IMG/VR virus record: IMGVR_UViG_3300020042_011666
Location: 47,941-111,940 of that record
Strand: one strand, 5' to 3'
Origin: a virus
DNA length: 64,000 nt
The translations under genes were made by a program, and so were the position numbers. Positions 1 to 64,000 of the stretch are shown in pieces; the first letter of the stretch is position 1, and every line of letters starts with the position of its first letter. Under the pieces are notes generated by a model. The model was not told the origin of the DNA and made no database searches. It saw only the letters and a list, made by a program, of their open reading frames with translations.

Positions 1-58
1 CGGTTTCACTCAGATTGTAAATGAATGTATTTTCCATAACTTTTATTTTTATTTCTTA

Positions 59-211
59 TTAACCTTGTCCTACGGACAGTTTTTTATAATTTTTACTTGT
101 TTTTGTTTTACTTGTTTTTGTTTTTGCTACAATACCTTTTCTAGTTTTTTTAGGTTTTTCTTTGTAAAGTGATGATGCACTAATGGATGTCTTTTTTGCT
201 TTTGCTGCCAT
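59..211 (-). CDS. small Lys-rich basic protein (50 aa, not in ORF track)
   Basis: Manual translation MAAKAKKTSISASSLYKEKPKKTRKGIVAKTKTSKTKTSKNYKKLSVGQG*; contains a 15-bp tandem duplication encoding KTKTS. Confidence 0.65.
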   Translation of the reverse strand: MAAKAKKTSISASSLYKEKPKKTRKGIVAKTKTSKTKTSKNYKKLSVGQG

Positions 212-231
212 GCATATACATATATCACCTC

Positions 232-528
232 CTATACTAGATGTTTTTCGTGAGGTCTAACCTTAACGTCCCGCTCATGTATATATTGAACGCCATCTTT
301 TGCTGCTTCAGTACATACAGTGTTAGTATCCCAATAATATACTTTACCTTCATATTCATGGTGTTCTTCTTGACCTTGATTGTAATATACGATTCTTCTT
401 TTACCTCCCCAACTTCTAAAATCCTTAGGTGTAACTCTATACCATTTTTCTTTTAAAAAAACTTGTAATAGTTTTTCCTCTGGGAAGTCATATTTTAATT
501 TGCCGGTATTGCCTTTTTTTTCTCCCAT
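232..528 (-). CDS. hypothetical protein
   Basis: ORF track; start overlaps the upstream stop (TAATG). Confidence 0.6.
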   Translation of the reverse strand: MGEKKGNTGKLKYDFPEEKLLQVFLKEKWYRVTPKDFRSWGGKRRIVYYNQGQEEHHEYEGKVYYWDTNTVCTEAAKDGVQYIHERDVKVRPHEKHLV

Positions 529-749
529 TATAGTTCGGGTAATAATCCTGCTTCCTCAATTGCTTTCCACACTCTCATCTTCCACAAATCAATTTTATGC
601 CCACAATAACTATGTTCTCCTCTTATTGTTGCTTTAGCTAGTAATAGTAGACACCAATCAAATGCTTCATCTGCTTTTTCTAACTCATTTTGCTCTACAT
701 AGGTATTGGCTTGGCTCCACTTTTGTATAAAAACTGGTCTTTTCTTCAT
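528..749 (-). CDS. hypothetical helical protein
   Basis: ORF track; preceded by a promoter-like motif at 759-788. Confidence 0.6.
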   Translation of the reverse strand: MKKRPVFIQKWSQANTYVEQNELEKADEAFDWCLLLLAKATIRGEHSYCGHKIDLWKMRVWKAIEEAGLLPEL

Positions 750-758
750 AACTTTTAT

Positions 759-788
759 ATAATATACGTAACTTATTTTAAATTTCTA
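759..788 (-). promoter_or_regulatory. degenerate Bacteroidota sigma-A-type promoter (TAG-N19-TATATTAT)
   Basis: Variant of the TTG-N20-TAnnTT(T/A) motif seen 7 other times. Confidence 0.45.
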
Positions 789-809
789 GGATAACTTTTT
801 AGGATTTAA

Positions 810-974
810 TTATGCTTTTTCTTCTTCTAGTGTTTGACTTTCTAAAGTAGCCATTAAACACAGATCATATATAGATTGAGGACTAGATATCATTAAAAAT
901 AACAGTTCTTTATCCGTTAATTTTAAGATAACATCTATAACTAATCCTGAAGGGTCAATCCTATTCTTCTTCAT
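810..974 (-). CDS. small hypothetical protein (54 aa, not in ORF track)
   Basis: Manual translation MKKNRIDPSGLVIDVILKLTDKELLFLMISSPQSIYDLCLMATLESQTLEEEKA*; fills the gap on the coding strand. Confidence 0.5.
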   Translation of the reverse strand: MKKNRIDPSGLVIDVILKLTDKELLFLMISSPQSIYDLCLMATLESQTLEEEKA

Positions 975-1080
975 ATGCTATTCTTGACTTTTTGTTTTTT
1001 CCTCTTCTAATTTGAAGTTCTTTTTCAGCTAGCCAAATTTTTAGTGTACTTAATTTTTGTAGGTTTGATGTTTTGCTCAT
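961..1080 (-). CDS. small basic hypothetical protein (39 aa, not in ORF track)
   Basis: MSKTSNLQKLSTLKIWLAEKELQIRRGKNKKSRIAYEEE*; ATGA overlap with the upstream stop. Confidence 0.45.
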   Translation of the reverse strand: MSKTSNLQKLSTLKIWLAEKELQIRRGKNKKSRIAYEEE

Positions 1081-1619
1081 AATTTATTCCATTTATTTTT
1101 ATAGTTTATGTTTGATGCAGCGTATTGAGCATATTCGTTTCGTACAGGTTGTCCTGTATTATATGCCCCACACGCTAGGGTCCAATCTTTGTATATGCTA
1201 TGCCATGTACGTAGCATTTTCATAGATACCATAACATTTAAGTCAATATTATGTTTTAGTTCATTAATAGATACTTTTCTCCCTGCAAACTTGTGAGCAT
1301 ATCTAGGAATAATTTGCATCGGCCCAACAGCTCCTGAAGATGATGTTAGAGATGGGTTATAATTCCAATGTAATGGTCCTTTATATCTACTTTCTAAATA
1401 TGCCACATTATAGGCAATATGTTTAGGTATATTAAATGAGTCTGAGTATTTCTCTAAAGCATCATGCATTTGGACAGGGATAACGCTTAATTTATCGTTT
1501 AACTCGTCAGATTCGCGCTGTAATTTAATTACCTTGTATTCTAACCGGATATATAGCAAAGCTAAGAGGACGATTAAAATAATGACATACCATCGCTTTA
1601 CCTGTTTAAAAATATCCAT
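1077..1619 (-). CDS. membrane-anchored lytic transglycosylase (SLT domain)
   Basis: N-terminal TM helix; SLT motifs AYLES (catalytic Glu), SSGAVGPMQI, AYNTG. Confidence 0.85.
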   Translation of the reverse strand: MDIFKQVKRWYVIILIVLLALLYIRLEYKVIKLQRESDELNDKLSVIPVQMHDALEKYSDSFNIPKHIAYNVAYLESRYKGPLHWNYNPSLTSSSGAVGPMQIIPRYAHKFAGRKVSINELKHNIDLNVMVSMKMLRTWHSIYKDWTLACGAYNTGQPVRNEYAQYAASNINYKNKWNKL

Positions 1620-1918
1620 TATTGTGCAACAATTTGTTTGGCATACATATTAAATATGGTACGCCCTACAGTATCACTATACATTTGGTATGAACCTGTA
1701 TTTTTGTCCATTATAATTAATTGATTGGACTCATCAATGGCGATACGTACTTCTTTGTTGGTTTTAAGTTTTTCAACTTTAACGGATGTAGAGGACATAG
1801 TATCCAAAATATGGAAATAATATCCAATTCCAAATCCTAAGATTAATGAGCCTGCAACTAAAATTACAGATGCTGCTTTGTTGATGTAGACCATAAGTCT
1901 TTCTTTAATGTTTATCAT
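1619..1918 (-). CDS. membrane protein, hypothetical
   Basis: TM segment VILVAGSLILGFGIGYYF; coupled to the SLT gene. Confidence 0.65.
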   Translation of the reverse strand: MINIKERLMVYINKAASVILVAGSLILGFGIGYYFHILDTMSSTSVKVEKLKTNKEVRIAIDESNQLIIMDKNTGSYQMYSDTVGRTIFNMYAKQIVAQ

Positions 1919-1923
1919 AACTT

Positions 1924-2214
1924 TTATTTTTTTAATTTTTCAATTGTTTCTTTAATTATTTTACATTCCTCATACTTTTCATATTCAATAAATGTAGGTA
2001 ATAATTCCTCTAAAGTAGCACTAAAATAAGGGCGTTCAACCGTTAAATCAACTATTTTTTCATCCTCAATGATATGTACTGAAAGGAAATATATTGATCG
2101 CTTTTTTGTTTTTAGGTTACTAATGATAGCATCATACAAGGCTTCAGCAATCCTGATGTCTTTGGCTTGAGTTAGTTTTTCAAACTCGTCGTAGGTATTA
2201 ACTGTAATTTCCAT
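1924..2214 (-). CDS. hypothetical protein with C-terminal UVR-like motif
   Basis: C-terminus FIEYEKYEECKIIKETI resembles the UVR (E-x-Y-E-x-A-x-x-h-R-D) motif. Confidence 0.6.
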   Translation of the reverse strand: MEITVNTYDEFEKLTQAKDIRIAEALYDAIISNLKTKKRSIYFLSVHIIEDEKIVDLTVERPYFSATLEELLPTFIEYEKYEECKIIKETIEKLKK

Positions 2215-2369
2215 TAGAATAAATCTAAAAATTTGTTGTTTATATTCTTTTCCTTCAACATACGAAGCTTATCTTGTTTATCCAACATCTTTGAGGCTAA
2301 CTTTTCTAGGTGATCTTGCTTGGTTTGATCATAGTCTTTTACGACTTTTTTATGTTTTTTATTTTTCAT
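2214..2369 (-). CDS. small basic hypothetical protein (51 aa, not in ORF track)
   Basis: MKNKKHKKVVKDYDQTKQDHLEKLASKMLDKQDKLRMLKEKNINNKFLDLF*; overlaps the stop/start of both neighbours. Confidence 0.6.
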   Translation of the reverse strand: MKNKKHKKVVKDYDQTKQDHLEKLASKMLDKQDKLRMLKEKNINNKFLDLF

Positions 2370-3001
2370 AAATGAGAAATAAATTCGGAAGCATCCTCCG
2401 AGTCAACAGTGTCTTCTAAACCTAAACGGGCAAGCATTTCTTTTTGGTAATCATCTAATTCCCAATCTACTTGTCCTTTATAAATAGATACATGGTCTTC
2501 AACCCCTTGAATTTGCTTATCACTAAATATATCCCCAACATGGGTAAAGAAACAGTTATAGCAAAGTAATTCTAGATTTGGTAATTTATAATTTTTCTTA
2601 TTTTTGTCTTTAAAGTTCAATAATAAAGGCATTTTATAATCACTCATTCGCCTATCAGCAAATTTACATAAATTACAACACTCGGCTAAAAGCCCTTCAA
2701 CAACTAACCTTCGTTTTATCTTATCAGGACCAAAACTATCAGGATTAACTCTACCCTCTAGTATGTCTAAAAGGGCGGTTTCTTTTTTACCATTCTTTAA
2801 AAATTTAGGAATGCCTTTTCCTTGTTGGTTTAGCTGGATTTCAAATAGAGATTTATTTTGCTCTTCGTCCCTGTATAATTTAGCATATCGTTTGTAATGC
2901 ATATAGGAACATCCCAAATAGCGGGCGGCTGCTCTATTTGATAAGGTTTTAGCCATAGCGGCTAAAACCATTTCTTTAGTCAAAGGTTTCGGTCTCGACA
3001 T
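2366..3001 (-). CDS. HTH plus degenerate HNH-like zinc-finger DNA-binding protein
   Basis: N-terminal HTH (SNRAAARYLGCSY); CNLC...NLELLCYNC; usual catalytic His residues absent. Confidence 0.65.
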   Translation of the reverse strand: MSRPKPLTKEMVLAAMAKTLSNRAAARYLGCSYMHYKRYAKLYRDEEQNKSLFEIQLNQQGKGIPKFLKNGKKETALLDILEGRVNPDSFGPDKIKRRLVVEGLLAECCNLCKFADRRMSDYKMPLLLNFKDKNKKNYKLPNLELLCYNCFFTHVGDIFSDKQIQGVEDHVSIYKGQVDWELDDYQKEMLARLGLEDTVDSEDASEFISHL

Positions 3002-3389
3002 CGTCTACAATATCTAACTCTTCCAACTTAAGAGGCTCATCAGCCGTTTCCTCATCATAGTCTGAGTGTTTTTCTGATGGGGGTTGGGTAAAGTCTTTCA
3101 TAGTAAGTGAAGGATCTTCATTTTCAAAACCAATAGACTCAAATCCGGGCTCAATTACTTTTGCCCTAGGGTCAATATAGTGTTTAGCACGTTGGTACTC
3201 ATCATCCTCTAGAATGATTAATTCAGTATATGTATGGTCTCCCTCTCCTAATTGTACTGTAATGCTTCTTTTGGGTTTAGCATCCGAGCAGCTTACACAA
3301 GTAGATACGTTAGGGAGTATTTCTACTCGTTTTGGGTGAATTTCATCCCCACATTTTTTGCAATACCTTGCCATAATTGTTGTTTCCAT
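2976..3389 (-). CDS. DksA/TraR C4-type zinc finger protein with acidic tail
   Basis: YCKKCGDEIHPKRVEILPNVSTCVSC matches the DksA/TraR signature CxxCGxxIxxxRLxxxPxxxxCxxC. Confidence 0.8.
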   Translation of the reverse strand: METTIMARYCKKCGDEIHPKRVEILPNVSTCVSCSDAKPKRSITVQLGEGDHTYTELIILEDDEYQRAKHYIDPRAKVIEPGFESIGFENEDPSLTMKDFTQPPSEKHSDYDEETADEPLKLEELDIVDDVETETFD

Positions 3390-3398
3390 ATAACTATA

Positions 3399-3794
3399 TT
3401 AATTTTTTGAAAAACGTTGACCTACTATAGCCCACAAATCTTCAAATGTTCTTATAAATGTTTGATTCCCTTCCTCATCTTCATCATAAGGGAACTCGTT
3501 TCCGTCATCATCTTTATTTCCATACAAATAAAACATGATTGCGCTTGTAATTTCTTCACCATAATTCATTGCAATTAAATTTTCAATTACAATAAAATAT
3601 GGCTCACTATATGATGTAAAATCAATGTTTGTTATTTCAGCCAGTTTATAATCTCGGTCAATAACTGATTCTATGTTTTCTAGTATGAACTGTAGTTTTT
3701 CTTTTTCAGTAGAGGCATCTATTTGGGATGAAATAGTAACTTTATCTCCAAAAACATCTTTAAAAAAATCGTCAATATCTTCTAAATCAATCAT
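3399..3794 (-). CDS. acidic hypothetical protein
   Basis: ORF track. Confidence 0.6.
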   Translation of the reverse strand: MIDLEDIDDFFKDVFGDKVTISSQIDASTEKEKLQFILENIESVIDRDYKLAEITNIDFTSYSEPYFIVIENLIAMNYGEEITSAIMFYLYGNKDDDGNEFPYDEDEEGNQTFIRTFEDLWAIVGQRFSKN

Positions 3795-3978
3795 CTAACC
3801 GTATAATATAAAACAATTTTGAAAAATCAGCAATGCTCATTTGTTTGCGAGAGGAAAAATGCCCTAATGCTTGATCTTTATTATCAAATTTACCAGTGCT
3901 GATTATTTCAGCAGTTTTGTCGTTTATATTATAAAAACCGTATTTCTTCATTGCTTTAGATTTTTTACTATTTGACAC
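3787..3978 (-). CDS. hypothetical protein
   Basis: ORF track; true start may be MKKYGF. Confidence 0.5.
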   Translation of the reverse strand: MSNSKKSKAMKKYGFYNINDKTAEIISTGKFDNKDQALGHFSSRKQMSIADFSKLFYIIRLDD

Positions 3979-4256
3979 AAATCATAATCTTCGTTATTAG
4001 CATAGAACTCAATTGCTTTATCTAATACCTCGTTTATATCTTCTTTTTTAACTCTTACAACACTATCAAAATCAGCTATTTTAAATAATGTAATAATATC
4101 TAAGTTATTTTTAATTCCGTCTTCAATCGAATTAATGGCTTCAGTGTATAACATATCCATAAATTTGTCTGAGTTAACTAGTGTTTGAAAATCCTCTTTA
4201 TTATCGATTGAAAATCGTATAATTTTAGGTAATCTTGGTTTAGTTTGTTTTTCCAT
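3948..4256 (-). CDS. hypothetical protein with UVR-like C-terminus (likely paralog of 1924..2214)
   Basis: Similar length and layout; C-terminus YANNEDYDLCQIVKNL. Confidence 0.6.
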   Translation of the reverse strand: MEKQTKPRLPKIIRFSIDNKEDFQTLVNSDKFMDMLYTEAINSIEDGIKNNLDIITLFKIADFDSVVRVKKEDINEVLDKAIEFYANNEDYDLCQIVKNLKQ

Positions 4257-4283
4257 TACCTTAGTATTGATTGTTAATAAATA

Positions 4284-5081
4284 TTAGATAGCAATTACTT
4301 TTTGATCGGGGTATTGAAAATGGCATATCCCACTAACCATTATATTTTTATGTGACGGATCACCAATTTTATCTATTTTTATAGCATCATATAGTTTTTG
4401 ATATGTTGTTTTATTAAGTAAATGGAATTTAGTTAAATTATTTCGGCTAATACATTGTGCTAAAAATTCCTCACATGACCACCCTGGAATATATTCCCAT
4501 ATTTTCCCATTGTAGTTGTCAATAAATTTACTAGCTAAATATGTTTCATCTAAGTATGTTTTATCTGTTAAATAACTTGTTTTAGATACATCTATAAAAT
4601 AAAAATTAGTTTGAGGGGTAAAATGATTTTTATCCATTTGCTCTAAATCAAAACCATTCAAATACTGTGTTTCATATGAAAAGCCATTTAAATAATAGAA
4701 ATCAGCATCCTCAATTTCAATATCAAATACATCCTCAGTTAGTATAACATCATTAGCTGATTTACATAGCCATTTAACCCCATTCTGTTTACAGTAGTCA
4801 AAAACCATATTATCTAGATCAGCCGTACCAAAATTATGTCCTCGATTTATGTCTGAAAACAAACATGTTGATTTAGGGTAATACATAGAACATAATTGTT
4901 CTGTTTTAATTACTAATTCGGGGTCATTTTCTGTATTAAAGGCAAATATTATAGCATTAAATTCATTTAATACTGGGTTGTTATATATCAAATAAGATTG
5001 TAGTACATCCAAATCATTTTGAGATGAGATATATCCTATTGTTCCGTAAGTTGACTTAGAAATTAGATGTTTTAAATTCAT
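4284..5081 (-). CDS. putative glycosyltransferase (GT-A-like)
   Basis: NRGHNFG...WLCKSANDV resembles the GT2 N-x-G / DxD region; lies in the GT cluster. Confidence 0.5.
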   Translation of the reverse strand: MNLKHLISKSTYGTIGYISSQNDLDVLQSYLIYNNPVLNEFNAIIFAFNTENDPELVIKTEQLCSMYYPKSTCLFSDINRGHNFGTADLDNMVFDYCKQNGVKWLCKSANDVILTEDVFDIEIEDADFYYLNGFSYETQYLNGFDLEQMDKNHFTPQTNFYFIDVSKTSYLTDKTYLDETYLASKFIDNYNGKIWEYIPGWSCEEFLAQCISRNNLTKFHLLNKTTYQKLYDAIKIDKIGDPSHKNIMVSGICHFQYPDQKVIAI

Positions 5082-5670
5082 TTAAGGGAATTAGATTAAG
5101 TAATTTGGTTCTGTTTGTATCAAAATAATTCCAAGATTCTAAGCCTTGCTGTAATTCACCTGTAGGACAATGATTTATCTCAGGTCTATTGTTAAATATA
5201 ATTCCACATCCGCAATCAGTATTAACAGTAATAAATTTATGTGAGTATTTTTGTCTAAACCTTAACACGGATTTATAAACATCCCCATTCCATATACCTG
5301 AAACTCGAGGAACTAATGAATAAAGTTCCTGTTCTGGGTTGCAGTCATGTAGCACAATTATTCCGTTGTCTACTAAATGATTTAAAGCATTTTTAATATC
5401 TTTATCTACTTGTTCTGAGTGGTGCAACCCATCAATAAAAATAAGGTCATATTTTATTTCAGGGTGATCGTTAATTAAATCAAAAAAAGCATCAGATGTC
5501 ATTTGATAATTTACCTCAGGTACCATTTCACCTTCAACCCCAGGATCTACTCCATCTTTATGTTCAGCTATAATTTCTCTAATATTTTGACCTCTATAAA
5601 CACCTATTTCTAAGTAGTTTATAAAGTTATTTGCTTTAATTAGATGGTTTATAATTTCAAATCTATGCAT
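5056..5670 (-). CDS. class I SAM-dependent methyltransferase (Methyltransf_24-like)
   Basis: YLEIGV, GVDP, YDLIFIDGLH, GIIVLHDC motifs. Confidence 0.85.
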   Translation of the reverse strand: MHRFEIINHLIKANNFINYLEIGVYRGQNIREIIAEHKDGVDPGVEGEMVPEVNYQMTSDAFFDLINDHPEIKYDLIFIDGLHHSEQVDKDIKNALNHLVDNGIIVLHDCNPEQELYSLVPRVSGIWNGDVYKSVLRFRQKYSHKFITVNTDCGCGIIFNNRPEINHCPTGELQQGLESWNYFDTNRTKLLNLIPLNEFKTSNF

Positions 5671-6532
5671 GTTCTAAGATATATTTAGCAATATTTTGAG
5701 TAGTTAAATTGTTTTTGGTGTACTCAAATATTTCGTTCAATATACAAAAATATTTTTGCTCATCAAAGTTATTTGCTAAATTCATTCCCTCTAATATCAA
5801 TTCTTTAGGGAAATTAAATAAAGTATCTTTAGGACATTCCTCTAACCCAACAAAATAGGGTAAACAATAATTACCTAAAATTTCATAATGCCTTAAAGAA
5901 TCCCATCCTGCTTTTTTCATTGTAACACCATAATATGATTTTTGATAGTCCTTATAGTATGGGGTTTCACTTTTAAAAATATAGGTTTCAGGTTGACCTG
6001 GAATGCAAGTAGCATAGTCCTGAGTTTTAGTTTTGTTTGGTGTAGCTAATTTGCACGTAGGTATTCCAAAAGTAATAGGGCGCAGATTGGGGTGACTAGT
6101 TTGTAGCTCGCGTTTAAAATACAAGTGCTTGGCGTGTAACGCGTCAATTTCTGGTTCGTCATTACCATCAATTAAAATAACTTTATTAGCAGGATAAACT
6201 TTAGATACTAAATCATAGTAATCTTTACACCTTTTAATAGCACCATAGATAATTAAATCATAATATTGATCTTTAATTTTTTCCTCAATATTAGTTCTAT
6301 TAATGTTATTTTCTCCAATTAACCAGAAAGCAGTCATTCCTCCCCATAAATGGGAAGGATGAATTTTACCTTCATTTTCTTTATATAATGAAATAATTTG
6401 TGTGCTATCTACAACACTGTCACCAAATAATTCTCTTAAACCATAAAACACTAAGTCATTTTGATAGTCAGAAATAAACCCACCACTTGCTTGGGCAATA
6501 CTTAGATGGTTGGTTATATAAAGGATTTTCAT
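5663..6532 (-). CDS. putative glycosyltransferase (GT-B-like)
   Basis: MKILYI start, IDGND, YFKREL, KAGWDSLRHYEILGNYCLP. Confidence 0.6.
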   Translation of the reverse strand: MKILYITNHLSIAQASGGFISDYQNDLVFYGLRELFGDSVVDSTQIISLYKENEGKIHPSHLWGGMTAFWLIGENNINRTNIEEKIKDQYYDLIIYGAIKRCKDYYDLVSKVYPANKVILIDGNDEPEIDALHAKHLYFKRELQTSHPNLRPITFGIPTCKLATPNKTKTQDYATCIPGQPETYIFKSETPYYKDYQKSYYGVTMKKAGWDSLRHYEILGNYCLPYFVGLEECPKDTLFNFPKELILEGMNLANNFDEQKYFCILNEIFEYTKNNLTTQNIAKYILEHA

Positions 6533-7278
6533 TAACGACCAAATTTCTTTATGTCTTTATGCATAAATAATCCTTCACCATGAGCTACTTTATAGTCTTG
6601 TCTTGCCCACCAACCACTTATTTTTCCCTCTAAATCAATTCCACCTCCAGCAAATTGGGTTACAGTGTCTAGGTAAAATTGTTTTTTAAATAAACAAGGA
6701 TTATTAGTCCAGTTTCCCCACCTGCTTGTAGTTACAAAATAATCATTTTGTTTTTGAATCTTATCAGAAAATAATTCCTCAGGATTTTCTAACCAATGTA
6801 TTGAATCTAATAAATGGGGTGAAACCAAATCCATTCCTGGGTCATAGTGGTTTAGTTCATTTCCTTTATATACTCCTTCTGTAAATAATGGGAAACCAGG
6901 ATGTGCTCTATGTCTGTATCTAACTGCTTGGAATCCATCATTTACTAGTTCTAGGCCTGATGTCAGTCGGTTATAAGTTGTTTCTTTAGATTCAATTAAT
7001 AACCAATCATGTTCTAATAATAATATATTATCTGTTTGAGTATTTTCAGTTAATTGGGTAAATCCTTTACCTATACCTATGTTTTCATCTAAGCCAATGT
7101 ATGGGATAGAAAAATGGTCAGCTATTTGTTTATCCTCATCTGTTACCTCTTGAAATAAAATAGTAACATCATTTACTAAATCAAATAATCCATTGATGTG
7201 ATAAGAATGTAAGGTATCAATCAGCGTTTGTCCTGAGTTCCAGGATAATATTCCTATAGAGATTGGTAATTTTTCCAT
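6532..7278 (-). CDS. glycosyltransferase family 2-like
   Basis: ISIGILSWN, ENIGIGKG, LLLEHDW (DxD-like), WTNNP. Confidence 0.7.
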   Translation of the reverse strand: MEKLPISIGILSWNSGQTLIDTLHSYHINGLFDLVNDVTILFQEVTDEDKQIADHFSIPYIGLDENIGIGKGFTQLTENTQTDNILLLEHDWLLIESKETTYNRLTSGLELVNDGFQAVRYRHRAHPGFPLFTEGVYKGNELNHYDPGMDLVSPHLLDSIHWLENPEELFSDKIQKQNDYFVTTSRWGNWTNNPCLFKKQFYLDTVTQFAGGGIDLEGKISGWWARQDYKVAHGEGLFMHKDIKKFGR

Positions 7279-8138
7279 TGTTCCAAGATTAAATCTACTC
7301 GTTGAACCTGAGTATGGGCTTGTAATGTTTTTAGATATCCATTCTGTGCTATGAATTCTCTTTTACTATCATTTTCATTGTAATACGCGATTTTTTCAGC
7401 ACAGTCTAATAAATCATCGTATAATATAATATCTTCCCCGTCAATAAACAAATCTTCTAACATTGTTTCTTTAGGTAATCGGTCTGTAATTACTAGTTTA
7501 CCACAAGCCATACCTTCAAATATTCGGCGAGTAATTTCACTCCACCTACTATGTTGAATAACCATTTTACCTGAATTAAGGAATTTAGTGTGTTCTTTCC
7601 CTTCCCACCCATTTTGATTAATTACTTGTCCTTCATAATGATGGGCTAGCATATCTAGTATTTCACTGCTGCCTGCTCCTCTAGAACTAACAGCAATATA
7701 TTGTGGCTCAGTATTTAAAGAATAATGAATATTAGTATCAGCAAAATGTGTCCACCACAAGGCATTATAACCTTGTTGGTTATATGCATTTACTGAACGT
7801 ATATCTGGAGATAAAATTAAATCAAACCAAGGGGCTTTAATTAGGTTTCTAGTAAAGTTTTGAGGGTCATCTCCTGCCTCCATCACACAAAAAGCACCTG
7901 TTTGTCTTAATTTAGATAGTACTGGGGATAAATGTCTACCCCAGTCCATATGCATTATTATGTCCGGTTTAGTTTCTAGTAGTTTATATACGTTATCATC
8001 GACGTAATTATCGTTATTATCAAACAATGTGTATATAATAGTTTCCCATCCTCTAGATTTAAATTCATTAACTATTGAAATGGGAGTGCTCCATTTGTCT
8101 GTAGGACGGTGGGCAAAAATAAAAGCTATAGTACTCAT
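7254..8138 (-). CDS. glycosyltransferase, CgeB/Glyco_trans_1_2-like
   Basis: RRIFEGMACGKLVITD...FIDGEDIILY...IAQNGY...HT. Confidence 0.8.
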   Translation of the reverse strand: MSTIAFIFAHRPTDKWSTPISIVNEFKSRGWETIIYTLFDNNDNYVDDNVYKLLETKPDIIMHMDWGRHLSPVLSKLRQTGAFCVMEAGDDPQNFTRNLIKAPWFDLILSPDIRSVNAYNQQGYNALWWTHFADTNIHYSLNTEPQYIAVSSRGAGSSEILDMLAHHYEGQVINQNGWEGKEHTKFLNSGKMVIQHSRWSEITRRIFEGMACGKLVITDRLPKETMLEDLFIDGEDIILYDDLLDCAEKIAYYNENDSKREFIAQNGYLKTLQAHTQVQRVDLILEQWKNYQSL

Positions 8139-9058
8139 TTTAAAAATGTATTGTTAAACTGTTCCATTACTTTTTCGGGAGTAAATGCTTGATAACAATT
8201 ACAATCCCAAGGTGGAATAATAAAATTATCTAGTATGTTACATAATTCTATATAGTTTGAGTAATAGATTCCTTTATCGCCTAATACTATATTGTGGTTT
8301 CGTTCAGGTGAATCTCTATAAGTAATAATAGGTTTTCCTTTAGTAGAAAACTCAGCAATAGCTAAACCAAAAGTTTCACCTCGCTCACGAGCATGAATCA
8401 TAGCATCACATGTATTAATAAATGCTACTTTTTCATCTAAATCAACTGTGCTTTCTATAAAACATATATTATCCTCATCTGTAAATGGAGTTGAATTCAT
8501 AAACAAAAAAGTAATATCTTTTCGTTTTTTAGCAATATCAACTACTGCTTGACGAGCAAAAGGTATTTCAAAGTTATCTCCACCATACCATCCTATTACA
8601 AGTTGGTTTTCTATTCCTAATTGGGTTCGGTAGTTAAAATTATGGTTAGGGATATTAATCATGTAAGGTACAAATGGAAGTTTTCCACCTGACATTTCCT
8701 GTGATAACCATTCTGATATGTAAGCATACACATCCCCGTGAGGTTCATTGTGTTTGAATACAGCATGAACTAAGTTCTTAGCATTTGGTACTAATTTACC
8801 ATCATTAAATCCTGCTTTTTGGATATAAAAGGCATCAACATTTTCTTTGCTGATTATATCTTTTACTTCACTAAAATCATTATATAAAAAAACAGGAAAT
8901 TGAGCTTTAAATTTATCTAAAGCTGATAAATCGGCTTTGGCATCTGAGATGATTATTGATTCATTGCTTAAAATATCTCTATTTCCTAAAGCATAATCAT
9001 ATAAAGAAACCTCAGTACCTCTAATACCTAATTGATTACTGTGAAATGCTATTTTCAT
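8135..9058 (-). CDS. glycosyltransferase family 4 (GT-B)
   Basis: MKIAFH...RGTE; CDAMIHARERGETFGLAIAEF...KPII (E-x7-E motif). Confidence 0.85.
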   Translation of the reverse strand: MKIAFHSNQLGIRGTEVSLYDYALGNRDILSNESIIISDAKADLSALDKFKAQFPVFLYNDFSEVKDIISKENVDAFYIQKAGFNDGKLVPNAKNLVHAVFKHNEPHGDVYAYISEWLSQEMSGGKLPFVPYMINIPNHNFNYRTQLGIENQLVIGWYGGDNFEIPFARQAVVDIAKKRKDITFLFMNSTPFTDEDNICFIESTVDLDEKVAFINTCDAMIHARERGETFGLAIAEFSTKGKPIITYRDSPERNHNIVLGDKGIYYSNYIELCNILDNFIIPPWDCNCYQAFTPEKVMEQFNNTFLK

Positions 9059-9681
9059 AATGTTTCGTAGTAGGAGTTCTGTCTTTCCTGTCTTTCGATT
9101 GTCTTAGGGTGAATCAAAGATAAAGCATCTACTTCAGGTAAAGCAGTATATTGTTTAAACCCAACGATCTTTTCGTGAACTTTATTCTCCCATTTAATCT
9201 CTGGGTTGTTTCTATAGACCCTACCTTGATAATCAGGGTAGTTCACTCTTCCGTTCTCTACTTTCCAACCCCATTTCTGTATATGCTCCTCGGTGAGACC
9301 ACTTACGGTATTAATCCTAGGAACATAGTACAGATCAACTTCGGGGTTAGCTTCGAGTATCTGATGGAGCAAATCAATAAATTCCTCAGGCAAATACTCG
9401 TCAGCATCAATTTGAAAGATAAAATCGCCGGTACAGGATTCAGATAACTTATTTTTCCAATTAGCAAAATGACCATCAAAATAACCTTCCTCTAGTCTTA
9501 TTGTACCTTTAGAATTAAATTCTCGTAAATAGTTAAGAAGATAAGAGGAGGGCTCGTTCTTACTTAAATCAACTAAAACAACAATTTCATCTTGGGGTTG
9601 TTTATATTGCCAAAGATGATTAAGTAGTCTTTGAATCTCTGCAAATTCATTGCAAACTGTAACGGCGTAACTAACTTTCAT
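9055..9681 (-). CDS. glycosyltransferase family 2
   Basis: Start reassigned to MKVSYAVTVCNE; FIFQIDADE (DxD), YPDYQGR, KVHEKI. Confidence 0.85.
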   Translation of the reverse strand: MKVSYAVTVCNEFAEIQRLLNHLWQYKQPQDEIVVLVDLSKNEPSSYLLNYLREFNSKGTIRLEEGYFDGHFANWKNKLSESCTGDFIFQIDADEYLPEEFIDLLHQILEANPEVDLYYVPRINTVSGLTEEHIQKWGWKVENGRVNYPDYQGRVYRNNPEIKWENKVHEKIVGFKQYTALPEVDALSLIHPKTIERQERQNSYYETL

Positions 9682-9682
9682 A

Positions 9683-10141
9683 TTATTCTGGTAATACTTC
9701 AATATACGAAAGACATTCCATAAAATCACCTTCTTCAAAATGTTTTATAGTACTCATATCCATTCTATACTCATAATATTCTCCCTTTTTACCGGGAAGT
9801 GGATATTTAGTTTTTTCTTCTTCTTTAACAGGTACGGCTTTAACCGCAGCCCATTTCCAATCGTGTTCTGAAACACCATCAGCAAATACCATTCCTTGAT
9901 TAGGAATGTTTACTACTGAGGGCATCCAAACAATACCTGTTTCCTCTTCCTCGCCCATAAGTGCTTTATATAAGTCAGGAAGGACAGCTAATTGTTCTTG
10001 AAGAAAATCACTATCTACTTTCATCAAAGTATTAGTTTGAAAACCACAGCCATAACAAAAGTATGTCTGAATTTCAGGAGTAATATCCTGAGTGTAGCAG
10101 GCATCCGAGCCGCAGCGTTTACAAATTGTTAAATTGTCCAT
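9683..10141 (-). CDS. zinc-ribbon hypothetical protein
   Basis: CKRC...CYGC pairs. Confidence 0.6.
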   Translation of the reverse strand: MDNLTICKRCGSDACYTQDITPEIQTYFCYGCGFQTNTLMKVDSDFLQEQLAVLPDLYKALMGEEEETGIVWMPSVVNIPNQGMVFADGVSEHDWKWAAVKAVPVKEEEKTKYPLPGKKGEYYEYRMDMSTIKHFEEGDFMECLSYIEVLPE

Positions 10142-10325
10142 GTATGTGTTTTTTATAATTTTCTAAAGCTTCTAATGATGCTTTTCTTTCTATTACGTTA
10201 GTTTTAGATACATAATTATTCATATACTTGCCCAGAAGTCTTTCGTGGGTTAGTTTCTGTACCTCTCTCCGGGTACGTTTAAGAAGGTATTTAAAGTTTA
10301 AAATAATTGTTATTAAGTCTTTCAT
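10119..10325 (-). CDS. hypothetical protein
   Basis: ORF track; coupled to neighbours. Confidence 0.5.
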   Translation of the reverse strand: MKDLITIILNFKYLLKRTRREVQKLTHERLLGKYMNNYVSKTNVIERKASLEALENYKKHIHGQFNNL

Positions 10326-11599
10326 TATAGTTTCTTTAATTGAGGTAGTTTAATTTGAACTTGAGCTGGAAAATTAGGAACATTTTTGTCTAACATTTTA
10401 CCTAGTTTTTCTTTCATTTTATCAAACGAAAATTCTGTTTTAGAACGGAATGCTTGACGCTTAGCTCCATCAGTGTAGTTTTTATAGTTTTCAAACACAT
10501 CTTTTAAATAATGTCCTATCGTTCCTGTGTCGGGAGAAAACCATTGTGACTCAGCTAAAATCATATTTGGTACTACTGCTGTTGGGTGCACATTAGTTAA
10601 TTGACCTGGAATTAAAGATACAAACTCACCATTAAGATAATCAGTATGTCCTGACCAAGCTGTAGTGATAATAGGTTTTTTAACTAATGAAAATTCAAGT
10701 AATGGACGACCAAAGCCTTCACCCTTAGTTAAATTAACCATTGCTTTTACTTTAGGGTGACTATATAATTGGCTAATTTCACTATCACTAAAATCACCGT
10801 GCAGTAAGTAAACATTAGGTACGTTTACACTATTAACGCTGGCTCTGATTTGGGCAATTTTATTTAGAATATCTTCTCGATCCATATATGATGCTCCAGC
10901 TCCTGATGTTTTAAGAATCAATGCTGGTTTTTTCATTTTATTTTTAAAGGTTTCATAGAAGGCTTTAACTAATAAACCAACATTCTTTCTATCCTCACCT
11001 ACATCACCTTGCAACCAATGTCCTAAAAACAAATAAGCAAAATCTTCTTTAATTGAACTTAAATCAATATCTTTAACTTTAGATGTTTCTAATGGATAAT
11101 ATTTTTCAATATCTGCTCCTTCAAATAATACTTCAACGGGTTTTTCTAGTTTAATAATACGAATTACTTGATTAGATTGTTGATCCTTCTGTTCAAAAGT
11201 AGTATTTTCAAATACCTGCTTTGCATGATTAGATGAAACCAAAGTAATATCCATTCTATTAACTCCATCAATCCATTCTGGAGCACAAACAGTAGTTTCA
11301 ATACCTGCGGTAAAACCAATATTATATTTTCCAATTGGTTGAAATTCATTAGGTACAGTTACCTGAGCCCAAATTTCGGGTTGTTTAGGTAATTGAGGTG
11401 TAGTTAACAGGTACTGCTTTAAAAATAACCATTCAACATGGTCTTCAATAAAGTTCCAAGGTGTATTACCCCAACGTTGTGGCATAATTTTTACCTCATA
11501 CTTATCTAATTCAATAATTGATTTAACTAAATCACGAGAACGTGAACCATATCCTGAGTATGTATCGATTGGGCAACTTATTACAAATAACGGTTTCAT
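10325..11599 (-). CDS. glycosyltransferase family 4
   Basis: SGYG, RKNVGLL, KGEGFGRPLLEF...KPII. Confidence 0.9.
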   Translation of the reverse strand: MKPLFVISCPIDTYSGYGSRSRDLVKSIIELDKYEVKIMPQRWGNTPWNFIEDHVEWLFLKQYLLTTPQLPKQPEIWAQVTVPNEFQPIGKYNIGFTAGIETTVCAPEWIDGVNRMDITLVSSNHAKQVFENTTFEQKDQQSNQVIRIIKLEKPVEVLFEGADIEKYYPLETSKVKDIDLSSIKEDFAYLFLGHWLQGDVGEDRKNVGLLVKAFYETFKNKMKKPALILKTSGAGASYMDREDILNKIAQIRASVNSVNVPNVYLLHGDFSDSEISQLYSHPKVKAMVNLTKGEGFGRPLLEFSLVKKPIITTAWSGHTDYLNGEFVSLIPGQLTNVHPTAVVPNMILAESQWFSPDTGTIGHYLKDVFENYKNYTDGAKRQAFRSKTEFSFDKMKEKLGKMLDKNVPNFPAQVQIKLPQLKKL

Positions 11600-13053
11600 T
11601 AATATATTAATTTATGTACAACTTGTTTTTTCTTTTTCTCACCAGCTAAAATTAGCTCGTATTTTTCTCTAGGTGTCCAGGTGTTAAATAACTTATCAAC
11701 ACTGTTAATAACTCGTTCACCCATTTTTTCAGCACTTAATCCGCCTTCATCACTCATAGCCCATTCACGACCTGCTAATCCCCGTCTTTGTCTTTCTTCA
11801 AGACTTAAATTGTAAATAGCCTCAATTTGGTCAGCAGCATCTTCGGCTTCACACCTGTCATCAAAAATGTAAGGTGTTGGTACTGAACCAACTAGTGAGC
11901 GAGATGTTGGGTATACTGGAAAGGCCCACTCGCCATGTTCTTTATAAGTACCTCTATGGTTTGATGGAAAATTCTTATCAAAATCCATCCATTTACCGTC
12001 TTTAACAAAGCGCATTTGGTCTTGCATTCCTCCCGTTACGTTAGCGATAATAGGTTTACCTGCTAACATAGCTTCAGTTAAACTTAATCCCCAACCTTCA
12101 TTAGATGTTAATAAAATTTGAGCGTCTGCAATGTTATATATCCAATTTAATTGTTGACTACCTGTAGGGCCATCAGTGAATATAACATTACAATAATCCT
12201 CAGGACATAGTAATTCAACTACAGCATTTAAATCAGTTCCATTATCATCTACTCGTTGAGTATGTAATATTAAACAACATTTTTTAGCTTGTTCTTTAGA
12301 TAATCTATCTACAAAATGCCTAAACGCTAAGATAGTATCTGGAATCTGTTTGCGCCTGATGTTTCTTGAGTTAAAGAATAAGACAAAATTATAGTCTGTC
12401 CCCTTAAATAGTTGTTTTTTAAAGTCTAAAAATTCTTTAGATTTAAATTCCTCATTAGTTAAAGGCCTAAAAGTGTTTTGGTTTACACCGTGAGGAACAT
12501 AATCAATAACTTTGTTTTTAGCTTTATCACCTAAAACCAATTTATTAATGTTTACTGTTTGTTTTGAAATACCTAACAACGCATCACAAGACTCATAAAA
12601 AACCTCATTGTACAATGGTGCTGGGTAGTCATCCCAAATGTTTAAATAAATAATAGGGGTTGTTTTGCGGATTTCATTTTCAATCTGGAATAACCAAGCC
12701 CAATAGCGAGGGTCAGTAATTAAGAAAATAGCATCTGGTTTTTCAATCTGAATTAATTGTCTTAGCAAGTCGGGATTTCCATACCCGTCAATTGGGTATA
12801 AAAATACGCTAGCATCATTAATGCCAATTTGGTTACCTGTATCAACGCTAATGTCAAATTTTTGACCAGCCTCAGGATGGTTAATAGCTCCACCAACATT
12901 CACCCAATTGTAGCGGTGACAAGTGTTAATTACGATTTCACGACCTACGTGAGCTACACCCGAATGAACTCGAATGTCATCACACATGATCATGATTTTT
13001 TTACGTTGGTCTTTTGGGATATAGTATTTATCCACTAATTCTTTATTTGGCAT
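11599..13053 (-). CDS. glycosyltransferase family 4
   Basis: HSGVA, VPHGV, RNIRRKQ, SNEGWGLSLTEAMLAGKPIIA. Confidence 0.9.
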   Translation of the reverse strand: MPNKELVDKYYIPKDQRKKIMIMCDDIRVHSGVAHVGREIVINTCHRYNWVNVGGAINHPEAGQKFDISVDTGNQIGINDASVFLYPIDGYGNPDLLRQLIQIEKPDAIFLITDPRYWAWLFQIENEIRKTTPIIYLNIWDDYPAPLYNEVFYESCDALLGISKQTVNINKLVLGDKAKNKVIDYVPHGVNQNTFRPLTNEEFKSKEFLDFKKQLFKGTDYNFVLFFNSRNIRRKQIPDTILAFRHFVDRLSKEQAKKCCLILHTQRVDDNGTDLNAVVELLCPEDYCNVIFTDGPTGSQQLNWIYNIADAQILLTSNEGWGLSLTEAMLAGKPIIANVTGGMQDQMRFVKDGKWMDFDKNFPSNHRGTYKEHGEWAFPVYPTSRSLVGSVPTPYIFDDRCEAEDAADQIEAIYNLSLEERQRRGLAGREWAMSDEGGLSAEKMGERVINSVDKLFNTWTPREKYELILAGEKKKKQVVHKLIY

Positions 13054-13071
13054 AACTGTTTTTTTAATAAA

Positions 13072-13254
13072 TTACTTTCCTACTGTGGTTTGACTGTGTA
13101 ATTGTTTTCTAAATTCATCGTCGTTAATATACAAATAAACTGCACGATTAACAAGTTTGTTTAAAGTAAATTTTCTTTTTACACATTCAATTTTGAAAGA
13201 CTCAAATAATTCTGTTTTAATTTTTACTGAGGTTAATGATAAATCTTTTTCCAT
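13072..13254 (-). CDS. ribbon-helix-helix-like DNA-binding protein
   Basis: LTSVKI beta strand followed by two helices (ELFESFKIEC, TLNKLVNRAVYLY). Confidence 0.55.
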   Translation of the reverse strand: MEKDLSLTSVKIKTELFESFKIECVKRKFTLNKLVNRAVYLYINDDEFRKQLHSQTTVGK

Positions 13255-13288
13255 AACGTTATATTTGTATATAAATATATAATTAGTC

Positions 13289-14230
13289 TTATTCCATTAA
13301 CTTATCACACAAAGAAGTTTCATTAAATGGGCAAAAAGAACAATGTCGTCCCGGGTTTTTAGGGTATATTTTTTGTTGTATTTTGCCATCTTTTTCAAAA
13401 CAATCTTCAATAAATAATTTCATTTCACTTAATGCTTTAGTCATTTTATTTTTACCTGAAGCAGGAATAAATTCTTGTACTCGCTTAGGGGGAAATAAAG
13501 CATTTTCATTTATTTTTCGTCTTACAATAAAATATTGAATGTTTATTTTTTCAACATCAATATTAAATTCTTGAGCAAAAAATTGTTTGTATAATATAAG
13601 TTGAAATTGTTTTATTTCATCTTTTTTAGCATAGTCATTCCATCCACCTGTACTTGTTTTAATATCAAAAATATAAAAACTATCATACTTTTCATCATAT
13701 AAAACAAAATCAAGAAACCCTTTATACAGTACTGAAGGGTATTCAGGGTGTGGGGTAATTACAAGAGGAAGTTCAATTCCCACTAAATGCCATCCTCGTT
13801 TACTAAAATATGAGGATCTATTCTTTTTAACATATTCTAAAATAGCAACGCCATCCTCATAAAACTCATTTAATTCCTCTGATGTAGCAAAATGTTTATC
13901 GTCATTAGCCTTTTTTTCATCTGAGTAGTGAAATATTAATCCCTCATATAGTTTATCATTTAAATCTATTTTATCAGCAACCGTTCCTGCTACTTCGTAC
14001 ATGACTTTTAACCAGTCTTGAACCGTTTCATGAAATGCCTTACCAAATACAGTATGGATAGAAGGTTTGTATGTTTTATTCTTATCTTTATAAGTAAGTG
14101 CCCATTTATAATGGCAAGTCTTATACATTGAAAATTGACTATACGATACCGAATTATTTTCTGAGTAGTCAATAACCTTAGGAGTGTGTTTTTTTATCTC
14201 CTTGAGTATTTTAGGTAACTTTTTAGCCAT
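13289..14230 (-). CDS. PD-(D/E)XK exonuclease, Cas4/RecB-like with Fe-S cysteines
   Basis: SYSQ..YKTC, FGKAFH, GFLD, FDIKT, QLILY, C-terminal CSFC-x7-C. Confidence 0.85.
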   Translation of the reverse strand: MAKKLPKILKEIKKHTPKVIDYSENNSVSYSQFSMYKTCHYKWALTYKDKNKTYKPSIHTVFGKAFHETVQDWLKVMYEVAGTVADKIDLNDKLYEGLIFHYSDEKKANDDKHFATSEELNEFYEDGVAILEYVKKNRSSYFSKRGWHLVGIELPLVITPHPEYPSVLYKGFLDFVLYDEKYDSFYIFDIKTSTGGWNDYAKKDEIKQFQLILYKQFFAQEFNIDVEKINIQYFIVRRKINENALFPPKRVQEFIPASGKNKMTKALSEMKLFIEDCFEKDGKIQQKIYPKNPGRHCSFCPFNETSLCDKLME

Positions 14231-14664
14231 TACTTTAATTCTTTAACTAGCTTTTTGATTTCTTTTTCATTAATTCCCATTCCACTTAAAATACTTTCAA
14301 CCCCTGTTTTATCTAATAGGGTTGAGTACTCTTCGGCTTCACCTAAGGAACATGAAAAATAATCAGCAAGTTTAGCTACTAATTCATCATTAGGACTTGT
14401 GTAATTACTTTTTACATACTTGAAAAATATTTTCTTTTTCGGCAACATACTTTTATACAGCAAATAAATTTTTTTCTTTTCGGTATATGGGATTTTTTGT
14501 ACTATATTAACTAAATCAACATACGGTTCATACATAGAAATAAATCTATGAATTATGTAAGGATTAAAGGACTCTCTATCATTTTCTTCAAAAGAGTCCC
14601 AATCCTGTTTTCCTATGGTAATATTATCTAGCCAATTAAATAATGTGATCGGCATATTCCTCAC
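14230..14664 (-). CDS. clamp loader small subunit (T4 gp62-like)
   Basis: FNPYIIHRFISM...LPKKKIFFKYVK...YFSCS..EAEEY; near the gp44-like gene. Confidence 0.8.
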   Translation of the reverse strand: MRNMPITLFNWLDNITIGKQDWDSFEENDRESFNPYIIHRFISMYEPYVDLVNIVQKIPYTEKKKIYLLYKSMLPKKKIFFKYVKSNYTSPNDELVAKLADYFSCSLGEAEEYSTLLDKTGVESILSGMGINEKEIKKLVKELK

Positions 14665-14878
14665 GTAGGTCTTTAGGTACCATTCCCTCTAGCATTTTTC
14701 CTGTTTGTGGGTCAAAAAATACAGGGATAGGAACAATAGCATCATCAGGAGTTCCAGCAATAAATTTGCTTACTTTACGTAAAATAACTCCTTCTTGCCA
14801 TACTGGAGAACCACTTGCAGTGTGTAATCCGGTTGTGGCTTTCAAGTCAAAATTCATTTTTAATTCGGGTTGTTTCAT
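14636..14878 (-). CDS. hypothetical protein
   Basis: ORF track; inside the replication operon. Confidence 0.6.
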   Translation of the reverse strand: MKQPELKMNFDLKATTGLHTASGSPVWQEGVILRKVSKFIAGTPDDAIVPIPVFFDPQTGKMLEGMVPKDLREEYADHII

Positions 14879-14881
14879 TTT

Positions 14882-15079
14882 TTATTTATTTATAGGTTCA
14901 AATTCAATATCATCTACTTTTCGGCAAAAGTAAAAATCATTATTATCTTTTAATACAGTATCACACATCCACATGTCTTTTAAAGCATCAATCATTTCTT
15001 TATCTTCCCGTTTAAATGTTAATTTACGAAAAGGAACATACAAAACCCCATCTTTATTAAACATTTTTGGCAATATCAT
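14882..15079 (-). CDS. hypothetical protein
   Basis: ORF track. Confidence 0.55.
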
Positions 15080-16011
15080 ATTACTTGTTTCTTAGAAATT
15101 ACTGATAAGATTTGGGAGATACAGGACATTATATTAATTTCTTTATCTACCCTAAATCCTGCTTGATATTGCATTTCGGATAAAGTAATAATTATTTCAC
15201 CTTCTCTACCACTAGCATACTCATTTATTTCTTCAAATAAAAATCTAAATAAATCATCATAATCATTTACTCCTGAATTAGCAATTATTTGTCTAATTTG
15301 GGTGAATGATGTTTGGGTAGGTTTCTTTAAAATATTAAGTACTTGACTTTGATAAGTATTAGATACTAATAATGTAGAATCAAGTTTTAATGTATTATCA
15401 ATAGTAGATGATTGACATACATTAAGTGTTTTACGCAAATCAGGATAATATTTGTTAATAATAACAACTAGATCCTTAATGTCATAGTTAATTCCTTCAC
15501 TATCTAAAACCGAGGCAACGTGGCGAGCGGAATCTGATTTGTTAGGGGGTATAATTTTTAAAACATGACATCGTGATTGGAGGGGATCAATAATACGTTC
15601 AACATAATTACAAGTTAAAATAAATCTTGTAGTACGTGAAAACGTTTCAATTATATTCCTTAAGGATGCTTGTGCTTGAATTGTTAAAAAATCAGCCTCA
15701 TCTAATATAATCACTTTAAGTGGTTTAAATGAGGCTGTGCTAGCAAATGATTGTACTTTATCTCTAATTGTATCAATACCTCTTTCATCACTAGCATTAA
15801 TATATAGGTAGTCACAATCAATTTTAGATACAATAAGTTTAGCTAGTGTAGTTTTACCTGTACCTGCAGGGCCATAGAAGATAAAGTTTTGGATATCGTT
15901 TTGGTCTAAGTATTGTTGGATAATAGCTTTAACACTTTCATTACCAACATAATTAGCTAATTCACTTGGACGATATTTTTCAACTAATAAAGTATGTTCT
16001 CGTTTATTCAT
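15076..16011 (-). CDS. clamp loader AAA+ ATPase subunit (RFC / T4 gp44-like)
   Basis: [33 protein letters not shown]. Confidence 0.95.
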
Positions 16012-16240
16012 CTTCCCCGTAAATGTTATATGTTTTAGGTTTTACCTCAGAATTTTCTTCTATAATAACATACAATTTTCCTTTTAAAGGTTCAAGTCTA
16101 AAGGCTTGAGGTTTTGTAACACATGAAACGTAATAAGCGTTTAATGCTTCAGTTAATGAGTTATAAATTATACCATTTACATCCCACCTGTCTCCAGGGG
16201 CAACACGATTAGCGAGTTCAATATTTTTTTCTTGTTTCAT
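16004..16240 (-). CDS. hypothetical protein
   Basis: ORF track. Confidence 0.55.
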
Positions 16241-16422
16241 AACTTTATTTGTTTAATAATGTAGGGTAATAGGGAATCTAATGGATGATTTACAGATACA
16301 CCTTTATTATTTAATGTAATATATAAACTTCCCAAATCAGGAACAATGTATACATTAGTTATAACATAAGTTATATCCTCAATTATTAGTGTATTCCCTA
16401 TTAGTCCTACAGCATCTCTCAT
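16237..16422 (-). CDS. hypothetical protein
   Basis: ORF track. Confidence 0.5.
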   Translation of the reverse strand: MRDAVGLIGNTLIIEDITYVITNVYIVPDLGSLYITLNNKGVSVNHPLDSLLPYIIKQIKL

Positions 16423-16423
16423 T

Positions 16424-18040
16424 TTAATACATTTCAGGCATTCCGCCTAAACTAGCATCATCTTTATTGTCTTCTAATTTATCAACTACAACAGCCTCAG
16501 TTAATAGAATAGTTCCTGCTACTGAAGCAGCGTTTTGAAGTGCAGTACGAGTTACTTTAGTAGGATCGATTACACCAATTGTTTTCATGTCATCAAAATC
16601 ATCCGTTTTAAGATTAAATCCATACCAATAGTCACCACCTGTAGCTCCAGATAAAGCATTGTAAATATCTTCTTGTACGTATCCGGCATTAGATAAAATT
16701 TTCTTAAATGGACTTGAACATACTTCATATACAATTTTACTTCCAATGTTGTTAAAATCTTTAATACCATTTCGAGCGTGCAATAAAGCCATTCCACCAC
16801 CAGGTACAATACCTTCTTCAATTGCTGCTTTAGTTGCATGGAGAGCATCTTCAACACGGTCTTTCTTTTCTCTCATTTCGGTTTCAGTATTTCCACCTAC
16901 ATAAACAATAGCAACTCCACCTACCATTTTAGCTAAACGTTCTTGTAGTTTTTCAACTTCAAATGCTGATTTAGCGTGTTCGATTTGGTGTTGAAGGTCT
17001 TCAACTCGTGCTTTAATTTTTTCTTCATCTCCACCACCATCAACTAAAGTAGTTTCTTCTTTGCTAATAGTTGCTAAACGACACTCACCTAACCAATCTA
17101 GATTAAATTTATCAAGTTTCATACCACGATCAGGAGAAACAACAGTTCCACCAGTTAAGGTAGCAATGTCTTCCATAATTAATGATCTACGGTCACCAAA
17201 GTCAGGGGCTTTAACAGCACATACTTTTAATAGGCCTCTCATTTTGTTTACAATAAGAGTAGCTAATGCCTCACCATCAATATCTTCAGCAATAATTAAC
17301 AAAGGACGATTTTGATTAGACATGTTTTCAAGTAAAGGTAATAATTCTTTTACTTGGGTTAATTTTTTCTCATAAATTAATACTCTAGGGCGTTCTAAAA
17401 CAGACTGCATAGTACTGTTATTAGTAACAAAGTATGGAGATTTAAATCCACGATCAAACTGCATACCTTCTACTGTTTCAAGGTATGTTTCACCGGTACG
17501 AGATTCCTCAATTGTAACAACTCCATCACGACCTACTTTTTCCATTGCGGTAGCAATTAAAGCCCCAACTTCCGGATCATTATTTGCTGAAATGGTTGCG
17601 ATTTGAGTTAATTGTTCTTCAGATGAGATTTCCTCAGAAATTTCGGTTTGAAGGTGCTCAATTACTTCTTTAACAGCTTTATCAATACCTCTTTTAATTT
17701 CTACAGCATTCATTCCATTATTTAAATGTGTTAAACCAGCTTTAACCATTTCTTGAGCCAACAATGTAGATGTGGTTGTACCATCACCTGCATTGTCTGC
17801 GGTTTTAATAGCGGCTTGTTTAACCATCTGAACACCTAATTCTTCAATTGGGTCCTCTAATGAAATTGATTTTGCTACAGTAACACCATCTTTAGTAGAT
17901 TGAGGATATTCATTTGCTTTTGAAATAACAACATTTCGTCCATTAGGACCTAAAGTTGCTGTAACTGCGTTTGCTAACTTATCAATGCCGTTAGCTAATT
18001 TTCTTCGGGCTTCTGGGCCAAACTCTATAACTTTGCTCAT
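16424..18040 (-). CDS. groEL: chaperonin GroEL
   Basis: [58 protein letters not shown]. Confidence 0.98.
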
Positions 18041-18041
18041 A

Positions 18042-18326
18042 TTAATCTATAATTGCTAAAACTAATTTTTCACTACAAACATAATATTCTTGCCCCTCAT
18101 ATTCGGTTTTAGTAGGACCCATAGGTGGGACAATTACTTTTTGTCCTTCTTTTAATGTAGTTGGAACCATAGTGCCAGCAATAGTCCAGCTACCTGGTCC
18201 AACTGATACAATAGTGCCCATTAAACTTCTGTCTTTACCAATGTCGGGTACAATAATGTTACCGTACATGGTTTCTTCTTCTGTGTGTGGTTTAATTACC
18301 ACGTTATCAAAAACTGCTTTTATCAT
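18042..18326 (-). CDS. groES: co-chaperonin GroES
   Basis: FDNVVIK, GNIIVPD, GTIVSVGPG, GQEY; directly upstream of groEL. Confidence 0.92.
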   Translation of the reverse strand: MIKAVFDNVVIKPHTEEETMYGNIIVPDIGKDRSLMGTIVSVGPGSWTIAGTMVPTTLKEGQKVIVPPMGPTKTEYEGQEYYVCSEKLVLAIID

Positions 18327-18334
18327 AATCTTAT

Positions 18335-18365
18335 TAAATATACAAACTTTATTTTAAGTAACCAA
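18335..18365 (-). promoter_or_regulatory. Bacteroidota sigma-A-type promoter upstream of groES
   Basis: TTG-N20-TATATTTA. Confidence 0.7.
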
Positions 18366-18377
18366 ATTTATTATAAA

Positions 18378-18710
18378 TTAAATACCAAAACTCTCACCAC
18401 AACCACAAGTCCTGCTTGCGTTTGGATTAGTGAATAAGAATCCTTTACCATTTAATCCTTCTGTAAAATCTAATTCGGTCCCTAATAAATATAATAAGGA
18501 CCTTTTATCAATAACTAATTTTAAACCTTGGTCTTCTGATATTTCATCAAAAGGAACTATCGTATCATCAAAGTCTAAATCATAAGTTAAACCAGAACAA
18601 CCTCCACCTTTCACCGATACTCTTAAAAAATGATCTTCGGTGCATTGTTCCTCCACCATCAGTTTGTCTAATTGGGATTTGGCTTTCGTGGTCAAAGTGA
18701 ATATTTTCAT
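18378..18710 (-). CDS. iscA: A-type Fe-S cluster carrier protein (IscA/HesB)
   Basis: LRVSVKGGGCSGLTY, LDF, NPNASRTCGCGESF. Confidence 0.95.
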   Translation of the reverse strand: MKIFTLTTKAKSQLDKLMVEEQCTEDHFLRVSVKGGGCSGLTYDLDFDDTIVPFDEISEDQGLKLVIDKRSLLYLLGTELDFTEGLNGKGFLFTNPNASRTCGCGESFGI

Positions 18711-18867
18711 TTCCTATGGTATGTTTTGGTTTGTATGGACAATTTAAGCATTTATTTCCGCAACACCTACCTAATTTAAGTAAAGTTTTTGCTGATGGTG
18801 GGAGTGGTTTTTGTTTTAAGCTATACCAATCATCATCATCTAATCGTTCAAGTGTTTTTTTATCCAT
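18580..18867 (-). CDS. Cys-rich small protein (DUF5522-like); 3' end overlaps iscA
   Basis: LLKLGRCCGNKCLNCPY motif; last ~43 codons overlap iscA in another frame. Confidence 0.55.
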   Translation of the reverse strand: MDKKTLERLDDDDWYSLKQKPLPPSAKTLLKLGRCCGNKCLNCPYKPKHTIGNENIHFDHESQIPIRQTDGGGTMHRRSFFKSIGERWRLFWFNL

Positions 18868-18926
18868 TTATGCCATATTTTATATATATTAACTAGTTTT
18901 AATATTCTTAATTTTTATAAATAAGA

Positions 18927-19664
18927 TTATTTTTCTTTACAAACTAGATAATATAAACTAGAAACTGTTTCATCAATAAATTCTAACTTAATTAATCCTT
19001 TATCAAAAATACTCATACGAGCGCTGCTAGCTCCCTTATTAGCATCCAATACTTCTTTTAATAGGTCAGAATTAAAAATTGCGTTTAAATCGATTATCCC
19101 TTGAACTTCAACGGAGTTTATGTCGTACGAGATTCTGTTGGAATAATCGTTTATATCGCCGAAATTTACCACTAAATTGTGCCCACCGTCTAAATTTTTA
19201 TCCAGGTTAAATATAACAGTATTGATTTTAGGAAGTGCGTTTTTGGCTCTAATCATAGCGCTAATTGCCTCAAAATCTAAATCAGCTACAACTTGATATA
19301 CTTCAGGTTCTTTTACCTTACCAACTTCGGGAATTAATGAGGCATCAGCAAGTGAAAATTGTATATTGAATTGGGCATCAGATAAAACTAATTTAGTATT
19401 AACTTTTCCTTTACTTATAACATCTAAATTAATATTGCCTGAGGTAATTTGGAGTTGTCTATCTAATAAAGAAGTATCATAAATGGCTAATTCAGTGTCT
19501 TTAAGTGGGAAATCAACAGCCTTAATGTTTCCAACCATATCACTATTTTTAGTAATAAAATCAATAACTAAATTGTTATCTTCAATTTTCCAAATAACCG
19601 AATCACACAGTCCTTTTAAATAATACTTATCAATAATAGAGGAAAGTAGTTTTTTATCTATCAT
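18927..19664 (-). CDS. DNA polymerase sliding clamp (T4 gp45-like)
   Basis: 245 aa alpha/beta protein, AIYD..L, C-terminal GLIKLEF...YYLV; follows PolB. Confidence 0.75.
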   Translation of the reverse strand: MIDKKLLSSIIDKYYLKGLCDSVIWKIEDNNLVIDFITKNSDMVGNIKAVDFPLKDTELAIYDTSLLDRQLQITSGNINLDVISKGKVNTKLVLSDAQFNIQFSLADASLIPEVGKVKEPEVYQVVADLDFEAISAMIRAKNALPKINTVIFNLDKNLDGGHNLVVNFGDINDYSNRISYDINSVEVQGIIDLNAIFNSDLLKEVLDANKGASSARMSIFDKGLIKLEFIDETVSSLYYLVCKEK

Positions 19665-19668
19665 GTCT

Positions 19669-19699
19669 ATAATATACGAATAAAATTTTAATTATCCAA
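19669..19699 (-). promoter_or_regulatory. Bacteroidota sigma-A-type promoter
   Basis: TTG-N20-TATATTAT. Confidence 0.65.
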
Positions 19700-22355
19700 A
19701 TTTAAAAAATCTGTGTACATTACGATTAAATATGGGTTGTCCCCAACCAATGTCTTTATATAATGTTTCTAATTTATTTTTCATAACGCCATCAAAGATT
19801 CCATCTCTGTCTATATAGGTGTTAATAAATTCAATTATTTCTGGAGGATCATCGTAACCATTAAAACCAATAACATCAATTTTGTATGGGTTATTCTTTA
19901 AATAAGCAAGAAACATTTTATCTCCTACCTGAAATAATGAATTGGTTTTGTCTAGTTTTTTAAAGCGAAGGAAATCATTGTAAAATATAGCTGCTTTAGT
20001 GTTAATAGGACATTTTAATTTTAATTTAGAGAATATTTCACCAGCTCTAGGACCTCGCTCAGTATACTCTTTTAATTGCTTTAATCCAGTAGGTTTTAAG
20101 ATTTTTGTCCACTCAATAGTTTGTAATGATTCTCTAAAATCAAGTACTTGAGAGTCAATACTTGGCTTAGATTTACCAAACATAATCTCATTAATAATGT
20201 GTTCACCAAACTTTTTAAATAATGGAGGGAAATTTGATTTCATCAAATCCAATCCCTTAACATCTAGTTCATCTGTTGGGACACCTTCTTTATTAACAAT
20301 GTGTTGGGCGTATCTACGTTTACCAGCAAAATAACCTCTATCTAATACAACCTCTTGTTTTAATTCAAAATAGTGTTGTGTATCATCTCCTAAATTAAAA
20401 GCATCTCTAGCAAATTCACCTATAAACTTATTTGCCATTGCTTGTAATTCAGTAGCAATTACTAATATTTTTTTAATTACATCCTCTTGATTAGTAAAAT
20501 CAATATCCGGATGTCTTGCTTTTAATAAGTCTTTGCACTGGATAAAAAGTGAATCTGTATCACTTGTAACAATATAGTCTACGGGTGTTTCGTTATTTAA
20601 TTCATTATTTAAATAGTCATTCATATTAGTAATACTTTCTTGTAACAAACGTTGACCTGTTAAAGTAATCGCCTTACTAATAAATTTATTGCCATCTGTG
20701 TATCTCCAACCATTAATAGCAAATACACCATAAACGTCATTTAATTTAATTTTATACGCGTGTTGGCGCCTATCATAAAAGGATCCCATAACCGGGTCAT
20801 TATCTTCCTTATATGCTTTTTTCATCAACCTTTTATATTCTTGACGTTTAGCAAACCAGTCAGATAAAATTTCACATACAACACTTGATTTGTCTTTACG
20901 GAACATTACTCCGGGTGCTGATATGACTAGGTTATTTTTTTCAATAATATTAATTAAGTCTTTTATTTTGGTTTGTGATAATGCTATTGTTCTATCTTTT
21001 TTAATTTTTTCAATATTAACCACTCGTTCAGGATCCATCTGCTTTAATTCCTTTAATGACCATTGGTTGTCAAATTTACCATTGTGAACAACTCGGCCAA
21101 CTAAAGTTTCAATACCCATGTTTAATGAGCGAATAATAGATGGATATAGTGATGTAAAATCTAGGTCAATAATCCATTCATATAAACCCGGTATTGGGTC
21201 TTTTAAATAACCACCAGCATACTCGGCTAAAGATACAATATCATCGTATTCCTCTTTAGTAATTTCTTTTTTCTTATATAGGCCCTCAGCATTTTTAACA
21301 CTAATATCTTTTAATGCGGGGTTATAAGTAGTTGGTTTATTTGGTGAGACTATACCTTTACGTTTTAAGTATGTTAAAATAGCACCTTCATTCAGCATTG
21401 TTGAATAATAAATCTGCTCATATTCTGTATGGCAAAGGTGGCAGATTGTAACTGTTAATTCAACAAATTTAAGTTGGTTTTCTAGTTCAACTATAATTTC
21501 AACATCTCGAATGTTATACTCAATAAATTTATCTATATCTTCGTTAAATAATTTATCAAGTGAACCTTGATATTCTATTTTTTCTAACTTAGCATATTTT
21601 CTACCTATTTCCCCTAATTTATAAGACGGCTCTTGTTTAGTAATGTATTTTTTAAACAACAACATATAGTCAAGGTGATTAATACCTGCTAAGTTAACGG
21701 GTTGTTCGGGAAATTGGGGTGTAAATGTTATTTTTCCTAGTGGAGATAGGTAGTTAGCTGTATCCTCTCCTAATACTTTACATATTCTATAATACAAGTA
21801 AGGTATATCGAAGAATCCACTATTCCATCCTGTAATAATAGTAGGATCTAATTCAATCCATTTATCAAGGAAACCGTGTAATAATTCTTTTTCAGATATA
21901 AAGGGAATAATTTGCTTTTTATCGCTATTAATCTCATCCATTTTACTTTCTTTATCCAAGATAAAACAAAAGTATTTTTGAGAATTATTATCATATAAAG
22001 CAATAGCTGTTATTTCACCTTTAGGATTTTTAATGTTTTCAGGTGTTAATGCCCCCGCAATAACACACTCAATATCTAGATAAACAATGTTATTAAATGA
22101 GGGAGTATCATCCGTTTCATAATACATGTCTACTAGTAATCTAGTTTCTTTACTAACATCTTTTTCATACAATCCATTATCACTCCAATCTGCTTTTTTA
22201 GTTGGTGATACACGAGTACCTTCTAGTGTTTCGTATTCACCATCTGGATCAGCAAAGTAATAAGTGGGGTGGTACTTAAAAGATTTCCACCCCATTTTAT
22301 CATCTCGTAAATAATATTGTTTTTCTCCTCGGTCGTAATAGACGGATTGGTACAT
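19692..22355 (-). CDS. DNA polymerase family B (T4 gp43-like)
   Basis: Exo motifs LDIE, GWNSGFFD, YNIRD; polymerase motifs DFTSLYPSII, KIKLNDVYG, SDTDS, KRRY. Confidence 0.97.
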   Translation of the reverse strand: MYQSVYYDRGEKQYYLRDDKMGWKSFKYHPTYYFADPDGEYETLEGTRVSPTKKADWSDNGLYEKDVSKETRLLVDMYYETDDTPSFNNIVYLDIECVIAGALTPENIKNPKGEITAIALYDNNSQKYFCFILDKESKMDEINSDKKQIIPFISEKELLHGFLDKWIELDPTIITGWNSGFFDIPYLYYRICKVLGEDTANYLSPLGKITFTPQFPEQPVNLAGINHLDYMLLFKKYITKQEPSYKLGEIGRKYAKLEKIEYQGSLDKLFNEDIDKFIEYNIRDVEIIVELENQLKFVELTVTICHLCHTEYEQIYYSTMLNEGAILTYLKRKGIVSPNKPTTYNPALKDISVKNAEGLYKKKEITKEEYDDIVSLAEYAGGYLKDPIPGLYEWIIDLDFTSLYPSIIRSLNMGIETLVGRVVHNGKFDNQWSLKELKQMDPERVVNIEKIKKDRTIALSQTKIKDLINIIEKNNLVISAPGVMFRKDKSSVVCEILSDWFAKRQEYKRLMKKAYKEDNDPVMGSFYDRRQHAYKIKLNDVYGVFAINGWRYTDGNKFISKAITLTGQRLLQESITNMNDYLNNELNNETPVDYIVTSDTDSLFIQCKDLLKARHPDIDFTNQEDVIKKILVIATELQAMANKFIGEFARDAFNLGDDTQHYFELKQEVVLDRGYFAGKRRYAQHIVNKEGVPTDELDVKGLDLMKSNFPPLFKKFGEHIINEIMFGKSKPSIDSQVLDFRESLQTIEWTKILKPTGLKQLKEYTERGPRAGEIFSKLKLKCPINTKAAIFYNDFLRFKKLDKTNSLFQVGDKMFLAYLKNNPYKIDVIGFNGYDDPPEIIEFINTYIDRDGIFDGVMKNKLETLYKDIGWGQPIFNRNVHRFFKFG

Positions 22356-22858
22356 TATTTTCTTTGTTTATCGTTTTGCCACTGGCCGTTATATAGCTGT
22401 TCTGATGCCACAGGTTCACATTCATGGAAATACACTTGTGCTACTCGAGCATCTTGTTCAATGAATATAGTTTCAAGCACAACCATGTAAGTACCAATAT
22501 TAGGTGTTACGAATCCGGGATCAAAAATGCTTGATGTAATAATAGCACCGTTTCTCATTAAAGATGAACGTTGACGAATTAAAGCAACTCGGTTTGATGG
22601 GATATTACATCCCTCATTCATAATTACATCATAAACACCAGCATATAACAACCAACCATCTCTCCAATCCATGTTTGATTTTTCAACAGGAGTATGAGTA
22701 TTAAGTTCGGTTTTGTCAACTAAAACTTTACCAATTGAGCCTCCTACCTTATTAATTTCTTTAACAGATAAATCATAACCTACTTGAGCTGGTTTTCCTT
22801 TAGCATTATCTAAATTAAGTAAACCCTGCTCTAATAATTGTTCAGCATTTAAAATCAT
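22355..22858 (-). CDS. trimeric dUTPase / dCTP deaminase family protein
   Basis: GYDL, RSSLMRNG, FDPGF, RVAQ, YNGQWQ. Confidence 0.85.
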   Translation of the reverse strand: MILNAEQLLEQGLLNLDNAKGKPAQVGYDLSVKEINKVGGSIGKVLVDKTELNTHTPVEKSNMDWRDGWLLYAGVYDVIMNEGCNIPSNRVALIRQRSSLMRNGAIITSSIFDPGFVTPNIGTYMVVLETIFIEQDARVAQVYFHECEPVASEQLYNGQWQNDKQRK

Positions 22859-23553
22859 ATCCTGTGTCCTCCGTTGTTAATTTTTAAGCTGTCAAAGAAT
22901 TCTTTGCGTGCTTGATTTTCGTTATCCATAAACACACCTGATGCTTTGGTAGTAACCATAGATGCTCCTTGATGTTTTACACCCCTACAAGAAACACAGT
23001 TGTGGGTTGCAACTATAGTTACAATAACACCTCTGTTATGTTCACAAATTTTATCTACTGCCTGATGGATAGCGGATGTTAATTGTTCTTGAATAGCACC
23101 TCTACGTCCAAAATGTTCTATAATACGATTTAATTTAGATAAACCAATTACTGAGCCATTTTCACCTACAATGTAACCAACATGAACTACACCTCCAATT
23201 GTTTGGTGGTGATGAGAACACATTGAAGTAAGTGGAATGTTACGTTCAATAACAATTCCATCATATCCGTCACTTGGAAATGAGGTAATTTCACTCATAG
23301 CCTCGTAACGACCTTTCCACAAATCAAATACATAAGCTTTAGCTACACGACGCGGTGTATCCGAACTATTAGGATCATTTTTCCAATCACATCCTAAAGC
23401 ATCTAAAAATTTACCATAAGCTTCAGCAGCCTCATCTACCATTGACCATTTTTCCTTTTCGGTAAATGGGAAACCAGGAGCGATACCATTTGCATAACCA
23501 GTTTTTACACACTCTAAATCGAGTGTAAATGTTTTTTTATTATCTTCTACCAT
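22855..23553 (-). CDS. folE: GTP cyclohydrolase I
   Basis: DTPRRVAK, SMCSHH, IGLSKLNR, QEQLT, HNCVSCRGV. Confidence 0.95.
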   Translation of the reverse strand: MVEDNKKTFTLDLECVKTGYANGIAPGFPFTEKEKWSMVDEAAEAYGKFLDALGCDWKNDPNSSDTPRRVAKAYVFDLWKGRYEAMSEITSFPSDGYDGIVIERNIPLTSMCSHHHQTIGGVVHVGYIVGENGSVIGLSKLNRIIEHFGRRGAIQEQLTSAIHQAVDKICEHNRGVIVTIVATHNCVSCRGVKHQGASMVTTKASGVFMDNENQARKEFFDSLKINNGGHRI

Positions 23554-23559
23554 ATTAAC

Positions 23560-24078
23560 TTATTTTACAAAAACGTAGGGTATGTTACGATATAAACCAT
23601 TATCGTCCATCCCATATCCACATAACCAATTATTATCCTCAATATACAAAGAAGAATATAGTTTTCCAAATCTATTTTCAAACTTAATACCCTCTCTTGT
23701 AAACAAAGTTACAATGTTTATACTTAAAGGTTTTTTAGCTAGAAAATGATTCAATAAAAATTTCATAGTATTTCCTGAATCTAGTATATCATCAATCAGG
23801 AATATATTTTTTTCCTCAACATCTAATTCGATGTCTTTAGTTACAACGGGTTTAACTTGTGATTGGTTAGTAACATAAGATTTAGTTCTAACAAAATCAC
23901 ATTCAATAGGAAAACTAATTTGTTTAACTAAATCAGTATAAAACATAAAACCACCGGTTAATACACCTACAAACACATTATTTTCGCCCCAATATTCGGT
24001 GGTTGTGTTTAGCTCAAAAGCAACTGTTTTTACAGCATCTTGAATTTGTTGTTCATTAAATAAAATTTTCGTATTCAT
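23560..24078 (-). CDS. hpt: hypoxanthine/guanine phosphoribosyltransferase-like
   Basis: GVLTGGFMFYTDL, KSY loop, PRPP motif LIDDILDSGNT, GYGMD...YRNIP. Confidence 0.85.
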   Translation of the reverse strand: MNTKILFNEQQIQDAVKTVAFELNTTTEYWGENNVFVGVLTGGFMFYTDLVKQISFPIECDFVRTKSYVTNQSQVKPVVTKDIELDVEEKNIFLIDDILDSGNTMKFLLNHFLAKKPLSINIVTLFTREGIKFENRFGKLYSSLYIEDNNWLCGYGMDDNGLYRNIPYVFVK

Positions 24079-24349
24079 TAATTAATTTACTAAAACCTGT
24101 ATATTTTTTTATAACTTTTCCGTTTTTAATTTCTAAAACTGTTGGATAATATTCTATACCCATTTCCTCATTTAAATAAGGATCTTCATTACTAATATTA
24201 TATAATGGAGCTTTTGAATCAGCAAATGCTTTTTCTAAAACAGGGGTAATTGTAGCACAATGTCTACAAGTGTCTGAGGAGAAAAAAACATAAAAATGGT
24301 TTTCAAAGATAAGATAAGAATCAAACTGTTCTGAGGTAATGTGTTTCAT
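24056..24349 (-). CDS. thioredoxin-like protein
   Basis: CRHC active site, cis-Pro YYPT, KNGK. Confidence 0.8.
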   Translation of the reverse strand: MKHITSEQFDSYLIFENHFYVFFSSDTCRHCATITPVLEKAFADSKAPLYNISNEDPYLNEEMGIEYYPTVLEIKNGKVIKKYTGFSKLINEYENFI

Positions 24350-24361
24350 ATTGTATAAATA

Positions 24362-24565
24362 TCACTTTTTAATTTGTTGCTTTAATTTTTCAGCATACAC
24401 GATACCATCCATTAGTTCCTCTTGGAAATGGTTTAACCAATCCCAAAATTCTAAGTCATTACGGTCCATAGTTACACCGTATTTTTCTTTTCCCATTTTT
24501 GCTCTGTTAGCAAATTTGTCAATAACCGCTTGTACAACCAAATCTGGTTGAAAGTTTTCGCTCAT
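24362..24565 (-). CDS. small all-alpha protein, possibly MazG-like NTP pyrophosphohydrolase
   Basis: GKEKYG...WLNHFQEELMDGIVY (EExxD acidic motif). Confidence 0.5.
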   Translation of the reverse strand: MSENFQPDLVVQAVIDKFANRAKMGKEKYGVTMDRNDLEFWDWLNHFQEELMDGIVYAEKLKQQIKK

Positions 24566-24568
24566 AAA

Positions 24569-25141
24569 TTATTTAATTAAATATTTTGTATAATCGCTTT
24601 GTGTAGGTACAATATTAGGGAAATAATATACTTCTTTTTTAGCACCAATCCAAATAGTTTTATAAAAACCATCTGGTATAGTTGCACCTGTAGGTAGTTT
24701 TTGTGAACGAGGAGAATAAACCATCCTAATTTCAACTTTAACGGTTGCTGTTTTAGCTAAATCTCGCTCGTGTATTTCTAGTATTCTCCAAACACCTCTA
24801 TTTAATTTTTCGTGTTGCAAAACACAATTTACATAAGAGAATGTTTTATATAACATTTCCTTAGTACAATTAAAATCAGCAGCAGGGGCACAATGTCCTT
24901 TATCCCAAACATTAGCAACATAATCGTTAGCATCAGATGTAATAACACCAGGGAAAGAATAAAAATCCATTCCTGTACGAGGAGCAGTACCTGTAGGACA
25001 CAAAACAGTATACCATACTCGTTTAGGTTGTTGTAAGATTTCTGAGTAGACTGCTTCGTAAATGTCTGTTTTAACATAAACTGAATCGCGTTGAGCGAAT
25101 AGAGATAATGGGAGTAAAAATAGTAATAATATAGAACGCAT
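24569..25141 (-). CDS. DNA/RNA non-specific endonuclease (NucA/EndA family) with signal peptide
   Basis: Signal MRSILLLFLLPLSLFA-Q; DKGH, PAAD, QHEKLNRGVW, IPDGFYK. Confidence 0.9.
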   Translation of the reverse strand: MRSILLLFLLPLSLFAQRDSVYVKTDIYEAVYSEILQQPKRVWYTVLCPTGTAPRTGMDFYSFPGVITSDANDYVANVWDKGHCAPAADFNCTKEMLYKTFSYVNCVLQHEKLNRGVWRILEIHERDLAKTATVKVEIRMVYSPRSQKLPTGATIPDGFYKTIWIGAKKEVYYFPNIVPTQSDYTKYLIK

Positions 25142-25156
25142 ATTAATAAATATTAA

Positions 25157-25453
25157 TTATTTGGTTCTTGATTTTTCCATATGCTCCCAAAGTGATTCGT
25201 GACTGTAGCAGATTGGATTCTTATTTTCATCCCAAGCTCCTACTTCTTTGCTTCCAAAGTCTCTTTCATAACAGTACCAAGAAAACCAGTCATAACCTTC
25301 TTCCCCGTAGATTTCTTTTAGCAGTTCTCCGATAATAACACCGTAAGGATCAGTCCAATCTATCAAATCTATTTTCAAATCATAGAGAGCAGATACTGCT
25401 TTGTCTTGCTTTTCTATAGCTGTAATTACTTTTAAAAAATTTTCGTATGTCAT
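25157..25453 (-). CDS. hypothetical protein
   Basis: ORF track; loosely similar layout to 3399..3794 (YGEE..W/F.Y, E.LW). Confidence 0.6.
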   Translation of the reverse strand: MTYENFLKVITAIEKQDKAVSALYDLKIDLIDWTDPYGVIIGELLKEIYGEEGYDWFSWYCYERDFGSKEVGAWDENKNPICYSHESLWEHMEKSRTK

Positions 25454-25455
25454 AA

Positions 25456-25698
25456 TTAGTTACTAGTAAGTCTATTAATTTCTTTTAAGTAATCTCTAAT
25501 TTCAGCAGCATTCTCGTAATCTTCTACTTCAGGTAAGATTGCATACTCCATCATACCGTGGAGTAATGCTTTAAAGTCTCCTTTGTGCTTTGAATCTAAA
25601 TGATTCTGTAGCCAGATTTTTTGTTCAAATGGAATGTTTGAATTGTAAATTTCCGGATGCATTTTATCCTTGTATAGAAGTCGAGTGCTGTAGTCCAT
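25456..25698 (-). CDS. hypothetical protein with UVR motif
   Basis: EVEDYENAAEIRDYL is a close UVR (UvrB/C, ClpC M-domain) match. Confidence 0.65.
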   Translation of the reverse strand: MDYSTRLLYKDKMHPEIYNSNIPFEQKIWLQNHLDSKHKGDFKALLHGMMEYAILPEVEDYENAAEIRDYLKEINRLTSN

Positions 25699-26489
25699 TA
25701 AACAGCTCTCTTAGTATCGTAACTAATAATGTGGTCTCTGCCGGTCCAATTGTAACCTACCTTCATAGCTATTTCAATAGATTTTGGATATATTTCAATT
25801 AATGTTTCTCTAGTATCCCCAGCAGGCATCAACCAAGTTTTATTCTTAGGAATATTCATTTCCTGTCTGAATATTTCAATTTCACCTAAACACTCTATTG
25901 TACCATCCCAAACTGGTTTGTAATGATAATCAGTATGATAATCTAAAGTTTTACGAATTGCATCATAATTTAAACGTAGTTTGTTGTGTTGATCAATCAT
26001 TTTTTGATCAACGAGTTTACCCATTGGAGTGGTAACGTTAAGAGCAGGAACAGAATTACTAAACTTTGGAGATAAAGATACCAACCCAAACGGATAATCG
26101 GTTTCAACATAGTGGCTACCTTCTGTTTCAATGGTTATACATATACCACGTTCGTGAGCAAAATGAGTAAGTTCATTACAAAGGTCGGGTTGCATTGTTG
26201 GTGAACCTCCAGTTAACATCATTTCTGTGATTCCAGGATCTTGATCATAAATCTTAACAATGTCATTAAACGTATAGATACCTTTTTCTGGATGGATACT
26301 TGTGTACCAAGAATCACACCATCCACCTTCACCAAACCAGCATCTGTGAGTACAGCCTGTTGTTCTAATTGCTATTGTAGGACGTCCTTGTCTTGAACCT
26401 TCTGATTGTATACAACGGTAAATCTCAAGTACAGGTAATTTTTTGTTATAGTCGAGAATACGACCTGGTTTTTTATATTCTTTTTCCAT
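25698..26489 (-). CDS. queE: 7-carboxy-7-deazaguanine synthase (radical SAM)
   Basis: IQSEG..GRP...RTTGC-x3-C-x7-CDS, LTGGSP, IETEG, SLSPK. Confidence 0.9.
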   Translation of the reverse strand: MEKEYKKPGRILDYNKKLPVLEIYRCIQSEGSRQGRPTIAIRTTGCTHRCWFGEGGWCDSWYTSIHPEKGIYTFNDIVKIYDQDPGITEMMLTGGSPTMQPDLCNELTHFAHERGICITIETEGSHYVETDYPFGLVSLSPKFSNSVPALNVTTPMGKLVDQKMIDQHNKLRLNYDAIRKTLDYHTDYHYKPVWDGTIECLGEIEIFRQEMNIPKNKTWLMPAGDTRETLIEIYPKSIEIAMKVGYNWTGRDHIISYDTKRAV

Positions 26490-26491
26490 TA

Positions 26492-26956
26492 TTATCCTTT
26501 GTAAAGGGCACTATTTTTTCCATGTTCCATAAACTCAACTTGAGCTACTCTAACGCGCCCATTAGTTTCTTCGTTAATAAAAACATTAAGTTTTTCATAT
26601 ACAAATTTAGCAAATTGCTCAGCACCAACGGCTGGTATTACTCGTACCTGAGCTAGTCCATGATCGCCCATAGCTTTCCATCCAGCTAGGTATGGGTCAT
26701 CTTCAGCCACAATTAAAGTGTGGTCAAACATATAGTCCATCCATTCTTTAGGGTTCATATCATCGATAGTTCCTTTAGCGCGTTTCATGCCTCCAAAATC
26801 CCAAACCCAATTACGTTCATCAAGTTCACCTTCGAACCATACTTTAAAACTTACTCCATAGCCATGAAGGAATCTACAATGTGTACCTTCTGCTTTCCAT
26901 TGACGAAATACGCAACTAAATCCGTCAAAAACTTTTGTTGATATATGTTTACTCAT
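26492..26956 (-). CDS. queD: 6-carboxytetrahydropterin synthase
   Basis: HCRFLHGY, WDFG, FDH, GAEQFA, EHGKNSA. Confidence 0.9.
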   Translation of the reverse strand: MSKHISTKVFDGFSCVFRQWKAEGTHCRFLHGYGVSFKVWFEGELDERNWVWDFGGMKRAKGTIDDMNPKEWMDYMFDHTLIVAEDDPYLAGWKAMGDHGLAQVRVIPAVGAEQFAKFVYEKLNVFINEETNGRVRVAQVEFMEHGKNSALYKG

Positions 26957-26957
26957 A

Positions 26958-27200
26958 TTATTTATAAAAATTTATAATCTCATTTAATGATTTAACTCCT
27001 GTAAATCTACGAACTTCTTTTCCGTTCTCCACAAGAATTACTGTAGGAACACTTCTTATTTCAAAATCTGTTGTATACTGTTTTTGAGTATCAACATCTA
27101 CTTTTATTACTGGTACTTGTTTACCTACTTGTTCCATGATGGGGGATAGGGTTTTGCATGGTTGACACCAGGCTGCGGAGAAATATATTAAGCTTTTCAT
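26958..27200 (-). CDS. trxA: thioredoxin
   Basis: FSAAWCQPCK, VDVD, IRSVPT. Confidence 0.9.
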   Translation of the reverse strand: MKSLIYFSAAWCQPCKTLSPIMEQVGKQVPVIKVDVDTQKQYTTDFEIRSVPTVILVENGKEVRRFTGVKSLNEIINFYK

Positions 27201-27352
27201 ACTAGTTCCTCATAAATACCAATAGTCTCACTAAAGATTAAAGTAATAGCTGCTACCTCAATATCAAAAAATAAAAAAGCATATCCTAAGATACGAATAG
27301 CGGATTTAATAAAACTAATTTGTTGGTGTTTTTTAGGATTAGGATGGTTCAT
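27197..27352 (-). CDS. small membrane protein (51 aa, not in ORF track)
   Basis: MNHPNPKKHQQISFIKSAIRILGYAFLFFDIEVAAITLIFSETIGIYEELV*; ATGA overlaps at both ends. Confidence 0.65.
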   Translation of the reverse strand: MNHPNPKKHQQISFIKSAIRILGYAFLFFDIEVAAITLIFSETIGIYEELV

Positions 27353-27543
27353 AGTTCTATAATTTCAGTTTTAGGGTAATGTTCTAAGATTCGTGATGTA
27401 TGTTCTTTATATAAAACCTTAGCTTCTTTCCAATTGTGTGACCAAAATAGGGAACCATACATCATTCCGATGTATGCTTCCCCTTCTTGGTTCACAATAA
27501 TATATTCTTTACGTTCAAATGTTGGTCGTTTTGGCGTCCTCAT
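27349..27543 (-). CDS. hypothetical protein
   Basis: ORF track. Confidence 0.55.
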   Translation of the reverse strand: MRTPKRPTFERKEYIIVNQEGEAYIGMMYGSLFWSHNWKEAKVLYKEHTSRILEHYPKTEIIEL

Positions 27544-28387
27544 AATTTTCTAAAACCGAAGATACGAACTCTTTTACATATTCCCAAGTTACAGGGCCAA
27601 ATTCATCAGCATATTGAACTGGATCTTTTCTTCCCAATTTAATAAATGCCTCTACTCGCTCAACACTTGATGCTGATTTGTAATCTGAAAACCATTCTTC
27701 TGATGGGTTGCCATAGCTGTCAAAAACAACATGAACCATAGGCTTATATGATGTGTTTGTTTTAGCGTATACCTTATCAAAATTTAAGTGAAGATAAGTA
27801 CAGCACTTTTCACCATCTTTTAAAATACCAGCCTTATCATCACTAAGATAAGGAGTATAATACTGGACACGATCAGCACCCCAGTTACCAGCACAAAAAG
27901 CAGCGTAATCAATATCTCGAAACTCCTGGCGGCAGTCCGGATAAATTGCATGATCCCCTGCATGGATACCCATTGCGATTTTAACTTCTGTATTTTTTTC
28001 ATCTGCGATACTTAATGCTACTGCTTGAATAATTGAACTAAATATTTTATTACGATTAGGGACAACTGTTGCTTTCATATTATTTTCAGCATAGTGTCCT
28101 TCAGGAACATCATCTCCACCTTTTACTAAGGCTGAATTAAGTAATTTGTCTAACCCTTTTAATGTAATTGTTTGATGTTTTACTTTAGCATAGTATTGTT
28201 CATCCTCATAACGAGAATGGTTGTTTAAATACTTTACTAATTCTTTAGCACGTTCTAATTCAATGTTGTGTTTTTGACCGTAATCAAAGGATAGTGCTGT
28301 AACTTCGTAGCCATCGGCAAGTAGACGTAGTAACAGTGTCGAGGAATCCATTCCCCCAGATAAGCTAAGCACTGCTTGTTTATTCAT
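27515..28387 (-). CDS. queC: 7-cyano-7-deazaguanine synthase-like (lacking Zn cysteines)
   Basis: LSGGMDS PP-loop, FDYGQKH, VPNRN, YPDCR; C-terminal Cys cluster replaced. Confidence 0.9.
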   Translation of the reverse strand: MNKQAVLSLSGGMDSSTLLLRLLADGYEVTALSFDYGQKHNIELERAKELVKYLNNHSRYEDEQYYAKVKHQTITLKGLDKLLNSALVKGGDDVPEGHYAENNMKATVVPNRNKIFSSIIQAVALSIADEKNTEVKIAMGIHAGDHAIYPDCRQEFRDIDYAAFCAGNWGADRVQYYTPYLSDDKAGILKDGEKCCTYLHLNFDKVYAKTNTSYKPMVHVVFDSYGNPSEEWFSDYKSASSVERVEAFIKLGRKDPVQYADEFGPVTWEYVKEFVSSVLENYEDAKTTNI

Positions 28388-28521
28388 AGTTTTGTTTTGT
28401 TTGCTAATTTACGTAATTTTTCTAAATTATTCAAGTTCATTCGAAAACGATTTTCCCAAATAGCATCTAGTACTTTTTTAATTTCCGCCTCCCAAGCGGG
28501 ATTAATATCTATTTTTTCCAT
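28384..28521 (-). CDS. small hypothetical protein (45 aa, not in ORF track)
   Basis: MEKIDINPAWEAEIKKVLDAIWENRFRMNLNNLEKLRKLANKTKL*; ATGA overlap with queC. Confidence 0.55.
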   Translation of the reverse strand: MEKIDINPAWEAEIKKVLDAIWENRFRMNLNNLEKLRKLANKTKL

Positions 28522-28524
28522 AAT

Positions 28525-28767
28525 TTAAAAAGGTAAGTCGTCTGGTTCATTGTAAAGGATTTCTGTAGAAGATGTTGTTCCCTTATTAAAATAATCATCT
28601 AGCCAACTTTCAGGATACATCTGGATTGGTCCAGAGTATATAGAGTTACTTACTTCTTTGGTTTTAATTGGAATTTCGTCATGTTGAGCTGCTGTGCTTA
28701 CTTGCATTCCTAATTCTCTACCTGCTGGTTTCTTTAGGTAGTCGTAAAGTGATAGAAATTTTTCCAT
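28525..28767 (-). CDS. hypothetical protein with SSB-like DDLPF tail
   Basis: Start reassigned to MEKFLS (promoter covers the longer start); ends EPDDLPF. Confidence 0.65.
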   Translation of the reverse strand: MEKFLSLYDYLKKPAGRELGMQVSTAAQHDEIPIKTKEVSNSIYSGPIQMYPESWLDDYFNKGTTSSTEILYNEPDDLPF

Positions 28768-28771
28768 AACT

Positions 28772-28802
28772 ATAACATACAAAAGATTTTTTAATCCTCC
28801 AA
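28772..28802 (-). promoter_or_regulatory. Bacteroidota sigma-A-type promoter upstream of the queC operon
   Basis: TTG-N20-TATGTTAT. Confidence 0.65.
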
Positions 28803-28803
28803 C

Positions 28804-29601
28804 TTAAAATTTATTAAGTTTATTAAAATATTCTAGGTTATATGTTAATAATTGGTAATCGATTTTTTCGGGTTCAATGTACATTACATCATCAATTCGA
28901 GTTTTAGGTTTAGTAATCAAACCATATTCTTTGTATTTAGTACCCTCAATAGTTGCAATGATAGGATTTGAGGTATCAATTGTATCTACAAATGTAAATC
29001 CTTGATAGTATAAAAATTCTTGAGGTAAGCAACATCCTAATAAGTGGATCTTATCACCTTGAGAAATTATTTTTACATTGTGGAAATGAGTAATAATAGA
29101 AATTCTACCTAACATTTTAGCCATATCTACATTAGGGTGTTTTACGTACTTAGCATAAAACGTTAATCCATATGGAAATGCAATCTTTTTATATCCTGAG
29201 AGTTTGTATGATTCATAACAACGGATTAAATCGTGCAATCCTAAACCTTGAACAACTGCTACTCTCATTACCTCCTCAGGCCAATCTTTCATATGAATCC
29301 ATTTTTCGGCATTAGCAATAGATAAATTAGCATTTTCCCAAACATCAGGAACAATAAATTCATTGGGTTTAAGTTCATTAATCCAATATATTAATCTTTC
29401 CCAATCATATGCCTCACCTAATTCATGGAGCGAGTTGTCCATAATAATGTAACGGCCTTCTTCTTTAGCACGACGGAAGTAATTCTCATACTCCGGTTCC
29501 TTGTCTAATAAATGAGGCAAACAGTAATCATAATCATTAAACTGCTTACTATCTTCGAGCAAGCATAATGGGGTTTCGTGTGATTTCTTAATAAACGACA
29601 T
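28804..29601 (-). CDS. TGT-fold guanine transglycosylase-like protein (DpdA-like 7-deazaguanine insertion enzyme)
   Basis: Ordered TGT barrel motifs IMDNS, VPDV, VVQG, IHLLG, IDTSNP; no C-terminal TGT Zn site; next to queC/D/E; start reassigned to MSFIKK. Confidence 0.7.
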   Translation of the reverse strand: MSFIKKSHETPLCLLEDSKQFNDYDYCLPHLLDKEPEYENYFRRAKEEGRYIIMDNSLHELGEAYDWERLIYWINELKPNEFIVPDVWENANLSIANAEKWIHMKDWPEEVMRVAVVQGLGLHDLIRCYESYKLSGYKKIAFPYGLTFYAKYVKHPNVDMAKMLGRISIITHFHNVKIISQGDKIHLLGCCLPQEFLYYQGFTFVDTIDTSNPIIATIEGTKYKEYGLITKPKTRIDDVMYIEPEKIDYQLLTYNLEYFNKLNKF

Positions 29602-29614
29602 ATTATCTTCTACA

Positions 29615-29645
29615 TAAATATACAAAAGAGGGCTTGTAAAACCAA
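29615..29645 (-). promoter_or_regulatory. Bacteroidota sigma-A-type promoter overlapping a terminator
   Basis: TTG-N20-TATATTTA. Confidence 0.65.
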
Positions 29646-29656
29646 GCCCTTCTTTT
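29624..29656 (-). terminator. intrinsic terminator after nrdJ
   Basis: Perfect stem AGGGCTTG/CAAGCCCT, 6-nt loop, T-rich flanks. Confidence 0.75.
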
Positions 29657-29670
29657 ATTTTTTGATTAAT

Positions 29671-31524
29671 TTAAATTATTTCGCACGCACCTCCGGCACA
29701 AGCTGCTTGGTCCATCAATGCTGTATTGTCACTAATTTCAACTACTTTTGACAAGTCTAACAAATGAAGTGGTTTAATAGCCTCGTTAAATTGTTCTTCA
29801 GTAATGGTTTCGAAAGGAGCTTGAACATAAGTACCTAAGTCCTCAGGTAAGAATGATAATGCTGTAAAGTATTCTTTATTGTCATATAGCCAATCTCCAA
29901 CCCCAGCCCATTCATCTTTTTTAATAGTTACTGTAGCTGATACATTATGCATGTTATTTCCTTTTCTATGGCCTGGTTTAATCCAATTTTTATTAATTGT
30001 TTTAATACGCTCTAATAAATCCATAGCTGATTCACTACGCGTAATTGAACCTTCTGGAGAACGCTGAGGAATAGATAATACTGATTGTAATGTAGGTTTA
30101 AATACATCATCCTCTAGCATTTCAGGGTGGTAAACAGATAAGTATGAGTATAACGCCTCATTTTTGCCTAAACGGATTCGACGCATGTAAAAATCATCGT
30201 GCCAAGCATGGATACCTGAGCTAGTACCTAGTACTAATGATGTAGTACCTGAAGGTTTAACTGTAGTTACACGAGCTGCTTTGTTAATACCTAAAATAGC
30301 TGCTACTCTTTCATTTTCATCACAAGCGGCTTTAGCTGCTTCTTTCATATTTAATTTAAATACAGCACCTGAGGCAATACCTGTCATTCCAATACCTAAT
30401 AATGCTTCTTTTTCGGTTGTTTTTTTCCAAATATCTCTTAAGTAATGGAAATCAGTATAAGAGGCTTGTAGTGTACCAATAAAAGCTGCTGCTTTAGATC
30501 GTGCATTGTATTCCTCTTGTGTTTCAATGTCTGAAGCATTAATTTCACATAGGTTACAGAATTGATTAGCTTTTAAATTAATTTCAGCACAAGGGTTTGT
30601 TCCAGCATCTTTATCGTTTGTAAACAAGAAACCAGGTTCACCACTATTAGAGGCCTCAATTTTTTTCCACAGTCCGAAGAATGTGTCTTTATCAATTTTG
30701 TTACGAAGCAACACTGCTGAGTTATTAGAACGACCACGTTGTGGGTTATGTTCCCACCAGTTGCCAAATTTGCAAGTTAGCATATCCTCATCGTGTAAAT
30801 TAAACAATGCGATCAAAGCCGCCCTACGAATACCTCCGGACAACACAGCATCAGCTAAGTGACAAATAATGTCGTGACATTCTAAAGTTGTTAATCTTTC
30901 ACCATCGTTTTTACGGTCTAAAATCGCTTGCATATGTACTAAAGCAATTTTCAATGGCTCAGGACCTGGTGCTTTACCTCCAACTGTAATTAATGATGCA
31001 CCTTTAGGGCGGATATCACGGAAGTCAAATAATGGGGCGGTTGTGGTGTAACCAAAATAAGCTTTAGTTAACATACGAACAGCATCAGCCCATCCTTCAA
31101 TAGAATCACCTACTAAATAACGCTTTGATTTTAAAGGTTTTCTAATTTCGGGTAATTGCTCAACGTGGTGAGTTTGTACTGAGTATCCTACTCCACAACC
31201 TGAAAGCAATAGGAACATAATTTCAGAGAATGCCCTGTGGTCATCAATTGGTAAGTAAGAGCAGTTAAAGATACGAGAGTTGTTAATGGAAATAGGTTTA
31301 CCTGCAAATTGCATTGAGCGCATTGAAGGTAATACTTTTTTCTCATATACATACTTGTATGCAGCTTCAATTTCTTCAGCTAAATTTGGAAATTTATCCA
31401 AATGCATTGTTTTATTGCGTGTAACGAGTTCTTCCCATGTTTCACGTCGATTTTTTTCAGGGACGTATTTGGCGTATTTAAGGTACACGGTTACATCCGA
31501 CAAGATATTTTGTTCGATATTCAT
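29671..31524 (-). CDS. nrdJ: class II adenosylcobalamin-dependent ribonucleotide reductase (monomeric RTPR type)
   Basis: RETWEE, LPSMR, FNC, GGIRRAA, GTNPCAEI, TVKPSGT, C-terminal ACAGGACE; no small subunit gene. Confidence 0.9.
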   Translation of the reverse strand: MNIEQNILSDVTVYLKYAKYVPEKNRRETWEELVTRNKTMHLDKFPNLAEEIEAAYKYVYEKKVLPSMRSMQFAGKPISINNSRIFNCSYLPIDDHRAFSEIMFLLLSGCGVGYSVQTHHVEQLPEIRKPLKSKRYLVGDSIEGWADAVRMLTKAYFGYTTTAPLFDFRDIRPKGASLITVGGKAPGPEPLKIALVHMQAILDRKNDGERLTTLECHDIICHLADAVLSGGIRRAALIALFNLHDEDMLTCKFGNWWEHNPQRGRSNNSAVLLRNKIDKDTFFGLWKKIEASNSGEPGFLFTNDKDAGTNPCAEINLKANQFCNLCEINASDIETQEEYNARSKAAAFIGTLQASYTDFHYLRDIWKKTTEKEALLGIGMTGIASGAVFKLNMKEAAKAACDENERVAAILGINKAARVTTVKPSGTTSLVLGTSSGIHAWHDDFYMRRIRLGKNEALYSYLSVYHPEMLEDDVFKPTLQSVLSIPQRSPEGSITRSESAMDLLERIKTINKNWIKPGHRKGNNMHNVSATVTIKKDEWAGVGDWLYDNKEYFTALSFLPEDLGTYVQAPFETITEEQFNEAIKPLHLLDLSKVVEISDNTALMDQAACAGGACEII

Positions 31525-31529
31525 AGTTT

Positions 31530-32903
31530 TTAATAATTTGTAGGGTTAAGTTCAAAAAATCTTTGTGATAACATAGACTTATCAACGGAGTCAATTTGGT
31601 TAGAATAGGCACTTTGTTTTTGTTGAGGTTCATCTTCTTCAAAGTTTTCACCTAATATATCAAAATGTCCTGTAGTAGTATCAATTTTTGTATTGAATGT
31701 TAAACCATCCATGCCATATCTGTTTTTCATAATGTGAAATCTTCCTAGTCCACTAACTTTATCTTGCCGTTTACGTGATAAGGATATAGCAACATCAGCA
31801 ATCATAAGTTTATCATATGAGCCGGCCGCTTTATCGCCTTCAATAATATCGTCTTTTGCACCAGCTCGGTTTACTTGTGAGGCAGTCCAAACAGGGATAT
31901 TAAGTTGTCGGGCAAGACTTTTAGTACTGATATAAATATCATCTATCTCATCTTTCCGTTCTTTATTTTTGCGAAAAGATGAAAGAAGATCAACATAGTC
32001 AATAATAACTAAATCTGGCTTCATCTCAGAGTCAGAGCACTTCTGGATGTGTGATTCTATTGTAGAAATTGATGCTTTTCTAGGCGCGTATTCTTTAATA
32101 ATTAACTTACCTGGTAAGGCATCTATGGCAGTTTGTACTTGATCTCTGTGGTTATGTACTTCAGCAACACTAACTCCTGAAAAATAAGCATCGTACCGTT
32201 TACCTACATATCCTTCACCTAATTCTAAGGTATAGTGAACAACATTAAATCCTAATTCAACAGCGTGTGCACCCATAGCAATAAGGCACCAAGATTTACC
32301 ACCACCTGGTGAGCCAAATACGATTCCTAAATCGCCATTACCTAAACCATTTTGTAATAGTTCATTAAATCGTTCAAAAGGAGTTGGAATAACACTGCGG
32401 TGTTCGTTTCGGTAACGTGACTCGATATCTTTGACATACTCGTGGCCAATATTTTTGTCTTGACCCGCTTTTAACGCGCTATCAATGAGGAAACGAATGG
32501 AATCATAGTCCCCCATGTTCAGCATCTCTACACTTGAAAATAACGCATTTTTTAATTGTTGGTTTTTGCAAAAAGTAGCAAATTCTTTTTCAACATATTC
32601 AATATCCTCAGCAGCCTCAAATGTTCTATAACATTCTCTTAATTGTTCAACTAGGGAAACTTTTAGAATTTCATTTTCAATCTTTTTAACTTCAACCTGG
32701 AAGTACTCAAGGCTAGGGACTGTGTGGTATTCTTGATAATATTTTAAGGTTTGTTGAATTAACCATTTGTGTGATGAGTTATCAAAATATTCATCTGATA
32801 AAATATCATGTATTGTCTGTAAGAATTTTTTATCATTCAATAAACAGGCAATTACTTTGGTTTGGAATCCTGTCCCATACTGTGCTAAACTTCCTAACGT
32901 CAT
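31530..32903 (-). CDS. replicative DNA helicase (DnaB / T4 gp41-like)
   Basis: GSPGGGKS, YTLEL, IIDYVDLL, WTASQVNR, KNRYG. Confidence 0.93.
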   Translation of the reverse strand: MTLGSLAQYGTGFQTKVIACLLNDKKFLQTIHDILSDEYFDNSSHKWLIQQTLKYYQEYHTVPSLEYFQVEVKKIENEILKVSLVEQLRECYRTFEAAEDIEYVEKEFATFCKNQQLKNALFSSVEMLNMGDYDSIRFLIDSALKAGQDKNIGHEYVKDIESRYRNEHRSVIPTPFERFNELLQNGLGNGDLGIVFGSPGGGKSWCLIAMGAHAVELGFNVVHYTLELGEGYVGKRYDAYFSGVSVAEVHNHRDQVQTAIDALPGKLIIKEYAPRKASISTIESHIQKCSDSEMKPDLVIIDYVDLLSSFRKNKERKDEIDDIYISTKSLARQLNIPVWTASQVNRAGAKDDIIEGDKAAGSYDKLMIADVAISLSRKRQDKVSGLGRFHIMKNRYGMDGLTFNTKIDTTTGHFDILGENFEEDEPQQKQSAYSNQIDSVDKSMLSQRFFELNPTNY

Positions 32904-32906
32904 AAC

Positions 32907-33947
32907 TTACTTTCTAAAACTATTTAATACTTTAAAATTTTCTGGTAACCAGTAACTGATGTTTTTTAAGATATTTCCTAGACCATCCTCATTACATAAA
33001 TGGGTAAATGAGGGAATGTCTAAAGAAGGTACTTGTTTATCAATTACTTCCTTGAGTATACGAATCTGACTTTCATCTACCAAAGGATTCTGTAAATCCA
33101 TTAACTTATAATTAATGCGTAAATTGTTCTCTTCAAACACTATTCGGGAATATACAATGTGTTCTTTATACTTTTCGGCACTAATGCTAAGGATATCATC
33201 TAATGATAAAGTACGATCAATTAATTCTGGGAATTTTTTAAGTAATCCTTTTTCACCTAGACCTTTAATGCCCTGGACTTGGTCAGATTTATCTCCTAAT
33301 AATGTTTTATAAATGATAAAATTAGATGATAATATTCCAAATTTTTCTTTTACAGTATCAGGGGTATAAAACTCTTTTTCAGTTGGACGGTATACAGTAA
33401 TATTTTCATTTACTAATTGTATAAAATCTTTATCGCTAGATACAATTACTACTTTAGATTTGCCTAAATTATGATAATAAATAGCTAAATACGCAATAAC
33501 ATCGTCGGCTTCGGCCTTATCTAGTGAAATTATATTAACAGGTAAACAACGTAAATAATGTATTAATCTAGATATTTGGTCAACTTTAGCATCATTTTCT
33601 TCCTCTAAACTATCAAATATATCCCAATTTGTAATTCGAGTAATGTTACGATTTGATTTATACTCGGGAAGTAGGTTCTTCCTGTTAAGAGAAGAACCCA
33701 TTCCGTCAAATACTACGTAAACTGAGGTTGGTTGGTTTAATTTAATTAAAGAACCTAGTGAACGAAGAAACCCTCCTAATCCACCAATATGTACTCCATT
33801 TTGGTTTACATAATTGATCATAGCAAAGTTTCTAAAAAATAGATTTAAACCATCTATTAATAATACTCTACTATTTTGGTCAAATGAATGTACTGTTTCC
33901 TCTTGCTTTATGTTATCAAGCAGCTTAAGTAGATCACTATTCTTCAT
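32907..33947 (-). CDS. 5'-3' exonuclease / flap endonuclease (T4 RNase H-like)
   Basis: LIDGLN, VVFDG, YKSNR, EADDVIA, SSDKDF, GDKSD...GIKGLGEK. Confidence 0.93.
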   Translation of the reverse strand: MKNSDLLKLLDNIKQEETVHSFDQNSRVLLIDGLNLFFRNFAMINYVNQNGVHIGGLGGFLRSLGSLIKLNQPTSVYVVFDGMGSSLNRKNLLPEYKSNRNITRITNWDIFDSLEEENDAKVDQISRLIHYLRCLPVNIISLDKAEADDVIAYLAIYYHNLGKSKVVIVSSDKDFIQLVNENITVYRPTEKEFYTPDTVKEKFGILSSNFIIYKTLLGDKSDQVQGIKGLGEKGLLKKFPELIDRTLSLDDILSISAEKYKEHIVYSRIVFEENNLRINYKLMDLQNPLVDESQIRILKEVIDKQVPSLDIPSFTHLCNEDGLGNILKNISYWLPENFKVLNSFRK

Positions 33948-35019
33948 CCGTTAATCCCAAAGGGATATCACGCGTTGACTCATCCCAATCTGAAGTATCT
34001 TCAATAACATCAAATTTACCATCACCTAAAATATTTTTCCATTCGCTAGAGTGGGCTTTCTTATAAGTATCGATATCTTTTTTATCATCTTCAATAAAAC
34101 CATGTATAGTGGCAATTACAACACTCTTAGTTTGTAATCCTGTAACGTGGTTTTTATCACAAGATACTTTGGTTCTTACAGCAAATTCAACTTCTTTACC
34201 GTCTTTAGTTGCTTTAATTTTACTAGTACCACTATTAGTGATATTACCAAAAGTTAAAACAATAGATGCATCCAAAAACATAGTTTCACCGTTTTTCATT
34301 TTCATTTTAGGTTGTGCCATAATGTTTTCGGCAGGGGCAACCCAAATTTTATTGATAGCTACCATTGTATTAGTATAAGGTGCTGTTTCTTTTCTAGATA
34401 ACGGAAAACGTTGATTAATAAAATTACCAAATTGTTGAGACATTGCTCCTGCGTTCCACATTGGGTTGTTCTTATTTTGTTCAACACTCATTTTACATGG
34501 TATTGAACCAATTGAATCCCAGAAGAAACATAAATCATAAGGTAAATTACCTTTTTTCTGTTCATCTAACAAATCGGCAATGAATTCAGCTACGTCTTCA
34601 ATTGTACCTAAAGATGACCTATCTTTGTAGATAAAAAATCCATTATGGTCAGTTACCTCACCTGTTTCGGGATCAATAACATCATTTAACTGGAAGCCCA
34701 TTATTCTAGCGTGTTCCCAAGACCATTTCATTTCAGTAATGATGAATACGGGTAAAATGTTCATTTTTTGAGCGCTAATAGCTAACTCAAGCAATGCTGT
34801 AGTTTTACCTGTGTTACTATGGCCTCGTAACAACGTAATGTGTCCCATTGGGGCTCCAACAACCGAAATTGATTGTTGGAGTGCATTTGAAAAGGGAATC
34901 CACCTTTGTTCCTTAAATTTTACGTTTGTGTTAAGAAGTTTTTTCTCTTTAAAACGCTCAAGGTCAAAGTTTCCCTGGATTTCTGAGGCTACAGCCTCAG
35001 TTAGTGATTTTTTGGCCAT
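33937..35019 (-). CDS. uvsX: RecA/UvsX-like recombinase
   Basis: Walker A GHSNTGKTT, FFWDSIGS, VAINK, KNH. Confidence 0.85.
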   Translation of the reverse strand: MAKKSLTEAVASEIQGNFDLERFKEKKLLNTNVKFKEQRWIPFSNALQQSISVVGAPMGHITLLRGHSNTGKTTALLELAISAQKMNILPVFIITEMKWSWEHARIMGFQLNDVIDPETGEVTDHNGFFIYKDRSSLGTIEDVAEFIADLLDEQKKGNLPYDLCFFWDSIGSIPCKMSVEQNKNNPMWNAGAMSQQFGNFINQRFPLSRKETAPYTNTMVAINKIWVAPAENIMAQPKMKMKNGETMFLDASIVLTFGNITNSGTSKIKATKDGKEVEFAVRTKVSCDKNHVTGLQTKSVVIATIHGFIEDDKKDIDTYKKAHSSEWKNILGDGKFDVIEDTSDWDESTRDIPLGLTDEE

Positions 35020-35021
35020 AG

Positions 35022-35834
35022 TTAGAAGGGTAGATCATCATCATCGCCAAACAAAGAGTCAAATTTGTCTGTTTTGCTTTCTTTAGGAGTTAAAGCATAA
35101 TTTGGCTTCATAGGCTGTACAACTTCTTCTTCCTCGGCTTCAACTGTAGATGCAGGAGCTGCTTCCTCAGGATTTAACCACTCTTGCAACAAACGCTTCA
35201 TTTCATCAAACTCATAACGCTTGTACAAGTCAGTTGGGCTAGGTTGTTCGACTAGCATTTTCTCAGCTGCTTCTTTGTTTTCAACTAAAGGTGTTTGTTT
35301 AGTTTTAACACGAATAGATGATTTGTTGTAGGCAGTACCAGTAACATCTGGTCCAACTGTGTCTACAGTAATGTCTCTACCTTCATAGATGTCAGTGTAA
35401 TCCCCGATATCCTCATCATCCGCAATTGATAAGAATTCTAGGTACAATTCTTTACCAAATTCCCACAAACGAACACCTAAATGCTCTTCACCACGAACAA
35501 TTACGGGTGCAAAAATACGCATTTTAGGATCTAACTTTTTAGCTAATTTCCAATTTTCCTTGTCTTGAGATTGACGGAGTTGTTTTGCAAACTCAACAAT
35601 AGGATCTTTGTCGCCAAAGTTTAGGGGAGAAATCATTGTACGGTTTCCAATTCCATAGTGGAAGTACAATTCTTTAAATGGGTTCGTTTTATCGAACGCG
35701 GAGGGGACGATTCGGATAACCTGTTTACCAACCGAAGGTTTCCAAAAGAATTTTTTGCGATCTTCGCCCGAGTTTTTCTTACCGGGTTTCTGCTGCATGG
35801 CATTTAGCCTCTGTTTAATTTGGTTTAAATCCAT
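35022..35834 (-). CDS. single-stranded DNA-binding protein (T4 gp32-like)
   Basis: FWKP, IRIVP, FHY, GVRLWEFGK, DYTD..EGRD; acidic tail DDDDLPF. Confidence 0.85.
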   Translation of the reverse strand: MDLNQIKQRLNAMQQKPGKKNSGEDRKKFFWKPSVGKQVIRIVPSAFDKTNPFKELYFHYGIGNRTMISPLNFGDKDPIVEFAKQLRQSQDKENWKLAKKLDPKMRIFAPVIVRGEEHLGVRLWEFGKELYLEFLSIADDEDIGDYTDIYEGRDITVDTVGPDVTGTAYNKSSIRVKTKQTPLVENKEAAEKMLVEQPSPTDLYKRYEFDEMKRLLQEWLNPEEAAPASTVEAEEEEVVQPMKPNYALTPKESKTDKFDSLFGDDDDLPF

Positions 35835-35853
35835 AATAACTTTTATTTACATC

Positions 35854-35884
35854 ATAACATACAAAAAAAGGCTTGTTTTACCAA
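35854..35884 (-). promoter_or_regulatory. Bacteroidota sigma-A-type promoter upstream of SSB
   Basis: TTG-N20-TATGTTAT. Confidence 0.65.
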
Positions 35885-35889
35885 ACCTT
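35863..35889 (-). terminator. intrinsic terminator
   Basis: AAGGUUUG/CAAGCCUU stem (one G-U) plus U-run. Confidence 0.7.
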
Positions 35890-35900
35890 CTATTATTTTT

Positions 35901-36200
35901 TTATTGAGCTTTTTCTATTTCATATCTAGGTTCCTCATAACCTATAGTTCTATTTATATAGTCGTCAAATGAATAAGTATTAAGAAATTCTTCTTCAGAT
36001 AACTCAGTATCTTCATTGTCCCACATTGGCGCCCAAATATAACCAAGAGCTGCGTCTTCTGCTTCTTTTTTAGTACGAAATACTTCTACATCTGCGTCAC
36101 ATTCTCTATCAATATCCCAAATTGTTTTTAGTATGTATATTCCCTTAATTCCACCAGGTATAACTTTTATTTCATTTAGTATGTCAATTAGTTTAATCAT
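35901..36200 (-). CDS. acidic hypothetical protein, possible head-internal protein
   Basis: N-terminus MIKLIDILNEIKVIPG. Confidence 0.55.
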   Translation of the reverse strand: MIKLIDILNEIKVIPGGIKGIYILKTIWDIDRECDADVEVFRTKKEAEDAALGYIWAPMWDNEDTELSEEEFLNTYSFDDYINRTIGYEEPRYEIEKAQ

Positions 36201-36646
36201 AATTCAACAATTTTGTAGATTTTAGTTCGTAGTTGTTTTAACTCATCGTGCTGAGTGAGTAAAATTGTATTTTTATAGTGTTGCCAATTAATTCTATAAT
36301 TTATATCAACAACACCATCATTTAATTTTTTAATCAATTCATTTAATGCATTAATTGTATATAACGTATTTGATTCTTTTTTACGGTGTACTAAAATAGT
36401 ATTATATGGAATTTCATCAATTTCTGTTTCCATAATGTTGTAAGTACAAACGTACTCGTTATTACTTTTTATATATAAAACAAATATTTTATTGTATGCA
36501 ATTGTATAATAATTCTTTATATCCTCTATAAATCCATCAATTTGTTGTTCTTCAACAAACGAGCAAAATAACTTATTGGTAAGCGCCATATCTTCAGTAT
36601 GGCTATAAATATCATAGGGGACGAAGGTTGTTGTAGTTAATTCCAT
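36197..36646 (-). CDS. hypothetical protein
   Basis: ORF track; TILVHRKKESNTLYTINALN looks like a conserved block. Confidence 0.65.
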   Translation of the reverse strand: MELTTTTFVPYDIYSHTEDMALTNKLFCSFVEEQQIDGFIEDIKNYYTIAYNKIFVLYIKSNNEYVCTYNIMETEIDEIPYNTILVHRKKESNTLYTINALNELIKKLNDGVVDINYRINWQHYKNTILLTQHDELKQLRTKIYKIVEL

Positions 36647-37889
36647 GTTGTGTTTTTACTGTTAATCCTTGTTGTGTAAATATGTTGTGTATATCGTTTA
36701 ATAATTCATCCCCATCGCTTTCCGCATAATCAAGCAAAATAGAATCATATACATATAGTATAGGTTTTGTTTGTTTTCCTTTTAATAATTCAATTATTTT
36801 ACGCAATATGGTAGCGTTAAGCGATGTTTCATAGTTTTGAAGTATATAATTAAACAATTTATATGGGTTAGGGTTGTCGATGTTTTCAAGGCAATAACTT
36901 GAAAACGGCACGATAAATTTGCCTGAGTTATTGTAAAGTCTCCAGTTATTGTCTATATATTCTTTGCATTTAGCAAAGAAGGGTATGTCTAGATATTGTT
37001 CTTGGATACCCCCATATAATTGTCTAAATACATTTTCTTTACCTACTTGCTCATATAATTGAGAAATATCAAAATCACCACCAATTAATTTATTGGCTAA
37101 TGTAGGGTGATAAGATGAAATGTCAAATTCAACTAAGTAATCGTTTTGAGCAATAAACGACTTACGGGCGCCACTTTCTTTATTTAGGGCAGCAAAATTA
37201 ATGCCATTAAAGCTATTAGATGGTCTCCTTGTTGTTGTGTAAAGGTTGTATTGAGTAAATATTTTATCATCGCTGATTGAATAGGATTCATATAGTATTT
37301 CATAAAATTTATCAAGGTCGTGTTTATCAATTTTTATTCCATTTTTTTCAATCATGTAAAAAACAGGAGCAACATTATTGTTATAAAAATGAAAATGGGG
37401 TGGTTTATCCATAAATAAAACGGGTTGAATTTTATCGTAAATTAATTCACAACGTTCATAGTGTTTTACAATAGGGATAATTTTGTTTATATTATCTCGT
37501 TCTCCGTATTTCTGATAAAAAAACTGGTGGACTGGGGTATTAAAGTCTAACTTTTCAATGTTAGATATAAAGTTTATGTCCTGAATGTTGTGGTGTTTGA
37601 AATGATATAGTGCTGCTTTTTTATCTCGCACATATATTGTGTCAAAGGAATCGAATAATTCTTTTAATAGTTTAATGTTGACCGAAAATGAATCGTTGTG
37701 GTCAATAGGGAACATAAATCCCTTTTTATATCCTACAGGACGAACATAAAATAAACAAGGAGTGGTTAATGCGGGATGATAATTATCATTATTTTGGATA
37801 ATTTCTACAAATACCTCACTAATGTCTTTATTTTTATTGACATCAATAAAGTATTGTAATTGTTTATTATTTTCGACGAGCCAAAACAC
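36612..37889 (-). CDS. minimal family A DNA polymerase-like protein
   Basis: IEKNGI, TTTRRPSN, motif A EFDISSYHP, motif B KENVFRQLYGG, FNYILQ, motif C YVYDSIL; GTG start. Confidence 0.8.
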   Translation of the reverse strand: MFWLVENNKQLQYFIDVNKNKDISEVFVEIIQNNDNYHPALTTPCLFYVRPVGYKKGFMFPIDHNDSFSVNIKLLKELFDSFDTIYVRDKKAALYHFKHHNIQDINFISNIEKLDFNTPVHQFFYQKYGERDNINKIIPIVKHYERCELIYDKIQPVLFMDKPPHFHFYNNNVAPVFYMIEKNGIKIDKHDLDKFYEILYESYSISDDKIFTQYNLYTTTRRPSNSFNGINFAALNKESGARKSFIAQNDYLVEFDISSYHPTLANKLIGGDFDISQLYEQVGKENVFRQLYGGIQEQYLDIPFFAKCKEYIDNNWRLYNNSGKFIVPFSSYCLENIDNPNPYKLFNYILQNYETSLNATILRKIIELLKGKQTKPILYVYDSILLDYAESDGDELLNDIHNIFTQQGLTVKTQHGINYNNLRPL

Positions 37890-37907
37890 TTGATATAACC
37901 TTTTATC

Positions 37908-37938
37908 TTAATATACGATAAAAGATTTAAAAGATCAA
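37908..37938 (-). promoter_or_regulatory. Bacteroidota sigma-A-type promoter upstream of the PolA-like gene
   Basis: TTG-N20-TATATTAA. Confidence 0.65.
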
Positions 37939-37967
37939 ATTTTTTAAATTAAAATTATTCGTGTTAT

Positions 37968-38258
37968 TTAAAAAGAAATCCAGAACTTTTCTTTGTTAGC
38001 TATAAGATCACTATAATCTAAAAAAGGATATTGATTTTGAAGCATATCTAATGCTAACTCAAAAGCACGTTCATATTCATCTCTATAATCTAAATCTAAT
38101 CCTTCTTCTTCAGCTATATCCTTTATATATAAGTACATATATTCTTCTTGATTTATTTTAGGACCTACTTTTCCAGGTATAGCTTTAATTTCCTCTAAGC
38201 GAGAATTTTCAGTTAATTTGTTTTCTATTAAGAATTGTGTTAAATTAAATTTATCCAT
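37968..38258 (-). CDS. acidic hypothetical protein, possible head-internal protein
   Basis: MDKFNLTQFLIENKLTENSRLEEIKAIPG; TATTTATA motif upstream. Confidence 0.55.
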   Translation of the reverse strand: MDKFNLTQFLIENKLTENSRLEEIKAIPGKVGPKINQEEYMYLYIKDIAEEEGLDLDYRDEYERAFELALDMLQNQYPFLDYSDLIANKEKFWISF

Positions 38259-38259
38259 G

Positions 38260-38631
38260 TTATTTAACTATAAATACCTCGTCACCAATTTTTAAAGTTT
38301 CAATGGTACTTAAATGTATCATTCGAAAATCGCGTTTTGCTAAATCATATACGGGCAGTACTCCTTTTTGGAATGGATCATAAGGTAATTTTCCACCTCT
38401 TAATGCGTTTCTATAAATAGGGGATTCTCTAGTTACAGCAGTCATAACTCGTTTTTGTCCATTTTTCTTTATAAAAGTTACAGAGAATTTTTTTCCCTTA
38501 GTCATTACAATTTTATCAAGTGCCTCTTGCTTAGTAAGTGCTGCTTCTACTTCCTCGTTAAGGAATTTTTGCTCATACAGCATGTAACGCGCTGATTCTG
38601 TTATAATTTCTTTTAATAGGGATTTTTTCAT
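38260..38631 (-). CDS. WYL-like / Sm-like SH3 beta-barrel protein
   Basis: FSVTFIKKNGQKRVM...VYDLAKRDFRMI; N-terminal MKKSLLKEIITE leader. Confidence 0.65.
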   Translation of the reverse strand: MKKSLLKEIITESARYMLYEQKFLNEEVEAALTKQEALDKIVMTKGKKFSVTFIKKNGQKRVMTAVTRESPIYRNALRGGKLPYDPFQKGVLPVYDLAKRDFRMIHLSTIETLKIGDEVFIVK

Positions 38632-39221
38632 CGGTAAAATTCGCTGTAGTTTTTAAAATAATTGCTTAAACCATACAATTTTTTTCTTTGTTCTTCAAGA
38701 GAGACAATATTTTTATTGGTTTTTGCTACTGTTTCTCGATTTTCCCCGTTAGTTGTCCAAAGTATGGTAAAAGGAATATAGATAGGCCAATTATATGTGT
38801 TGTCTTTACTTAATATTTTATTATAAATATCAGAATTTGTCTCAATAAACTGCAATTCATTAGCTTTTTTAACAAAATAACGAGTAAATGATGGATATTG
38901 AGGTAATGGTGTAATGTATTTAGGTTCTAATAATGAGTCTAGTGATTGTGGTTTTCCATTTTGTTGGCGAATAGTATCATAGTCACTTGACAAATATGAA
39001 AAATCGTTAGGACTAGGATTAGCCCCACTGCTGTATTCTTTAGTAGATATAGTAACTAGTTTTTGAGAAATACCATCATTTGGGTTTCTACCACTAAATA
39101 CTCCGCCAGTACTTACTACATAATAGTACCCTGTGTAAGGTGTGTTAGGGGTAGATTGTAAAGCATACTTATCCCCATTAGTATATAAATCGGTTACTAT
39201 TTGTGATTTAGGATAATACAT
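38628..39221 (-). CDS. putative baseplate-associated virion protein
   Basis: End of the baseplate operon; no specific motif. Confidence 0.5.
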   Translation of the reverse strand: MYYPKSQIVTDLYTNGDKYALQSTPNTPYTGYYYVVSTGGVFSGRNPNDGISQKLVTISTKEYSSGANPSPNDFSYLSSDYDTIRQQNGKPQSLDSLLEPKYITPLPQYPSFTRYFVKKANELQFIETNSDIYNKILSKDNTYNWPIYIPFTILWTTNGENRETVAKTNKNIVSLEEQRKKLYGLSNYFKNYSEFYR

Positions 39222-39223
39222 TA

Positions 39224-41203
39224 TTAGAAATTAGGGACACGATATAAATATAAAGTCCAACAGTTACCTGGTTTACTATTATAAACAAAGCTTTGTCCAT
39301 AGTTGTTCTTTATATCCGATGACCATCCTGAAGGTGATTTTGATCCTACATAGATTTGAGTATGACCATATTTGCCTTCGTCTCCATCTGAGTCTTCTGA
39401 GTAGTAGATTAAAATATCGCCAACGTTGTAATCAATGCTGTTAATTGCTTGTTGGATTTGAGCTTTATTTAATCCTTCACCTATTAATGCTCCTGTATAT
39501 TTTAATCCTAGTAAGCTTGGGCTATAGGTTTTAGCAGGTCCTCCAGCCTTGGTTAATGATCCTTTTTTAAATATTCTGTTATTACCTGTTCCGGTTTCTC
39601 CATACTTAAAATAATTTTGGAAATTTAAAGCAATATTATATGTTCCCTGAGCGCATAGTCCTTTTATATCTGTAAGAACAATATGATTATCTCTATCAGG
39701 GGTAAGCCCAGCAAAAGTAAGATCCCATGCTTTAAATGATTTATTTAATTGAGTTAAGGCAATGTTATAAGGAAGTTTATTATATTGAGTATTAAGTTTA
39801 TAGGCTTTACAAACACCTGCAGGGACAATAGATGTAAAATCAATATTTAGTACCTGGATAGGTTTAATTTTAGCTTTTTCAGCAGCAGTTAAATCTTTTT
39901 CTTTTAAGTAAGTTAATGTAGCTAACTTAGTAATCCATTTATGTGTTGTTATCTCATGGGTAATACCAGTAATTATAAAATTAAAATCATTTTGGTAACT
40001 TAAAGGCAATACATCACTAGATAATTCAAACTGTTGAAATATTTTTATTCCACTAATACCTAACAATTCTACATCTAATTTAATAGGAATAAATGTAGGG
40101 TTTGATTGATTTTTTTCCGTAAATTCACCTACTATTGCTTTAAATAAATCTGCTACACTAGGCCCATTATTATCTTCGTCAGACATTTTTAAATTAACCC
40201 TAGCACTATTAGGTGAAGTATTTTGTTGTAAATTTGTTACCAAATTTTGAAAAGCCTCTAAATTAGTTTTAAATCTTTCTTCTATAGACCCAGTAACTTG
40301 GTCTTGAGATATTATTATTTTATCGGGGTATATGCGATCTATTAATCCTCTACTTAAGCGACTAAAGCTAGTTGCTTCCTCACCTAACTGGTTTCCGTTT
40401 GCTTGAGCGCCAATTGAAATAGCAGATGCTATTTCTGGGGTAACTTGTGATTGAGCGCTAAGACTTCTAACAAATGATCCCTGAGTATTGTTATCAGGTC
40501 CAATTCCTTGGGCTTGTATTAGGGTATAGCTTTGGTTGTTTGCGTATACTTTGGTTAATCCTTTAATACGATTTTGATTTACATCAATAATAGTTAAAAC
40601 ATTAGGTGTTTCATCCGGATTAATTACTACTTGAAGATCATTTATACCCCCTAATGCTCGGTTAACATCATTACAAACTGTTTGTAAAAAGTTTCGTAAA
40701 GTAATTTTATTTTCTTTATCTAAATTATCAGCAATTACTTGAGATAAATAACCAGTATTTAAGTATATGTAATTTATATTTCCTATTTGAGGATAAGCAT
40801 GATTTTGTTCTTGCCCTTTAGGAACATTTGCATTAATTAGTAAATTTTTATTTATATCAGTTAAATTAGAATCTCTAAAAAAATTAAAAGGATGAAAGGT
40901 AGCATAATTTTTATTAGGATTTGATCCATCCTCTATTTTTAATTGCTCATTATACAGGTAACATTTAGTTAAGTCTGTAGATATATGACAAGATAAAGCA
41001 TAGAATGGTTTATCACTTTCCCAATCAATAGAAACTATACCTTCACCATTACTTATTAAATTTAAATTTTCAGAGATAAAACGCAATAATGTTTGAAACG
41101 AAATATACATTTCAATCCCACCATCGGCATATTCAATATAGTTCATTCCCCTATATTCGGCGGTTATACTTTTAGTTATAAATTCTGAGTAGTTAATTGC
41201 CAT
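39224..41203 (-). CDS. baseplate hub-like protein with C-terminal papain-like (CHAP/NlpC-P60-type) peptidoglycan amidase
   Basis: Hub-like GISGIKIFQ...FIITGITHEI..W; catalytic GLCAQG...GDILIY...YGHTQIY. Confidence 0.65.
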   Translation of the reverse strand: MAINYSEFITKSITAEYRGMNYIEYADGGIEMYISFQTLLRFISENLNLISNGEGIVSIDWESDKPFYALSCHISTDLTKCYLYNEQLKIEDGSNPNKNYATFHPFNFFRDSNLTDINKNLLINANVPKGQEQNHAYPQIGNINYIYLNTGYLSQVIADNLDKENKITLRNFLQTVCNDVNRALGGINDLQVVINPDETPNVLTIIDVNQNRIKGLTKVYANNQSYTLIQAQGIGPDNNTQGSFVRSLSAQSQVTPEIASAISIGAQANGNQLGEEATSFSRLSRGLIDRIYPDKIIISQDQVTGSIEERFKTNLEAFQNLVTNLQQNTSPNSARVNLKMSDEDNNGPSVADLFKAIVGEFTEKNQSNPTFIPIKLDVELLGISGIKIFQQFELSSDVLPLSYQNDFNFIITGITHEITTHKWITKLATLTYLKEKDLTAAEKAKIKPIQVLNIDFTSIVPAGVCKAYKLNTQYNKLPYNIALTQLNKSFKAWDLTFAGLTPDRDNHIVLTDIKGLCAQGTYNIALNFQNYFKYGETGTGNNRIFKKGSLTKAGGPAKTYSPSLLGLKYTGALIGEGLNKAQIQQAINSIDYNVGDILIYYSEDSDGDEGKYGHTQIYVGSKSPSGWSSDIKNNYGQSFVYNSKPGNCWTLYLYRVPNF

Positions 41204-41206
41204 ATC

Positions 41207-42625
41207 TTATAGGTCTATTTTTAAATCCTCAGGAGTAATGATGGTTTCTAATCTATTTTCTAAATTAGTATTAAACACTGAAGTAGAGGAATTATATTTA
41301 TCTTTAATTTTAGTTTGTATAGTAGTAACAGCAATTACTCTACTAGTAGCATATTGGTCAGCACCATTTATTGTTTCAATAGTACTATATATTCCTGTAT
41401 AAGTTCTAAATGTGTCAGGATCAATAATAGCGTTAATTTCTGAAGTAAGTGCATTAAGTACTCTACCAAGTTCGATAATGTTAGCTTGATCGTCGTCCTT
41501 ACTAGTGCGTTCAGTGGCAATAGGAGTGTTATTAAGAGATAAGAAATTTGAATATTCATTGACAACTCCTACAAGTATTTGTTTTGCTTGAGGTAAGGCA
41601 GCAGCTTCATCTTGCAATTGATTAAGGTCTTCTATTTGTTCTTGAGTAGTATCACTTACCCCATTGTTAGGCATATTAACAATTAAATCTTGAAACATTT
41701 GATAAAATAAAGCATTTAAACTACTTAAAGACTTATTATTAACAACATTAATTAAACTAGGAGAAATTTCAGGATTTTGAGTAGCATCAATTCGTGCTTG
41801 ACTTTGAGAAGCTATAGCGTTATCTGAGGTATTTAATTTTAATGAGTCAATTATGTCTCCCCAAGAAATTAAATACAATACTATGTCATAACTTAAATCA
41901 GAGTTTAAATTCCAACTAAAATTCGTTACTCGGGATAAGGCTCCATCGTAATTGTAACTAGTATTCTTTTTATTTTCGTCTAATTTATTTTGAATAGTAA
42001 TAGGCTCAATCTTATCTGATTTTGTTCCGGGGTATAAAAGGCTTAGGATTGATGCTCCCGTAGTTTGTGATTTAACACCATCATTTAAAAAATAATCAGT
42101 ATGTCCCCATTCAACCACCATTGTATATCCTAAACGTAAGTAAACAGCCTCAATAGCCTCAAATTGTTTACGGGTAAAACATTTAATATTTAATGTTACC
42201 TCGCGTAATGAACCGTTGTTTTTATAGTTACTAGTCATACTAGTAATACCGGGTAACGGTTTTAAACCTTGAGCCCCATCTGATAAGAAACCATAAGTTG
42301 AATTTAAATCATATCCAATTCCTCTAGGTAACTGTTTTATATTTACTCCACCCCATAAAACTAAATTTTTAGCTAATTGATACCCAGTAATATCTCCAGG
42401 ATTTAACCCTAAATTATTTTTTAATGTAGTTAATCGTTCATCCTCATCAACACTTACTGCGGATGATAGACGAACAAATGATGTTGAGCTGTTAAAAACA
42501 ACTAAATTATCTTGTTGTTGAGTATTATCAAGTCTATTTCTAACAGATAATTGTTTTTGCCTTATTTTTACTTGGGCATCTACCCCACTATCAAAGGGTA
42601 AACCTAAAATTCTTGGAGTTGCCAT
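41207..42625 (-). CDS. baseplate hub-like protein (N-terminal part)
   Basis: PLPGITS...GSLRE...YLRLGYTMVVEWGH...NYDG..VTNFSW; follows the LysM gene. Confidence 0.6.
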   Translation of the reverse strand: MATPRILGLPFDSGVDAQVKIRQKQLSVRNRLDNTQQQDNLVVFNSSTSFVRLSSAVSVDEDERLTTLKNNLGLNPGDITGYQLAKNLVLWGGVNIKQLPRGIGYDLNSTYGFLSDGAQGLKPLPGITSMTSNYKNNGSLREVTLNIKCFTRKQFEAIEAVYLRLGYTMVVEWGHTDYFLNDGVKSQTTGASILSLLYPGTKSDKIEPITIQNKLDENKKNTSYNYDGALSRVTNFSWNLNSDLSYDIVLYLISWGDIIDSLKLNTSDNAIASQSQARIDATQNPEISPSLINVVNNKSLSSLNALFYQMFQDLIVNMPNNGVSDTTQEQIEDLNQLQDEAAALPQAKQILVGVVNEYSNFLSLNNTPIATERTSKDDDQANIIELGRVLNALTSEINAIIDPDTFRTYTGIYSTIETINGADQYATSRVIAVTTIQTKIKDKYNSSTSVFNTNLENRLETIITPEDLKIDL

Positions 42626-42930
42626 TACCTTGATTCATTTAATTGGTTAAAACTAGAAATTATACTGCTTATATCACCTGGGATTCTTAATTGTGTTCCT
42701 GGAGTAATAAATAAGGAGGCAAATGGTATAGTTGCGTTAGCTGATGCTATAACCCAATATAGGGTAGTATCACCATAATATTGTTGAGATAAATTATCTA
42801 ATCTATCACCCTCAGTTGTATAAACATATATATCGCTTTCAGAATACGGAATTTCAGGGTAAAAAGTGGTACCTAAGTACCTTGTACCTGTGCTTGTTTT
42901 TAATTCGGGTATGTTAGCGTAACGATTCAT
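42625..42930 (-). CDS. LysM-type baseplate protein (P2 gpX / T4 gp53-like)
   Basis: EGDRLDNLSQQYYGDTTLYWVIASAN...PGTQLRIP; start reassigned to MNRY. Confidence 0.8.
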   Translation of the reverse strand: MNRYANIPELKTSTGTRYLGTTFYPEIPYSESDIYVYTTEGDRLDNLSQQYYGDTTLYWVIASANATIPFASLFITPGTQLRIPGDISSIISSFNQLNESR

Positions 42931-42931
42931 T

Positions 42932-45079
42932 TTAGTCTTGAAGATTAATATCTGTGGTTTGAGAAAGTTTTCCGCCACGAGGTGTTCCTAAAGGTACAGG
43001 AGTAAATAGTGGAAGAGATCCAGGAGGAGCAGGATTATTAATAGAAGGAATTTGTGTTTGTGTTATAGGTCTAGGGGCAACAGGAATATTAAAGTTATTA
43101 GCATAATACTTATCATATCCTTTAGTACCATACTCTAATAAATTAGATGCATCTATAGTTGAAACTCCTCCAGCGTTAGCGGCTAAGTTAGCTTCTTCAC
43201 CAGGACCATATATCTTATCACCACCATTACTAAAGAAATAAATTTTATTATCATCCAAGTATTGGTTTTCTGTTCCACCTACTCCTGTAGGGTTAGTAAT
43301 AAATGCTACATCTCTACCTCCATCATTTAGTCGTGGGGTAAAGTCGTGTATTGGGGTAAAGGCAACATCTACTTCAAAATATTTTGGAGTTTCCATTAAT
43401 CCTTCATCCTCGCCGGTTTCGGGTGAGTTAAGTGCAATTTCCCAACTTGCTTCCTCAGGTATAGTATAAGTTAAGCTAGTAATAAAACCAGGCACATACA
43501 TTAAGTAGTCGCCAATAGTTAATCTAACTAAATTACCTTTCATATATCCACTATTATAATCAGGAGATAGTGAGGATGCAAGGTAGTTTAACTTTTGATA
43601 CAAAGGTCTCATTTCGGCTCTTGATTGAGCCGCTACTTTAAATGAAAAGTTAATAGCACGAGATGATCCCTGGTAGTTCCAAACTTTATCACCTCTACCT
43701 ACAAATCTGTATCCTTCCCAATCTGAACTGTATTGGTCAGTTATAGCCCCTAAAAATGCTCTAAAATGGACAAATGTAGATATATCAGGGTTAGTGTTAT
43801 CAATTACCTCAAACCTAAATTTTACTAAATCTCGTGTTAATACATTAGGATCTAATACAATTCTGTCTCTGTATAATGGAATCATGTTGATTCGATCAAC
43901 AGTATCGTTATCGTAAATATTTAATCGAGATCTATTCCTAGTGCGTTTACCAGGATTACCATCTCCAACACGTTGTATTCTATTTACTCGAGCATTTTGA
44001 TAATCAAACGAATAAATACCTATCTTATCAGGGGCACCAATTATATCTTTTCTAAAATCAGAAGGTACTGCTTTTCCAAATTCATCAGGATCAAGGATTG
44101 ATTTTCTATCTCTTAATTGTATTTGGTTAAAAGTGTAAACACCTCTATTTATAGTATTTGCTGTATTTTCAGAAGGAAATGTATTACCTAAAGTATAAAC
44201 ACTATTTTGAGCAAAGAAATTAGTATTATTTTTTTCTCCAGGCCCAGTAATAATGTTAATGTAATTTAATTCACCTGATTTGTTTGATGCTCCTAAAAAA
44301 CTATTTATATTGTTAGTTTTAAATAATGTTCCATTAACAGTATTGTTTTTACTGATTTGGAGAGCATCATTTGTTCTAGATAATAATTGACCTGTTGTTA
44401 ATCTATCATTAGCAAAAGGGATACGTGTTCTTCCTAAACCTGGTGAGTTAGGCCCACCAGTGTAAGATAATATAAAATTATCATTAGCCGCTATTCCTAG
44501 GTTTTGGCCTGTGTTTCTAGTAACTAGTAAAGTATCACGTTTTTGTATATCGGGATTTTGAGGGTCACCGATTTTTGTTTGTTTTAATAATGCTAATCGT
44601 GTTTGAGGTTCAGCATCATCACTATCTAGTCTTTTATAAACACTAGCATATTTAACCTCACTATTAAAAATAGGACCTAAACCCTGTTTTTCAATATGTA
44701 AGCCTGTTCCTGACCCAGCAACTTGGGCTAAGGTCATTAGTGGATTATATAATCCTGCTACAGGATTTGATCTATTGGGACGACCAGGTACTAAAGGATT
44801 TTGTAACGATAATAATTCTTGTTTGGCAATAAACAATTGCCCGTTTCTACTTAATAAGAATTTACCAATACGAGTTGTATCATCAATTCTATTTTCAAGT
44901 TGATTTTTTGGATCTCTTAATAGAAAATCAGGAAAAGTAGAATCAGGATCACTTTCTACTGGGGGTAAGTTTTTTATAATATAGGGCTGTTTACTATTAC
45001 CTCCTCCGGGACGATCATTACCGAATTTTAAATTACGGTATTGTGTTCCAACATCGGTTAATAGTTCTCTTAAAGCCAT
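42932..45079 (-). CDS. tail tube initiator / baseplate protein
   Basis: FRAFLGAITD...W..YRFVGRGD..YQG.SR.INFSF...RLTIGDY...GFITSL; follows tape measure. Confidence 0.65.
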   Translation of the reverse strand: MALRELLTDVGTQYRNLKFGNDRPGGGNSKQPYIIKNLPPVESDPDSTFPDFLLRDPKNQLENRIDDTTRIGKFLLSRNGQLFIAKQELLSLQNPLVPGRPNRSNPVAGLYNPLMTLAQVAGSGTGLHIEKQGLGPIFNSEVKYASVYKRLDSDDAEPQTRLALLKQTKIGDPQNPDIQKRDTLLVTRNTGQNLGIAANDNFILSYTGGPNSPGLGRTRIPFANDRLTTGQLLSRTNDALQISKNNTVNGTLFKTNNINSFLGASNKSGELNYINIITGPGEKNNTNFFAQNSVYTLGNTFPSENTANTINRGVYTFNQIQLRDRKSILDPDEFGKAVPSDFRKDIIGAPDKIGIYSFDYQNARVNRIQRVGDGNPGKRTRNRSRLNIYDNDTVDRINMIPLYRDRIVLDPNVLTRDLVKFRFEVIDNTNPDISTFVHFRAFLGAITDQYSSDWEGYRFVGRGDKVWNYQGSSRAINFSFKVAAQSRAEMRPLYQKLNYLASSLSPDYNSGYMKGNLVRLTIGDYLMYVPGFITSLTYTIPEEASWEIALNSPETGEDEGLMETPKYFEVDVAFTPIHDFTPRLNDGGRDVAFITNPTGVGGTENQYLDDNKIYFFSNGGDKIYGPGEEANLAANAGGVSTIDASNLLEYGTKGYDKYYANNFNIPVAPRPITQTQIPSINNPAPPGSLPLFTPVPLGTPRGGKLSQTTDINLQD

Positions 45080-45148
45080 TTATTATTTTTATTTACTTAT
45101 AAAGTAGGAGGTTTCCATTCAATAACATTTGTATTATTGTTTATTTGA

Positions 45149-45367
45149 TTAAGGACGCTTAGGAGTTCTTGTAATCCTACCAGCGGCTACTGAATCAGGA
45201 TTAGATGTGTCTTTGCGCAAAGTCTCATCATATGTTCCATTTCCAAAACTATCATTGATAGATTTAAAATTAGGATCAGCATTCTGAACTAAAGGTACTA
45301 AACCATCTAATGAATCGTCTCCGTTAATAGTTTTGTCTAATAATCTTTCTAATAAAGTGGTTCCCAT
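45149..45367 (-). CDS. small virion-module protein
   Basis: ORF track; TATTTATA upstream. Confidence 0.55.
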   Translation of the reverse strand: MGTTLLERLLDKTINGDDSLDGLVPLVQNADPNFKSINDSFGNGTYDETLRKDTSNPDSVAAGRITRTPKRP

Positions 45368-45407
45368 AATGTGTTATTTTGTTATAAATATTAAAAATTA
45401 TTGTTTT

Positions 45408-47630
45408 TTATGTTGTAGCGCTTGTATCAATTCCACCACCTCCAAATTGTCTAATGTTAGAGGATATGCTATATGTTGAACGAGCGGTAGCATTACCTAT
45501 GTTAGCTCCATTAAGGGCAAGTTGAACAACAGTGGTTGAAGGTGTTACTTTAACATTTTGTTGAGTTGGTGCTGCTTGTTGAGGTGCTATCTTTATTGCC
45601 CCTTTAGGACGCGATTGAATATCGTTTACTGGGATTGGGTTAGTAGTAGCAATAATATTGTCATTATCATTTAAAGCAAATATTGAACCTTTATCAAACA
45701 GCATACGTTTACCATATCCTGTTGATATACCATCATCCATTGTTTTAAAGTCTTGGAACATACCTAATAATGCTCCCAAACCTGCTAAAACAGCAATAGT
45801 AATTCCTCCAGCTGTTAATACATTACCTATAGTTAAAGCACCCGCAGATGCTAAAACTAATTGGCTTGCCATCAACGATATACTACTTATTAACCTTACT
45901 AATGATAAACCAGCAAGGGCACCAACAGTTGCTAACACTAAAGTAGAACTAGATGCTAATGAGGCAAAGGCATTTAAGATTGGTTCTAAAGCGTATCCAA
46001 CATTTCCAATTATTTCTTGTATTTTTTCTAATGTTGCTTTAAATCTATCTCCAATAGATAAAGCCTGCATTTGTTCATAGTTAGCTTCACCAAATTTAGC
46101 TCTAAATCCTTCAGCACCTAATGCTAAGAATTGAGTCTGCATAACCATTTTACCTAATTCCTCACGAGACAATCCTAAGGCCTTAGCTGCAGCATCTTGT
46201 GCTAAACGGTTATCGGTGGCAAAAGCATTAATTAATTCTTGGTTATTACCAATTTCCTCAGTTAATTTGGCTGTTTGGTTGGTTAAAGCATAATAACGAG
46301 CAGCCTCTAAATTAATCTGTTTACCAGTCATTAATTCGGCGGCTAATTCATTTTCAATAGATGATTGGAAATCAAGTAATGAAGACGCGATTTGGTCAGC
46401 CTCACCCAATGTTAATCCTAATTGTCTTGCTTTAGTTGATGCTTCAGCTAATGCATTAACACTTCCACCTAAACTAACAACAGTAGCAGCACTAGCATTA
46501 GCAATATCATTAAACACGGCTTTAATGTTAATAGCTGTGCCTTTTTGTCGGTTTAATGCGCTTACTGTTTTAGAGGCATTATTTAATGTGGTTTCTGTAT
46601 TTTCGCCTTGTAAACGCGCTAAATACGTTAATTGAGTTGCCTCTTTAGTGTTGAGCCCTAATCTTTGTGTTAAATTAGTAAATGTTTCTAATGTTTGTCC
46701 TGAAATATCAGCGGCAAATCCTAATTCAGCACTTAATTCTCTAAATGATTGATTTAATTTTTTGCTAGTGATGAATATATCTCCAGAGGTAATAGCTTGT
46801 CTTTCAAGTTCTGTTGATATTCCTTTTGCAGTTTCGCGAGTAATGCCAAATGCTTTTTGAAGATTTGTAATTTTTTCATCGGCTTGTAAAATTGCTTTAA
46901 CTAAAAATGCACCTATAGCTAAAGCAGCTAATTTACCACCAGCATTTAAATCCATTACTAATTTTACAGATTTGCCTAGTTCACCAGGTAGCTTATTAGC
47001 GGCGGCTACTAATTTATCAGTTATTGTTAATTCTTTTTCTCGTTCCGCGTTTACTTTTTCTAATTCTTCTCGTTGTAGTTTAGTTAAAAGCAATAAACGA
47101 GCATTACGGCTCATATTTTTAGTTGTTCTATCAAGAAGTTCTTCTTGTTTCCTTATTGTATTTTTAAGATTTTCAATTCTACTTTGATCTCTTCGTTCTA
47201 TAGGTAAACTTAATTCTTTTTCAAGATTTTTAGTAGTTTTGTTAATAAAATTAACTGTACGTCCAGCGGCTTCGGCTCGGTCTTTATCTTGTTTTGTTAA
47301 ATCCTTAGATAAATTAGTTTCTTTTGCTTGTGCCTCTAAAATTAATTTTTTATTTTTATTAACTTGTTTTACTTTTTCAACTGAGTCTTCTAAGTCTAAG
47401 CTTTGGTCACGAATAGCTCTTTGGATTTTTTTATTGATATCTAAAGTATCATTCTCAAACTGGGTTCGTTTAGACTGGATTCCTAAAATTTCTTTTATTG
47501 ATTCTAGGTAAGATGTAGATAATGAATAACTTTCACTTTGTAATTCAAGGCGTTTCCTTAGGATTTCGTTTTCTTGCTCAAGAAGAGCATTTTCCTCTTG
47601 TTGTCGTTTTAATTCCTCGGGTGTAGCCAT
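45408..47630 (-). CDS. tail tape measure protein
   Basis: Long helical Ala/Leu-rich protein with hydrophobic segments, downstream of tube and chaperone. Confidence 0.8.
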   Translation of the reverse strand: MATPEELKRQQEENALLEQENEILRKRLELQSESYSLSTSYLESIKEILGIQSKRTQFENDTLDINKKIQRAIRDQSLDLEDSVEKVKQVNKNKKLILEAQAKETNLSKDLTKQDKDRAEAAGRTVNFINKTTKNLEKELSLPIERRDQSRIENLKNTIRKQEELLDRTTKNMSRNARLLLLTKLQREELEKVNAEREKELTITDKLVAAANKLPGELGKSVKLVMDLNAGGKLAALAIGAFLVKAILQADEKITNLQKAFGITRETAKGISTELERQAITSGDIFITSKKLNQSFRELSAELGFAADISGQTLETFTNLTQRLGLNTKEATQLTYLARLQGENTETTLNNASKTVSALNRQKGTAINIKAVFNDIANASAATVVSLGGSVNALAEASTKARQLGLTLGEADQIASSLLDFQSSIENELAAELMTGKQINLEAARYYALTNQTAKLTEEIGNNQELINAFATDNRLAQDAAAKALGLSREELGKMVMQTQFLALGAEGFRAKFGEANYEQMQALSIGDRFKATLEKIQEIIGNVGYALEPILNAFASLASSSTLVLATVGALAGLSLVRLISSISLMASQLVLASAGALTIGNVLTAGGITIAVLAGLGALLGMFQDFKTMDDGISTGYGKRMLFDKGSIFALNDNDNIIATTNPIPVNDIQSRPKGAIKIAPQQAAPTQQNVKVTPSTTVVQLALNGANIGNATARSTYSISSNIRQFGGGGIDTSATT

Positions 47631-47634
47631 TTGT

Positions 47635-47642
47635 TATAAATA
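47635..47642 (-). promoter_or_regulatory. putative late promoter TATTTATA (tape measure)
   Basis: Recurrent motif, 4 nt before ATG. Confidence 0.6.
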
Positions 47643-47652
47643 TTTAAGGGCA

Positions 47653-47943
47653 CTACTTTTGTGTAGCGCCCCCGTTGTATTTTAGTTTTGCACCTTTAGC
47701 ATAGTCGGGAACTTGTACTTGTCCTGATTTAACTTTGCTAGTAAAGGTATCAATATCATCTTTATCTTTATTTTGTTCCTCGTGCCAAGTTTTAATTTGG
47801 TGGAAAGTATATTGTCGTAACCATATTGGCATTGCGTATACATCCGGAAATGTATATCCGCCTTTACCATGAAATATAATTTGATGTATTTGATCAAACA
47901 GGGCTTTTCTGTACTCAGGCGTCAGGCCAAAAAAAGCTAAGCC
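47653..47943 (-). CDS. +1-frame extension of the tail assembly chaperone (gp51-like / lambda gpT-like)
   Basis: Open frame FFGLTPEYRKALFDQIHQIIFHGKGGYTFPDVYAMPIWLR...GATQK*; no ATG before MPIWLR; begins across the T7 run at 47929-47935. Confidence 0.7.
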   Translation of the reverse strand, partial: GLAFFGLTPEYRKALFDQIHQIIFHGKGGYTFPDVYAMPIWLRQYTFHQIKTWHEEQNKDKDDIDTFTSKVKSGQVQVPDYAKGAKLKYNGGATQK

Positions 47944-48652
47944 CTATAGGTAGAGCAACGCCCTCCTCAACGCCGTTTGGCCCATCAAAGTCAAACTTTA
48001 GGTCAACATCGGGTTGTATTCGGCGAATATACTCGCGTAACGCGCGCGAATCTTGCGCTAAAAGGTAGTTATCAACAAACCCGCGAATAACCTTAGGCTC
48101 GCGGTTATCTTCGATAGAAGTAATCATATACTTCAAACGAGTTGATAATTCGGGAACGTTATCTTTATTAATTTTCTTTAATCCCTCTAATTCACGGTCA
48201 ATCTTTAATTCATCCCCGTGTGTTAAGATTTTAAAGGTTAAATTAGTGCCTGATTTAGGTAAGGTAAATTTAAATTCATTAATACCCTGAGAAATTAGTG
48301 ATTCATCAAGGGGTTTATCTTGCATTGTTGTTAAATCAACAGTTACCTCTTGTCCTTTATATTGGAATGAGTAATCTTTACCATATCCTAAGACACGGGC
48401 AGCAATCATAATTGCATTCTTGTCACCAATGATTAAATCATTATAATCAATGTCTGATACAATTAAGGATTGAAGTAGTTTATCCAACACAATACCTTTT
48501 TGGATATATGATTGGTTAGTAAGGATATCTTCCTCACGAGCGGTCATGTACTTCATTTCAAGGTTTCCGCTAGATAAAGGATTAGATTTGGGGTAAAGTA
48601 GACCTTTGGATGGTAAATCTACAGCTTCGGTGGGCATTTTAAATTCGCTCAT
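47915..48652 (-). CDS. tail assembly chaperone / baseplate hub assembly protein (T4 gp26/gp51-like)
   Basis: VDLPSKG..Y, MKYMTAREEDILT, GDKNAIMIAAR..GYG, FTLP; between tube and tape measure. Confidence 0.8.
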   Translation of the reverse strand: MSEFKMPTEAVDLPSKGLLYPKSNPLSSGNLEMKYMTAREEDILTNQSYIQKGIVLDKLLQSLIVSDIDYNDLIIGDKNAIMIAARVLGYGKDYSFQYKGQEVTVDLTTMQDKPLDESLISQGINEFKFTLPKSGTNLTFKILTHGDELKIDRELEGLKKINKDNVPELSTRLKYMITSIEDNREPKVIRGFVDNYLLAQDSRALREYIRRIQPDVDLKFDFDGPNGVEEGVALPIGLSFFWPDA

Positions 48653-48695
48653 AATTTATTATAACTTTATTGTTGTATATAAATATATAAAAATA

Positions 48696-48728
48696 CAAGA
48701 AGGCCTGCCAAAAGACAAGCCTTTCTTG
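48696..48728 (-). terminator. hairpin / terminator after the tail tube gene
   Basis: AAGGCUUGUC-UUUU-GGCAGGCCUU stem followed by U-rich sequence. Confidence 0.65.
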
Positions 48729-48746
48729 AAAAATATGCAATACTTC

Positions 48747-49235
48747 TTAGAAGTTCAATACACAGTAATCCATTCCTAATGTCATGGTAAGGTTTTGTGC
48801 TTCAGCTTCTGTATCCCAGTTGTATTCACCGAAATCAGCAGTTTTAATAAAAGCACCCATTAACACCCATTCAGAAACGATATCACCTACAGGACCTAAA
48901 ACATCCAATACAATATCTTTCTTATAGAAATCAGCATAACCATCACGGCCCGTTACTGATTCATGGTGTAAACGAACCCATTCCATAGTTGCTTGAGCGC
49001 CTGAAGGAGTGATAGGATCAAACAATGTTAGTGTTACATCGTTCCACAACATTTTACCTTTAATTTTACGGTAAACGTTGATGTGGTTTAATTTAATTTC
49101 ACTTTGATCAAATCCTAACCCATTAATTCCTTTAATCATGTATGATGGAAAACCATCAACGTACATGATAAAACGGTTTTTTACCTTAGGTTCAAAGGCA
49201 GTGAAAAATATTTCGTTAGAGCTTAAAATTGCCAT
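48747..49235 (-). CDS. tail tube protein (T4 gp19-like)
   Basis: EPKVKNRF, KGKMLWNDVTLTLFD, YKKD..L..LGPVGD..SEW.L.GAF; follows sheath. Confidence 0.9.
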   Translation of the reverse strand: MAILSSNEIFFTAFEPKVKNRFIMYVDGFPSYMIKGINGLGFDQSEIKLNHINVYRKIKGKMLWNDVTLTLFDPITPSGAQATMEWVRLHHESVTGRDGYADFYKKDIVLDVLGPVGDIVSEWVLMGAFIKTADFGEYNWDTEAEAQNLTMTLGMDYCVLNF

Positions 49236-49248
49236 GTTCTTATTTTAT

Positions 49249-49256
49249 TATAAATA
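49249..49256 (-). promoter_or_regulatory. putative late promoter TATTTATA (tail tube)
   Basis: Recurrent motif upstream of structural genes. Confidence 0.6.
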
Positions 49257-49259
49257 TTA

Positions 49260-50963
49260 TTACTCAAAAGAGGCTCCAGTAGGAAGAATATTAAAGTTTA
49301 ACACTACAAATTCCGCAGTTTTAGTTGGTTGAATATAAATAGCACCTACTAATTGGTTGCGGTCAATAACATCAGCTGTGTTGTTTGATTCATCCATTAC
49401 TACCTTATATGCATACAAACCTTGACGTTGTTGTACTGATGCTAAGTATGGGTTAACTTGGGACAAGAAGCTGTTACGAGTTGCAACGCTGTTTTGTTCA
49501 AATACCAAGTTATTACTTATACCACCAATATAATTTTTCAAAGAGATCAACAAACGACGAACGTTTACGCGATCCAAAGCACTTGCTTTAGTTTGTAATG
49601 TTTTCTGCCCAAATACTACAATACCTTGTCCTGGGAATGTTGCAATTGGGTTAACTTTACCTAAGTATAATGTATCACGGTTTGATTGAGATAATTTCTG
49701 TTCAACACGCAATACTGTTGATAAACCACCACGATTAAATCCAGCAGGTGCAAACCATTCAGCCGCAACGCTATCATTATAGGAATAAACACCAGGCATC
49801 ATGCTAGAGGCAGGTACCCAAACATTTTTATCAGTTTCAACATCAGAAATTTGTAACCAAGGCCAGTAAGTAGTAGCGTATGAGTTATCAATTGAGGCAG
49901 CGTTAGTAACTGCGGTTCCAACATTTGATCCATATCCTACCATATCAGTTACATAAATTGCATCACCACGATTTTGAGTGTTTGAAATAATATTTGATAT
50001 AGTTGAGCTATAGTCGGTCTTGTACAAACCAGGAGTAACTAATACGTTGTATTTGTAGTCATCTTTATTGCTTAACAAAGCAATCATATTAGTGTAGTTA
50101 TCAGAAACTAAACCTTGTGTGTTTGATGCATTAATATTGTTATAAAAATTAGCACCTACTTTTACATCACCCGTTGCGCCAGTGAATGAACCACTTGCTA
50201 ATATTGGAAGTGAAGAAGTAAACTGTGATTTTGCTACACCGTTATTATCAAAATAATCAGGAGTAGTTAAATTAATAGATTTAACACGAACATAAGCTGA
50301 TTTATTAGGGTAAGAACCAGATACTTCAATTTGGTTAGTGGTTGAATTATAATTGTAAACATAATCACCAAGTACTTTAACAATAAAGTTAGATGTTTTA
50401 GGGTCTAAAGATAAACCTGACCATGTTTCCATTACTGATTTAGTATTAGAGGTATCATTACCTTGACGAATCAATAAAGTAAATGTTCCAGATCCAGTAT
50501 CACGTTGTGAAATTTCCCAACGAACATTGTTTACAGAACCACTTGCTAATTGTCCTGCACTTCCTTCACTTGAACTACTGTTCATGATAATACCTTTAGA
50601 TAAGGTTTCTAATACAAAAGCAGGTTGTGATGATGCTTGAGTAGAAGCGGAAATTGCGGTTGATGTAGCAGAGGTATAAGAACCAGATACTACACGAGCA
50701 ACTAATAAACTAGTTCCCCCGTTATTAAAGTAGCTATAAGCGGTAATACCTGTAAAGAAACTGTAAACATCACTGCCACTTGTAACAGCACCACCAAAAA
50801 TTTGTTTAAACTGTGAGTAACTTGTTACTAATGTAGGAATTTCTACAGGACCTTTTGCGGTAGGACCGATAATTGCGGCTCCAACTACAGGAGGCTGCGA
50901 AGTTACCTGAGACTGGTCGTTCTCATTGGTAAATACGCCTGGGGATATAATTTGTTCTGCCAT
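49260..50963 (-). CDS. tail sheath protein (T4 gp18-like)
   Basis: SPGVFTNEND, GPTAKGP, YWPW, WFAPAGFNRG, VNPI, GQKTL, DRVNVRRLL, IQPTKTAEF. Confidence 0.96.
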   Translation of the reverse strand: MAEQIISPGVFTNENDQSQVTSQPPVVGAAIIGPTAKGPVEIPTLVTSYSQFKQIFGGAVTSGSDVYSFFTGITAYSYFNNGGTSLLVARVVSGSYTSATSTAISASTQASSQPAFVLETLSKGIIMNSSSSEGSAGQLASGSVNNVRWEISQRDTGSGTFTLLIRQGNDTSNTKSVMETWSGLSLDPKTSNFIVKVLGDYVYNYNSTTNQIEVSGSYPNKSAYVRVKSINLTTPDYFDNNGVAKSQFTSSLPILASGSFTGATGDVKVGANFYNNINASNTQGLVSDNYTNMIALLSNKDDYKYNVLVTPGLYKTDYSSTISNIISNTQNRGDAIYVTDMVGYGSNVGTAVTNAASIDNSYATTYWPWLQISDVETDKNVWVPASSMMPGVYSYNDSVAAEWFAPAGFNRGGLSTVLRVEQKLSQSNRDTLYLGKVNPIATFPGQGIVVFGQKTLQTKASALDRVNVRRLLISLKNYIGGISNNLVFEQNSVATRNSFLSQVNPYLASVQQRQGLYAYKVVMDESNNTADVIDRNQLVGAIYIQPTKTAEFVVLNFNILPTGASFE

Positions 50964-50973
50964 GTTATTTTGT

Positions 50974-50981
50974 TATAAATA
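50974..50981 (-). promoter_or_regulatory. putative late promoter TATTTATA (tail sheath)
   Basis: Recurrent motif upstream of structural genes. Confidence 0.6.
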
Positions 50982-51013
50982 TTACAGAACCTTGTAAAAA
51001 ACCTTAAAATTAT

Positions 51014-51790
51014 TTAAATATAAGTACCAATAAAGGTAAAATCAGTATTTGCTACATTACTTACAAAAGTAATGGTAGTAGGACTAGTTAAAGTTACACT
51101 CACGGTAGCGCTTGATTGAGAAGGTGCAACACCAAAAAATAGGTTTTGGTTTAATGTTTTACCTGTTAAATCAAGAGGAGTTACAGTAACCACACTAGTG
51201 TATGGAGGAGTTGCTCCTGTTTTACCTGCTCCGGCAAACATTTTTAACAACCCTACAACTGATACTGATGAGCCGCTTGGAATATAGTGCCCTGATAATT
51301 GTCCGGTTGAAGTAGCAGTATTTGCAATACTTGCTGTAGCGGCATAAGATGCAGATGTTGCTGTTCCTGTAATATTTCCTATAACACTACCAGATAATGA
51401 GCCTGTAAGTGAGGTAAAATTAGCAGAACTACCTGAAACTACACCTGTAGTTAAAGTATTAGATGAAGGATTATAGTAAGGGCCATTTGCCCCATCAGCG
51501 GCTAATTCATAATGACTTCCTAAAGCACCTGTACTGTTTTTAAATACTAAAGTATAATCAATATTAGTTGAAGAATTTGAGGCAATAAAAACTTTACTTC
51601 CAGAGTATGCATGAGAAGAAGTAGCAAATAAACTTCCCGTAATAGATAAAGAACCGGATAAATTAATATCGTATGCTTTTACACCTGTAAAGGCATCAAT
51701 TGATTGTGATACATGCCATGCCTCAATAGTATAGTTTTGGTCTACTTGGTCAATACCAGGTGAAAATATCTGTTTTAATACGTTTGCCAT
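51014..51790 (-). CDS. fibre-like virion structural protein
   Basis: Ser/Gly/Thr-rich repeats (SGSL, TGSL, TASYA). Confidence 0.6.
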   Translation of the reverse strand: MANVLKQIFSPGIDQVDQNYTIEAWHVSQSIDAFTGVKAYDINLSGSLSITGSLFATSSHAYSGSKVFIASNSSTNIDYTLVFKNSTGALGSHYELAADGANGPYYNPSSNTLTTGVVSGSSANFTSLTGSLSGSVIGNITGTATSASYAATASIANTATSTGQLSGHYIPSGSSVSVVGLLKMFAGAGKTGATPPYTSVVTVTPLDLTGKTLNQNLFFGVAPSQSSATVSVTLTSPTTITFVSNVANTDFTFIGTYI

Positions 51791-51812
51791 TTATTATAAA
51801 TATTTAAGAAAC

Positions 51813-51842
51813 AAAAAAAAAAAAGGCCCTTTAATAAGGGCC
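51813..51842 (-). terminator. intrinsic terminator
   Basis: GGCCCTT-ATTA-AAGGGCC followed by T12. Confidence 0.85.
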
Positions 51843-51863
51843 CTTAATGTTAAGCACAATAAA

Positions 51864-52124
51864 TTACTCTTTTACAGGTTCAGGAGTAAATTCTCCAGTT
51901 TCGATGCTAATTGATCCGACACCGTACTTGTCGCTCAATTCTTTACCCAAAGTTTGTTCTTCGGTCTTTAATTCACTAAGGAAAGTAAGAACTTCTTCTT
52001 TACGAGAATCTAAATTAATTTTAGATAATTCGATGTTTCCTAATTCACTTACTACAGCATTGTACTTTTGCTGAATTGCTTGAAGTTGTTCAACTTCTTC
52101 TACTGCTAATTTAACTGGTTCCAT
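51864..52124 (-). CDS. small coiled-coil protein (possible fibre assembly chaperone)
   Basis: Coiled coil plus KYGVGSISIETGEF; TATTTATA upstream. Confidence 0.6.
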   Translation of the reverse strand: MEPVKLAVEEVEQLQAIQQKYNAVVSELGNIELSKINLDSRKEEVLTFLSELKTEEQTLGKELSDKYGVGSISIETGEFTPEPVKE

Positions 52125-52165
52125 AACGTTATTTTGTATAAATATATTGTTTTTTAGTTAAAATT

Positions 52166-52729
52166 TTACCCTTTTATTGTTTTTAAGTTTCGTTTTGTAT
52201 CTTCAATATACGCAGGGATCATCTTATAATCAACTAATAGTTCATTAAACATTCTTCTTGCATCATCCCTTCCTCCAATATACCAAATTGTAACTGCTTT
52301 TTGAAATACAACTACGTAATCACCTACGTACCCAATATCTGATCTGGTTTCTTTTTTATTCGGTATAAATTCTTCGGCTAGGCAGATTGCATTGTGTGCT
52401 TCATGCCATTCCCCTCCTAATTCGTAAACCAGACTTAGAATCCAGTATGCTTCAGGTCTTTGCGGTCTTACGTTAATGGCATGATAAAGTAAACTCTTAG
52501 TTGAGAAAATACGTCTACCTTGTTTTTTAAATCCTAGAGCAGCTCTGATTAATGCCTCATATACTAAATCCGGATCAGAAGATAATTCTGCCGTCCTTAA
52601 GTAAAATGATAAAGCAGAAGCATAATGTCCTTCAAAGTCGTATAGACAACCTAAATTAAAATTCTTTTCCGGATGATGTGGGTCTATAACGTATGCATGT
52701 AATACGTTTTGAAAGTCTATTTTACTCAT
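52166..52729 (-). CDS. TPR-repeat protein
   Basis: FNLGCLY...ASALSFYLR; AINVRPQRPEAYWIL. Confidence 0.75.
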   Translation of the reverse strand: MSKIDFQNVLHAYVIDPHHPEKNFNLGCLYDFEGHYASALSFYLRTAELSSDPDLVYEALIRAALGFKKQGRRIFSTKSLLYHAINVRPQRPEAYWILSLVYELGGEWHEAHNAICLAEEFIPNKKETRSDIGYVGDYVVVFQKAVTIWYIGGRDDARRMFNELLVDYKMIPAYIEDTKRNLKTIKG

Positions 52730-53708
52730 TGTTTATTAATTCCTCCACTAAATCTTTAGGTACTCTTAATGCAAAAGCTGCATTATCTTGATAACCGTAT
52801 GTTATAATTAAATCTCCGTCAATTTCAACAGCACCGCACACGAATTCAATCTGGGCTCCCATAAGGTTGATTTCATCTGAATATTTAACTAAGTTCCAAT
52901 CTTTATCCCATACTAAAATTCTATGAGTATAAATTGAATCTTTATTTCCTCCTTCATTATACCAAAAGGTACATTCGTGAATAATTCCTAACTTATATTC
53001 TCCCCAGTTAATTACATTAGAACCGCCTCTCATTTCCTGATTGGTTGTAATAGTTTGAGGTACTAAAGCAATAGTTTCACTCGATTCTGTTTTTAAATCA
53101 ACTTTAACTACTTCTGTTGGATTAGTCCATTTAACAAAATGGAAAGGCATGTCGTTAATCGGCATCCAATTCTTCTCACAATAAGAAGGTACGTTGTTTG
53201 GAGGCTGAATCCTATACCTTGTTTTTTCTACTACTGAATTTTTAGTAATAGTAATTTCGGATAATTCCATTCTACCTTCTCCGTTGGTAGTTGTATCTCT
53301 CCTTACCCCGCAGATAAAGTATTTACCGTCCCATTTAACAAGCCGGGCATCCTCTAATCCAATAAATTCCCAAAGTGGTGGTACGTCTAAATTGCTAGTA
53401 TCTACTTTAAAGTATTTTTTAACAGATAGATCTTTATTTAAATAACAAAAGTAATTTGTTGTTCGTAAAGTTCTATCATCTTCCGGATGAAGGTATGATA
53501 ACGGTCCCCATCTTCCTTGAAACTTCTGTTTAAATTCAGAATGGTACATATTGTAGCCAACATGCCTCAGAATTGCTAATGTATTATTTCCATCTACTAG
53601 AATAGAGGGATTACACAATCCTGTCCCTTCGGTATGCTCAGATGATATTTTTAGAGGAGTAATACTACCGCCTCTTTCTAAAACTAGTTTAGCTAGATTG
53701 TAAATCAT
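52722..53708 (-). CDS. five-bladed beta-propeller glycosidase/phosphorylase-like (GH130/GH43-like)
   Basis: CNPSI, GLEDARL, EKNWMP, RGGS, IEFVCG, TYGYQD. Confidence 0.7.
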   Translation of the reverse strand: MIYNLAKLVLERGGSITPLKISSEHTEGTGLCNPSILVDGNNTLAILRHVGYNMYHSEFKQKFQGRWGPLSYLHPEDDRTLRTTNYFCYLNKDLSVKKYFKVDTSNLDVPPLWEFIGLEDARLVKWDGKYFICGVRRDTTTNGEGRMELSEITITKNSVVEKTRYRIQPPNNVPSYCEKNWMPINDMPFHFVKWTNPTEVVKVDLKTESSETIALVPQTITTNQEMRGGSNVINWGEYKLGIIHECTFWYNEGGNKDSIYTHRILVWDKDWNLVKYSDEINLMGAQIEFVCGAVEIDGDLIITYGYQDNAAFALRVPKDLVEELINNE

Positions 53709-53713
53709 TTATA

Positions 53714-53744
53714 TAAAGATAATAACTTTTATTTAAAAAGCCAA
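53714..53744 (-). promoter_or_regulatory. Bacteroidota sigma-A-type promoter
   Basis: TTG-N20-TATCTTTA. Confidence 0.6.
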
Positions 53745-53748
53745 GCTC

Positions 53749-53853
53749 TTATCGCTTATCTTTTGTTCCACATACAGAGCATTTATTATCCTTATCTAAA
53801 GGTCTGTACTCACCGCACTCTACACAATTGTCTGTAATTTGATTATATACCAT
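53749..53853 (-). CDS. tiny zinc-ribbon protein (34 aa, not in ORF track)
   Basis: MVYNQITDNCVECGEYRPLDKDNKCSVCGTKDKR*. Confidence 0.5.
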   Translation of the reverse strand: MVYNQITDNCVECGEYRPLDKDNKCSVCGTKDKR

Positions 53854-54529
53854 ATTTGTTTTTAATTCCTAAGTAATTTTGATAAACTTCGCTTGCGGAT
53901 AGTGCTTTATTCCAGATATAAATAGAACTAATCTCAGCTAGGTTAGCAGTGTAATATTCAAAAATATAAATTGGAGCAGTACCTGCTGATTTTGGGTTAG
54001 AAGCTCCTACAGCTCCTATCGATACCCCATTAATGTAGGTTGTAACAGTTCCTGCATCTTTTGTAGCTCCAATAAAATAAGTTGTGCCTATAACAAATTC
54101 GGGACCGTTGAGTTCTAACCCAAAATTAGGACCGTTATATCCAGGAGCATATTGCCAGTGCATCCATCTAATACTAGGGAATCTCCATATAGCTGGAGAT
54201 CGATCTGTTCCTCCAGCATTATAGCTAAATATTTTTTCCCATCCTCCTGTATATCCGTTAGGGTAAGTCGCAGTAGATTTAATTTTTAATGTATAAAATA
54301 TAGAATGGTAATCTGTATTTAAAATATCAGTAGTAGATGTTGCTCCAGTTGTTCCTGAGGCGATTGCATATGGTGTTGTTCCCATAAATGCTGCTCCTGT
54401 TAGGTTTAGTTTATTTGGTCCTAAATCATAAGCTGTACTTCCTGCTCCGGGATAGGATTTAGTATTAGTGGTGTCAATAGCCCACTGTAAATTTGAACTG
54501 ACTATATTTGGTCCTCCGGCTGCTCCCAT
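53843..54529 (-). CDS. LamG/ConA-like lectin-domain virion protein
   Basis: GPNIV...SYPGAG N-cap; YING, WNKALSASEV.QNY..K.KYGI. Confidence 0.8.
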   Translation of the reverse strand: MGAAGGPNIVSSNLQWAIDTTNTKSYPGAGSTAYDLGPNKLNLTGAAFMGTTPYAIASGTTGATSTTDILNTDYHSIFYTLKIKSTATYPNGYTGGWEKIFSYNAGGTDRSPAIWRFPSIRWMHWQYAPGYNGPNFGLELNGPEFVIGTTYFIGATKDAGTVTTYINGVSIGAVGASNPKSAGTAPIYIFEYYTANLAEISSIYIWNKALSASEVYQNYLGIKNKYGI

Positions 54530-54540
54530 ATTTATAAATA

Positions 54541-55728
54541 CTAGATTCCGAAACGATATCGGTTTGCTTCAAAATTTTGTGCAACTTCAAGATCGGTTAA
54601 TGCTTTATTATAAATTTTTGCAATAGGAATATAACCGGTAAAATAGCCAGATCCAAATTCTCTACTAATTAAGATATTTGTAGTTCCTATGAATGATGCT
54701 ATTCCGCCTGATCCTTGTAATACTCCGTTTTTAAATATGGAGGCTAAACCAGTTGCTGCATTATACCTAAATACAATGTGATACCAGTTATTTATAGTAA
54801 CGGTTCCAGCTTGATAATCAGATGCGTAATGTCCCATATAGATATTACTACCTCTAAAGGTTAAGTGTAATCCTTGTCTATATGCTGTTTGATCTGTACC
54901 AAACATATTCTTATCGTTTGAAAGTACTGTTGGGTAACAAAAACATTCGGCCGTATAAGAGGCATCATACATTCCTAACTGGGATGCTGTTTTACCTATA
55001 TCTAGATAATCATTAGTTCCATCAAATATCATTTCAGCGTTTGAATCGAAAGATACAAGATTTAAATCTAATGTAGAATTACTAATAAAAGGAATCATTG
55101 CTTGAGTTCCTGAACGAGTACCTAATACTAAAGGAGTGCAGTGTGCTTTTTGTTCAACTTGGTATCCAAAATAGTAAACTTTATCATTTAAAGAAGTTCC
55201 CGTATAACTACTCATGTAAATACCATTCTCGTTAGCTTGAGTTGTAACTGTTGCTTTTAGTAGCAGCCATTGATTTTTTGGCCAATTAGCACCATTCGTA
55301 TCTCCATTATATGCAAAGTAAGCTAGTAAGTCGTTATTTACTGCTGTTCTTACATAAGGATAAATTTGCATTGAAGTTCCGGTAAAGTAGTACCAGATTG
55401 AAAAACTGTAAATAGTAGAAGGAGATATTGTAATTACACTACTCCCTAATTGCTGATTACTTCCTGTGCCTGTTACTAGTGAACTAAAAATAAAGAGGTT
55501 GCTTGTATTTACGTTAGGAATAACTGGTTTTGGAATGCTAGTATCATTATCGTTAAAAGTTGCATTACCTCCGTTAACCCACCAGTTACTATTTGAATTT
55601 AAGTTGTTGTTAACTGCATAAGCAATATTTGTTGTAGGTTCTCCAATATACGAAGTTACTGTATTACCTGTATCGTAAGCAAATACTAATCCTGCTTCTG
55701 CTGTATTGGGTCCTGCTGCTCCTGCCAT
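54541..55728 (-). CDS. LamG protein with inserted carbohydrate-binding-like module
   Basis: GLVFAYDTGN..SYIGEPTTN, insert, FDGTNDY, WYHI, YNKALTDLEVAQNF...RFGI. Confidence 0.8.
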   Translation of the reverse strand: MAGAAGPNTAEAGLVFAYDTGNTVTSYIGEPTTNIAYAVNNNLNSNSNWWVNGGNATFNDNDTSIPKPVIPNVNTSNLFIFSSLVTGTGSNQQLGSSVITISPSTIYSFSIWYYFTGTSMQIYPYVRTAVNNDLLAYFAYNGDTNGANWPKNQWLLLKATVTTQANENGIYMSSYTGTSLNDKVYYFGYQVEQKAHCTPLVLGTRSGTQAMIPFISNSTLDLNLVSFDSNAEMIFDGTNDYLDIGKTASQLGMYDASYTAECFCYPTVLSNDKNMFGTDQTAYRQGLHLTFRGSNIYMGHYASDYQAGTVTINNWYHIVFRYNAATGLASIFKNGVLQGSGGIASFIGTTNILISREFGSGYFTGYIPIAKIYNKALTDLEVAQNFEANRYRFGI

Positions 55729-55740
55729 TGTGTATAAATA

Positions 55741-56472
55741 TTAAAGACCGAATCGTCCTTTTGTTGCGTTATAGTTTTGGGCTACTTCGGTTGCCGATAG
55801 TTGTCTATTATATCCTTTATATGCTGCTAAATCTCCGGCTATGGAAAATCCGGTATTCCCTCCCCAACCTTCTCCATAGGGATATAAGGTCATTAAACAA
55901 AGAGGTATACCGTTATTTCCAACAGCCGAAGCTCCTCCAGTTAATCCATGACTTGCGGTTCCAGAGTATTGTCCTCCGTTAATGTAATATCCTATTTGTG
56001 TTGGGTTTGCCCATAGTGTTAGATTTGTCCAGTTGCCTGTAGCTATGCTAATAGCATAACCTATTTCATAACTATAGTCATTTCCTCCAGATCCTACTAA
56101 CAAAGAAAAGGAACCGGCACCTATAAGCATGTTGTATCTTCCGCTTCCGTTCCAAGGTTTTGATATTATAAGTCCGGAGGCATCGGAAGTTCTTATCCAA
56201 ACATCGTATGTAAAAGAGCTATTGCCTACACTTCCATCTGCGGTCCAAGCATAAAGATCAGCTGCTCCTCCGGGATTAGCATAATCGTTTGTTCCATCAA
56301 AATTAATATAGCTTGAATAATAAGTTGGACTGTTTAATAAAGTTGCAGTTCTATTATTTCCCGATAGGTCATACCAAGAAATTCCAGAACCTACATTAGA
56401 GTTAGAATTAGCAGCATCTAATGCTACTATCAATCCATTGTCTATTAAGTTCGGTCCTCCTAGTACTCCCAT
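55741..56472 (-). CDS. LamG/ConA-like lectin-domain virion protein
   Basis: GLIVALDAAN, WYDLSGN, FDGTNDY, YNRQLSATEVAQNY...RFGL. Confidence 0.85.
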   Translation of the reverse strand: MGVLGGPNLIDNGLIVALDAANSNSNVGSGISWYDLSGNNRTATLLNSPTYYSSYINFDGTNDYANPGGAADLYAWTADGSVGNSSFTYDVWIRTSDASGLIISKPWNGSGRYNMLIGAGSFSLLVGSGGNDYSYEIGYAISIATGNWTNLTLWANPTQIGYYINGGQYSGTASHGLTGGASAVGNNGIPLCLMTLYPYGEGWGGNTGFSIAGDLAAYKGYNRQLSATEVAQNYNATKGRFGL

Positions 56473-56475
56473 AAT

Positions 56476-57582
56476 TTATATTCCAAATCTTGATTTAAAT
56501 GCGTTATAGTTAGTTAATACTTCTGATGATGATAGTGCTTTATTGTAAATTCTAACAACGGGTAAGTTTCCATTAAAATAATAACCTCCTCCATGAAATC
56601 TTCCTAACCATAATTTACTACTTCCTGTGGTAGTCATACTCCTACCTGCTGCTGTCCCTATTAAAACTCCATCAATGTATAAAGCAGCTCCTGAGGATTG
56701 ATTAGTAATCGTTAGGTGATGATAGTTTGAGTTTGGGTAAGATGAATTTGAAAAAGCATTACTTTGACCATCCCCTGTATTCCATGCTATTATGTTATTT
56801 GTAAAGTAGATGTTAGGTCCTGAAGCGAAATTATCACTGTCTAGTGAGAATGGGATGGTGCCATTATAAGTTGATGATTGTATTATTAGCTCAACTGTTC
56901 CATCGTATCCGGATGTATAGTCTGTATTAATATAATCATTTGTACCGTCAAATGTTATTTGACCACTATTATTAAAGGATACATCTGTTAAATTTATAGT
57001 AGACCCTGTTAAAGGCAGTAGGCCTTGAGTTACTGATCTGGTTCCATTTGCAGGTAAGAAAGGGGATGGGTAACTTGTATATTCAAACTGAGGCATTGCA
57101 AAGTAAGCTGTTCCATCTGTTGAATATACTAGTGCTGCTACTCCATAGCTATTACTTTGATTAATTGTATAAGTTTCACTTATTCTAACCCATTGACCGG
57201 TAGCTATAGTTTTTTGTGTTCCGTAATACCAAGGCCACCAGTGTTGCCCTACTTGAACGTAAGTGCCGGATTGCATCCATGCATATATGCTATTTGTTAT
57301 TGTCTCTACGTTATTATTTGGATATGGAGCTTTCCATAAGATCGATTGTCCATATACTCCGGGAGTGTCTGCAACTACTTTCACAACCTCATACCCTGCT
57401 ATAGGAGGAAGGGGAAATGTCTGGTTTCTATAGTTAGTTGCGCCTGAATTGTAGATACTGTAGGAGACTGCATCCCAGTAATTTGTTGAGGGTTGTCCGA
57501 TATACGATTTTACAGTATTACCCGTATCGTAATAAAATACGATTCCATCCTCAACTATATCAGGTCCGGCATTTGCAGACAT
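56476..57582 (-). CDS. LamG protein with inserted carbohydrate-binding-like module
   Basis: YYDTGNTVKSYIGQPSTN, insert, FDGTNDY, LYIDG, YNKALSSSEV..NY...RFGI. Confidence 0.8.
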   Translation of the reverse strand: MSANAGPDIVEDGIVFYYDTGNTVKSYIGQPSTNYWDAVSYSIYNSGATNYRNQTFPLPPIAGYEVVKVVADTPGVYGQSILWKAPYPNNNVETITNSIYAWMQSGTYVQVGQHWWPWYYGTQKTIATGQWVRISETYTINQSNSYGVAALVYSTDGTAYFAMPQFEYTSYPSPFLPANGTRSVTQGLLPLTGSTINLTDVSFNNSGQITFDGTNDYINTDYTSGYDGTVELIIQSSTYNGTIPFSLDSDNFASGPNIYFTNNIIAWNTGDGQSNAFSNSSYPNSNYHHLTITNQSSGAALYIDGVLIGTAAGRSMTTTGSSKLWLGRFHGGGYYFNGNLPVVRIYNKALSSSEVLTNYNAFKSRFGI

Positions 57583-57857
57583 TATGGGTACATTGGCGGG
57601 TTAGGATCAGTCCATTCTGGTGTAGCAAGAATAACTAGAATTTCCTCATAGGTATAAGGACCTTCTTTTGTAGTTAAGTTAGCAACACACTCAGGCGTTG
57701 TTCCATCCCATTTTACGAATGTTTTTGTTCTGTCAACAGATTTACGTACTGTATCGGCTGAGGTTTCTAAAACTTCTGTAAAAATAATTTCATCTAATTC
57801 TGATACGTTGAATATCATAAATTCTCTGTTGTCGTATTCTTGTAATTGAGTTTCCAT
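57582..57857 (-). CDS. small acidic fibre-associated protein (paralog of 61601..61945)
   Basis: F.EVLET.ADTVRKS.D.TKTFVKW...TPEWT. Confidence 0.65.
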   Translation of the reverse strand: METQLQEYDNREFMIFNVSELDEIIFTEVLETSADTVRKSVDRTKTFVKWDGTTPECVANLTTKEGPYTYEEILVILATPEWTDPNPPMYP

Positions 57858-57869
57858 TTATTATAAATA

Positions 57870-58538
57870 TTAAAGTCCGAATCGGGTTTTTTGTGTGTTG
57901 TAGTTTTGTTGTATTTCTGTTTGAGTAAGAGCTCTGTTGTAAAGTTGGATAAGTGCTAAGTTTCCATTAAAAAAATAATTATTATTCCCATCAGTACCTA
58001 TTTTAAATAAGGTACCTCCAGGAAAACTAACATCACTAGTGTATGTGTATGTAGTATTATTAATATAAAGAGAGTTTACACCAGCTTCTCTTTTACAAAC
58101 AACATAATACCATTGGTTCGCTGTTAAAGTTGATGATACCGCAGCTTGCCCTCTGGTGCCTCTTGTAGTAAAAGTTAAATTAGCGGCACCAAAACTAGTA
58201 TTTGTCATTAAAGCCCAATAACTACTAAAAGCCTGCCATACTATAACACCACTGTTATTGAATGTTGGGAATTTAATTACTGTAATAAATGTAAAATTTT
58301 CAGTAATTCCTGTTAAATTTAGACTAGACACTGTAGCATAATCATCCACCCCATCAAATACAATTGAACCTCCGTTGGCCGAATTAAAAGTTGGTCCGTT
58401 AGTTAATGTTCCATTATTTCCATTTCTAGAAACATCTGTCCAAGTAGTACCAGCACCGGGATATGACTTTGTATTTCCGGCATCTAGATACATCACTAGT
58501 CCGTCTGTTACTACTAAGGGTGAGTATGCTGTTGCCAT
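57870..58538 (-). CDS. LamG/ConA-like lectin-domain virion protein
   Basis: GLVMYLDAGNTKSYPGAG, FDGVDDY, WYYV, YNRALTQTEIQQNY...RFGL. Confidence 0.85.
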   Translation of the reverse strand: MATAYSPLVVTDGLVMYLDAGNTKSYPGAGTTWTDVSRNGNNGTLTNGPTFNSANGGSIVFDGVDDYATVSSLNLTGITENFTFITVIKFPTFNNSGVIVWQAFSSYWALMTNTSFGAANLTFTTRGTRGQAAVSSTLTANQWYYVVCKREAGVNSLYINNTTYTYTSDVSFPGGTLFKIGTDGNNNYFFNGNLALIQLYNRALTQTEIQQNYNTQKTRFGL

Positions 58539-59263
58539 TATATCCTAAACCTCCCTCTTAATGCGTTGTAATTTTGTAATAATTCATTATCAGTTAAGGC
58601 TCTATTGTATATGTACAGACATCCAAATTTTCCTTTAAATAATTCGAAAAATCCATTACTTCCGATATACAAAGTAGTCGTATTTCCTGTTGTAGTATTT
58701 CCTGCAGTTGCTACTTGAATGCCGTTTAACCAGCCTTGTGTTCCTCCGGCATTAGAAACTCTGGTTTGGAACATATTAAATTTGGTTCCAGTGTAGTCAG
58801 CATTTGTAAATAAATCTCCAGCAGAATTAACTCCGCCAGGTGTTTCAATATGGTAGTACCTATTACCTGCTAGCTGGTGTACAGATGTTCCTGGTTTTTG
58901 ATTACCTCCTTCTTCTCCCTTAGTTACAATACACATCCAATCGTAATCATTACCTACAGGAGTTTTTGTTTCCATTGCACATATAAACTGGACTGTTATA
59001 TCTGTTAGATTTTGTAATGTTGCACTGTTGGCTACTGTAAAAATATTATTTGCTCCTGTTGATCCATCGGAAGCGGCAAATGAAAAGTACCCGGCTGCAT
59101 TCCAAACAGGATTAGCAGCGTTTCCATTCTTGGTAGCATGATTACTGTTACCGGATAAATCGTACCAGGTGTTACCAGATCCGGGGTAGGAATTAGAATT
59201 ACCTGCATCTAATGCTAGTACTAATCCGCTTGTTACTATTTTAGGTGAATAATGAAATGCCAT
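58538..59263 (-). CDS. LamG/ConA-like lectin-domain virion protein
   Basis: GLVLALDAGNSNSYPGSG, WYDLSGN, YNRALTDNELLQNY...RFRI. Confidence 0.85.
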   Translation of the reverse strand: MAFHYSPKIVTSGLVLALDAGNSNSYPGSGNTWYDLSGNSNHATKNGNAANPVWNAAGYFSFAASDGSTGANNIFTVANSATLQNLTDITVQFICAMETKTPVGNDYDWMCIVTKGEEGGNQKPGTSVHQLAGNRYYHIETPGGVNSAGDLFTNADYTGTKFNMFQTRVSNAGGTQGWLNGIQVATAGNTTTGNTTTLYIGSNGFFELFKGKFGCLYIYNRALTDNELLQNYNALRGRFRI

Positions 59264-59264
59264 A

Positions 59265-59486
59265 TTATATAAACCTTTCTACTTCTACAATGTTCCAAAC
59301 AGGGATAGCTCTCATTTGAGCTTCCCATTCATCAAAATATTCTTTATTAATTTGATAATCAAATAAAATTAATCCTAATCTTTGATAAATAATATTACCG
59401 TCTAAATCAGCAACAGTCTTTCCCCAAGTGTCTTCATCTCGAGAAAAAGTTAACTTCATTGGTTTTATTTGTGTATTTCCTGGCAT
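59265..59486 (-). CDS. hypothetical protein
   Basis: ORF track. Confidence 0.55.
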   Translation of the reverse strand: MPGNTQIKPMKLTFSRDEDTWGKTVADLDGNIIYQRLGLILFDYQINKEYFDEWEAQMRAIPVWNIVEVERFI

Positions 59487-59487
59487 A

Positions 59488-60219
59488 TTATTTTATATAA
59501 ACTGCTCCGTAGTTATGGTAATCAGGTCCTGATGAATCCCAATATGGTGCATCTGCATGCCCTCCACCTGCAAAATAGTTTCCTGACCAACATCCTCCGT
59601 ACCAAAATGGGTTATTGTTATAAAATGTGGAACAGTTTCCGGAACCATATGCATCTTGGTCATTATCGTAAGTTGATAAATTAAATCCATTTGCGGCGTG
59701 GTAGCTATAGAAACCGGGAGTGCCTGTTGATGTTTCATCAGCAATTGCTGTTGCTCCTACAATTGCGTAAGTACTATTAAAGTTGTCAAATCTCCACCTA
59801 TATCTTTTTGTATGAGATCCTGTTGACCCTAAAGCTACTGCAGAAGTTGCTACAAATTGAACAACCATTACTTTTCCGGAAGTTACTCTACCGGCTAAGT
59901 AAGACCAAAATTTTGTTCCAATCCAAGAATTATATCCTGATACTCCGGTTAGTCCCCTAGGACCTCTTGGGGTGTTTGTTCCATTATTGGTACCCGGGTT
60001 TCTAAAATTACAAGTATTAACTGCGTTAAAGTAATTTAAATTATTCATTCCACCAGTATAAGCAGTATTGCTCATTACTTGTACCCAACCGCCACCGTCA
60101 TAATCCTGGTCTACATAGGAAACTACAGGTCCTGCAGGTGTATTAATTGCATAAAACCCAGATGAACCGGTTATGTCAAAAGCACTACTGTAAACCTCAC
60201 CTCCGTAAAAATTTCCCAT
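59488..60219 (-). CDS. fibrinogen C-terminal domain (FReD) protein
   Basis: SGFY.I, DQDYDGGGW, YHAANG.NLSTYDNDQD...NC...FWYGGC. Confidence 0.8.
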   Translation of the reverse strand: MGNFYGGEVYSSAFDITGSSGFYAINTPAGPVVSYVDQDYDGGGWVQVMSNTAYTGGMNNLNYFNAVNTCNFRNPGTNNGTNTPRGPRGLTGVSGYNSWIGTKFWSYLAGRVTSGKVMVVQFVATSAVALGSTGSHTKRYRWRFDNFNSTYAIVGATAIADETSTGTPGFYSYHAANGFNLSTYDNDQDAYGSGNCSTFYNNNPFWYGGCWSGNYFAGGGHADAPYWDSSGPDYHNYGAVYIK

Positions 60220-60220
60220 A

Positions 60221-61426
60221 TTATCTTAAATAAACTTGTACGTGTGATAAATATTCTGCCTCGTCGGCTTGAACTTGATCTGCTCCTAATACGTGTCTTG
60301 CAGTAAATGAATTTGCTGTGTGGGCATACCATCCGGTATCAATGCTTAGGTAACCGTCCTGACCATAACCACCACCGGCCCAAGGACGGTAAGTGTATGT
60401 TTGATGGCCACTCCAAGATGCAATTACTCCTGAATCTTGAACGCTAATAGCTGGTTCTAAATTATATTGTTTTGTAAATCTTAATTTTTCTGTTTCACCT
60501 CCGGCTGAGTTCATTGTAAATAACTGGTTTGTTTCGTTATCTAATGAATCAACTAAATGCCAAAATACTTTATAACGTACTTCGGTATGAACTGGTAAGC
60601 TACTTAATGTTAAAGTGTAAGTAGCTGGACCTGTTGTCCAACCGTGAGCATTTACTTTACCTAATCCCCCAAATTGGTTCATAGTAAAAGTTGTTGTATT
60701 ATTCCAATTTGCTACGTAAGGAGCAGCATTGTTTCCTTCTGAGTATGCATATACAAATCTTTGCTGGGTTGAATTGTAGTTTTGTAGTATTTCCGATGCT
60801 GTAAGTGCTTTATTGTATATTCTAGATTGAGCGATTTTACCATTAAGAAAATAACCTGTGCCGGGGCCATAAGCACCTATAAATAAACCAGTAGCGTTTG
60901 TACTAATAGTTCCTGTAATTCCGGTTGTTTGGGCGATTTGAACACCATTCAGATATATTGTTTTAACTCCGCCACCGTATGTACAAACAATATGATTCCA
61001 GGTATTAACAGCGATGTAACTAGGGATATAGAATGTTAAGTCTTGATTACTTAATCCCATTGTTCTAAAATAAAAAGTACCGTCACTGTTATAGAAATTA
61101 CTGTATTGTGTGTTTACTTGTCCTTTTTCAAATAAAAAACCATTTTGGAAAAGGGAATTTATATTACTCCAACTTTCCATGGTGATAGTTTGACTATCTA
61201 AACTAGTACTATTGGGAAAAGAAACATAATCATTAGTACCGTCAAAAGTTAAAATTCCTTTGTAGTTTGAATTATAGCCAACACCGTTTGTCAATGTACC
61301 GGTGAGACTTCCCCCACTTATATCGTACCAAGAGGTGCCTGTCCCAGGATAGGATCTTGGATTAGCAGCATCAACGCACATTACTAACCCGTTAGTAACT
61401 ATATTAGGGGAGTGAAAAAACGACAT
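60221..61426 (-). CDS. LamG protein with additional C-terminal beta-sandwich domain
   Basis: GLVMCVDAAN..SYPGTG, FDGTNDY, WNHI, YNKALTASEILQNY, then ~170 extra aa. Confidence 0.8.
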   Translation of the reverse strand: MSFFHSPNIVTNGLVMCVDAANPRSYPGTGTSWYDISGGSLTGTLTNGVGYNSNYKGILTFDGTNDYVSFPNSTSLDSQTITMESWSNINSLFQNGFLFEKGQVNTQYSNFYNSDGTFYFRTMGLSNQDLTFYIPSYIAVNTWNHIVCTYGGGVKTIYLNGVQIAQTTGITGTISTNATGLFIGAYGPGTGYFLNGKIAQSRIYNKALTASEILQNYNSTQQRFVYAYSEGNNAAPYVANWNNTTTFTMNQFGGLGKVNAHGWTTGPATYTLTLSSLPVHTEVRYKVFWHLVDSLDNETNQLFTMNSAGGETEKLRFTKQYNLEPAISVQDSGVIASWSGHQTYTYRPWAGGGYGQDGYLSIDTGWYAHTANSFTARHVLGADQVQADEAEYLSHVQVYLR

Positions 61427-61599
61427 TATTTTTTATCTTGATTGATCGGAAACATTTTATTCAAAGACTCCTGTCTTGCTTTACAACCACAGTCATCTTT
61501 ACCCATTGCTGTAGCAACTCCTTTAGCTACCTGATCTAATTTGGTAGCTTGAGTAATTTTAGCAACGATGTCTCCGAGTCCTTTTATATCTTGATTCAT
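61426..61599 (-). CDS. small protein with DCGC motif (57 aa, not in ORF track)
   Basis: MNQDIKGLGDIVAKITQATKLDQVAKGVATAMGKDDCGCKARQESLNKMFPINQDKK*. Confidence 0.65.
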   Translation of the reverse strand: MNQDIKGLGDIVAKITQATKLDQVAKGVATAMGKDDCGCKARQESLNKMFPINQDKK

Positions 61600-61600
61600 A

Positions 61601-61945
61601 TTATACTTCTTCTTCTATTGGTAAAGGATTAGTCCATTCCGGACCTGAAAGTAATTCTAGCATTGGTTCATGTTCATACTCAGGATATACTCCGTTGTAT
61701 ATATCCGGTCTTCCGTAAGTACCTGCCGGTATGGTGGTAGTCTCTACCTGCCCTGTCTCTTGGTCTATCCAAGTGTATGTTTCAGGTTCATAAAGCACCT
61801 GTACTTCATACTTAACAAACGTTTGAGTTTCATCAATTGAATAACGTAAAGAATCCGGTCCTGCATCTAGAACCTGGCTAAAGTTTACATTTACTACCTC
61901 TGAGGCTGGAATTACCAGCCATCTTCTATTTGGAAACTGATCCAT
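61601..61945 (-). CDS. small acidic fibre-associated protein (paralog of 57582..57857)
   Basis: FSQVLD...SLRYSIDETQTFVKY...GPEWT. Confidence 0.65.
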   Translation of the reverse strand: MDQFPNRRWLVIPASEVVNVNFSQVLDAGPDSLRYSIDETQTFVKYEVQVLYEPETYTWIDQETGQVETTTIPAGTYGRPDIYNGVYPEYEHEPMLELLSGPEWTNPLPIEEEV

Positions 61946-61951
61946 AGTCTA

Positions 61952-62284
61952 TTATAATGATACTGATCCTGTCGGTAAAGGTAAAGTTACCATAACCGGG
62001 TGAATGATCAATTCGATTTGAGCGTCGATGTTTGCTTCAATTTCGTCCATGTCTAAAATAGATTCTAACCATTCTGTTACGATAGCTAAATCTAAATCAG
62101 GGTAAGGGATGAAAGCTTCCGGGGTCGGAGTTGGAACAGCGGTTGCACTATACGTTTCGTAAGTAACGCCGTCTTCGTTAGTTCCCCTGTAACGCCAGTG
62201 TACAGTCTGAACGACGTCAGACATTCCTTCTTCTGATACTCTGCAATCTAATGCAGAAATGGTCCAAGTGTAAGTAATTGCCAT
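61952..62284 (-). CDS. putative tail-fibre-associated / assembly protein
   Basis: YTWTI..LD...DVVQTVHW...FIPYPDL....V..W; TATTTATA upstream. Confidence 0.6.
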   Translation of the reverse strand: MAITYTWTISALDCRVSEEGMSDVVQTVHWRYRGTNEDGVTYETYSATAVPTPTPEAFIPYPDLDLAIVTEWLESILDMDEIEANIDAQIELIIHPVMVTLPLPTGSVSL

Positions 62285-62304
62285 AGTTTTATTTATTATA
62301 AATA

Positions 62305-63516
62305 TTAAGTTAAATTAAAGCGAGTTTTGTAATGTCCGTAGTTTTGTTTTATTTCACCGGCAGTGAGTGCTCGGTTGTAGATTTTTGTCACTGGTATCTG
62401 CCCATTAAACCAATAACTATGTCCTCCGCTGTATCCTCCGTATGCTCCAATAGACATTCCTCCATTGTTTGTTCCAACTGTGCCTGTTAAACCTGTAGTT
62501 GTAGCTGCTAGAACTCCATTAACGTATATTTTTTTTATTCCTGATTCGTAAGTACTTATAACATGGTTATACCTACTTTGGACAAAAGCGTTTGTAGAGG
62601 GGTTAATAAGTGTATCATTAGTGCTTAATCCCATTGTCCTAAATACAAAATACCCTCCTTCAAAAAAATGACTGTATTGAGTGTTTACTGTTCCTTTTTC
62701 AAATAAAAATCCATACTGGTTTAATGTATCTGTATAAAATACACTCTCTAAAGTAAATGTTTGATTATCTAAAGCAGTATTGTTTGGAATAGTGATTAGA
62801 TCATTAGTTCCGTCAAAAGTTATTTGCAAATTACTATCAAAAGATACATCCGCTACAGACATACTATTCCCTCCAGCTAATTCTAATAATGATCCAGTGT
62901 TTGATCTTGAAGTAGGTGTGTATTGCGATATATACTGGCTATTAAGATCTTCTTTAAATGGACCTGCCCAGTATACAGTAATAGGTGTATTTAATGTAGC
63001 TGATAAAGGGTTAATAGCCCAGTATTTTCCGTCACTTCTTGTGGTTGTATCATACCAAAGTACTTTTGCTCTAAACCATCCATCTCCCATATCTTCATAA
63101 TTGCAGCAAGATTGCCAACCTGCTATGTTTGAATAATGTGTAAAAATAGGAGAGCCATTCATTGGTACTGTGGGTTTAAAGAATATACTGTGTCCTGTAT
63201 AGCGATTAGCTAATCCACCACCACCGCTACTCACTACACCTAATCCCGGGTTGTTGCCGTTTGACAACCAAGATACACCGCTACCGTCTAACGGGGTTAA
63301 GGTTTGTATCCAAATAGGGGTTCCTCTGTACGAGTCGCTGGTTTGGCTTAATGTTGTGGTTACGCTACCGGGAACGTTATTATAGTTAGATAGCCCGTAA
63401 CCACTCATTAAGTTTGTTGTAGGTCTACCTAAAAAACTATTGCGGGTATCTCCTGTATCGTAAGCGAATACTAATCCGTTAGTTGCTGTTTTGCTATATC
63501 CTTGTCCTACTGCCAT
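62305..63516 (-). CDS. LamG protein with inserted module
   Basis: GLVFAYDTGD...GRPTTN, insert, FDGTND, YVNG, YNRALTAGEIKQNY...RFNLT. Confidence 0.8.
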   Translation of the reverse strand: MAVGQGYSKTATNGLVFAYDTGDTRNSFLGRPTTNLMSGYGLSNYNNVPGSVTTTLSQTSDSYRGTPIWIQTLTPLDGSGVSWLSNGNNPGLGVVSSGGGGLANRYTGHSIFFKPTVPMNGSPIFTHYSNIAGWQSCCNYEDMGDGWFRAKVLWYDTTTRSDGKYWAINPLSATLNTPITVYWAGPFKEDLNSQYISQYTPTSRSNTGSLLELAGGNSMSVADVSFDSNLQITFDGTNDLITIPNNTALDNQTFTLESVFYTDTLNQYGFLFEKGTVNTQYSHFFEGGYFVFRTMGLSTNDTLINPSTNAFVQSRYNHVISTYESGIKKIYVNGVLAATTTGLTGTVGTNNGGMSIGAYGGYSGGHSYWFNGQIPVTKIYNRALTAGEIKQNYGHYKTRFNLT

Positions 63517-64000
63517 TATGTTAAATTAAATCTTGTCTTATATTGAATGTAATTATTTACAATCTCGGTAGTAGATAATTCTCGGGTGTATATCTTAGTA
63601 GTTGCAATCTGTCCATTTAATACTCTAACGTTTGCTGCATTTCCTCGACCTATATACCGTACTTTTAGGCCGGCATATGAGGAGTTCCAAACATATGTAG
63701 TATGATCTCCGGTTTCGGCAACGCCATTCAAATACATTTGATAACTAGTTCCTCCGTCTTTACATACTAGAACAGCATAATACCAAGTATTAGGTTGTAG
63801 GGTAGTAGAGCCGTATTTCCAAACACCTGGACTTATGTTCCATAAAGCTAATTTATTGTCTAATACCGACCAATACCAGCTGTTATAAGATATTGCTTCA
63901 GAACCTATAAAATTAGCAGGTGAAGTTATGTTGTTGTACCCTCCAGCAACTGCACCGTAGTTAACTATAGATTCAACTGTCCACCCTCCTGTTGATTTAT
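63516..64000 (-). CDS. LamG-domain protein, 5'-truncated by window edge
   Basis: Frame is open to the window end: WTVES...QPNTWYYAV...MYLNG...YTRELSTTEIVNNY...RFNLT. Confidence 0.8.
   Translation of the reverse strand, partial: KSTGGWTVESIVNYGAVAGGYNNITSPANFIGSEAISYNSWYWSVLDNKLALWNISPGVWKYGSTTLQPNTWYYAVLVCKDGGTSYQMYLNGVAETGDHTTYVWNSSYAGLKVRYIGRGNAANVRVLNGQIATTKIYTRELSTTEIVNNYIQYKTRFNLT

What the first reader, a model, noticed from the sequence alone, without database searches (positions are those of the whole stretch)
22355..31524. 7-deazaguanine DNA-modification cluster with its own HPRT, between PolB and a class II RNR: possible nucleotide-level route or guanine-recycling loop
Seen: folE, queD, queE, queC and a TGT-fold protein (28804..29601) are interleaved with an HPRT-like gene directly upstream of folE, a small EExxD all-alpha protein, a dUTPase-family gene and two thioredoxins. 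No queF or amidotransferase (ArcS/GAT) is visible in the window. Established: FolE-QueD-QueE-QueC converts GTP to CDG and then preQ0; phage DpdA-family transglycosylases place 7-deazaguanines in DNA to block restriction; HPRT joins purine bases to PRPP. Inference: the HPRT is the unusual member. Model A: it activates the free deazaguanine base to a ribonucleotide, NrdJ reduces it and PolB incorporates it while dGTP is depleted (pre-replicative, possibly near-complete G replacement). Model B: it salvages guanine released by the transglycosylase back to GTP for FolE. The predicted base is preQ0 or ADG.
Basis: partly seen in the sequence, partly recalled or inferred. Interest (0 to 1): 0.82.

Follow-up and report, generated by a model that had tools for sequence, protein, structure and literature searches.

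The report
Guanine-salvage enzyme inside phage deazaguanine cluster
An uncultured phage of a Flavobacterium-like host carries the known DpdA3 gene set for swapping the G in its DNA for a 7-deazaguanine, and the purine-salvage enzyme embedded in it is a conserved but so far unremarked part of such clusters that most likely recycles the ejected guanine rather than building a modified nucleotide.

Summary
On the minus strand of window 19692-31524 lie, in transcription order, a class II (RTPR-like) RNR, a DpdA3-type transglycosylase, QueC, thioredoxin, QueD, QueE, a non-specific nuclease, thioredoxin, an Hpt-type HPRT, FolE, a dUTPase/dCTP-deaminase-like gene and PolB. No QueF, ArcS or GATase was found.

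The HPRT is not a stray gene. I found 84 distinct viral PRTases of this kind, and 81 sit in que/dpd loci. 56 of the 63 with FolE in reach lie directly beside it. All 37 DpdA3-centred loci that reach FolE carry a PRTase.

The slot holds either an Hpt-type or a Gpt-type PRTase. In Queuovirinae-like phages a Gpt-like domain is fused to FolE itself.

The purine-contacting and catalytic residues of the window enzyme are canonical, and no nucleotide kinase lies in the cluster. The nucleotide-level route (model A, about 0.15) is not excluded.

The predicted base is dPreQ0, probably replacing all G.

The papers searched do not link a purine PRTase with DpdA. This scan has already reached the same reading on at least nine other genomes.

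The 112-kb contig is a join of two related phages. Its "second HPRT" belongs to the other phage.

The parts
29671..31524 (-). Class II, monomeric RTPR-like ribonucleotide reductase (617 aa)
   Evidence: TIGR02505 2.7e-77 (260 bits, below the equivalog cut-off of 340); PF02867 and PF21995. Relatives carry either this or a class I RNR at the same place.
28804..29625 (-). DpdA3-family guanine transglycosylase (273 aa from the TTG; the likely start is the ATG at 29601)
   Evidence: tblastn: immuto DpdA 36% (4e-47), CP220 gp056 35% (1e-33), phiST CGPG_00065 27% (9e-5). phrog_19058 7.7e-37. AF2 pLDDT 92.9 and a TGT fold. Invariant D63, D94, HLLG194-197 and DTS217-219 in 15 homologues.
28525..28782 (-). 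p85, a small conserved protein of unknown function
   Evidence: Family present in 51 related loci between DpdA3 and QueC. No Pfam hit.
27515..28387 (-). QueC (290 aa, long form without the usual C-terminal Cys cluster)
   Evidence: PF06508 3.5e-37. The PDB QueC alignment covers only residues 3-180. 65% identical over residues 3-284 to the QueC of phage immuto.
27349..27543 (-). p64, a small protein of unknown function
   Evidence: Family in 31 related loci. No Pfam hit.
27197..27352 (-). p51, a small hydrophobic protein
   Evidence: Family in 88 related loci, always between QueC and Trx/QueD.
26958..27200 (-). Thioredoxin (80 aa, WCQPC)
   Evidence: PF00085 7e-19. The thioredoxin family occurs in 108 related loci.
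26492..26956 (-). QueD (6-carboxytetrahydropterin synthase)
   Evidence: PF01242 2.4e-14; TIGR03367.
25698..26489 (-). QueE (radical-SAM CDG synthase)
   Evidence: TIGR03365 1.3e-14 and other QueE models. 66-83% identical to homologues in related loci.
25456..25698 (-). p80, a small protein with a UVR-like motif
   Evidence: PF02151 1.6e-4, marginal. 94% identical to its counterpart in the other phage on the contig.
25157..25453 (-). p98, a conserved small protein of unknown function
   Evidence: phrog_28377 1.5e-5. No Pfam or NCBIfam hit.
24569..25141 (-). DNA/RNA non-specific endonuclease
   Evidence: PF01223 1.4e-18; phrog_14168 'nuclease'.
   Evidence: Five PHROGs of unknown function. No Pfam or PDB match at E<=5.
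24056..24349 (-). Thioredoxin-like protein (97 aa, CRHC); overlaps the HPRT start by 23 nt
   Evidence: PF00085 1.5e-10.
23560..24078 (-). Hpt-type 6-oxopurine phosphoribosyltransferase (172 aa), virus-only clade
   Evidence: TIGR01203 1.6e-37 (128.8 bits, cut-off 150). 59 PDB HPRT/HGPRT sequences, best 4e-30. Motifs DDILDSGNTM, VTLFTR, WLCGYGMD and YRNIP. At most 34% identical to the cellular HPRTs compared, and 40-42% to most other viral ones.
22855..23553 (-). FolE (GTP cyclohydrolase I); its start lies 6 nt after the HPRT stop
   Evidence: PF01227 4.5e-43; TIGR00063 8e-43.
22355..22858 (-). Trimeric dUTPase/dCTP-deaminase-superfamily protein, probably a dUTPase
   Evidence: NF002598 6e-24; PF22769; PF00692. 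PDB 9W59 'probable dUTPase' 9e-15. The same slot holds a MazG/PRA-PH-like NTP pyrophosphatase in 56 related loci.
19692..22355 (-). Family B DNA polymerase
   Evidence: PF00136 2.6e-32; PF03104 5e-19.

Best explanation
The region is the DNA-hypermodification and nucleotide-supply module of a large uncultured phage related to Flavobacterium and Cellulophaga phages.

Proposed pathway:
- FolE, QueD, QueE and QueC convert GTP into preQ0.
- The DpdA3-family transglycosylase exchanges preQ0 for guanine in phage DNA, probably at every G, as in the cultured DpdA3 phages.
- Each exchange frees one guanine, and each preQ0 costs one GTP.
- The Hpt-type phosphoribosyltransferase encoded directly before FolE acts as an ordinary guanine/hypoxanthine PRTase. 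It joins the freed guanine to PRPP to give GMP.
- Host kinases raise GMP to GTP, which re-enters FolE.

This loop removes a poorly soluble competitor of DpdA3 and closes the purine budget of the pathway. The thioredoxins and the RTPR-type RNR, the dUTPase-like enzyme, the nuclease and PolB are the usual replication and nucleotide genes around it.

Shown here: gene identities, the TGT fold, the conserved linkage of the PRTase to FolE, and the intact canonical PRTase motifs.
Inferred: the substrates, the base (dPreQ0), the completeness of replacement and the recycling loop.
For: (1) Linkage around the PRTase. A motif scan of IMG/VR with the HPRT alignment gave 63 loci, nearly all with QueE upstream and FolE directly downstream. 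Over both scans there are 84 distinct PRTase sequences. 81 have que/dpd genes in the flank. 63 have FolE in reach, and 56 of those have no ORF in between.

(2) Linkage seen from DpdA3. At least 573 viral loci encode a relative of this DpdA3. Of the best 80, 37 reach FolE. 36 of these showed a PRTase, and the 37th (L092) has a Gpt-like one that my ORF caller had masked.

(3) Two families fill the slot. It holds either an Hpt-type (75) or a Gpt/XGPRT-type (9) enzyme. The guanine-type phosphoribosyl transfer for which both families are named is the shared activity.

(4) Cultured phages (for the search).
- Phage immuto, where fdPreQ1 replaces G (PMC10516641), has an annotated phosphoribosyltransferase between QueE and FolE.
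- Brevundimonas phage MaInes has FolE followed by a xanthine PRTase.
- The PA5oct-group Pseudomonas phage MIJ3 has gpt next to queE.
- In VpKK5 and a Stenotrophomonas phage, which I read through, the 'GTP cyclohydrolase I' gene is a fusion. It has an intact Gpt-like domain (RGGVP, DDIIDSGxTM, KP, WVVFPWE) followed by FolE. In 11 more annotated records (Vibrio, Sphingomonas, Stenotrophomonas, Pseudomonas) the match also lies under that gene.
Fusion and adjacency therefore tie the PRTase to the pathway's entry step.

(5) Canonical residues. The catalytic and N7-contacting Asp of DDIxD, the Lys/Arg at the O6 site, the stacking Trp/Phe, GYGxD and YRNxP are kept in the viral sequences aligned.

(6) No dedicated kinase. 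No NMP or NDP kinase was found among the ORFs scanned in and around the cluster. The families conserved in related loci also include none.

(7) DpdA3 is present in 110 related loci.

(8) Base prediction. QueC is 65% identical over its full length to immuto QueC, which must make preQ0 for that phage's QueF. There is no QueF, ArcS or GATase in the contig. A 93%-complete relative (G004) has no QueF either.

(9) Scale (my estimate). About 150 kb at 33% GC gives about 50,000 G per genome. A burst of 50 would free millions of guanines, which is millimolar in a 1-fL cell.
Against: - No enzyme was assayed, and substrate specificity cannot be read from sequence.
- The HPRT scores below the NCBIfam equivalog cut-off and is at most 34% identical to the cellular HPRTs compared, so altered specificity is possible.
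- GMP is two kinase steps away from FolE's substrate GTP, so adjacency or fusion does not mean direct channelling.
- Campylobacter phage CP220 replaces all G with a DpdA3 but encodes no PRTase, so the enzyme is not essential for complete replacement.
- DpdA3 activity has never been reconstituted, and ADG nucleoside was seen in CP220-infected cells (PMC10516641). The post-replicative premise is therefore itself unproven.
- The Gpt-type enzymes of sister clusters belong to the same PRTase family as 4Z1O. That is the structure TubE, a proven CDG-PRPP transferase, was aligned with.
Confidence: 0.6

Rival explanations
1. Nucleotide-level route. The PRTase joins a 7-deazaguanine base (CDG or preQ0) to PRPP, as TubE does and ToyH is proposed to do. 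Kinases and the RTPR-type RNR then make the deoxynucleoside triphosphate, and PolB incorporates it. DpdA3 would only mop up remaining G, or would itself act on nucleotides.
For: - TubE is a proven CDG-PRPP phosphoribosyltransferase encoded with FolE, QueD and QueE homologues (PMC6112128).
- DpdA3 phages reach 100% replacement, DpdA3 has not been reconstituted, and ADG nucleoside was found in CP220-infected cells (PMC10516641).
- The slot after FolE always holds a dNTP pyrophosphatase, either dUTPase-like or MazG-like.
- In CP220 and immuto a P-loop kinase-like gene lies next to DpdA3 or DpdN.
- The Gpt-type PRTases of sister clusters match 4Z1O at 3.5e-16.
- The viral Hpt clade is very diverged from cellular HPRTs.
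Against: - The window enzyme is Hpt-type. 4Z1O, 4TRB and 1VDM are absent from its PDB hits at E<=1e-5.
- The Asp that contacts purine N7 is kept in the viral sequences aligned. It would face a C7 substituent.
- No nucleotide kinase was found among the ORFs scanned, nor among the families conserved in related loci.
- The PRTase is linked or fused to FolE, the first step, not to QueC, the RNR or the polymerase.
- PRTase type does not track the final base. Both QueF-positive phages (G001, immuto) and QueF-negative ones (window, G004) carry a PRTase.
- DpdA3 is retained in all clusters.
- The pyrophosphatases after FolE are most simply two forms of dUTPase (PMC10516641 on CGPG_00068).
Confidence: 0.15
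2. General purine-salvage auxiliary gene. The PRTase simply raises GMP and IMP supply for replication and transcription, for example from host nucleic-acid breakdown or to escape host (p)ppGpp control of HPRT. It sits among nucleotide-metabolism genes with no specific tie to the base exchange.
For: - The cluster lies in a replication and nucleotide module with RNR, thioredoxins, dUTPase, nuclease and, in relatives, ThyA or ThyX.
- HPRT is a known (p)ppGpp target (PMC6783271, listed).
- The HPRT is the least conserved enzyme of the cluster: 33-47% identity against 66-83% for QueE.
Against: - The association is with que genes specifically. 81 of 84 PRTases are in que/dpd loci, and 56 of 63 abut FolE.
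- The cultured-phage hits I opened (immuto, MaInes, MIJ3, VpKK5, a Stenotrophomonas phage) all sit beside or inside que genes.
- Hpt-type hits in the phage collection outside this context are short, unannotated or host-like records.
- A PRT-FolE fusion protein exists.
Confidence: 0.15
3. The PRTase-fold protein is a sensor or regulator rather than a catalyst. Like PyrR among PRT-fold proteins, it would bind guanine, GMP or PRPP and tune FolE or expression of the cluster.
For: - There is a physical fusion to FolE in Queuovirinae-like phages.
- There are weak PyrR matches in NCBIfam and PDB.
Against: - All catalytic motifs (PRPP loop, catalytic Asp, flexible-loop KSY, YRNxP) are intact across a deeply diverged clade. 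This argues for retained catalysis.
- The PyrR matches are far weaker than the HPRT ones.
Confidence: 0.05

Closest known systems
[quoted passage not shown] 2023, PMC10516641)
   Same: - A compact TGT-fold DpdA3.
- FolE, QueD and QueE (and QueC in immuto).
- A dNTP pyrophosphatase after FolE.
- Location beside the DNA polymerase.
- immuto also has a PRTase between QueE and FolE.
- These cultured phages replace all G.
   Different: - The window has no QueF or DpdN (immuto), no DpdL (phiST), and a full QueC, so dPreQ0 is expected rather than fdPreQ1, dDG or dADG.
- Its PRTase is Hpt-type rather than Gpt-type.
- It uses PolB and an RTPR-type RNR.
- DpdA3 is only 27-36% identical.
- The 2023 paper does not mention a phosphoribosyltransferase (no occurrence of 'phosphoribosyl').
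Classical bacterial and protozoan hypoxanthine-guanine phosphoribosyltransferases (Hpt; TIGR01203; PDB 4QRI, 1HGX, 1G9S, 1BZY)
   Same: - Full-length alignment (E down to 4e-30).
- The PRPP loop, the catalytic Asp, the O6 Lys/Arg, the stacking aromatic, GYGxD and YRNxP.
   Different: - A virus-only clade, at most 34-38% identical to the cellular enzymes compared.
- It scores below the equivalog cut-off.
- Its flexible loop is shorter.
- It is always encoded inside 7-deazaguanine clusters.
TubE (and the proposed ToyH) deazapurine phosphoribosyltransferases of tubercidin and toyocamycin biosynthesis (PMC6112128)
   Same: A type I PRTase encoded together with FolE, QueD and QueE homologues. This is a precedent for PRPP-dependent activation of a 7-deazaguanine base.
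   Different: - TubE was aligned by its authors with the Sulfolobus GpT-2 structure 4Z1O, a family the window enzyme does not hit.
- TubE clusters carry GMP reductase, a UbiD decarboxylase and a Nudix or HAD hydrolase, and no transglycosylase.
- I could not obtain TubE or ToyH sequences for a direct comparison.
PRT-FolE fusion proteins and FolE-adjacent Gpt genes of cultured phages (Vibrio phage VpKK5, Stenotrophomonas phage vB_SM_ytsc_ply2008005c, Brevundimonas phage MaInes, Pseudomonas phage MIJ3)
   Same: A guanine-type PRTase is physically tied to the first enzyme of the preQ0 pathway in a phage DNA-modification cluster.
   Different: - Those enzymes are Gpt-type.
- VpKK5 and the Stenotrophomonas phage are fusions and lie in small siphophages. 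The transglycosylase next to FolE there is about 307 aa and annotated as queuine tRNA-ribosyltransferase. It did not match the window DpdA3.

Membership tests
DpdA3 subfamily of DNA guanine transglycosylases | Sequence homology to the founding members (phiST CGPG_00065, CP220 homologue, immuto DpdA) | tested here: met
   tblastn: immuto 36% over 94% of the query (4e-47), CP220 35% (4e-32), phiST 27% over 48% (9e-5). phrog_19058 7.7e-37.
DpdA3 subfamily of DNA guanine transglycosylases | TGT-like TIM-barrel fold | tested here: met
   AF2 model with pLDDT 92.9 and pTM 0.89. The top 50 Foldseek PDB hits are all tRNA-guanine transglycosylases (E about 1e-8, prob 1.0, TMq about 0.6).
DpdA3 subfamily of DNA guanine transglycosylases | Catalytic aspartates equivalent to those of TGT | tested here: inconclusive
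   D63, D94 and D217 are invariant in 15 homologues. I did not map them residue by residue onto TGT Asp102 and Asp280.
DpdA3 subfamily of DNA guanine transglycosylases | Encoded with 7-deazaguanine synthesis genes | tested here: met
   FolE, QueD, QueE and QueC lie within 7 kb on the same strand. The same holds in 110 related loci.
DpdA3 subfamily of DNA guanine transglycosylases | Inserts a 7-deazaguanine into DNA, with complete replacement of G | not testable with these tools
   Needs LC-MS of virion DNA. The activity has not been reconstituted even for the founding members (PMC10516641).
preQ0 synthesis pathway (FolE-QueD-QueE-QueC) | All four enzymes present | tested here: met
   PF01227 4.5e-43; PF01242 2.4e-14; QueE TIGRFAMs 1e-14; PF06508 3.5e-37. 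All are below the NCBIfam equivalog cut-offs, as expected for diverged phage versions.
preQ0 synthesis pathway (FolE-QueD-QueE-QueC) | QueC completes the nitrile (preQ0) rather than stopping at ADG | tested here: inconclusive
   The usual C-terminal Zn-Cys region does not align to solved QueC structures. The protein is 65% identical over its full length to immuto QueC, whose product must feed QueF. This is an inference from orthology only.
Hypoxanthine(-guanine) phosphoribosyltransferase, Hpt (TIGR01203) | Scores above the curated equivalog cut-off | tested here: not met
   128.8 bits against a cut-off of 150. It is a family-level relative, not a certified equivalog.
Hypoxanthine(-guanine) phosphoribosyltransferase, Hpt (TIGR01203) | PRPP-binding loop and catalytic or purine-contacting residues | tested here: met
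   DDILDSGNTM, VTLFTR (Arg at the O6 Lys position; Lys or Arg across the clade), WLCGYGMD and YRNIP, aligned to 4QRI, 1HGX and 24 cellular HPRTs.
Hypoxanthine(-guanine) phosphoribosyltransferase, Hpt (TIGR01203) | Uses guanine or hypoxanthine with PRPP | not testable with these tools
   Needs an enzyme assay.
TubE/ToyH-type deazapurine phosphoribosyltransferases | Belongs to the GpT/XGPRT-like PRTase family to which TubE was aligned (4Z1O) | tested here: not met
   4Z1O, 4TRB, 1VDM and E. coli XGPRT are absent from the 59 PDB matches at E<=1e-5. By contrast the short PRTases of sister clusters match them. TubE and ToyH sequences themselves were not available.
TubE/ToyH-type deazapurine phosphoribosyltransferases | Accompanied by nucleotide-level tailoring enzymes (GMP reductase, decarboxylase, phosphatase or kinases) | tested here: not met
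   None was found among the ORFs scanned or the conserved families of related loci.
TubE/ToyH-type deazapurine phosphoribosyltransferases | Accepts CDG or preQ0 with PRPP | not testable with these tools
   Needs an enzyme assay.

The most novel reading that the evidence does not exclude
The purine PRTases embedded in phage 7-deazaguanine clusters, or DpdA3 itself acting on mononucleotides, might create a pre-replicative pool of 7-deazaguanine nucleotides. The RNR would reduce these and the phage polymerase would incorporate them, with the neighbouring dNTP pyrophosphatase excluding dGTP. That would be a new, fourth kind of nucleotide-level whole-base replacement, alongside the hmC, dZ and dU/hmU systems. 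It would overturn the current view that all 7-deazaguanine DNA modification is post-replicative.
Probability: 0.15. Interest if true: 0.9.

Novelty: new variant of a known kind. Interest (0 to 1): 0.6.

Why it matters
How DpdA3 phages replace every G in a genome of about 150 kb is unresolved. The enzyme has never been reconstituted, and the purine bookkeeping has not been considered.

A purine PRTase is present in all 37 complete clusters of this DpdA3 clade that I examined, and it is fused to FolE in Queuovirinae-like phages. This gives a concrete, testable hypothesis: guanine removal and recycling is part of the modification machinery. It also suggests a missing factor for in vitro or E. coli reconstitution, namely co-expression of the PRTase, or an hpt+/gpt+ host with enough PRPP.

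The finding also sharpens the decisive experiment between post-replicative and nucleotide-level routes. In addition it supplies a new marker gene for finding 7-deazaguanine phages in metagenomes.

Tried and rejected
- Second HPRT as a paralogue: rejected. A second HPRT at G000:25474-25959 (41% identical) at first looked like a paralogue. G000:1-47 kb is colinear at 90-96% nt identity with a complete 166-kb DTR genome (G001) that has a single HPRT. G000:49-100 kb is colinear with the same genome at only 65-74%.
- E-to-D, K-to-R and F-to-W differences as a specificity signature: rejected. Cellular HPRTs also have DD and sometimes W, and the viral clade varies between K and R.
- Hpt and Gpt as fully independent recruitments proving guanine as substrate: weakened. 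The Gpt-type family is the one nearest to TubE's structural relative 4Z1O.
- PRTase needed only for complete (DpdA3) replacement: rejected. Gpt-FolE fusions occur in Queuovirinae-like phages whose transglycosylase did not match the window DpdA3.
- p67 as MazG-like, and the dUTPase-like gene as a dGTPase: no support.
- Kinases: a search for thymidylate-kinase-like genes gave only a clamp-loader-like AAA+ ATPase at window 15076-16011.
- Trees: the tree-building calls failed. I used pairwise identities instead.
- TubE and ToyH sequences could not be obtained. The supplement holds only a figure.
- Literature: searches for any paper linking HPRT or PRTase with DpdA found none.

Full report
**What is there**

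All genes of window 16-36 kb are on the minus strand and tightly packed. Pfam, NCBIfam and PHROG scans give the following transcription order:

| Gene | Window coordinates |
|---|---|
| DnaB-like helicase | 31530-32903 |
| RTPR-like class II RNR | 29671-31524 |
| 273-aa protein without Pfam hit | 28804-29625 |
| p85 | 28525-28782 |
| QueC | 27515-28387 |
| two small ORFs (p64, p51) | 27197-27543 |
| thioredoxin | 26958-27200 |
| QueD | 26492-26956 |
| QueE | 25698-26489 |
| p80, p98 | 25157-25698 |
| non-specific endonuclease | 24569-25141 |
| p67 | 24362-24565 |
| thioredoxin-like | 24056-24349 |
| HPRT | 23560-24078 |
| FolE | 22855-23553 |
| dUTPase/dCTP-deaminase-like | 22355-22858 |
| PolB | 19692-22355 |

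Upstream lie a FEN-type exonuclease, a RecA/UvsX-like protein and a gp32-like protein.

**The TGT-fold protein is a DpdA3**

- It matches the annotated DNA guanine transglycosylase of Flavobacterium phage immuto (36%, 4e-47).
- It matches the CP220-group Campylobacter phage protein (35%) and, more weakly, phiST CGPG_00065.
- These are the founding members of DpdA3 in Hutinet/Cui et al. 2023 (PMC10516641).
- An AF2 model built on 15 homologues has pLDDT 92.9. Its best 50 PDB matches are all tRNA-guanine transglycosylases.

**The contig is a join of two phages**

The window is G000:47941-111940 of a 111,940-bp IMG/VR contig. About 20 genes occur twice, roughly 45 kb apart, at 39-94% protein identity. 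GC and tetranucleotide usage change along the contig.

Comparison with a complete 166,276-bp genome with terminal repeats (G001) settles the matter.
- G000:1-46.9 kb is colinear with G001:79.1 to 31.6 kb at 90-96% nt identity.
- G000:49-100 kb is colinear with G001:82.5 to 0.9 kb at only 65-74%.
- tRNA-Glu and tRNA-Met lie at the junction, whereas G001 keeps all its tRNAs at 98 kb.
- G001 has one HPRT.

The contig is thus an 'A-type' phage (PolA; QueF; immuto-like DpdA3 elsewhere) joined to a 'B-type' phage, and the whole window is B-type. A mis-assembly at tRNA genes is likely. The second HPRT is an orthologue in a different phage, not a paralogue.

**The HPRT is a core gene of the cluster**

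- A motif scan of IMG/VR with an alignment of three HPRTs returned 63 loci. Nearly all have QueE upstream and FolE immediately downstream.
- A scan with a DpdA3 alignment found at least 573 viral loci, of which 80 were kept.
- 37 of those 80 reach FolE. 36 showed a PRTase next to it, and the remaining one (L092) also has one.
- After removing duplicates there are 84 distinct PRTases. 81 lie in que/dpd context. 63 have FolE in reach, and 56 of those are directly adjacent to it.
- The Hpt-type viral enzymes form their own group. Median identity is 42% among themselves and never above 38% to the cellular HPRTs compared.

**Two PRTase families, and a fusion**

Nine loci, and phage immuto itself (annotated 'phosphoribosyltransferase' immuto26A_60 between QueE and FolE), carry a shorter enzyme in the same slot. 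Its profile matches archaeal purine PRTases and E. coli XGPRT (1VDM 2.6e-24, 4Z1O 3.5e-16, 1A95 3e-11; NCBIfam xanthine PRTase).

A tblastn search with the immuto enzyme against 50,697 phage records found 40 records.
- In VpKK5 and a Stenotrophomonas phage, which I read through, the match lies inside the gene annotated GTP cyclohydrolase I. These proteins are 297-300 aa. They have an N-terminal Gpt-like domain that keeps RGGVP, DDIIDSGxTM, KP and WVVFPWE, followed by PF01227 at residues 117-296.
- In 11 more annotated records (Vibrio, Sphingomonas, Stenotrophomonas and 42-kb Pseudomonas phages) the match also lies under that gene.
- Brevundimonas phage MaInes has FolE directly followed by a xanthine PRTase.
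- The PA5oct-group Pseudomonas phage MIJ3 has gpt directly before queE.
- phiST has a PRTase 17 kb from its cluster, and CP220 has none.

**Which model**

The PRTase is tied by adjacency and by fusion to FolE, the GTP-consuming first step. It is not tied to QueC, the RNR or the polymerase. It occurs with PolA or PolB, with class I or class II RNR, and with or without QueF. Its substrate is therefore unlikely to depend on the final base.

Both PRTase families are named for guanine-type phosphoribosyl transfer. In the window enzyme and the viral clade aligned with it, the catalytic Asp that contacts purine N7, the Lys/Arg at O6, the stacking Trp/Phe, GYGxD and YRNxP are all kept. No NMP or NDP kinase was found among the ORFs scanned or among the families conserved in related loci. 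The only 'thymidylate kinase' hint is a clamp-loader-like AAA+ protein. DpdA3 is present in 110 related loci.

The slot after FolE holds either a trimeric dUTPase-superfamily protein (27 loci, including the window) or a MazG/PRA-PH-like protein (56 loci). The latter is the kind that HHpred in PMC10516641 calls dUTPase or MazG. Two forms of dUTPase is the simplest reading, and there is no evidence for a dGTPase.

A rough estimate (inference): about 50,000 G per genome, times a burst of tens, frees millions of guanines per cell. That is millimolar for a sparingly soluble base that would compete with preQ0 at the transglycosylase. The same number of GTP molecules is consumed by FolE. A guanine PRTase closes this loop.

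I therefore favour recycling at about 0.6, and keep the nucleotide-level route at about 0.15. Three facts keep the latter open. TubE shows that PRPP-dependent activation of CDG exists. The Gpt-type family is the one nearest to TubE's structural relative. DpdA3 has never been shown to work on DNA.

**Predicted base**

- QueC lacks the usual C-terminal Cys cluster in alignment to solved QueC structures.
- It is 65% identical over its full length to immuto QueC, which must supply preQ0 to that phage's QueF.
- The contig has no QueF, GATase_7 or ArcS.
- A 93%-complete B-like relative (G004) has no QueF.
- dPreQ0 is the best guess, and dADG remains possible. Complete replacement is expected by analogy with the three analysed DpdA3 phages.

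**Novelty**

The cluster type is known. The purine PRTase as a conserved component, the Hpt/Gpt alternation and the PRT-FolE fusion are not mentioned in the two main papers. 'Phosphoribosyl' occurs zero times in PMC10516641 and in PMC6884629. No paper in the library links them.

The scan's own notebook shows that the same association was noted on at least nine other genomes. Four follow-up reports reached the recycling reading. These are unchecked AI notes, not independent evidence. I reached my reading before looking at them.

Noticed in passing
G000:1-47,400 versus window 1-64000 (junction at about G000:46,900-49,000, which is window 1-1,060): The 111,940-bp contig joins two related phages. 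The first 47 kb is 90-96% identical to a complete 166-kb DTR genome (G001). The rest, which is the whole window, is only 65-74% identical and repeats the same gene order. tRNA-Glu and tRNA-Met sit at the junction. An assembly chimera is likely.
   Followed up: yes
L161:4971-5864 (Stenotrophomonas phage vB_SM_ytsc_ply2008005c gp47); L162:4998-5900 (Vibrio phage VpKK5 gp32): The genes annotated 'GTP cyclohydrolase I' encode fusion proteins. An intact Gpt-like phosphoribosyltransferase domain (about 115 aa) precedes FolE. In 11 more annotated Vibrio, Sphingomonas, Stenotrophomonas and Pseudomonas phage records the match also lies under the FolE gene.
   Followed up: partly
L075:6843-7238 (immuto26A_60); L163:5001-5486 (Brevundimonas phage MaInes); L164:3995-4429 (Pseudomonas phage MIJ3 gpt): Cultured phages from three unrelated lineages carry a Gpt-type PRTase directly next to FolE or QueE.
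   Followed up: partly
L077:7874-10367 (CP220 gp055-gp057); L075:10481-11005 (immuto26A_68): In CP220 the DpdA3 is flanked by an HD-domain/P-loop protein and a 'thymidylate kinase'-like P-loop protein. In immuto a P-loop kinase-like gene (AAA_28) lies between DpdN and QueF. This recurrent nucleotide-handling company of DpdA3 is unexplained.
   Followed up: no
window 22355-22858 versus e.g. L009:9207-9839 and L017:9221-9802: The slot directly after FolE holds a trimeric dUTPase/dCTP-deaminase-like gene in 27 related loci and a MazG/PRA-PH-like NTP pyrophosphatase in 56. This looks like non-orthologous displacement.
   Followed up: partly
e.g. L017:1226-1744 and L026:3770-4297 (no counterpart in the window): A basic protein of about 172 aa with a C-terminal RRGRPPK (AT-hook-like) tail sits immediately upstream of DpdA3 in 81 related loci. 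It has no Pfam or NCBIfam hit. The window has the RNR there instead.
   Followed up: no
window 27197-27352 (p51): A tiny hydrophobic protein is conserved between QueC and Trx/QueD in 88 related loci. Its function is unknown.
   Followed up: no
window 24569-25141: A DNA/RNA non-specific endonuclease lies inside the modification cluster. It is 81% identical in the A-type phage but present in only 3 of 63 related loci. It might degrade unmodified host DNA.
   Followed up: no
G000:30455-31252 and G000:36048-36821; L004:12549-13244: A gene of about 230-265 aa occurs twice in the A-type part (77% identity). It appears at a different place, after PolB, in a relative. A separate, weakly I-TevI-like family (representative L008:2111-2788; PF20987, E 0.009) is likewise scattered through related loci.
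   Followed up: no
L004:5125-7171: A close relative (HPRT 85% identical) has a 4HBT thioesterase, an unknown ORF and a 415-aa ThyA inserted between QueE and p98.
   Followed up: partly
window 53843-63737: A run of about ten mutually related genes (24-60% identity) of 220-400 aa lies on the minus strand. This paralogous expansion was not examined.
   Followed up: no
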